DNA of 64,000 nt. Origin: Eledone cirrhosa. Taxonomy: Eukaryota. The position numbers and the translations under genes were made by a program. The notes below the pieces were generated by a model. It ran no database searches. It worked only from the letters and a program-made list of their open reading frames with translations, and was not told where the DNA came from. Where the stretch lies: positions 310,001-374,000 of the forward strand of contig OZ024740.1 in NCBI GenBank assembly GCA_964016885.1. Reading direction: 5' to 3'. Positions 1 through 64,000 of this stretch are shown in pieces (position 1 is the first letter of the stretch; every line of letters starts with the position of its first letter).

Positions 1-521
1 GCATAATTTGCTATTTGTATAGTAATTTGGCAATTGCAGTTAATAGGGCAGGTGCCTCTTTCATATAGAGATTGTGAGAGAGACACAGAGAGAGGGACAG
101 AGAGAATAAGAGAGGGAGAAAGTAAAAACTCTTCTATGATGAAAAAAATAAAAAATACAACTCCAACAGATGGTAGGGTTGATATAAGTAGACTAACCAA
201 TTAGTTATAATAATCTTTCTTTTAACACACAGTGTTGAGTCTGCTTAAATTACAAAAAATGAATGAGGCAACCATCATGTCCCAGACGATATGATCACTG
301 TTTCTACAATGATGATGATGTCCCAGAAGACATGTCCCCAATATTTGGTCCTGGTGGACACAGCAATAAATGATAATTACTGCACTTGTTACATCTTTTA
401 TTTACTGTTAAGGGCTTTGTTGTGGAAGTTCTTGAGAGAACCACATGTGGCAGATTTGGTGATTTGATGGAGTGGGGTGGGGCAAGATGACGCGTGTTCT
501 TTTTTTAAAGATATATTTACA

Positions 522-655
522 TTAAGCCTTTAGCATTTAAACTAGCCATATCTGGCCAGAATTCTCTCACCTCTTTTTGTTTAACCGGCCGCTCATACTG
601 ACATTAAGGTATTATTATCAAAACAAATAACATCAAAATCTCGTAGATTCGATAT
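522..655 (+). mobile_element. piggyBac-like MITE, one end (family of 51710-52295)
   Basis: ttaa-gcctttagcatttaaact..gaattctc..ctcatactga..taaggtatt aligns with the reverse complement of ~52170-52299. Confidence 0.55.
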
Positions 656-817
656 AATAATAATAAAGTATTAATAATGAAAATTATTGAGTACAGTACT
701 CAGGTGCACTACAACTCGTCAAAGGTGTATGTATAGTACATAGAATAATATTTGTCAGGGAAATGAATAGTGTATGAGTCATGATATACATGTGTGTATG
801 TGTATGGAGGGGGAACA

Positions 818-3800
818 TTAGCTGTAGTGTTGGCGAATCTCGGGAAGTATGGAGGTTTTAAAAGATGCAGTGTCTCGACAGCTAACAACTGATGCAGGTA
901 GTTTGTTCCATGCTTCAGCAACTCTGAGCGTGAAAGAATGTTTCCGAAAGTCATGGGAACTGTGCTGTTTTCTGACTTTGTGGGCATGCCCACGTGTGTT
1001 AGACACATGGAAATCAAAAATGTGCTCAGGGTTTCATTCATTCGTTTCATTTCATTTTACGTCCGCTTTTTCCCTGCTTGCAAGGGTGGGACAGGAACTG
1101 ATTCTGGCTTGATTTCTACAGCTGGATGCCCTTCCTAACACCAACCTCATTTATAGTGAGTGCTGGGTGCTTTTTTGCCGTGGCACCTCCACGACCACTT
1201 TGCAGTGGATCTCATTTCTACAGCTGAGTAAACTGGAGCAATGTGAAATAAAGTGTCTTGCTCAAGGAAACAACACATCACCCGGTCTGAGAATTGAACA
1301 CACAATCTTTCGATTGCAAGGCCAATGCTCTAACCACTAAGCCATGTGCCTCCAGGGTTGTTGTTGGCAAAATGGTTAACAATTTTGTGGGTGTTTATCA
1401 AGTCAGTTGCCAGGCGTCGGAGCTTCAATGTATCCATGCCCAGGGAAGCAAGGCATTCAGAGTATGGTAGATGTCTGATGGAGGGTATTCGCTTGGTTGC
1501 ACGTCTCTGAACAGTTTCCAGGCAGTCAATGTTCTGAACAGGATAGGGGTTCCAGACTGGTGATGCAAATTCTAAGTGTGGCCACACCATAGCCATGTAC
1601 AGCCTTAAATAGATAGCTGGAGAGCGGCTGACACAGGTCTTGCTGAGTGATGCTAAGACACCCTCGGCCCTCTTGACAATTTTAGAGACGTGCTTCGCTG
1701 CTGACCGTAATGTCCAGGTCACGTTCACAAGAAGACTTCTTGATATTAGTGCTGTGGAGGGAGTATGTGGACGCTGGGTTTTTACTCCCAAAATGCATGG
1801 TTATGCACTTGTCCACAGCTAGCTTGAGTTGCCAGTCTGAGATCCATTGTTGCATTGTGTCCAGGTCAGACTGCAAGCAAGATCTATAGTGTTCAGGATC
1901 TGTCCTTTTTATCTCAAGGTATAGCTTGATGTTATCTGCGTACTTTTGTACTGTGGCATTCTTTAAGTTGGCATCTATGTCATTAATATATGCCACAAAC
2001 AAAAAGGGGCCAAGAACAGATCCCATCTCATATGGTGAGGAATGCTGTCCCAGAACCGTGACTACCTCTCTTCGACTGAGAATGAAGGACTTCGACTGAG
2101 AATGAAGGACTTCGACTGAGAATGAAGGACTTCAACCAGTTAAAAAGATCATCCTTCACACCCATTGCAGAGAGTTTTGCCATAAGCCTTTTGTGTGGCA
2201 CAGAATTGAAAGCTTTCGCAAAGTCAAGGTAAACAATATCCACCCATGAGCCGCCATCAGTGATCCGGGTGATGTCTTCAAGAAACTCGATAAGTTGATC
2301 ACAGTAGCTGGAGTTAAATCCAAATTGCGAGGGCTGGATAAGGCTGTGAGAGTACCAGAAGTTCCAAAGTGTTTCTCTGACACAGGATTCCATCAGTTTG
2401 GCAATGAAACTAGTAAGACTGACTGGACGATAGTTCACAGGTGATGTGTGGTCACCCTTTTTGAACAGAGGAATGACACTGGCAGTTTTCCACTGTTCTG
2501 GAGTAGCACCATTGTTCAGACAGAATTGGAAGAAGCTTGATAGCTGGTGCAATACCCACCACGTTTAAGAAGCAGGTACGTAACACCATCAAGACCAGGA
2601 GAGGCATGGTTGCATTTATTTTTAAGGTGACATCGCAGCATTACAGGTGTAAATTACATAGTTGTAATAGAGTCCGGTACACTCTGGTCTTCAATAGTGA
2701 AATGCCTGCATAGCATTCAGCAATGAGCTCTGCGTATTCCTTGGGGTTGTCAGTAACCTGGCTTGTGTGGGGATTGTGAAGAGGACCAACTGGAGAGTGA
2801 GGCCTCTGCTTTGAGTGAACATACTTCCAGAACACCTTACTGTCAGGGCTGGTTGCTATGCGCTGCTCAAATTGAAGCACTGCCTTTTTGTCACCTGTTT
2901 GAGGTGGTTGGACGATCTATTTCGCCTCTTCCTATTAATGTCTGATTTGTGCAGTTTGTACTCACGTTCAGCATTGCGCCGTTCTTTTCTGGCAAGACGG
3001 GCTGCGGCAGTCTCCAAAATTGCACTTTTGGGATGTTTTTTCCGCTTACGTGGCACCGATGCTGCACATGCTGTCCATATTGAGCTCAGGATGTTCTGGA
3101 GTACAGTGTTGACATCTCCAGAGTCGTAGAACTCAAGCCAGTTTGAACGTTGCAACTCGGTGCAGTAACAGTTCCAGTCTGCTTTATTCCAGTCAAAGTG
3201 AGCAGTTTGCAGATGGTTGTGGTTCTTGTTACTGCTCATGAGGGATAGATTGGCAATGATCATAGCATGATCAGAGTCACCTAAAGGTTCCTCAGTAGTA
3301 ACACTAATGACCATTTCAGGAGTAGTGGTGAAGAGTAGATCCAAAGTGTTGTCACCTCTTGTTAGGGAGGTGACTACGTCCAGCACTAGCTCAAGGAAGT
3401 CATTTGCACTTGGCGGCCAACGAAAGGTTTCCCAGTAAATCTCAGGGTGATTGAAGTCTCCAGCAATAAAAACATAAGTGGCTGTTTTCCTGGCAGCAGC
3501 TCTGAGGATATCACAAAGTTGAGTGTCCTGATGGTAATTTGGGGGACGGTAAACGACTCAGTGTTGACATGGTCATACATATATCGCAGAAAAAACTTCC
3601 TGCTGTGATTGGTTCAAATCAACACAAGGAATTGCCGACAAATTTGACCGAACGTAGACCATTACACCACCACCACAACGATTAATGCGGTCTTTACGAA
3701 ACAGGTTGTAGCCAGTTATGCTGAAAACCCCATCACAGAGTAAGGGATGATACTTTTGACCTAGGAGTCAAAAAGATGAATCTTATTGCATAGACTACGT

Positions 3801-3830
3801 GCATTCAAGGACAACAATCTGTACCTTGAT
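818..3830 (-). pseudogene. Disrupted CR1 ORF2 (APE endonuclease + reverse transcriptase)
   Basis: Collinear ORF fragments 2856-3386, 2641-2880, 2028-2552, 1682-2026, 1330-1791, 818-1006, separated by frameshifts, stops and a SINE. Confidence 0.85.
1034..1353 (-). mobile_element. tRNA-derived CORE-like SINE (family 1) with RTE-derived 3' end
   Basis: Reverse complement of the copies at 45297 and 51731. Target duplication (c)agggtt at 1027-1033 and 1353-1359; removing the SINE restores the CR1 reading NNNP-EHIFDF. Confidence 0.9.
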
Positions 3831-3952
3831 TCCAGTATATGATTATGTGCAGGGGATGGCAGGTTGTTCTGATTTAGTTTCCCAGAGTTTTTTCAGTTTT
3901 TTTTATTGTCAGTTCTTGTGGGTACAGTGTTTTCAGACCAGCTGGTATCTCT

Positions 3953-5032
3953 TTACCATGTTTCACCAGCCTTAACAAACTTCCATATCTGCCTATCATC
4001 ATGTAGGCTGAAGCTTTCATGTTCTGCCAAGCTGCGGTTTAAGGAAGCTGCAGCACGCAACTTTGGGCGGACATCAGGTGGAATACCAGGGCATGTTCGG
4101 AAAGCAATCCGACTTTCACGCCTAGCTTTATCAGAGGCTACAAGGTATGAACGTGCCTCAGTTGAGTTCGAAAACGACAGTCTAATTAGCCTGGGTTTCG
4201 GGCCTGGTTGGCCAAGGCGTAGAGCACCCTTCGCGGGAGCACAGCCCAAGTCTTTGGATGAACTGGCAGCAAATGCCTGAAGATCAACTATGTCTTCTGG
4301 TACTCCAATGGCAATCACTTCGTGGTTTGCAGATTCAGTGGCATTCTCAATGCGTCTAGGTTCAACATGAGGTACGCGGAGATTTTTTAACAAGGCACTT
4401 TGGTAAGATCCCTCATTGTGAGGTTCTACACAAACGCTTGATTTTATTCCCGCTATTTCTCGGCTTAAAGCGGAAATCATTTGCCGTATTTCCTCAAACT
4501 CCGTATTGACGGTCAATTTTTGTTGTTGTTCTTCTCCTTCAACAGGCATGGTAGAAGACACAGTCGTCGGTTGTTGTTGTTGAAAAGTAACGGGGGAGGA
4601 AGAAATGGGTTGTTGTTGTTGATGAAGTCCTTCAGCGGGGGTAGTAGCAGAAACTACGGTTGTTGGTTTTTGCTGTTCAGGAACAATGGTAGGGGAAGAC
4701 ACGATCTTCGGTTTTTGTTGTTGTTGTTCAGCAGCAATGGTAGAGGCAGACATACACTCCAGGCACTGAAAGGACCAATTTGTTAGCTGGACCATCTCCC
4801 AGAGTCCATCCATCATAGCAATATGATGTTTCTTGTTTTGGCCTGGGATCTTCCGGAAGCCTGTGGCGCATTGAAGGCAGATAGAGATGCGACAGGTTCC
4901 ACATTCGACCCAACGATTACGGAACGAGTTTTCGGGTTCCGTACAGATATGGCAGATGTGATTTTCTGGGCAATGTTCTATTTTGGAACATCGACCAGTT
5001 TTGTCCCATACTTCATCCATGGACATCACCAT
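3953..5032 (-). CDS. CR1 ORF1 protein with N-terminal PHD-like Cys cluster, polyQ-containing repeats and coiled coil
   Basis: 359-aa ORF upstream of ORF2; CHIC..WVECGTC..CLQC..FQCLEC; repeated QQQQ-P-x-x-SS-x-T units; RLG..PRLIRLSF motif typical of CR1/L2 ORF1. Confidence 0.8.
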   Translation of the reverse strand: MVMSMDEVWDKTGRCSKIEHCPENHICHICTEPENSFRNRWVECGTCRISICLQCATGFRKIPGQNKKHHIAMMDGLWEMVQLTNWSFQCLECMSASTIAAEQQQQKPKIVSSPTIVPEQQKPTTVVSATTPAEGLHQQQQPISSSPVTFQQQQPTTVSSTMPVEGEEQQQKLTVNTEFEEIRQMISALSREIAGIKSSVCVEPHNEGSYQSALLKNLRVPHVEPRRIENATESANHEVIAIGVPEDIVDLQAFAASSSKDLGCAPAKGALRLGQPGPKPRLIRLSFSNSTEARSYLVASDKARRESRIAFRTCPGIPPDVRPKLRAAASLNRSLAEHESFSLHDDRQIWKFVKAGETW

Positions 5033-5303
5033 GGCAATTTTGTAAACAATATAGGTTTAGCGCACTTGATTACGATAGAAATAAAATGTTTGTTTTTGTT
5101 TTGTTTTTTGTGTATTTTTGTTTCCGTTTTCCTAAATATTGTGTGTGTGTGTGTGTGTACAAAAGAGTCTGCGCATGTAAACAAATAAATATGCTGTGTA
5201 AGTTAACAAGATAAATGTTTGTTTCTGTTTTGTTTTTGTATTTGTTTCTGTTTTCCTATGTTTCTGTGTGTGTATGCAACAAGATCTGCACACGAATATA
5301 TAA

Positions 5304-6176
5304 TCTATATATATAAAACTGAGGTTGTCTGTCTGTCTACTAAAACCTTCGGCACACATCTCCTCTTAAACCGTACGTTCAAATTTCGGTGAAATTGCTA
5401 CACTTATAGATGAAGGTCCGGCGGAAACATCGGTCAAATAAATTTTCAAATAAGTTCTTGTTTTTGATTATGTCATCTATATATATAAAGCTGTGGTTGT
5501 CTGTCTGTCTATCGATTTTTGGCACACATCTCCTCTTAGAATCTCTAACGGAATAGTTGAACGTACGGTTTAAGAGGAGATGTGTGCCGAAGGTTTTAGT
5601 AGACAGACAGACAACCTCAGTTTTATATATATAGATATATGTATCTGTAAATTTCGTTAGGCGTGCAGACAGACAGTCGTGCAGACAGACAGTCGTGCAG
5701 ACAGACAGTCGTGCAGACAGACAGTCGTGCAGAGAGGTGATATACGTGTGCAGACAGACAGTCGTGCAGAGAGGTGATATACGCGTGCAGACAGACAGTC
5801 GTGCAGAGAGGTGATATAGGCGTGCAGACAGACAGTCGTGCAGAGAGGTGATATAGGCGTGCAGACAGACATAACTGATAATTTGGTTACGCTAATGTTT
5901 TTCTCTGCGTTGCAGTGTTTACATTTTCGATCTTTGTTAATAAATAACCAGTGCAGTTTTTATCCCCAGCATACTCTTTTGTTATAACATTCGGGTTATC
6001 GTTATGTTTTCTTAACTTCATAAGGCATATTGTTGGTTGAGGGAATATTAATCAAAAACACCACATGCAAGTCTGCACAGTAGACACTACAGTTTTTAAG
6101 CCAAAAAAGAAACTTAACATTGTAACTTTAACACAGCTACTGAGCGACCCCGAGCAACGCCGGGCTTTACTGCTAG
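5304..6176 (+). mobile_element. Non-autonomous Helitron
   Basis: A|TCTATATATATAAA 5' end followed by (GTCT)n; 3' GC hairpin cccgagcaacgccggg followed by CTAG|T at 6173-6177; internal minisatellite. Confidence 0.8.
5660..5870. repeat. Minisatellite inside the Helitron (gtgcagacagacagtc / gtgcagagaggtgatatacgc units)
   Basis: Tandem 16-bp and ~22-bp units visible directly. Confidence 0.9.
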
Positions 6177-6624
6177 TTATATATATAATTAAAATGTGTA
6201 TGTGGGTTAGAAGCGAAGTCAATGTTCAGAAAGATTTTACAAATTCACGTAAGATTGGCCGGTATAGTGCCTCACACGAAATAGTGTGGTTTCTTTTCAC
6301 TTGTGTGTATATGCATGTGGTATGTATCTGTATATAGATTTGTGTGTATATTGTTGTTTATAGGTTTTGTGGAGTACTTACTGCAATGCCTAAGGGATGT
6401 AGTGATTTGTTTTTTGTTTTTTTTCCCCATCCATGTCCACACGTGGTTTGTTGGCGAAAATCAAGTCAAATTATATATACTTCATTAAAATAATTCTATG
6501 TTGAAGCTGGTACTAGTTGTCAGGGAGCAGTCAAAGTATTTGTAATAATGAATATTGTAATGCATTTGACATGTGTTTAGAGGGCTGTTTTTGGTGAAAA
6601 TATTATATTTTGTTTGGTCAAGAC

Positions 6625-6760
6625 ATGATGATGATGATGGTGATGGTAGTTGTGGTATTGATGATGATGATGATGATGATGGCAGTTGTGGTATTGGTGA
6701 TGATGATGCTGGTTGTGGTGGCAGTAATCACGATCATAATGCTGATGGTGATGATGATGT
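6625..6760. repeat. Degenerate (GAT/GGT)n trinucleotide repeat
   Basis: Direct inspection. Confidence 0.85.
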
Positions 6761-6829
6761 TGTCTTTAATGTATCTATTCTACTACAATTCCGCAAATGA
6801 ATACAATTTTAGAAACTGTATACCCATAT

Positions 6830-6970
6830 GAGAGATATTACATGCGATAATGCCTTTACATTGAAAATATAATAGTATATATAGAGTAATGTAAATGTTA
6901 TGTGAGGTAAAGCCTTTACTGTCAAAATACAGAAGTATATATAGAGCAATGTAAATGCTACAGAGATTAA
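6830..6970 (+). mobile_element. piggyBac-like MITE, other end, with ~60-bp internal duplication
   Basis: gaggtaaagcctttac..atatagag.aatgtaaatgcta..ttaa aligns with the reverse complement of 51706-51728 plus 52120-52170. Confidence 0.5.
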
Positions 6971-7211
6971 CACCTTTTGTTGAGATTGTTGTTGTAAAAG
7001 CCAAGATAATCTTTGATCCAGCAGATTTCTGAACCAATATATTCCATCATACACATAAGCATACACACAAAACACACACACACACACACATAGTATGCTT
7101 CATCACTACTTTACAAATGGTTTGCAATGGTTTGGTTGGACCTCAGTATTATCCATAATCATCATCTAGCAATCACACATCAACAGAGAAAATAAACTTT
7201 TTTATGCTATA

Positions 7212-7457
7212 TCATCATCACCATTATACGTCCATTCTTCCGCGCTAGCATGGGTTAGACGAGTTGTCATGTAGTGGGCAATGCCAGGTCAGGTGACCAG
7301 GTCTTGCTCATACAGAACTGATTTTGGCTTGGTTTCTACAGCTGCATGCCCTTCCTAACACCAACCTTATTTCCAATGAGTACTGGGTGCTTTTTTATCA
7401 TGACACCTACACAACCACTGTCTATATGTTTCAGCTTGTACCCATGGGACGTTGAGC
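7212..7457 (-). mobile_element. Old RTE (family A-like) 3' fragment
   Basis: (CAT)n tail; gctagcatgggttagac; gcatgcccttcctaacaccaacc. Confidence 0.8.
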
Positions 7458-7514
7458 ATATATATATATATATATTCAAATTTTAAGAAAGCCAAAACTA
7501 GGATATTATTATTT

Positions 7515-8105
7515 GCAGGCTTGGAAAGTATGGCAGGATGGGGAAAGTAGAGAGCACTATCAAGTGGTCAGGAGAGAGGCTAGGAGACAAGTGTACCTTG
7601 CAAAAAGGGTAGCAGAGGATAGAAAGTTCAAGCATATTCTGCAACGCGAGGTCAATGTCTCTGGACAATGTCTCTGGACCGAGACCTCTGGTGCTACGCA
7701 GTAATACAGAAGACCCGCCTTGCCTATGTACAAAGCAAAACCTACACTCAGTAGGCACCTCTTAACCAAATATACACCCCAATCTACTACCCCTACCCTA
7801 TCCTCCCACTCCCACCAACAGCACGAGAAAATGAGATCGAGTTTCATGTAGGTGTCACGACAAAAAACACACAGTCCACACTGTAATGTGGCCGTGTAGG
7901 TAACACGGTAAAAAGTTCCCAGTTCCACACCGTAAATGTGGTTGGTGTTAGGAAAGGCATCCAGCCGTAGAAAATCTGCCAGATAGTCCTATATGAGCGA
8001 GACACGGTCACCCGACCAGCCTTGCCTCAAGTGGGACAACTCCCGTCTAACCCATGCTAGCGTGGAAAACGGACGTTAAACGAAGATGATGATGATGATG
8101 ATGAT
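7515..8105 (+). mobile_element. RTE family B-like fragment with a large internal deletion
   Basis: QAWKVWQDG..FKHILQRE (matches ~17187-17320) joined directly to the ORF end and 3' UTR (matches ~19140 onward); (GAT)n tail. Confidence 0.8.
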
Positions 8106-8744
8106 CTATGTTTCAAAACAGCCAGAATATCACATCCATCTGTGGAGAAACTGGAGATTACCAGTTAAAAATTAACTGCATTATGGGTGCTTAATCCTAA
8201 CAGTGACTCTTCAGGAAATCTTATCTAAAATGATTGGAGGACTGCGAGACTGTGTCAGGGATATTTTTTTCTGAACGCATTATTAAAATAAGTGGATTAC
8301 TTCGAATAAATCATGAATGAATATAATGTAATTTATCCCCTATATTTCGTAGCTCTTGATTAAACATAAATATTCTTATGTGTTTTTTATTTTAAGATTT
8401 ACTTTTTTAAAGATTTTCAAATGCCAATAGTTCTGGTTAATGTCCGTTATATCTAAACACTTAGTCGTACACTATATCACATTGTTTATATAAACGTTCA
8501 TATATGTGCATCGTTAAATAACGTTTAGATTTCCAGCGCTAATTTTCTCCTTTTTCGTTTTCATAACATTTCACCGTAATGTAGTTTATTTATTAAATCT
8601 TTTTTAAATGTATCATGGATTACTTTACTGATTTAGGGCAGTACGTTCAGTAATTTATAATAGAAAGATTTGAAAATATTTAGAAGTTTTTTCATTACTC
8701 AATGTCACATGAAGATTATATATATGGAGTTAAGAATATTTTTA

Positions 8745-8892
8745 CACATGTAAATGTGGTTGGTGTTAGGAAGGGCATCCAGCCATAGAAAACCTGCCAG
8801 ATAGTCCTATACAAGCTTGCCTCAAGTGGGACAACTCCCGTCTAACCCATGCTAGCGTGGAAGATGGACGTTAAATGAAGATGATGATGTTG
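8745..8892 (+). mobile_element. RTE family B-like 3' UTR fragment
   Basis: gtggttggtgttaggaagggcatccagcc..cccatgctagcgtggaa and GAT tail. Confidence 0.8.
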
Positions 8893-9097
8893 ATACTTTT
8901 TAAAATATGTCTATACTTACCTATTATTTTTTCTAATCAGGTACCAAAATAAAACTAATTTTATATTGTTGAGACATTTCAAATAGGGTGCTTTCGTTTC
9001 AATATATATATAACCATCATCCTTTCACATCCATTTTTCCATGCTAGCATATATAATATATATATAAATAATATATATATATAATATATATAATATA

Positions 9098-10142
9098 TCA
9101 TCATCATCATCATCATCGTTTTACGTCCCTTCTTCCATGCTAGCATGGGTTAGACGGGTTGTCCTGTTGTGGGCAGTGTCTGGTCGGCTGACCATGCCTT
9201 GCTCATACAGGAACTGATTTTGGCTTGATTTCTACAGCTGGATGCCCTTCCTAATACCAACCTCATTTTTAGTGAGTGCTGGGTGCTTTTTTTCCGTGGC
9301 GCCTACATGTCCACTTTACAGTGTGGGCTGGGTGCTTTTTTGCCGTGGCGCCTCCACGACCACTTTGCAGTGGGAGGGTGTGGGGAATATTGTCTATATG
9401 CTTCAGCTTGTACCCATGGGAGGTCGGGTACTCTGTATTACTGAGCGACACCAGAGGTCACGGTCGTGTGTCATTGCCTTTGAGAGGTGTAATTGGGTAA
9501 GGTCGGCTTTTATCACCTCATCCCAGGTCTTCTTGGGTCTCCCCACTCCGCGGTTTCCATTGACTTCTAGTGCTCTGCACCTTTTTATGCAGCTGTCATC
9601 CTTCATACGCATCACATCACATGTCCATACCAACGCAACCACCTATCCTGCATACATCATTTGATTCCTCTTATGCTCAGTCTCTCTCTCAATTCATTTA
9701 TGCTTTGCCATTCGCGTATATTACTATTACACATCCATCGGAGTATGCAGGCTTCGTTTCTTTCTAATCTACTACGTAAGTCTTCCACCTTCAGCGCCCA
9801 GGTCTCACTACGATGTAACATTACTGTTCGTATACACGCATCATACAGTCTGCCTTTCATTCTGAGGGAGAAGCCTTTTGCAGCTAGCAGTGGCAGGAGT
9901 TCCCTAAACTTCTTCCATCCCGTTCTTACCCTAGTTATTGTACTTTCTGAACACCCACCTCCGCTGCTAATTCAGTCACCTAGGTAGCAGAAGCTGTCTA
10001 CTGTTTCTACAGGGCCCTCCCAGAGATTGGTGATTCTTGTTTCCTGTGGCTGTTTGCTGCCCCAGCACAGCTGCTACATGTGAAGCCTACATTCTTATTA
10101 ACCTTCCTGAGATCCCGCTATATCTTTTATGTACCCATTGTT

Positions 10143-10146
<4 letters not shown>
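9098..10146 (-). mobile_element. RTE family A, 5'-truncated, diverged copy in (TA)n
   Basis: Aligns with 14438-15478, with indels; (CAT)n tail. Confidence 0.9.
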
Positions 10147-10180
<34 letters not shown>

Positions 10181-10226
10181 GTATATATATAATATATATA
10201 TAATATATATATAATATATATATAAT

Positions 10227-11385
10227 ACAGGATTTATAAAATGGCCTCCTTGTCCCTCTTAATCTTTACCCCCCCCCCCCTATATCGTATACATGCCTGC
10301 TGGTTCACCCTTTCACTCACTCCCGTCTCTCACCAAATATAAATAAACCTGTTACGAGGTACGAATCTCAGAATTTGTCAATGCTTATTAATGGTGAGAC
10401 CGGCTCGCTCTCCTGCGAAATGTAATGTAAAATGCCATTTTTTCTTGTCTCTCCAGCCTCTCGGTCCATTCATTCATATATCCGTATCATCACCCAGAAT
10501 CCAATCTTTTGCTCCTTCTCAATGCTATTCTATAATTCTGTCTGGTTGTTGTAAATAATCTTCTTGTATTTTAAAATCCCATTATTCGCTTATTACTGTT
10601 ATATGCTTGTCCAATTATGCCCAAAATTCAAAGATTTTATTTAAACCCTCTCGCTAACTACCCCCATACCCCTCCCACCCGCCCCCACTCTCCACCATTA
10701 TTATTTGGACCAATCATAAGTCAGCGGCCTATGCTATCACTTCTCCTGGTTGCTTTTCGATATGATGGATGGACTAAGGATTTCTGGAGAGTCTGAAAAA
10801 TCTGAACACTCAGTGACAATGCCAAAGATAAAGACAAATTCACCTCATGCTGCCGGACGAAAAGGCAAGGACTCCTCTTCTTTGTTTCAGCCGCGGATGG
10901 CCAACATAACCCCAACCCCATCTCCCTCACCCCTCCGGCGCCCCACCCACCAAACGCAATCCCAAACTTCAGAGTTGGTACCATGAATGTAGGCACCTTA
11001 AAAGGTCGCTCTAACGAGGTTGTAGAAATGCTTGAATGTAAGGAGGTTGACGTTTACTGTATCCAAGAGACCAGGTGGAGGGGTGGGTCTGCTAGATTCA
11101 TTGTGGGTAAAAAACGATGCTATAAGCTTTTCTGGATGGGAAATGACAATGGGCTGGGTGGGGTAGGTATCATGTTAGCAGAAAAATGGGTAGATAAGAT
11201 AATAGACGTAAATAGAGTGAATGACAGAATAATTAAAATAAGACTTGTCCTAAATAGAACTACTGTGACAGTAATATCTGCGTACGCACCCCAATCCGGA
11301 CTGCCTGGCGCTATAAAAGACAGATTCTATGAGACACTGATGCTCACTACCTCCTAAATAACCGACAGTGACTATATAATTATTG
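10227..11385 (+). mobile_element. RTE family B 5' part (probable 5' UTR + APE endonuclease N-terminus), 3'-truncated
   Basis: MNVGTLKGRS..CIQETRWRG..GVGIML..ISAYAPQ; 11276-11385 is nearly identical to 16474-16584. Confidence 0.85.
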
Positions 11386-11391
11386 TTGTAG

Positions 11392-12400
11392 CTACAACAT
11401 TATTTCGCACAATATGTCCAGGAGGAAAATAGTAATAAGAATAGCAACCACACACACACTAATACGAAGGATGCCAACAAACGTAACCCACACCACAGAA
11501 GTTACCATAATACCATAAACGGAAACAACTCACCAGACATAAAAAACAAAAATAAAAGAAGAAATAATACATTTTTCAACCCTCCTATCAATCTAAACAT
11601 CTCTACCAACCTACCTAAGGCTTTCTTCTCCCTCCTGGATAAAAACTTCCCATCTGGCCACAAGTACCATAGCCTTTTAAACAAAAACACAATTAAATCT
11701 CCTACTCTACTACGCCTAACATAGCATAGCATACCACATAGCTAGTAGCAATAAAAGAAAAATTAATTCTTACTTCCAACAAACTAAATCACAACAGGGG
11801 GTAAACCTTCAAAATAACATATCAACTAACACTGATAACAATAGTAATAATAGTAATAGCACTAATGTAAGCAATAAAGCTGAGAGCGACAACCCCCATA
11901 ACCATAATCCAACAGCTAACATCCAGACTTCTACACAACATAATAACCGGCAGGCTAACATCCAAAATAATTGTAACTGTAGATCTAATAGAACCTGCCC
12001 TTTAGATAAAAAATGCTTAATGTGGATACCATATACTCATGCACCGTCACAACTAGCAACTCTTCTGAAACCTATATAGGCTCTACTTCAAACTGCTTCA
12101 AAACCAGATACAATTCGCACCTCCATTCTTTCAAAAAACACAGTCTAGCCAACTCCACTTCACTATCTAGCTACATACACTATCTAAAAACTAAAAATAG
12201 ATCTTATACACTCAAATGGGAAGTGATAGGTAAGGCGACATCGTACAAACCACCTAATAAATTTTGTAACTCTGTCTACTAGAGACCCATACTATTATCT
12301 TCTCAAACCATAACCTCCTTAATAAAAAATCAGAAGTGTTCGTGTCTTGCCAGCACCGCTTCCGACACTCCTTCCAAAACTTTAATCCCAATATATAGCA
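11392..12400 (+). mobile_element. Degraded Penelope-like (Naiad-type) element, C-terminal GIY-YIG part; 3' UTR may run to ~13400
   Basis: FFNPP..FFSLLDKNFPSGHKYH, CNCRSNRTCPLDKKC, IYSC..TYIGSTSNCFKTRYNSH; homologous to the 26483-28924 ORF. Confidence 0.85.
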
Positions 12401-13469
12401 ATGTCAGACTTGAACCCATCACCACTTCTAGCAACACACCTCAAGGGCACACCTTACACCACAACTCCACACTCAATGATCCACCCTATCTTAACACAAT
12501 TCGTGACATCTATCTAAAACCTTTTACCCTAGAAATATCCCCATGTACATCTGCTTTTAGTATAATTACTTTCAATTACTTAGACTGCATTATAACACTA
12601 TATAATTATATGTAATCTTTAAACACCGAATTCAGCAATGAATTATTTGTGCAAATGTTGTATATATGGAGTGCTATCATTAGATAAATAGAAGATTAAT
12701 TTATTAACATAAAAGAGCTATATAACCTATATGTTGAGTACAATGAATTATGTACAAGTGATATGTGAGTTATACATACATGTATAACTTGATAGACAGA
12801 TTAATGACATTGTAAGTGAGAATTGTTTTTTGGTCTACCCTAGAGATATTTAACTTTGCCATGTAATCAGCCATACGCTGACCCAGAGCTTACCAAGGAT
12901 TATATATAGACGTGGTTCTAATAAGACCCTGTCAGGTTCTATGAGTAGACTACATTTACAAAGAACTTTGATATGGAGATCTGACTCTTCGTATGGAATA
13001 TTCAGTTGTAGCACTCTATGATAGGGAGTAACCATCCTAATATGGATACATTTAGTACTTCATGATAGAGTAGACTGTAATTTAAAGATAGGATACTTAA
13101 ATTTGGAAACTGTATATAACCGTATATATAAGGGACTCAATTGAGACACCTTTTAATGTATGTTGGAATAATAAATTTAGTCATAGAAATCAGCTACTTA
13201 CCTCCCCTCACGCATTAACTCCCCTTAATCACACACATACTTCCGGATAATAAAACGATGTAAATTCTCGCAACAGAAACAACCTGCTCTATAAAATTGG
13301 ATTAAAGAACACCGAGTCGCAACAAGCTGTAATAATTTAACTTAATACATCAAACATCCAATACTGAATCATCGTTAATTATGTGAAGGACATATAAACT
13401 ATATATTACGTTTCCTGAATTGTGAAAATGGTGGTGTATACAAAAACCATAACATTATTTTGCTTCTCA

Positions 13470-13653
13470 GACGGTGGGTTGGCAGTATCGGTAGAGGGTC
13501 GGACGCCATGCTTTCCAGCATAGTTACGTCCCTTTATGATCGGAGTTCAAATCCCGCTGAGGTTGACTTTGCCTTTCATCCTTACGGGGTCGATAAAATA
13601 AAGTATCAGTAATGCACTGGATAATTGCTGGCCTTGTGCCTAAAGTAGAAACA
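13470..13653 (+). mobile_element. tRNA-derived SINE family 2
   Basis: A-box tggcagtatcgg, B-box gagttcaaatcc, body gcctttcatccttacggggtcgataaaataaagt; exact 16-bp TSD attattttgcttctca (13454-13469, 13654-13669). Confidence 0.9.
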
Positions 13654-14437
13654 ATTATTTTGCTTCTCATTTATAATATTTCTCTGCACACAAGCTTCTT
13701 TATCATACACAAAAAATACCTTACCACTACAACCTCCATAATACTCTTGATTACCCGCTTAAAGTGCTTGTATTGCATATAACACCTTGCCGCACAATAA
13801 TCATATATAAATAAGACACACGTGCATGCCCCACGTGTAACTATTGCATGCAATAACTAATACAACTGACTAACAAACTATCCTCTTGCATTATCTATGT
13901 TAACTGCCAATGTTGCATTTTAATTTTAATTTTGCTTTGATTCTGTTTTAATATGATTTTAATTTTTGAATTTAAATTGTCATTCAGAAATAATATAATG
14001 AATGTCACCCCACTGTGTATCAATATATACATATGTATCTGTATGTCTCTTGTGTTGGAAAGGAGGTCATGTATGTCAACAAACATTGAAATAATCTCCG
14101 AAGACTCCAATCCTCGGTTTGGATGAAACAATTGTAAGCTAATAAATGGTTTGAACAGAACTTTGATTCGTGTGAATTCTATATAACTGCTCTGTAGAAC
14201 AACTGATGTTATTACATTGAGCTATTTATCTTACAGGTAATAAGGTAATAATAAATTACTATCTTTCATTGTTTAGGGTTTAAAATATATATAACTATGA
14301 AAAGTTTTAGTATATACATAACCATTATATATATATAATATATATATGTAATATATAATATACATATAATATATATATAATATATGTAATATATATATAA
14401 TATAATATATAATATATAATATATATATAATATATAT

Positions 14438-16477
14438 CATCATCATCATCACCGTTTTACGTCCGTTCTTCCACGCTAGCATGGGTTAGACGGGTTGTCC
14501 TGTTGTGGGCAGTGTCTGGTCGGCTGACCATGCCTTGCTCATACAGGAACTGATCTGGCTTGATTTCTACAGCTGGATGCCCTTCCTAACACCAACCTCA
14601 TTTACAGTGAGTGCTGGGTGCTTTTTCGTGGCGCCTACATGTCCACTTTACAGTGTGGGCTGGGTGCTTTTTTGCCGTGGCACCTCCACGACCACATTGC
14701 GGTGGGGGGAGTGGGGGCATATTGTTTATATGCTTCAGCATGTACCCATGGGAGGTCGGGTACCCTGTATTACTGCGTGACGCCAGAAGTCACGGTCGTG
14801 TGTCATTGACTTTGAGAGGTGTAGTTGGGTAAGGTCGGCTTTTATCACCTCATCCCAAGTCATCTTGGGTCTCCCCACTCCGCGGTTTCCATCAACTTCT
14901 AGTGCTCTGCACCTTTTTATGCAGCTGTCATCCTTCATACGCATCACATGTCCATACCAGCGTAACCGCCTCTCCTGCACGCAGCATTTGATTCCTCTTA
15001 TGCTCAGTCTCTCTCTCAATTCCTTTATGCTTTGTCGTTCACGTATATTACTGTTACACATCCATCGGAGCATGCAGGCTTCGTTTCTCTCTAATCTACG
15101 TAAGTCTTCCACCTTCAGCGCCCAGGTCTCACTACCATGCAACATCGCTGTTCGGATACACGCATCATACAGTCTGCCTTTCATTCTGAGGGAGAAGCCT
15201 TTTGCAGCTAGCAGTGGTAGTAGTTCCCTAAACTTCTTCCATCCCGTTCTTACCCTAGTTATTGTACTTTTAGAGCACCCACCTCCGTTGCTAATTCGGT
15301 CACCTAGGTAGCAGAAGCTGTCTACTGTTTCTACAGGGCCCTCCCAGAGATTGGTGGTACTTGTTTCCTGTGGCTGTTTGCTTGCTGTTTCAGCACAGCT
15401 GCTGCATGTGAATCCTACATTCTTAATTAAGCTTCCTGAGATCCCGCTACATCTCTTGTGTACCCATTGTTTGCATTTGGGGCAGAGAATGGAGTTCCTA
15501 CCTACACCTTTCCTACATACTGAGCAAGGCCATTTCCCTGAGGGGATCTGTGTTCTGTTTTCTCGTCTACTTATAAGGACCTTAGTCTTTGTCATGTTGA
15601 CTTTGAGGCCCTTTCTCTCTAGTCCCTGCTTCCAGGTTTGGAATTTATTCTCTAGTTCTACCATAGATTCAGCTATGAGTGTGAGGTCATCAGCATACAG
15701 GAGTTCCCATGGGCATCCGGTCTTAAACTCCTCCGTTATTGCCTGCAGGACTATGATGAACAGGAGAGGGCTAAGAACAGAGCCCTGGTGGACCCCAACG
15801 TGTACGCTAAATTCCTCGCTATACTCATTGCCAATCCTAACTTTGCTGACTGCTCCCCTATACATGGCTTGTACCGCTTTCACAAGCCATTCATCTACTC
15901 CTAGTTTTCTAAGAGCCCACCAGATTACTGCATGTGGAACTCTGTCAAAGGCTTTCTCAAGGTCGACAAATGCCAAGTAGAGTGGCTTACTTTTAGCTAG
16001 GTACTTTTCCTGTAATTGCCTCACAAGGAAGAGGGCATCAGTGGTGCCTTTCCCTGGTACAAACCCAAATTGCATCTCGTCTATATTCACCCGGTCCCTA
16101 ATCAGCTGTGCTATAACTCTTTCTGTTACTTTCATGACCTGGTCCATCAACTTTATACCTCTATAGTTTCCTCTATCTAGTGCATCGCCTTTACCTTTGT
16201 AGCAGTTGACAATGATGCTACTGCACCAATCTTTTGGTATGGCCCCCTCTAGTATTACCTGGTTAACGATACGTGTGGTTATAGTGTGACCTACAGACCC
16301 AGATGCCTTCAGCATCTCGGCAGCTATACCCGATGGACCGGTTGCCTTCCCTATCTTCATATCTCTGATTGCCTTACTTACTACGCTGCCGCTGACTTGT
16401 ACTGCTGGTCCCTCTATAGGGTCTACGTGGGGTAGGGTCTCTTCTTCCCATGCATTCTCCTCATTTAGTAATCTATC
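14438..16477 (-). mobile_element. RTE family A, 5'-truncated young copy (open RT-PHD ORF 14735-16360)
   Basis: NYRGIKLM, FVDLEKAFDRVP, GVHQGSVLSPLLF, LLYADD, C4HC3 finger; (GAT)n tail in (TA)n. Confidence 0.95.
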
Positions 16478-19400
16478 TGCGTACGCACCCCAATCCGGAC
16501 TGCCCGGCGCTATAAAAGACAGATTCTACGAGACACTGATGCTCGCTACCTCCCAAATAACCGACAGTGACTATATAGTTATTGCAGGCGACCTAAATGG
16601 TCACGTTGGACAACATTGTGACGGCTATGACGGAATCCATGGAGGCTATGGGTTCGGTACTAGAAATGAGGAAGGCTCCAGAATCCTGGAATTCTGCGAC
16701 GCAAATAACTTAACTATCTGTAACACTAACTTCAAAAAACGAGACAATCACCTGATCACCTATAGATCGGGGGAACACACAAGCCAGGTAGATTATATCC
16801 TTACCAGAAGACGTGACAGAGTGTCTGTTGTTAACACTAAATCCCACCCCCATGAAGAATTCACCTCCCAACATAGACTGATAATTAGCGACCTCATAGT
16901 CAGGACGAGACGTACTAGACAGCGGAAGAGGACTATCCTCAGGAGAAAAATATGGAAGCTAAAGGACCCCATAGCCAGAAATAAATTTCAAAGCATATTA
17001 CTTGACGCTTTCGACAGTAAGGAAGAGCAATTAGAGTCGTATAATATAGAGGAACAGTGGGAATTCCTGAAAGCAAACCTGCTGACGGCGGCAGACGAAG
17101 TCTGTGGCTGGAGCAGGCCTGTAGGTAGGAGGAGAGTAACATGGTGGTGGAACAGTAAGGTGGAGGAGTCAATTAAGGCCAAAAAGCAGGCTTGGAAAGT
17201 ATGGCGGGATGGGGGAAGTAGAGAAGACTATCAAGTGGCCAGGAGGGAAGCTAGGAGACAAGTGTACTTCGCAAAAAGGGAAGCAGAGGAAAGAAAGTTC
17301 AAGCATGTTCTACAACGTGAGGACCAAAAACGTGAGGTGTTCAGGATTGCCAGGCAATGTGTCAAGGAAAACCGTGATATTGTCGGGGAGAAGTGTGTAC
17401 TTAACGATGATGGCATACTTGCCATCACCGACGCTGATAAGAAGGTAGCTTGGAAGTGTCACTACGAAAGGCTTCTAAATGAGGAGAACAAATGGGAGAA
17501 AGACAGTCTCCCCCAGATCGATCCAATAGAGGGACCAGCAGTGTTAGTTGAAGGTAGTATAATAAGTAAGGCAATCAAAGATATGAAGACGGGTAAGGCG
17601 GCTGGGCCTTCGGAAATAGTTGCTGAGATGCTGAAGGCATCTGGTTCGGTGGGACACACCATGGTCACCGGGATAGTTAACCAAGTCGTACAGAATGGGG
17701 TTGTTCCGAAGGAATGGCGTAGCAGCATCATCGTTAACTGCTATAAGGGAAAATGAGATGCCCTAGATAGGAGTAACTATAGAGGCATTAAATTAATCGA
17801 CCAGGTCATGAAGGTCACGGAAAAAGTAATAGCGCAACTAATCAGAGAGAGAATTGATCTAGATGAAATGCAGTTCGGGTTTGTGTCAGGCAAAAGTACC
17901 ACAGACGCTCTTTTCATTGTACGGCAACTACAGGAGAAGTACCTAGCTAAAAGTAAACCCCTATACTTAGCTTTCGTCGACTTGGAGAAAGCCTTCGACA
18001 GAGTCCCCCGTTCCATTATCTGGTGGTCTCTTAGAAAACTAGGTGTTGACGAATGGCTTGTGAGAGCTATACAAGCCATGTATAAAGAAACAGTCAGTAA
18101 GGTTAGAATTAACAACGAATATAGTGAAGAGTTTAGCGTAAAAGTTGGTGTCCATCAGGGCTCTGTTCTTAGCCCCCTACTATTTATTATTGCCCTTCAG
18201 GCTATAACAGAGGAGTTCAAGACCGGCTGCCCATGGGAACTCCTATACGCAGATGATCTAACGCTCATAGCTGAATCAATGACCGAACTAGAGAAGAAAT
18301 TCCAAACATGGAAGCACGGCCTAGAATCAAAAGGCCTTAAAATTAACCTGGCTAAGACAAAAGTTCTAGTTTGTAGGAAAGAAAATATGGCGGCAGTCCC
18401 ATCGGGGAAATGGCCATGCTCAGTGTGTAGGAAAGGCGTAGGTAGAAACTCCATTTTATGTCCCAAATGCAAAGTATGGGTGCATAAAAGATGTAGTGGG
18501 ATCACAGGTAAGCTAACTAAGAACATAGATTTTACATGTGGCCGGTGCTCTGGTGCAATAAGTAGCAGCAAGTGCCCACAAAATACTAGCTCCTTCAACT
18601 GCGCAGAGGGTTCTATAGAAATAGTGGACAGCTTCCGTTATCTGGGTGACAAAATCAGCAGTGGGGGAGGGTGCTCTGAAAGTACAGTAGCTAGAGTCAG
18701 AACTGGATGGAAAAAGTTCAGAGAGCTTATACCACTATTAGCCGCTAGAGGGTTCTCCCTAAAAATGAAAGGCAGGTTATACGATGCCTGCATACGAACA
18801 GCAATGCTGCATGGCAGTGAGACCTGGGCATTGTGTGCAGAGGATATACGCAGACTAGAGAGGAACGAAGCTTGCATGCTCCGCTGGATGTGCAATAGTA
18901 ATATACGTGAACGGCAAAGCATAAACGAACTAAGGAAAAAATTAGAAATAAGAGGGATCAGATGTTGTTTACTCGAGAGAAGGCTACGTTGGTACGGTCA
19001 CGTGATGCGCATGAAAGACGACAGCTGTATAACAAAGTGTAGGGCAATAAAGATAGACGGTAGCCACGGAGTAGGCAGACCCAGAAAAACATGGGACGAG
19101 CTGATAAATTCCGACCTCACACGCTTACACCTCTCCAAGACAATGTCACTGGACCGAGACCTTTGGCGGTACTCAGTAATAGAGAAGACCCGCCTTACCT
19201 AAATACAAAGTAAAAACCTACTACAGTCAGTAGGCATCTCTATCAAAAGACACCCTCGTCCCACCACCTCCACCCCACCCACACCGCCCCTTTCAATGTA
19301 AAGTTATGTTGGTCCCACAACATCCAGGCCGAAACGAATGAGATCGTGTAGGTGTCACGACAAAAAACACACAGTCCACGCTGTAAATGTGGCCGTGTAG

Positions 19401-19697
19401 GCAACACGGTAAAAACCTCCCAGCCCCACACTGTAAATATGGTTGGTGTTAGGAAGGGCATCCAGCTGTAGAAAACCCGCCAGACAGTCCACGCTGTAAT
19501 GTGGCCGTGTAGGCAACACGGTAAAAACCTCCCAGCCCCACACTGTAAATGTGGTTGGTAAGGAAGGGCATCCAACTGTAGAAAACCCGCCAGACAGTCC
19601 TATGCGAGCAAGACAACCACTCTTGCCTCAAGTGGGAAAACCCCCGTCCAAACCCATGCAAGCGTGGAACACGGACGCTAAACCTGATGATGATGAT
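16474..19697 (+). mobile_element. RTE family B, 5'-truncated within APE; ORF ~16476-19202 with one in-frame TGA (17754-17756)
   Basis: ORFs 16539-17756 and 17808-19202 are in the same frame (KGK*DAL where family A has KGKGDAL); APE GDLNGHVG/SQHR, RT YADD, PHD; ~120-bp duplication in the 3' UTR; GAT tail. Confidence 0.95.
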
Positions 19698-19722
19698 ATA
19701 ATATATATATATATATATATAT

Positions 19723-19897
19723 ATAGGAACCAGTAAGACCCCGACAGCTGAGCTCAAGCCGTTTCGACGGCTCCGTCGAAACGGCTTGAGCTCAGCTGTC
19801 GGGGTCTTACTGGTTCCTATTACCCACTCTACTACCTCAAGTATTGAGTACTTTGGTGCGTTATGGTTCACCTGGTTCCTTACCACATTTCCTTCGT
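19723..19897 (+). mobile_element. Short Penelope-type 3' end carrying half a hammerhead ribozyme, folded back as a perfect palindrome
   Basis: 48-bp arms 19723-19770 and 19773-19820; GAAA-cggc-ttgagctca-gctg-TC core; gtattgagtac motif shared with the other hammerhead-bearing ends; flanked by (TA)n. Confidence 0.65.
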
Positions 19898-19927
19898 TAT
19901 ATATATATATAATATATATATATATAT

Positions 19928-20525
19928 CATCATCATCATCATCACCGTTTTACGTCCGTTCTTCCACGCTAGCATGGGTTAGACGGGTTGTCCTGTTGTG
20001 GGCAGTGTCTGGTCGGCTGACCATGCCTTGCTCATACAGGAACTGATCTGGCTTGATTTCTACAGCTGGATGCCCTTCCTAACACCAACCTCATTTACAG
20101 TGAGTGCTGGGTGCTTTTTCGTGGCGCCTACACGTCCACTTTACAGTGTGGGCTGGGTGCTTTTTTGCCGTGGCACCTCCACGACCACCTTGCGGTGGGG
20201 GGGGGGGGCATATTGTTTATATGCTTCAGCATGTACCCATGGGAGGTCGGGTACCCTGTATTACTGCGTGACGCCAGAAGTCACGGTCGTGTGTCATTGA
20301 CTTTGAGAGGTGTAGTTGGGTAAGGTCGGCTTTTATCACCTCATCCCAAGTCATCTTGGGTCTCCCCACTCCGCGGTTTCCATCAACTTCTAGTGCTCTG
20401 CACCTTTTTATGCAGCTGTCATCCTTCATACGCATCACATGTCCATACCAGCGTAACCGCCTCTCCTGCACGCAGCATTTGATTCCTCTTATGCTCAGTC
20501 TCTCTCTCAATTCATTTATGCTTTG
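19928..20525 (-). mobile_element. RTE family A 3' fragment in (TA)n
   Basis: Near-identical to 14438-15035. Confidence 0.95.
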
Positions 20526-20563
20526 TATATAAATATATATATAATATATAATATATATATATA

Positions 20564-20595
<32 letters not shown>

Positions 20596-20628
20596 ATATA
20601 TATATATAATATATAATATATATATATA

Positions 20629-20660
<32 letters not shown>

Positions 20661-20682
20661 ATATATATATAATATATATATA

Positions 20683-20733
<51 letters not shown>

Positions 20734-20804
20734 ATATATATATAATATATATATAATATATATAAATATATATATATATATAATATATATATAATATATA
20801 TATA

Positions 20805-20837
<33 letters not shown>

Positions 20838-20850
20838 AATATATATATAT

Positions 20851-20905
<55 letters not shown>

Positions 20906-20908
<3 letters not shown>

Positions 20909-22075
20909 GTAGATAAATCTACCAAGAGTTTACGGTAGTGTCCAATCCGTATGAAGAACTCAATGTATTCCGGATATCATGGAAAGAAGAGATGTAATGA
21001 AAATCCACTTTCGGTGAAAGATAAACGGTATACAGAGTCAAGATAAAATATTAAACAAATAATGAACAAACAATTCCTTATATTAAACAAAAAAAGTTCA
21101 CTATTTAACGATCGTTTCTAGGGTATATATGTGTTATAATTGGTATGCATATTTAACAGATCTATGTACAAAATTATACAAAATTATACAAATTATCAAG
21201 ATTAAATATACATACCTAACTCATATATACGCCGTCTTCAGAAATAATGAAGTATATTTATTGATAATAACAACAATTCAAAATATCAGTTCAAAATTGA
21301 CCAATGAAAACACAAAGGGTTAAAAGCAGTTTGGTGTGTGTATATACATGTAAAAACCTTACACATATTTTACAATAATGTGTGTATAATTTGTATGTGC
21401 ATACTAAAAAGATGGATGCAAACACAAAATTTCAAGGTTAATATCTCTGTAAGCTTAATGCGCTGATAAGATACGCAATGATACTTATGGAGTCAAGCAT
21501 ATAAATATATTTTTTTCATACTCACACATATCAGTATAATCACACATACATGTGCGTATATGCATAAATATACACATAACCACGAACATACAAACACACA
21601 CACTCCCCCACTCACATTTATATATGTGGATATAAAATCATAAGCAAATAGAAATTAAGTCACTCACATAAAACACTGGCACACACATTTCAAGATCAAG
21701 ATACAGAAATTAGGTGGGAGGGGGGGGGGGGAGGGGTCAGTATTAGATTGTCAGACCAGACTGCCTAATATAAATGTATCTATAAATTAAGAAAAATAAA
21801 AAAATAAAAACAATAAAATATAATGAATATAATATAATGTACATACACATACAGATATACATACACATACATACATGTACGCGCACATAGAGATACTTAC
21901 ACATACATACATACACACATACCTATACAGTCATACACACACATACATTTACACGAACATACACATACACATATAAAAAGATATAAATACACACACACAC
22001 ACACGCAACACATACACACATACACATATATATAAAAAATAGATAATAAAGATATATATCCATATATATATATAT

Positions 22076-22136
<61 letters not shown>

Positions 22137-22225
22137 CATACACATACATACTCATACATCTAAATATACATACACATACATACACACATACATGCATATA
22201 CATGTACATACATATACGCACATCG

Positions 22226-22268
<43 letters not shown>

Positions 22269-22636
22269 TATATATATACACTCACATAGACATAAAGATA
22301 CATACACACACAACTTACATACACACGCATACACATATATATATATATATATATAGATGTACCTTCATACATAGAATTAGATATATAATCATACATACAT
22401 ATGTACCTACTCATACTCATATAAATAAATACATACGCTTCCATCTAAGTGTATACACATAAAAAACAATACCACCTCACCAAACCCAGACATACAAATG
22501 AAAATAATAATAAAAAATAAAAATAAAAAAACGCATATGTATATACATACACACACGCATTAATAGAGATATATATATATACACACATACATACACACGC
22601 ATATATATACATACACACACACATACATACACATAC

Positions 22637-22695
<59 letters not shown>

Positions 22696-23033
22696 TAGAC
22701 TCATATATATATATATACATATACATATATATATATATAAACATATATATCCACACACTTATACCACCATAAATACACATACAAACACCCACATGTATAT
22801 ATATATATATATATACATATATCCACATACACACACGTACACATATATATATATATATATATACACATACATATATACATATATATATACACACACATAA
22901 AAAACAGACATGCACATACATATATATATATATATATTTCATTACTCTTATATATACACATAGTATATATACATACACAACCTCACTTATACACATATAC
23001 ACATAAGTTATATTACAATAATAATAAAGAATA

Positions 23034-23072
<39 letters not shown>

Positions 23073-23170
23073 CATATACACACATACATACACATACATA
23101 CATACACATAAATATATACATACATAAATACACACATACGAATAAAGACATATATTCACACATAGACACC

Positions 23171-23205
<35 letters not shown>

Positions 23206-23206
23206 C

Positions 23207-23238
<32 letters not shown>

Positions 23239-25779
23239 CATATATATACACATACACACACACACACGCACACAGACACACATACACACTCACATATATA
23301 TATATATATATATGTGTATGTGAGTGTGCGCAAATACACATATATATACACACACACACATACAAACACACACAAACACATACATATGCATACGTGCACA
23401 CACACACACATATATCACATAGATACGAAGATAAACATATAAATAGAGAGACATACAAATATATACAGAACCCATATACACATACATACAAAGACGCATA
23501 TACATATACATACATATATACACATATATATATTCCTACATACAAGCATACACATACATACACATATATACATATACATACACATATACATACCACACAT
23601 TCACATACACATACATATATAATACATATATATACATATATATACACACATATGTATGTACAATCATATATACACACTCAATCTTACATTCATATTTACA
23701 TGCTCATATATGTATTTTTATATTTAGAAATAAATACCAAAACCTATATAGACACCCACCTACACATATATTCATACATATACGCTTACAAAAACAGATG
23801 ATAATAGTATGGGGGAAAGGGGGGGTTTGGAGAAGGGGATCAAAGTAAATATATGTTTCAAGAAACATATAATATTTTCCGTATCTTAATTCAATGTATG
23901 TTCTTACATAATTTCAGTGCTAGGAAATACGAAATCTATGCATCTCAAAACAAAAAAGTATACCATTAATCATATGTTAACTAAACCAAAGATAGTCAAC
24001 ATATTGATTTCCAAGGTGTAAATTAGTTAGGTTTATAATATTTGAAGCAGAATTATGAAGTCAAACAGTAGTAGATTATTAATTACATTATAACTAAATT
24101 AAAGTTAATAACGTTATGGTATCAATATTAGGAGATGAATTTAGTAATAGGGAAAAGAAACCCAAATAAAAATAAAATAAAGTATTACATCGGTAGTAGC
24201 ATATAAATTATATGTTAACTAAATTAAAAATTATATATTTATTTCAATAGTATACGTTAATTAGTATATGTTAATTAGGTATACAATACATAAAGCAGAT
24301 ATTATATTTCATCAATAGCATAATATAATTATATGCAAATAAAAATCAAAATTAATACGCATACATATACATATACATACACATACACATATATATACAT
24401 ATACACACATATATATATATATATACATATATATACACATATATACATATATACTCACATAAACATACATACAGATACACATACACAACACACACATATA
24501 CATATACATATAGATATACATATCTTTTTCAAAAAATTGCACAGAATATATTAACTAGGTATATATCCAAAACACATCCCATTCTATGATTACATGACAT
24601 TCTGCAATTCGTCTGCACAAGGATACTAATCTTAAGCAAATTAAAATTAAAGTTTTAGGTTGATTAAAACTAAAACCAAATAATAAATATATTTCCAAAA
24701 TGTATATTAATTAGGTCTATAATACTAAAAATTCTTTCTCCGTCATTGGATACATGATATTATTTTGTTATATTTTATCTGTAAAAGAATTATAATAAAA
24801 AAAAAAAAAAAAAAAATTATAATAAAAGGTTAAAATAAATTAAAATTAATCTATAAATTAAATTACTGAGTATATATTAGTAATATTTAAAGGTTTTTCA
24901 AAATTTATGATTACATAATATTTTCTCATCTGTAATAAAATATTAATTAAATTAAATTTATAGGTTAACTAACATTTAAATTAAATTAAATTCTAGAATA
25001 ATGTTATTAATTAGGTTTATAATATTTAAATGTTTTTTTTAGTTTATGATTACACGATATAATTAATTCCTGTCTTTTACTTAATAAGATATCCCTAGAC
25101 TTCATTATTTCAAATAGTTCTTGGGAACATAATCTACATTCCTTTCTATCATTTTGATAAGGGGTGGCTCTTTTGAGCACACTCCAGGTCAAATCATATT
25201 TTATATTTTTATTTTTATAACTATTGATTTTTTCTGCTAGAGATGTTGTATTAGCCAGTGCGGCATTTTTAAAGCTATGTTTGTGGGTATTATACCTTGT
25301 CTTAAAATTGTTAGAGGTAGCTCCTATATATGAGCAAATAGAATCTTTAGTTTTAACATTACATTTATAGACTATGTTGTTAACAAGACAATTCCCTTTT
25401 AATGGGCAGTTTGTTTTGTTTCTACAGTTACATCCTTTCGTTAATTCTGTATTTGAGGAGATATTATTGTTAATTTGATGTACTGGTGGTATACTTATGG
25501 TTTTCTTACATTTATATGCATTATATGCACTTATATTTTGTTTTATGTTATTTGTTGTAGAGTATGAGAATTTAACTGTAGACCTATTTAAGATTTGATG
25601 GTATTTGTGGTTTGGCGGGAAGTTTTTCTCAAGGATATAAAAAAATTTTTTAGCAATATTATCCTTAACTTGTAAATTAAAAGGAGCATTATACCAAGTA
25701 ACTCGTCTATTACGGTTTCTATGTTGTTTATTATTTTTATTATTTTTATATGTTGTATCATGATTTTTACTAGGAGGAT
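20906..25779 (-). mobile_element. Inverted, 5'-truncated copy of the Penelope/Naiad element
   Basis: Reverse complement of 28152-32873 extended through the equivalent of 26330; near-identical (one QND/QNN change and microsatellite length differences seen). Confidence 0.95.
21097..21251 (-). ncRNA. Type I hammerhead ribozyme in the inverted Penelope copy
   Basis: Reverse complement of 25985-26139. Confidence 0.8.
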
Positions 25780-25984
25780 AAGCTTACAGAGATATTAACC
25801 TTGAAATTTTGTGTTTGCATCCATCTTTTTAGTATGCACATACAAATTATACACACATTATTGTAAAATATGTGTAAGGTTTTTACATGTATATACACAC
25901 ACCAAACTGCTTTTAACCCTTTGTGTTTTCATTGGTCAATTTTGAACTGATATTTTGAATTGTTGTTATTATCAATAAATATAC

Positions 25985-26139
25985 TTCATTATTTCTGAAG
26001 ACGGCGTATATATGAGTTAGGTATGTATATTTAATCTTGATAATTTGTATAATTTTGTATAATTTTGTACATAGATCTGTTAAATATGCATACCAATTAT
26101 AACACATATATACCCTAGAAACGATCGTTAAATAGTGAA
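25985..26139 (+). ncRNA. Type I hammerhead ribozyme in the 5' pLTR
   Basis: Stem I ttcattattt/aaatagtgaa; CUGAAGA 25995-26001; ~115-nt hairpin stem II; GAAA-C-GATC-G-UU; predicted cleavage after 26129. Confidence 0.8.
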
Positions 26140-26482
26140 CTTTTTTTGTTTAATATAAGGAATTGTTTGTTCATTATTTGTTTAATATTTTATCTTGACT
26201 CTGTATACCGTTTATCTTTCACCGAAAGTGGATTTTCATTACATCTCTTCTTTCCATGATATCCGGAATACATTGAGTTCTTCATACGGATTGGACACTA
26301 CCGTAAACTCTTGGTAGATTTATCTACATAATTTTGCTCCTATTTTCACGGAAATATTCGTATGTTTGTACTGTATGTGTGTATTAATTTTATATTTATG
26401 TATAAACATATATATATGTATGATTTTGTAAACCCATATACATTTAGTTGAGCTCTTTCAATTGTCCATCATCCATATCACA

Positions 26483-28924
26483 ATGGAAAAACAATATTTA
26501 GGAACCTCCTTAAAAAACATACCAATACCTTCTAAGGACGACTTCTTACTCCTTATGATTCAGAAAACTAATAATTTTATCAGAAGGGTTAGATGGAGAG
26601 CCTACCACTTCGATAGAAAATCTAAAAAGGCAGATCGGAAATATATGTTTGATTTCAACACTTACAAGAATCCACCACACAACTTTTTACTTGAAGACTT
26701 CGAGAAAGACCTTTTTAATTTAATTAAACACCTCAAATTTAAAAAGTATAAATCCGTCTTTCAAAAGGACCTTGATTCTACCCTATTGGACCTAAAAAAG
26801 TCTAAAAAAATCCATGTCCACTCGGACAAAACTGGTAACTTGTATCATATGGATATTGAACATTATAATGAGTTCATATATAAAGAACTCAGAAAAAATT
26901 ATAAAAAATCTAATAATGTGTCACTCACCAACATCAACAACAAAACACACAACATAGTAAAAAAACTAAATATTGAAGATAGAACTGAACCTTTGGCATT
27001 GAAAAGACCACACTTCAACCTGAAAGATCACAAATCTAACTTTAACTCTAATCCTTCTATTAGACTTATATGTCCCTCCAAATCAGATATTGGAATAATT
27101 AGCAAAAAAATTTTAGATAGAGTCATCCCACAAATAAGAAAATACGTTATTTTACCACTCTGGGAAAACACCTCCCAGGTAATTAATTGGTTTAAAAATA
27201 TTAGGTGTAAATCTTCTGCTTCTTTCCTACAATTTGATATAGATAATTACTATTCTTCTATATCACCCATACTCCTGAACAAAGCATTAATATTTGCTAA
27301 AAATAGATCTAATTTAACTTCGGATGACATTAACATTATTACACATGCTAGACAAACACTTATTGAATTTCAGAATGAATACTGGACCAGAAACACATAC
27401 AGTAATCTTTTTGATATTACTATGGGTTCAAGCGATTCCGCCCAAATTACTGATCTTGTGGGCCTCTTTCTCCTTTTCAACATAAATGCCTCTTTTCCCC
27501 ACCTCAAAGGTGGTTTATATCGTGATGACTGTCTTCTTCTTTCTAACAACATTAGCCTTTCAGAAATCGAAAAAAACAAAAAGCATATTAGAACTTTCCT
27601 TAAAGACTATTATAATCTTAATATTACTTTTGAAAAAACAAGTAAAGTAGTAAATTTCCTAGATATAACTTTAGATTTAGCTACGGGTATATACCAACCT
27701 TACCATAAACCTAACCAAAACTTACATTACATACACTCACAATCTAATCACCCTAAATCTATCCTTAAAAACCTTGCATATAATATATCACTTAGAATTT
27801 CTAACCTTTCTTCTAACCAAGATGTATTTGATAAAAATGCGACCTTTTATAATGAAGCTCTAGATAGAAGTGGCCACAAAAATAGATTAGAGTATATACC
27901 TTCTACTAAAAATACTGAAAGCATACAGCATAATATTACCAACAAACACCAAATGAAAAGTACACACCTAAATGCCACCCACAGTATACCCCAAAATACT
28001 AAATCTTCTAATATAAAGTATAGTAACCCTCAAAAAACTACTCATCATACAACTATAATAAATATTAATAATAAAACTCCAAATAAAAAAGATAAAACAC
28101 CTAAATCTACAAATATAACTAAAAATAGTTGTGGTGAGATCATTAACATTAATCCTCCTAGTAAAAATCATGATACAACATATAAAAATAATAAAAATAA
28201 TAAACAACATAGAAACCGTAATAGACGAGTTACTTGGTATAATGCTCCTTTTAATTTACAAGTTAAGGATAATATTGCTAAAAAATTTTTTTATATCCTT
28301 GAGAAAAACTTCCCGCCAAACCACAAATACCATCAAATCTTAAATAGGTCTACAGTTAAATTCTCATACTCTACAACAAATAACATAAAACAAAATATAA
28401 GTGCATATAATGCATATAAATGTAAGAAAACCATAAGTATACCACCAGTACATCAAATTAACAATAATATCTCCTCAAATACAGAATTAACGAAAGGATG
28501 TAACTGTAGAAACAAAACAAACTGCCCATTAAAAGGGAATTGTCTTGTTAACAACATAGTCTATAAATGTAATGTTAAAACTAAAGATTCTATTTGCTCA
28601 TATATAGGAGCTACCTCTAACAATTTTAAGACAAGGTATAATACCCACAAACATAGCTTTAAAAATGCCGCACTGGCTAATACAACATCTCTAGCAGAAA
28701 AAATCAATAGTTATAAAAATAAAAATATAAAATATGATTTGACCTGGAGTGTGCTCAAAAGAGCCACCCCTTATCAAAATAATAGAAAGGAATGTAGATT
28801 ATGTTCCCAAGAACTATTTGAAATAATGAAGTCTAGGGATATCTTATTAAGTAAAAGACAGGAATTAATTATATCGTGTAATCATAAACTAAAAAAAACA
28901 TTTAAATATTATAAACCTAATTAA
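26483..28924 (+). CDS. Penelope-like RT + GIY-YIG endonuclease (Naiad-type), 813 aa from the first ATG
   Basis: SDKTGN, QFDIDNYYSSI, TMGSSDSAQITDLVG, LYRDD, FLDITLDL, YIHSQSNHP; CxCx5Cx5C linker (CNCRNKTNCPLKGNC); IVY..SYIG..FKTRYNTH; CRLC. Confidence 0.95.
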   Translation: MEKQYLGTSLKNIPIPSKDDFLLLMIQKTNNFIRRVRWRAYHFDRKSKKADRKYMFDFNTYKNPPHNFLLEDFEKDLFNLIKHLKFKKYKSVFQKDLDSTLLDLKKSKKIHVHSDKTGNLYHMDIEHYNEFIYKELRKNYKKSNNVSLTNINNKTHNIVKKLNIEDRTEPLALKRPHFNLKDHKSNFNSNPSIRLICPSKSDIGIISKKILDRVIPQIRKYVILPLWENTSQVINWFKNIRCKSSASFLQFDIDNYYSSISPILLNKALIFAKNRSNLTSDDINIITHARQTLIEFQNEYWTRNTYSNLFDITMGSSDSAQITDLVGLFLLFNINASFPHLKGGLYRDDCLLLSNNISLSEIEKNKKHIRTFLKDYYNLNITFEKTSKVVNFLDITLDLATGIYQPYHKPNQNLHYIHSQSNHPKSILKNLAYNISLRISNLSSNQDVFDKNATFYNEALDRSGHKNRLEYIPSTKNTESIQHNITNKHQMKSTHLNATHSIPQNTKSSNIKYSNPQKTTHHTTIININNKTPNKKDKTPKSTNITKNSCGEIININPPSKNHDTTYKNNKNNKQHRNRNRRVTWYNAPFNLQVKDNIAKKFFYILEKNFPPNHKYHQILNRSTVKFSYSTTNNIKQNISAYNAYKCKKTISIPPVHQINNNISSNTELTKGCNCRNKTNCPLKGNCLVNNIVYKCNVKTKDSICSYIGATSNNFKTRYNTHKHSFKNAALANTTSLAEKINSYKNKNIKYDLTWSVLKRATPYQNNRKECRLCSQELFEIMKSRDILLSKRQELIISCNHKLKKTFKYYKPN

Positions 28925-30692
28925 TAACATTATTCTAGAATTTAATTTAATTTAAATGTTAGTTAACCTATAAATTTAATTTAATTAATATTTTATTACA
29001 GATGAGAAAATATTATGTAATCATAAATTTTGAAAAACCTTTAAATATTACTAATATATACTCAGTAATTTAATTTATAGATTAATTTTAATTTATTTTA
29101 ACCTTTTATTATAATTTTTTTTTTTTTTTTTTTTATTATAATTCTTTTACAGATAAAATATAACAAAATAATATCATGTATCCAATGACGGAGAAAGAAT
29201 TTTTAGTATTATAGACCTAATTAATATACATTTTGGAAATATATTTATTATTTGGTTTTAGTTTTAATCAACCTAAAACTTTAATTTTAATTTGCTTAAG
29301 ATTAGTATCCTTGTGCAGACGAATTGCAGAATGTCATGTAATCATAGAATGGGATGTGTTTTGGATATATACCTAGTTAATATATTCTGTGCAATTTTTT
29401 GAAAAAGATATGTATATCTATATGTATATGTATATGTGTGTGTTGTGTATGTGTATCTGTATGTATGTTTATGTGAGTATATATGTATATATGTGTATAT
29501 ATATGTATATATATATATATATGTGTGTATATGTATATATATGTGTATGTGTATGTATATGTATATGTATGCGTATTAATTTTGATTTTTATTTGCATAT
29601 AATTATATTATGCTATTGATGAAATATAATATCTGCTTTATGTATTGTATACCTAATTAACATATACTAATTAACGTATACTATTGAAATAAATATATAA
29701 TTTTTAATTTAGTTAACATATAATTTATATGCTACTACCGATGTAATACTTTATTTTATTTTTATTTGGGTTTCTTTTCCCTATTACTAAATTCATCTCC
29801 TAATATTGATACCATAACGTTATTAACTTTAATTTAGTTATAATGTAATTAATAATCTACTACTGTTTGACTTCATAATTCTGCTTCAAATATTATAAAC
29901 CTAACTAATTTACACCTTGGAAATCAATATGTTGACTATCTTTGGTTTAGTTAACATATGATTAATGGTATACTTTTTTGTTTTGAGATGCATAGATTTC
30001 GTATTTCCTAGCACTGAAATTATGTAAGAACATACATTGAATTAAGATACGGAAAATATTATATGTTTCTTGAAACATATATTTACTTTGATCCCCTTCT
30101 CCAAACCCCCCCTTTCCCCCATACTATTATCATCTGTTTTTGTAAGCGTATATGTATGAATATATGTGTAGGTGGGTGTCTATATAGGTTTTGGTATTTA
30201 TTTCTAAATATAAAAATACATATATGAGCATGTAAATATGAATGTAAGATTGAGTGTGTATATATGATTGTACATACATATGTGTGTATATATATGTATA
30301 TATATGTATTATATATGTATGTGTATGTGAATGTGTGGTATGTATATGTGTATGTATATGTATATATGTGTATGTATGTGTATGCTTGTATGTAGGAATA
30401 TATATATGTGTATATATGTATGTATATGTATATGCGTCTTTGTATGTATGTGTATATGGGTTCTGTATATATTTGTATGTCTCTCTATTTATATGTTTAT
30501 CTTCGTATCTATGTGATATATGTGTGTGTGTGTGCACGTATGCATATGTATGTGTTTGTGTGTGTTTGTATGTGTGTGTGTGTATATATATGTGTATTTG
30601 CGCACACTCACATACACATATATATATATATATATATGTGAGTGTGTATGTGTGTCTGTGTGCGTGTGTGTGTGTGTATGTGTATATATATG

Positions 30693-30764
<72 letters not shown>

Positions 30765-30876
30765 GGTGTCTATGTGTGAATATATGTCTTTATTCGTATG
30801 TGTGTATTTATGTATGTATATATTTATGTGTATGTATGTATGTGTATGTATGTGTGTATATGTATATATATATATG

Positions 30877-30915
<39 letters not shown>

Positions 30916-31253
30916 TATTCTTTATTATTATTGTAATATAACTTATGTGTATATGTGTATAAGTGAGGTTGTGTATGTATATATACTATGTGTATATATA
31001 AGAGTAATGAAATATATATATATATATATGTATGTGCATGTCTGTTTTTTATGTGTGTGTATATATATATGTATATATGTATGTGTATATATATATATAT
31101 ATATATGTGTACGTGTGTGTATGTGGATATATGTATATATATATATATATATACATGTGGGTGTTTGTATGTGTATTTATGGTGGTATAAGTGTGTGGAT
31201 ATATATGTTTATATATATATATATGTATATGTATATATATATATATGAGTCTA

Positions 31254-31314
<61 letters not shown>

Positions 31315-31788
31315 GTATGTGTATGTATGTGTGTGTGTATGTATATATATGCGTGTGTATGTATGTGTGTATATATATATATCTCTATTAATGCGTGTGT
31401 GTATGTATATACATATGCGTTTTTTTATTTTTATTTTTTATTATTATTTTCATTTGTATGTCTGGGTTTGGTGAGGTGGTATTGTTTTTTATGTGTATAC
31501 ACTTAGATGGAAGCGTATGTATTTATTTATATGAGTATGAGTAGGTACATATGTATGTATGATTATATATCTAATTCTATGTATGAAGGTACATCTATAT
31601 ATATATATATATATATGTGTATGCGTGTGTATGTAAGTTGTGTGTGTATGTATCTTTATGTCTATGTGAGTGTATATATATATATATATATATGTATATC
31701 GATGTGCGTATATGTATGTACATGTATATGCATGTATGTGTGTATGTATGTGTATGTATATTTAGATGTATGAGTATGTATGTGTATG

Positions 31789-31843
<55 letters not shown>

Positions 31844-32664
31844 ATATATATATATATGGATATATATCTTTATTATCTATTTTTTATATATATGTGTATG
31901 TGTGTATGTGTTGCGCGTGTGTGTGTGTGTATTTATATCTTTTTATATGTGTATGTGTATGTTCGTGTAAATGTATGTGTGTGTATGACTGTATAGGTAT
32001 GTGTGTATGTATGTATGTGTAAGTATCTCTATGTGCGCGTACATGTATGTATGTGTATGTATATCTGTATGTGTATGTACATTATATTATATTCATTATA
32101 TTTTATTGTTTTTATTTTTTTATTTTTCTTAATTTATAGATACATTTATATTAGGCAGTCTGGTCTGACAATCTAATACTGACCCCTCCCCCCCCCTCCC
32201 ACCTAATTTCTGTATCTTGATCTTGAAATGTGTGTGCCAGTGTTTTATGTGAGTGACTTAATTTCTATTTGCTTATGATTTTATATCCACATATATAAAT
32301 GTGAGTGGGGGAGTGTGTGTGTTTGTATGTTCGTGGTTATGTGTATATTTATGCATATACGCACATGTATGTGTGATTATACTGATATGTGTGAGTATGA
32401 AAAAAATATATTTATATGCTTGACTCCATAAGTATCATTGCGTATCTTATCAGCGCATTAAGCTTACAGAGATATTAACCTTGAAATTTTGTGTTTGCAT
32501 CCATCTTTTTAGTATGCACATACAAATTATACACACATTATTGTAAAATATGTGTAAGGTTTTTACATGTATATACACACACCAAACTGCTTTTAACCCT
32601 TTGTGTTTTCATTGGTCAATTTTGAACTGATATTTTGAATTGTTGTTATTATCAATAAATATAC

Positions 32665-32819
32665 TTCATTATTTCTGAAGACGGCGTATATATGAGTTAG
32701 GTATGTATATTTAATCTTGATAATTTGTATAATTTTGTATAATTTTGTACATAGATCTGTTAAATATGCATACCAATTATAACACATATATACCCTAGAA
32801 ACGATCGTTAAATAGTGAA
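32665..32819 (+). ncRNA. Type I hammerhead ribozyme in the 3' pLTR
   Basis: Identical to 25985-26139. Confidence 0.8.
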
Positions 32820-32870
32820 CTTTTTTTGTTTAATATAAGGAATTGTTTGTTCATTATTTGTTTAATATTT

Positions 32871-32873
<3 letters not shown>

Positions 32874-32940
<67 letters not shown>

Positions 32941-32956
32941 AATATATATATATATA

Positions 32957-33007
<51 letters not shown>

Positions 33008-33027
33008 TATATATATATAATATATAT

Positions 33028-33059
<32 letters not shown>

Positions 33060-33078
33060 ATATATATATATATATATA

Positions 33079-33116
<38 letters not shown>

Positions 33117-33143
33117 ATATATATATATATATATAATATATAT

Positions 33144-33175
<32 letters not shown>

Positions 33176-33255
33176 ATATATATATATATATATAATATAT
33201 ATATATATATATAATATATAATATATATATATATATAATATATAATATATAATAT

Positions 33256-33287
<32 letters not shown>

Positions 33288-33407
33288 ATATATATATATA
33301 TATATAATATATATAATATATATATATATATATAATATATATATATATATATAATATATATATATAATATATATATATAATATATATATAATATATATAT
33401 ATATAAT

Positions 33408-33441
<34 letters not shown>

Positions 33442-33443
33442 AT

Positions 33444-33504
<61 letters not shown>

Positions 33505-33596
33505 TATATAATATATATATATAATATATATATATATATAATATATATATATATATTATATATATATAATATATATATATAATATATATATATAAT

Positions 33597-33628
<32 letters not shown>

Positions 33629-33683
33629 ATATATATATAATATATATATATATATAATATATATATAATATATATATATATAT

Positions 33684-33736
<53 letters not shown>

Positions 33737-33770
33737 TATAATATATATATATAATATATATAATATATAT
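32874..33770. repeat. (TA)n array with AA interruptions
   Basis: Direct inspection. Similar arrays at 20526-20905, 39205-39638, 44918-45296, 45650-46759 and 47511-48303. Confidence 0.95.
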
Positions 33771-34727
33771 ACTAGACATGAAAAATGCGCAAGCTCAAAA
33801 GTGCCACAGAATGTTATAATAAACCTTCAAAAGTGTGGGACTAGAGTTGTTGCTAAAAAATATTGTAATCATTATATATCGTACATTCTGTGGCATCCTT
33901 TATAAAAATAGCTTAAACCAACGAAGCCTTTATTTTTACGCTATTTCACTTAGTTAATTCTTAGAGTGTAACATATAAAAATATGATTTACAACTATAAA
34001 ATAAATTAATTAATATAATAACAGAGCTGCGGAGCTGAAATTTAGGAAATAATGGAGTATCGGATCCTGAGTTGGAGCCAGTCAATTTTTAGCCGACTCC
34101 GCAGCCCTGTATAATACATTTCATATTAAAGTTACTAATAAACCTATTTTACACTGCATGCAAATTACCATGAGATATTGATATTAGATATAAGATACAG
34201 CGCAATATCTACAGCTGTAAAAGTACGAAAGCGAAGTAATAATAAGTGGCTTAAGGTAATTCCAATATGAAAGTTTGTAGTGATAAAAATTTGATAATGC
34301 AATACGATTGTTAATATTATAGTTCTATGAAAATGTAACAATAGATAACTAAATTATTTTACTATTAGTATATTTAAGAAATTATCATTATAGATTTGAT
34401 CGTTCATATAAGCATCATATTAATTTTCAACACAATTATTTTGTTACTATGAGTATATGATAATAATATTACGTAATTATTTATAGCTGCTATTACATTA
34501 AACATAGATGTATTTATTTTTATATGTTACACTCTAAGAATTAACTAAGTGAAATAGCGTAAAAATAAAGGCTTCGTTGGTTTAAGCTATTTTCATAAAG
34601 GATGCCACAGAATGTACGATATATAATGATTACAATATTTTTTAGCAACAACTCTAGTCCCACACTTTTGAAGGTTTATTATAACATTCTGTGGCACTTT
34701 TGAGCTTGCGCATTTTTCATGTCTAGT
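33771..34727. repeat. 213-bp inverted repeat (33771-33983 / 34515-34727), one mismatch
   Basis: Direct reverse-complement comparison; no clear TSD. Confidence 0.9.
34022..34109. mobile_element. Tiny hAT-like MITE
   Basis: Ends cagagctgcggag / ctccgcagccctg; 8-bp flanks tataataa / tataatac. Confidence 0.55.
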
Positions 34728-35284
34728 TTAATATTTTTTTAAGGCAACGCTTGTAATAACTCTAGTTAAAGAGGATATATATTAATAATAAATTATCGTT
34801 GTAATGTAATTAGATTATGTAATTGTTATTATAAATTATCTTATAAATATTAGTGTAAGATGTATAAAAATATTTTCAGACTTTTAATATAAACAACTAC
34901 AAAAAACAATCAATATTAAATCAATATATTATACATAATAGAAGACATAAAATAAACAATACAAATACAAAATATTTACATACAATTGCAATTATCAGTG
35001 TATATACATTTTCTTTATATTCCCTGAGCAAATTAATAAGATTTGTTTTTATTGTACATAATTTGATGACTTGTTGGTGTGTATTAAAAGATAGCAACAA
35101 TTTGTGATTAAATTGTTATCTTAAGCAACTCACTTTTTAATAGTTGTTGGCTGAGCGAAATTGTAAAAGCCTATGAGCAAATATAAAAAAAAATACACAA
35201 ACAACATTTCCTTGTGTTATTACAACATTAGATAAAATAATTGAGCAATGCCGTTATATTTTGCTCTTATTGCACATTAATAGT

Positions 35285-35450
35285 GTTTCTATTTTTCGGC
35301 ACAAATCCATTACGGCAGTCCATTACTGGTACTTTATTTTATCGAATTAGTAAGTATGAAAGTCGAAGTTAACCTCGGCAGGATTTGAACTTAGAATGCA
35401 AAGGACCATAACAATACTGCAAAGCATGGTGTCTGACGCTCTACCAATAC
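35285..35450 (-). mobile_element. SINE family 2, diverged (further fragments at ~38055-38105, 49865-49965, 50050-50115)
   Basis: tactggtactttattttatcga..gttaacctcggcaggatttgaac. Confidence 0.75.
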
Positions 35451-35953
35451 TTGTGTTGAGCTGGTCATTAATATATGGTGGTCGTGCGTGGAGTAGAGCA
35501 ATCGCTAGTTGAAATATTATGAACAAAACATTTTTATTTGCCGAAGAACATATTTTCAATATTGTTTGTGAATGTGACGAAGGAAATACATTCTGATATG
35601 GAACAGTGTACAAAGTGTGTCTGTGAATAACATAATGTTACCTCATGTTGTTGTCAAGACATAATGGATTTCGTTTATCCAGTTAGAAGATGAAACCTAG
35701 CCATCTCGGATTAGTTATATTTCATGCCATGTGTAAACGTGTTTGAGGATAGCAAAATATGCGTGTTTCTTGTCTGGAAACTTTCTGGTAAACAAATTTG
35801 TTTCAGTATATATTTAATATAATATTAATATATTTTGTAATATTATTAACTAATTATTATAATTAGCGCTTCAGGCTTTGTCTATATACTGAAACAAATT
35901 TGTAAGTCATTACCTAATTAAACTCTTTGCTTGAAATTTTATCATTCTTCGTT

Positions 35954-37590
35954 TCATCATCATCATCATCACCGTTTTACGTCCGTTCTTCCACGCTAGC
36001 ATGGGTTAGACGGGTTGTCCTGTTGTGGGCAGTGTCTGGTCGGCTGACCATGCCTTGCTCATACAGGAACTGATCTGGCTTGATTTCTACAGCTGGATGC
36101 CCTTCCTAACACCAACCTCATTTACAGTGAGTGCTGGGTGCTTTTTCGTGGCGCCTACACGTCCACTTTACAGTGTGGGCTGGGTGCTTTTTTGCCGTGG
36201 CACCTCCACGACCACCTTGCGGGGGGGGTGGGGGGGGGGGCATATTGTTTATATGCTTCAGCATGTACCCATGGGAGGTCGGGTACCCTGTATTACTGCG
36301 TGACGCCAGAAGTCACGGTCGTGTGTCATTGACTTTGAGAGGTGTAGTTGGGTAAGGTCGGCTTTTATCACCTCATCCCAAGTCATCTTGGGTCTCCCCA
36401 CTCCGCGGTTTCCATCAACTTCTAGTGCTCTGCACCTTTTTATGCAGCTGTCATCCTTCATACGCATCACATGTCCATACCAGCGTAACCGCCTCTCCTG
36501 CACGCAGCATTTGATTCCTCTTATGCTCAGTCTCTCTCTCAATTCATTTATGCTTTGTCGTTCACGTATATTACTGTTACACATCCATCGGAGCATGCAG
36601 GCTTCGTTTCTCTCTAATCTACGTAAGTCTTCCACCTTCAGCGCCCAGGTCTCACTACCATGCAACATCGCTGTTCGGATACACGCATCATACAGTCTGC
36701 CTTTCATTCTGAGGGAGAAGCCTTTTGCAGCTAGCAGTGGTAGTAGTTCCCTAAACTTCTTCCATCCCGTTCTTACCCTAGTTATTGTACTTTCTGAGCA
36801 CCCACCTCCGTTGCTAATTCGGTCACCTAGGTAGCAGAAGCTGTCTACTGTTTCTACAGGGCCCTCCCAGAGATTGGTGGTACTTGTTTCCTGTGGCTGT
36901 TTGCTTGCTGTTTCAGCACAGCTGCTGCATGTGAATCCTACATTCTTAATTAAGCTTCCTGAGATCCCGCTACATCTCTTGTGTACCCATTGTTTGCATT
37001 TGGGGCAAAGAATGGAGTTCCTACCTACACCTTTCCTACATACTGAGCAAGGCCATTTCCCTGAGGGGATCTGGGTTCTGTTTTCTCGTCTACTTATAAG
37101 GACCTTAGTCTTTGTCATGTTGACTTTGAGGCCCTTTCTCTCTAGTCCCTGCTTCCAGGTTTGGAATTTATTCTCTAGTTCTACCATAGATTCAGCTATG
37201 AGTGCGAGGTCATCAGCATACAGGAGTTCCCATGGGCATCCGGTCTTAAACTCCTCCGTTATTGCCTGCAGGACTATGATGAACAGGAGAGGGCTAAGAA
37301 CAGAGCCCTGGTGGACCCCAACCTGTACGCTAAATTCCTCGCTATACTCATTGCCAATCCTAACTTTGCTGACTGCTCCCCTATACATGGCTTGTACCGC
37401 TTTCACAAGCCATTCATCTACTCCTAGTTTTCTAAGAGCCCACCAGATTACTGCACGTGGAACTCTGTCAAAGGCTTTCTCAAGGTCGACAAATGCCAAG
37501 TAGAGTGGCTTACTTTTAGCTAGGTACTTTAGCTAGGTACTTTAGCTAGGTACTTTAGCTAGGTACTTTAGCTAGGTACTTTAGCTAGGT
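35954..37590 (-). mobile_element. RTE family A, 5'-truncated young copy ending in a 13-bp tandem reiteration
   Basis: ORF 36258-37499 near-identical to 14735-15968; (tttagctaggtac)x~6 at 37516-37590. Confidence 0.95.
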
Positions 37591-37591
37591 C

Positions 37592-37671
<80 letters not shown>

Positions 37672-38465
37672 AGAGAGAGAGAGATTTATCTAGTCCTTCG
37701 CTCAAGATTAATCTATAAGTTTAGATGTCTGCTTTCGTTTAAGTAAATATTACAGTAAGATTTTTAATATAAACAACTACAAAAAACAATTAATATTAAA
37801 ACGAAAAAATTATCAATGATAAAAGAAGCGGATGCAACTTTTTTTTTTATAAAGTTATATTCCTGTTTCTTTAAAGAACATTTCATTTTTGTTCTATTGT
37901 AGGCGAAATAATGCAATGGTTTAATAGGGAAGATATAACTTACCAATTATGTCTCTAACCGTGTAACGCTTTTTAAGTAGATAACTACAATTGAAAATAC
38001 TAAAGAAATGGAACCAACAATTCAATTGGAAAGTCGTCTACTTATAGTGACAGTGTATTACTGGTACTTTATTTTATCGACCCCGTAACGATGAAAGGCA
38101 AAAATGCAAATGCTTAAAATTTAAATTGCCTTAATTCTATCGTCTGCTGTTTCATTAAAGGGAGATTCTCGTCTGTATTTAATTCTATCGTCTACTGTTC
38201 CACTAAACAGATATACCTCCACTATCGTCTCTATTTATACATTTTAACTTATAACTTATACACATTTGATTTGAAATATTTTATCTAGTCCCCCCTCTCA
38301 ATATTATGATGATTTCTTTCGAATGAAACAGTTCTAGTCCTGTAGAAGCCATTTATATATATAATTGAACTGAGTTAAAAATTCACAATATTTATAATTA
38401 AATAAGCTCATATATATATGTGTGTATTTATCTGTTTATTGTATTATATATAATGTGTGTATATA

Positions 38466-38540
38466 CAGGATGTCCCCCCAAAATATATACACACTTCAAC
38501 AGCATTCTAATAACTATTGCCTGTACAGGTAATCAAAGTG
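38466..38540 (+). mobile_element. Tc1/mariner-like end fragment (related piece at ~58220-58272)
   Basis: TA-caggatgtcccc..aaaat.tatacacact..cctgtacaggtaat in both places. Confidence 0.4.
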
Positions 38541-38739
38541 TCAATCGAATGTTAGTTTCGTGTTTTAACAGTACAAATTTACAATACACACATAAAACCA
38601 GTGTATATACATACATGAGTGTGTATACACATACATGAATGTGTATATACAATATATATGTATATATATATAGACACATATATTCACGGTGCAACGGAAC
38701 ATTAAAATATAGATGCGGGAGGGGGGGGGGGGTATATAT

Positions 38740-39022
38740 AGGGGCGCTGGGGATAAAGGAGTGTAAAGCGTGTGTAATTGATATATTGAAGGAGAGGAGC
38801 GTGCAGCGATAGAGTAACAAATATATAGAGAGGGGGAGAGATGGTATTGAAGGGGAGGAGTGCAAAGCGAAAGAGTAAGAGAGATATATATAGAGACGGA
38901 ACAGATAGAGAGAAACAGGCGTAAGTAACAGTGGAAGAGATATATAGAGAGGGGGAAATGTGTTATTGAAGGGGAGGAGTGTAAAGCGAAAGCGTAAGAT
39001 ATATATAGAGAGAGGGGGAATA

Positions 39023-39025
<3 letters not shown>
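38740..39025. repeat. GA-rich diverged tandem repeat
   Basis: tattgaagg.gaggag.gt..a.gcga recurs three times. Confidence 0.6.
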
Positions 39026-39056
<31 letters not shown>

Positions 39057-39452
39057 ACTTACTCTGATTGGTTGAAAATTAGCCAATGACATACGATCAC
39101 CACCACCACGGCTATCCCCGAAAAATTTATGAAGAAGCTAGGCATATATGTTAGAACACGAAAAGTGAACATTCTGTTGTTTCACACTTTTCGTGTTCTA
39201 ACAGATATAATATATATATATAATATATATATAATATATATATATATAATATATATATATATAATATATATATATATAATATATATAATATATATATAAT
39301 ATAATATATATATAATATATATATATATATAATATATATATATATAATATATATATAATATAATATATATATAATATATATATATATATAATATATATAT
39401 ATATAATATATATATATATAATATATATATATATAATATATATATATATAAT

Positions 39453-39505
<53 letters not shown>

Positions 39506-39524
39506 TATATATAATATATAATAT

Positions 39525-39558
<34 letters not shown>

Positions 39559-39560
39559 AT

Positions 39561-39607
<47 letters not shown>

Positions 39608-39638
39608 TATATATATAATATATATATAATATATTTTT

Positions 39639-52742: not shown

Positions 52743-53520
52743 AATAATAAAACACACACACTATGCATACACAAACATACATACACACACACACACACAT
52801 GCATATCATATCATATATATGTAATATAAACACTAGATGAATAGGATGTTATTCAGAGATCTCAAACCAACTTATAGCTTCAATGTAAACTACACACAGA
52901 CTGTCAAAGACATCTGGATCAAAGTATGGCTGTTCTTGGATTCTTGGAGAAAGAAGATAGCTCCAGAATTGATATGCTACAGATGATCCCAATATTGGGG
53001 ACAATAGAAGTTGGCAGAAACTTTTTTTGAATTTAAAAGGATGAATGGTTGCTTAAAGTATAATGAAAATAATTCCTTCTTTATATTGTCTTAGTTTATT
53101 TTGAGTGACTAAAAACATCAGAATGAGAAAAGACAGAAATATACATGTGAAAGAGAGAGAGAGGTGTTAGAGAGGGGGAGGGAGAGAGGTGATAGAGAGA
53201 GGGGGGGAAGACAGATAGAGAGAGATAGCAGGTGAGAAGCCAACTGTTTAAGTTAAAAGCTCCTTGTTCCTCCTCACCATCGCTACATAACCAATGGCTT
53301 GAAACATCTGAATATTCATTGAGTTCCATTACAATTCTATTTATATTTAACCATCCTCAAATTTATTAATTTATCTTTCAGCTAAGAATAATGTCCAAAA
53401 GAATTACTTTCCATATTTCATGTGAAAGAAGGTCATAAGAAGCTAAATGGTACTGACCAAATGAGGTTTATTTTTCAACATAGTCCTGGAAAAGAAACAA
53501 TGCAGTTATTAATAAGAAGT

Positions 53521-56500
53521 CATCATCATCACCGTTTTACGTCCGTTCTTCCACGCTAGCATGGGTTAGACGGGTTGTCCTGTTGTGGGCAGTGTCTGGT
53601 CGGCTGACCATGCCTTGCTCATACAGGAACTGATCTGGCTTGATTTCTACAGCTGGATGCCCTTCCTAACACCAACCTCATTTACAGTGAGTGCTGGGTG
53701 CTTTTTCGTGGCGCCTACACGTCCACTTTACAGTGTGGGCTGGGTGCTTTTTTGCCATGGCACCTCCACGACCACCTTGCGGTGGGGGGAGTGGGGGCAT
53801 ATTGTTTATATGCTTCAGCATGTACCCATGGGAGGTCGGGTACCCTGTATTACTGCGTGACGCCAGAAGTCACGGTCGTGTGTCATTGACTTTGAGAGGT
53901 GTAGTTGGGTAAGGTCGGCTTTTATCACCTCATCCCAAGTCATCTTGGGTCTCCCCACTCCGCGGTTTCCATCAACTTCTAGTGCTCTGCACCTTTTTAT
54001 GCAGCTGTCATCCTTCATACGCATCACATGTCCATACCAGCGTAACCGCCTCTCCTGCACGCAGCATTTGATTCCTCTTATGCTCAGTCTCTCTCTCAAT
54101 ACCTTTATGCTTTGTCGTTCACGTATATTACTGTTACACATCCATCGGAGCATGCAGGCTTCGTTTCTCTCTAATCTACGTAAGTCTTCCACCTTCAGCG
54201 CCCAGGTCTCACTACCATGCAACATCGCTGTTCGGATACACGCATCATACAGTCTGCCTTTCATTCTGAGGGAGAAGCCTTTTGCAGCTAGCAGTGGTAG
54301 TAGTTCCCTAAACTTCTTCCATCCCGTTCTTACCCTAGTTATTGTACTTTCTGAGCACCCACCTCTGCTGCTAATTCGGTCACCTAGGTAGCAGAAGCTG
54401 TCTACTGTTTCTACAGGGCCCTCCCAGAGATTGGTGGTACTTGTTTCCTGTGGCTGTTTGCTTGCTGTTTCAGCACAGCTGCTGCATGTGAATCCTACAT
54501 TCTTAATTAAGCTTCCTGAGATCCCGCTACATCTCTTGTGTACCCATTGTTTGCATTTGGGGCAGAGAATGGAGTTCCTACCTACACCTTTCCTACATAC
54601 TGAGCAAGGCCATTTCCCTGAGGGGATCTGGGTTCTGTTTTCTCGTCTACTTATAAGGACCTTAGTCTTTGTCATGTTGACTTTGAGGCCCTTTCTCTCT
54701 AGTCCCTGCTTCCAGGTTTGGAATTTATTCTCTAGTTCTACCATAGATTCAGCTATGAGTGCGAGGTCATCAGCATACAGGAGTTCCCATGGGCATCCGG
54801 TCTTAAACTCCTCCGTTATTGCCTGCAGGACTATGATGAACAGGAGAGGGCTAAGAACAGAGCCCTGGTGGACCCCAACCTGTACGCTAAATTCCTCGCT
54901 ATACTCATTGCCAATCCTAACTTTGCTGACTGCTCCCCTATACATGGCTTGTACCGCTTTCACAAGCCATTCATCTACTCCTAGTTTTCTAAGAGCCCAC
55001 CAGATTACTGCACGTGGAACTCTGTCAAAGGCTTTCTCAAGGTCGATAAATGCCAAGTAGAGTGGCTTACTTTTAGCTAGGTACTTTTCCTGTAATTGCC
55101 TCACAAGGAAGAGGGCATCAGTGGTGCCTTTCCCTGGTACAAACCCAAATTGCATCTCGTCTATATTCACCCGGTCCCTAATCAGCTGTGCTATAACTCT
55201 TTCTGTTACTTTCATGACCTGGTCCATCAACTTTATACCTCTATAGTTTCCTCTATCTAGTGCATCGCCTTTACCTTTGTAGCAGTTGACAATGATGCTA
55301 CTGCACCAATCTTTTGGTATGGCCCCTTCTAGTATTACCTGGTTAACGATACGTGTGGTTATAGTGTGACCTACAGACCCAGATGCCTTCAGCATCTTGG
55401 CAGCTATACCCGATGGACCGGTTGCCTTCCCTATCTTCATATCTCTGATTGCCTTACTTACTACGCTGCCGCTGACTTGTACTGCTGGTCCCTCTATAGG
55501 GTCTACGTGGGGTAGGGTCTCTTCTTCCCATGCATTCTCCTCATTTAGTAATCTATCATAATGACTCTTCCATGCATCTTTCTTCTCAGCACTTGTGAGG
55601 GCAAGCTCACCTTTATCATTCCGGATACACTTCTCTCCAATGACATCACAACTATCTCTGACACACTGCCTCGCAATCTTGAATACCTCCTGTTTCTGGT
55701 CCTCACGTTGTAAAACATGCTTGAATTTTCTATCCTCTGCTTCCCTCCTAGCTAAGTATACTTGTTGCCTAGCTTCCCTCTTGGTCTCTATGTAATGTAC
55801 CCTGCTCCCCCCGTTCTTCCATTCTTTCCATGCCTGTCTCTTGGCCTTGACTGCTTCATCTACCTTATTGTTCCACCACCAAGTCACTCTCCTCCTGCTT
55901 GAGGTCTTACTCCAGCCACAAACCTCATCCGTCGCCTCTAGTAAGTTATTTTTTAGGAACTCCCAGTTCTCTTCTACGTTAAATGTCTCTATCTGTTCTT
56001 CTTTACTGTCGTAGGCGTTGAGTAAAATATCTTTAAATCTGTTACTGGTTGAGGGGACTTTCAGCTTCCAGATCTTTCTTCTCCAGGTTGGCCTCTGTTT
56101 CCGGGTTCATCTAGTTCTGACCGTGAGGTCGCTGACAACTAAGCTATGTTGGGATGTACATTCCTCACTAGGGAAGGCTTTTGTGTTTACGACCGTCCAT
56201 CTGTCACGTCCTCTGATGAGGATAAAATCTAACTGACTAGAGTGCTCCCCTGATCTATAGGTGATCAGGTGGTTGTCGGGTTTTTTAAAGTTTGTGTTAC
56301 ATATCGACATGTCATTGGCGTCGCAGAATTCTAGAAGTCTGAATCCTTCCTCATTCCTTGTGCCAACTCCATGGCCTCCATGTACTCTATTGAAGCCGTC
56401 GCAGTGTTTACCTACATGTCCGTTAAAATCTCCTGCAATGATTAGGAAGTCCTTGTCGTCTGTTAGAGCTCGTAAAACCTATCCTTAAGTTCGTCTGGCA

Positions 56501-57301
56501 GCCCCGATTGGGGTGCATAAGCTGATATTATTGTGGTTGTCTTATTCAGGACTAGTCTGAGTTTAATGATTCTTGCATTTACCCTGTACACTGAGATTAC
56601 TTTATCTACCCACTTGTCAACTAATAGTATACCTACACCACCCATCCCATCGTCATTTCCCACCCAGAAAAATTTGTAGCACTGGCTTTTTGCTACAAGG
56701 ACTCTAGCAGACCCTCCTCTCCATCTAGTCTCTTGCACACAGCATACATCAACTTCCTTTCGCTCTAGCATTTCTACGATTTCTCCTGCTCTTCCTTTCA
56801 TTGAGCCTACATTGATGGTACCAACTCGGAGTTTTGGGCATTTGTCGACACTCGTAGGGGAGGGTCTCTGGGTTGGCGCTTCACGTGAGTGCTTGGTAGC
56901 TCGCAGATTCATATTTCATCTATTGATTCAGAGTTGCTCAAATGTATTCTCAGCTCATCCATCCATAACGGTGGGAAAATTGAGGGCTAGAAGAACAGTG
57001 GTGGTGGGGTAATGGCAGGGTGTGTTGGGATGCGCCAGAGGAGGAGAGAGTTAGTTAGGCAGGTAGTACCAGTGGAAATGGCATGCTAGGTTTGATTGGT
57101 CGAATAGACTATGGTGGTGTGTGGGGTGGGGGGAGGGAACTTGTGAGGTAGGAAGTGAGGGTCGCATGGTAAATAACAGGAAGTGAGGGTCGCATGGTAA
57201 ATAACTGAGAGAGATACAATAGAATTAGAATACCGCATGGTAAATATCCAAGTTAATACTACATCAGTAAAATTAACAACAATAACGTCATGAAAAACTA
57301 C
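53521..57301 (-). mobile_element. Near full-length RTE family A LINE (APE-RT-PHD; frameshift near 56463, TGA at 56107)
   Basis: ORFs 56463-56912, 56107-56310 and 53815-55887; 8-bp TSD taagaagt (53513-53520, 57302-57309); inserted in a mariner MITE whose empty site is seen at ~49735-49750. Confidence 0.95.
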
Positions 57302-57607
57302 TAAGAAGTGTTGAAATTAATGTATGCAAGATTTCACAGCTCTAGCATCAATCCTTCAGTTAGCCTATTAACTTTTCAGGCAACCCTTGTATATATCTAC
57401 CATATGCATGTAATGTTTCTGTTATTTAACCCTAGGCCAGCCTTCAGTGAGCAGATCAAATACATTGTAGGCATAATTACTTTATTTGTATATCAGGGTT
57501 TCTACTTTCTTCACTTTATTTGTATTACACTATTCCATAAAGTAACAATTATAACTGTGGCTTTGTGGTCATGTTAAATATATATGTGATGTGGTAAATA
57601 CTTAGAT

Positions 57608-57810
57608 ATCTACAGGACTAAAACTGTTTAATTCAAAAGAAACCAGGAAAGCTTTGCTGATGATTTCTTTTGAATGAAACAGTTCTAGTCCTGTAGTACT
57701 ACTCCTATATAAAATTTGATATTTACATTCTATTAATGTATTGAGTACCTTACTCTCTGTTCATGAAGGTACCTGGAAAAACCCCATATCTCGGGAACCC
57801 GTCTTCCAAT
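57608..57810. mobile_element. Older head-to-head Penelope-type ends with a hammerhead core at 57657-57695 (+); a degenerate relative lies at 38306-38345
   Basis: CTGATGA-tttcttttgaat-GAAA-cagttctagtcctg-TA; inverted partial copy at 57608-57646; gtattgagtacctta motif. Confidence 0.65.
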
Positions 57811-58336
57811 TTACGCGAAACTTGTTTTATTCCATTTGTATTCCCATTTCAGGGTCAACTTCCTTTCAAAGTATTTTCCCATTATGCTCCCTTTTGGCTG
57901 TATTACATTACAGACAAGCAAGCAAGCAATCAGAGAGTTTTAGTATTATATAGATAGATAGATAGATGCCACTTGTGTTATGTTGTTTACCAATAGGTAG
58001 AACTAGTGATTCTGGTTAGTAAACGATGATGTAATAAAATTAAAGCACTCAACATTATGCAAACCATCCATGGTAGATGGATGCTGTAGGGACAGAGTTA
58101 AATAGTCATTAAAAACAAAAGAACGTAAGATTGGAAACTGTCTTTAAAATTTTAATTTCACAGAATTAAAATTTCAAAGAAAATTTCCAATCTGACTTTT
58201 CGTTGATTTTAATGAATATATACAAGGTGTCCCCAAAAATGTATACACACTTTGATTACCTGTACAGGTAATATTTATTAGAATACACAGCCTTTCCCCA
58301 AAATAAAATGATCTACAGACATATTTCAATTGTATG

Positions 58337-59253
58337 TCTATCTATCTATCTAAGGCGGGTAAAATTCCCGAGATCCATGGACGAGTTCTCTCCAGCGGTC
58401 TCTGTCCCTCATTATCGCTGCCATGTCCTACGTCTCCAACAGACCAGTGTCTGTCCTTAGGGCATCAACATACGTTAACCTTGGTCTTCCTCTTCTAGTG
58501 TGTCCATGTAGGGGCTCCCAAAGGAGCACTGAGTGCAATGTCAACTCTGGATGTCGGTGAGCATGTCCAGCTAACCTCAGTCTCCTCTGTGTCACTTTTG
58601 AGCTGACTTTTAGGATGCTCCCATACAGCTCTGAGTTTTTCATCCTCAGTGTATACTGATTAATGTTCAGAGCCATCCTCAGCATTCTCGTGTAGCACCC
58701 ATCCACCATCTGAGTGAGTTTCTTGGTCACTGTCCAAGTCTCAGACCCATACAGCAGCACAGACTCCACTACAGCAATGAAGAGGCGGATTTTCAGGTAT
58801 CTACGAAGGTCCGACTTCCACACCGATCTCAAGCTGTGGCACACCGCCCAGGCCTTGCTCTTCCTCTCAATGACATCATCTTCCGTATTCCCAATCTTTG
58901 CTCCCAAATACAGGAAGCCCTCAACCAATTCTAGCGGATTCCCGCCTACATTAGTGATCCCCTCTGGCTTCTCAACATTCTCTACCAGATATTTTGTTTT
59001 AGTCTCATTCATTCTCAGCCCCACACTCATCGACACAGTCTCAACCTCCCGCATCAAATCCTCTGCCTCCTTCACTGTATTTGTCACCAAAACTATGTCG
59101 TCGGCAAATTCAGCATCCGATACCTTTTTCGCCCTAACTCTCCTGCTCTGAGCCGGTGATACAGTAAAGCCAGAGTCCTGGTGTTTCTCCAGTGCAAGGC
59201 GCATACAATGGTCCACTACGATGATAAAAAGGTAGGGAGCCAATGTATCTCCC
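58337..59253 (-). mobile_element. RTE family C, 5'-truncated
   Basis: GDTLAPYLFII, EFADD, VESVLLYGSETW, RRLRLAGH, GRPRLTY; (TAGA)n tail. Confidence 0.9.
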
Positions 59254-59520
59254 AAAAGTCAGCTCAAAAGTGACACATAGGAGACTGAGGTTGGCTGGAC
59301 ATGCTCGCCGACACCCAGAGTTGACATTGCACTCAGAGCTCCTTTGGGAGCCCCTACATGGAGACACTAGAAGAGGAAAAACAAGGTTAACATATGTTGA
59401 TGCCCTAAGGACAGACACTGGTCTGTTGGAGATGCAGGATATGGCAGCGATAATGAGGGACAGAGACCGCTGGAGAGAACTCGTCCATGGATCTCGGGAA
59501 CTTTACCCGCATTAGATAGA
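59250..59520 (+). mobile_element. RTE family C 3' end, second copy, fused head-to-head
   Basis: KVSSKVTHRRLRLAGH..ELYPH; tagataga tail; differs from the minus copy at multiple sites. Confidence 0.9.
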
Positions 59521-63914
<4,394 letters not shown>

Positions 63915-64000
63915 CCTACCTCACAAGTTCCCTCCCCCCATCTCCACACACCACCATAGTCTATTCGACCAATCAAACCTAGCATGCCATTTCCACTGGT
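63915..64000 (+). mobile_element. Start (5' UTR) of another RTE family A copy running off the window
   Basis: Reverse complement of ~57067-57153. Confidence 0.85.

Follow-up and report, generated by a model that had tools for sequence, protein, structure and literature searches.

Two LINEs joined at their 5' ends in a (TA)n tract

We analyzed a window of 64 kb, i.e., the whole stretch of DNA under study, which corresponds to G000:C1:310001-374000 of a 3.0-Gb assembly (positions without prefix are those of the window). It contains two 5'-truncated LINE copies of different families, named here A and B, which meet at their 5' ends. The features at the locus are:

14326..14437, left (TA)n tract, the target, adjoining the end of a Penelope-like element
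14438..16477, minus strand, family A LINE arm, 5'-truncated, with an RT with a PHD-like finger, a 3' UTR and a (GAT)5 tail at its left end
16467..16477, 5'-to-5' junction, with the perfect microhomology TATC at 16474-16477 inside an extended imperfect match of 9/11
16474..19697, plus strand, family B LINE arm, 5'-truncated, with part of the endonuclease, RT, PHD and a (GAT)4 tail
19698..19725, right (TA)n tract
19726..19897, plus strand, 172-bp hairpin element, a separate lander in the same tract, with TA-flanked copies elsewhere

In a comparison of the window with itself, the A arm (14440-16477) is 99.3% identical to the matching part (53520-55557) of a near full-length A copy at 53520-57162, and the plus-strand arm belongs to a second family. 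A full-length B copy at G000:C1:228506-232152 matches the B arm (16474-19697) at 98.4% identity. The truncation points are position 1606 of 3643 in A and around position 430 of 3647 in B, the latter inside the endonuclease domain. Pfam domains are RVT_1 and PHD in A, and Exo_endo_phos_2 (the AP-like endonuclease, of which a part is kept), RVT_1 and PHD in B. The B arm also carries the 112-bp UTR repeat typical of its family and has a premature stop codon at 17754-17756.

The A/B junction is a real structure. An earlier note on this DNA had claimed that the two families meet without spacer at TATC, and this is borne out by the copies that run through the truncation points: the letters diverge past 16477 in 10 of the 10 nearest run-through A copies, and before 16474 in 10 of the 10 nearest run-through B copies. 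Contigs from public sequencing runs of apparent relatives end exactly at 16474 and 16477. Beside TATC, the motif AGTAA (16467-16471) is also common to both arms, which extends the match to 9/11 with a 2-nt bulge; microhomology of at least four matches is expected by chance at around 2% of junctions. The outward-facing tails described in the same note were confirmed, (GAT)5 entering the (TA)n at 14326-14437 and (GAT)4 the (TA)n at 19698-19725. The 3.0-Gb assembly contains the 30-mer spanning the junction only once (allowing at most one mismatch), and we thus rejected a composite A/B element that spreads as a unit.

Two other arrangements were considered and rejected. Neither self-comparison nor comparison with full copies revealed a remainder of A or B beyond either tail at 14438-19697. 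Plain nesting was rejected because neither element's remainder adjoins the other's tail; a B 5' piece at 10806-11385 belongs to an older copy (89-94%). A fold-back inverted duplication was rejected because the arms are only 76% alike, the flanks are unrelated, and there are no inverted copies of the flanks. The two arms have similar loads of private differences, 6 in 1998 sites for A (3.0/kb) and 11 in 3182 for B (3.5/kb; binomial p 1.0), a test of equal age that has low power because the family medians are 1.9/kb (55 copies of A) and 3.3/kb (43 copies of B).

The flanks of the pair are mutually unrelated repeats. The Penelope-like element on the left lacks its last nucleotides, since seven of seven other inspected copies run around 20 nt further before the TA. 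Genome-wide, the 172-bp element on the right has 40 scored near full-length matches, and the 11 inspected copies are all TA-flanked on both sides. A further A copy lies in the same tract at 19927-20526, as does a large Penelope-like element. The (TA)n tract is thus a hotspot, or landing pad, for multiple insertions; this makes sequential insertion more likely a priori, and any target-site duplication would be hidden. Single copies joined to TA share an AT between tail and target, consistent with priming on ...AT-3'.

Families A and B

Sequence comparison puts A and B at 74% identity over 3 kb, and the two arms were certainly copied from two separate RNA templates. The exact 23-nt motif of the 3' end occurs 14,403 times for A and 4,120 times for B. 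Both families are young and have intact single-ORF copies, of around 1040 aa in A and 986-1075 aa in B; hence, they were active together. Elements of the RTE clade have a short 3' UTR that ends in a short tandem-repeat tail and no poly(A). This is the 3' end found here, with (GAT)n as the repeat, and the coding part has the expected single ORF with an AP-like endonuclease followed by the RT (according to Pfam, with full-length copies of around 1000 aa). The RTE label fits this anatomy, and it draws on the anatomy and on the label given in the earlier note rather than on an RT tree. The look-alikes in the Atlas are RVT_1+PHD clusters that carry no clade name.

Head-to-head adjacencies in a genome sample

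We drew a sample of 1,817,320 bases in 126 stretches, mostly from the start of C1, with around 460 RTE-group 3' ends. It comprises the surroundings of all 100 listed A copies and of the first 53 (in coordinate order) of 100 listed B copies, plus contiguous blocks. We sorted the junctions into classes manually, using BLAST searches against a library built from the same sample. We identified seven head-to-head pairs that are two-tailed, spacer-less and not nested, four of them between families:

C1:219691, B-like/F
C1:293136, B/A
C1:326477, A/B, the index case
C1:369255, C/C
C1:469496, tiny
C1:1004871, A/SINE
C1:11450802, B/B

The first 1.53 Mb of the sample contain 26 head-to-head adjacencies with a gap of at most 12 nt. 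Besides the seven two-tailed pairs, these comprise five hairpin elements, two nested insertions, one fold-back duplication and seven rows of one-tailed inversion that correspond to four events (one of them present in four duplicated copies). The remaining four are one adjacency cut by the edge of a stretch, one with a 6-nt TA spacer, one joined to a tail-less fragment, and one that is old and unclassed. The sequence added beyond 1.53 Mb gave no new two-tailed pair, one further nested mimic and one cross-family tandem fusion. Structures that mimic the pairs can be told apart: the three nested insertions of the total sample have the host remainder beyond the guest's tail, and the fold-back at G000:C1:5345489, with near-identical arms and inverted flanks, is an element duplicated together with 315 bp of flanking DNA. 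The genome has ordinary one-tailed inversions as well (the four events above, e.g., G000:C1:7352436). Counting the index case, two-tailed pairs include 2 of the 100 A copies and 1 of the 53 B copies with the exact motif.

The earlier note had proposed to measure junction microhomology, and among the pairs it amounts to 2-4 nt; a templated insertion was seen once, as was a blunt join. Judged by eye, all seven pairs have TA at or within around 20 nt of both outer ends. For comparison, 22 of 104 young single copies are TA-rich on both sides and 36 of 104 have a TA-rich 3' flank; at the 0.6 threshold used for these single copies, both sides qualify in only three of the seven pairs. Neither a target-site duplication nor a split host element could be made out in any of the seven. 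The index case has (TA)n on both flanks, and none of the six pairs inspected for a split host element around them had one.

Orientation and age of the joined copies

The same note had proposed to count spacer-less junctions by orientation. In the 1.82-Mb sample, the excess of head-to-head junctions over the controls is only suggestive (p 0.04-0.32). Cross-family direct junctions are four head-to-head to one tandem, against 13:14 for spaced neighbors (p 0.21, or 0.32 without the index case). Same-family tandem fusions cannot be distinguished from the many internal deletions, so that the control class is undercounted. In the contiguous blocks (882 kb), direct junctions are five head-to-head to zero tail-to-tail, against 8:10 for spaced ones (p 0.038, or 0.068 without the index case), a count that leaves out one old case (76%) of undecided class. 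With all data the same comparison gives 7:2 against 15:19 (p 0.076), and is biased because the targeted stretches are anchored on intact tails.

The gap in age between the arms is smaller in the seven direct pairs than in 20 spaced head-to-head pairs (Mann-Whitney p 0.052, or 0.088 without the index case). None of the direct pairs joins an arm of less than 1% divergence to one of more than 5%, against 5 of the 20 spaced pairs. One direct pair seems discordant in age (5.1 vs 2.5%), with one arm of 60 bp only. These results lean towards a distinct mechanism for head-to-head pairs and do not establish it.

Origin of the A/B pair

How did two LINEs of different families come to be joined in this way? 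We give about even credence to the proposal that A and B entered in one event, in which each end of a single break in the self-complementary (TA)n primed the copying of its own RNA and the two products were joined by microhomology. Because (TA)n is its own reverse complement, both DNA ends offer the same primer and two RNAs could be tail-primed. Each end of the break would present an ...AT-3' primer able to pair with the (GAU)n tail of an RNA, and would start ordinary tail-primed TPRT on its own RNA, copying 2.0 kb in one case and 3.2 kb in the other. The 3' ends of the two cDNAs would then anneal at TATC/AGTAA, followed by fill-in and ligation by microhomology-mediated end joining. The net scheme would be twin priming, which Ostertag and Kazazian reportedly described for L1 in 2001, with two RNAs in place of one.

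The basis for a single event consists of the two templates, the two tails, the microhomology, the TA on both sides, the equal apparent age of the arms and the recurrence of the structure. The earlier note had already proposed that one cut was primed on two RNAs. The two templates (74% identity) and the recurrence of the structure have held up; the single event is a proposal. The structure is recurrent at a low rate, and its origin in one event is plausible. Weighed against the rivals below, priming of two RNAs at a single site is narrowly the best explanation.

Sequential insertion is the main rival and, in our judgment, a serious if somewhat improbable one. Here, the second copy would land in the (TA)n beside the 5' end of the first, and the intervening TA would be lost, either by a target-site deletion when the second 5' end is attached at a microhomology or afterwards, when end joining repairs a break in the TA. 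The crowding of the tract, which holds the pair, the 172-bp element, the A copy at 19927-20526 and a Penelope-like element, is in line with this, as are the nucleotides (around 20) missing from the left flank at the edge of the TA. Head-to-head neighbors with short TA spacers (6, 13, 15 and 28 nt) are common in the genome, often of different age, and form a continuum with the direct pairs; one spaced example lies inside the window at 7211-8102. Internal microhomology deletions are frequent within elements, and a cross-family tandem fusion without spacer is found at G000:C1:171839. Moreover, the accessible text of McGurk and Barbash 2018 (PMC5932611) gives double insertion at one site as a route to dimers of transposable elements. 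However, sequential insertion predicts tandem and tail-to-tail junctions about as often as head-to-head ones, whereas we observed seven head-to-head pairs against one cross-family tandem and two tail-to-tail junctions. It also predicts pairs of an old and a young copy, and these were found among the spaced pairs (5 of 20) but not among the direct ones.

The pair could also mark the breakpoint of an inversion or translocation, if A and B had begun TPRT at two sites and their cDNA ends had then been joined. The same anatomy is described, in the parts of the texts available, for L1 copies that bridge reciprocal inversions and translocations (10.1101/2024.08.27.596794; 10.1101/2024.12.14.628481), and the unrelated repeats that flank the index case give no sign of continuity. 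We nevertheless regard this origin as unlikely: with five pairs, a single contiguous block of 635 kb would have to hold many fixed rearrangements, and all seven pairs have TA near both ends, as against just 36 of 104 young single copies with a TA-rich 3' flank.

Finally, a chimera of two repeats made during assembly or library construction is very improbable, since the microhomology is clean, both arms carry ordinary loads of private mutations, there is no N gap close by, and the sample has six further pairs of this kind, which differ in age. The junction is nevertheless found only once in the assembly and is bridged by none of the contigs listed for four of 18 public runs; these four seem to come from relatives and depart from the assembly at majority letters of B.

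A wider proposal can be made only tentatively, and we find it a little less credible than a single event at the index locus. On (TA)n, these LINEs would integrate as a matter of routine from the two ends of a break by means of two RNAs, including those of different families or of a LINE and a SINE. Around 1-3% of copies would then be in two-tailed head-to-head fusions, in the germline and at single sites, as common in this genome as ordinary 5' inversion.

Relation to known systems

In L1 twin priming, according to the accessible text of 10.1101/2024.08.27.596794, both DNA ends prime on one RNA and the inverted cDNAs join by microcomplementarity. The A/B pair resembles it in having two inverted cDNAs and microhomology at the inversion point (here TATC, 9/11 when extended), and differs in having two RNAs and two tails instead of one RNA, an internal second primer and one tail. 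The same source also describes inversion and translocation junctions in tumors that consist of two 5'-truncated L1s, fused at the 5' breakpoints and each with its tail. The available part of 10.1101/2024.12.14.628481 describes the joining of primary RT ends, and also a single site at which different mRNAs served to extend the two ends, these being ligated to distant ends; its joints between two L1 cDNAs have features like those reported here (microhomology, templated insertion, blunt ends). As far as these texts go, the bridges of tumors and L1-induced cells are like the A/B pair in that distinct 5'-truncated elements, from different RNAs, are joined at their 5' ends and carry outer tails. They involve different loci and are somatic, whereas the A/B pair is possibly from one (TA)n site, joins different LINE families and is found in a reference assembly.

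McGurk and Barbash 2018 (PMC5932611) describe, in the accessible text, truncated non-LTR copies that were inserted independently at a preferred site and adjoin each other. Most of those dimers are tandems, tail to 5' end, with target sequence retained at the junction, unlike the A/B pair, which is joined 5'-to-5' with no target sequence in between. The parts available of PMC10191854 and PMC9115989 served as background only. In the literature searched, whose coverage was limited and included few subscription papers, we found no report of a head-to-head fusion of two LINE families at a single site. Two-tailed L1 bridges are already published as rearrangement junctions in tumors.

The A/B pair bears on the fate of the second DNA end in TPRT. 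Were both ends of a palindromic target able to prime on RNA tails, two ribonucleoprotein particles would act at one break and the symmetry of the target would set the outcome. LINEs could then seal breaks in (TA)n tracts, which are fragile, from both sides, and two-tailed insertions would be expected with TA substrates but not with asymmetric ones. Had the copies instead been inserted sequentially, the pair would be no more than what a crowded microsatellite hotspot ordinarily produces.

Other inverted structures in the window

The geometry of the A/B pair had been said to recur at four other places in the window and to reflect a general mode of bidirectional integration. One of the four is a two-tailed head-to-head LINE pair (58337..59526), albeit within a single family, C: its arms are 94.5% alike and meet at a 3-nt microhomology, CCC. 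The other three are not RTE pairs but inverted structures, of Penelope-like type in one case and probably so in the two others, and the general mode does not follow from them.

The largest, at 20906-32873, has an 830-aa ORF with an RT and a C-terminal domain of GIY-YIG type, pseudo-LTRs and an inverted 5'-truncated copy; outside simple repeats, the inverted copy and repeats are 99.9-100% identical. The ORF has no Pfam match, and its look-alikes in the Atlas, at 0.96-0.97, have a GIY-YIG domain. It contains YRDD and YIG, which we take to be the RT and GIY-YIG motifs. Judging by these sequence features, the structure is a Penelope-like element. The available text of Craig et al. 2021 (PMC8557442) describes Penelope-like elements with an inverted 5'-truncated copy beside the 5' end and with (TA)n targets. 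Such insertions, with one family, a GIY-YIG enzyme and near-identical arms, match 20906-32873 and are unlike the A/B junction.

The two remaining structures, at 39639-39955 and 57608-57810, are short hairpin elements in which one arm lacks the terminal extension, with a hammerhead-like core (CTGATGA..GAAA). The minimum-energy structure of this core was not a hammerhead fold (z -0.7), and a search of the 64-kb window for Rfam families gave none. Their motif and shape suggest that these hairpins are probably of Penelope origin.

Fold-back duplication and insertion sites

Two-tailed pairs, in which two 5'-truncated LINE copies are joined by their 5' ends with a tail at each outer end, have a mimic on G000:C1, the contig holding the window:

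G000:C1:5344507-5346331, 843 bp in fold-back inverted duplication at 98.6% identity

The duplicated segment runs from the 3' part of an A-like LINE through its tail into 315 bp of flanking sequence, and may have arisen by fusion of two sister ends after target-primed reverse transcription (TPRT). A copy of family A, one of the young LINE families, borders a TA tract:

window 35960-37595, A copy whose 5' end bears 5.8 repeats of a 13-bp unit, with TCGTTT (6 bp) as a probable duplication

The repeated unit suggests slippage in 5' attachment. At G000:C1:7.37-9.4 Mb (L213-L237), copies of A and of the second young family, B, are hosted by a satellite of ~20 bp, not by (TA)n, and several of them sit in segmental duplicates.

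Repeats beside or derived from LINEs, and SINEs with LINE parts

In two of the two-tailed pairs, the tail is followed by a minisatellite grown from a short motif and TA (window 59516-63913 and G000:C1:293495-293880); the former spans 4.4 kb and its motif is also found on the far flank. Satellites originating in LINE elements occur at four sites of the contig:

G000:C1:2014719-2017223, 700300-702000, 6473879-6474400, and 557666-558777, tandem arrays of ~95-bp and 38-bp units from LINE 3' regions

LINE parts are also found in SINEs:

window 1037-1354, 45294-45629, and 51727-52119, SINEs

Among these, a tRNA-like SINE has a middle taken from the family A 3' UTR and the 3' end of another LINE family, F; a second SINE has a family A-like end.

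Other elements and protein domains

The window carries further elements, and families A and B encode an additional domain:

window 33762-34735, element bounded by terminal inverted repeats of 222 bp (98.6%), where the long TA tract ends
window 40900-44918 and 709-5200, two more LINE families with endonuclease and RT domains, one of them closed by a (AAAAGAGT)n tail
window 14735-16525 (-), 17757-19202 (+), and 53815-56106 (-), PHD-like finger directly behind the RT core in families A and B

Clusters combining RVT_1 and PHD are present in other animals (Atlas).
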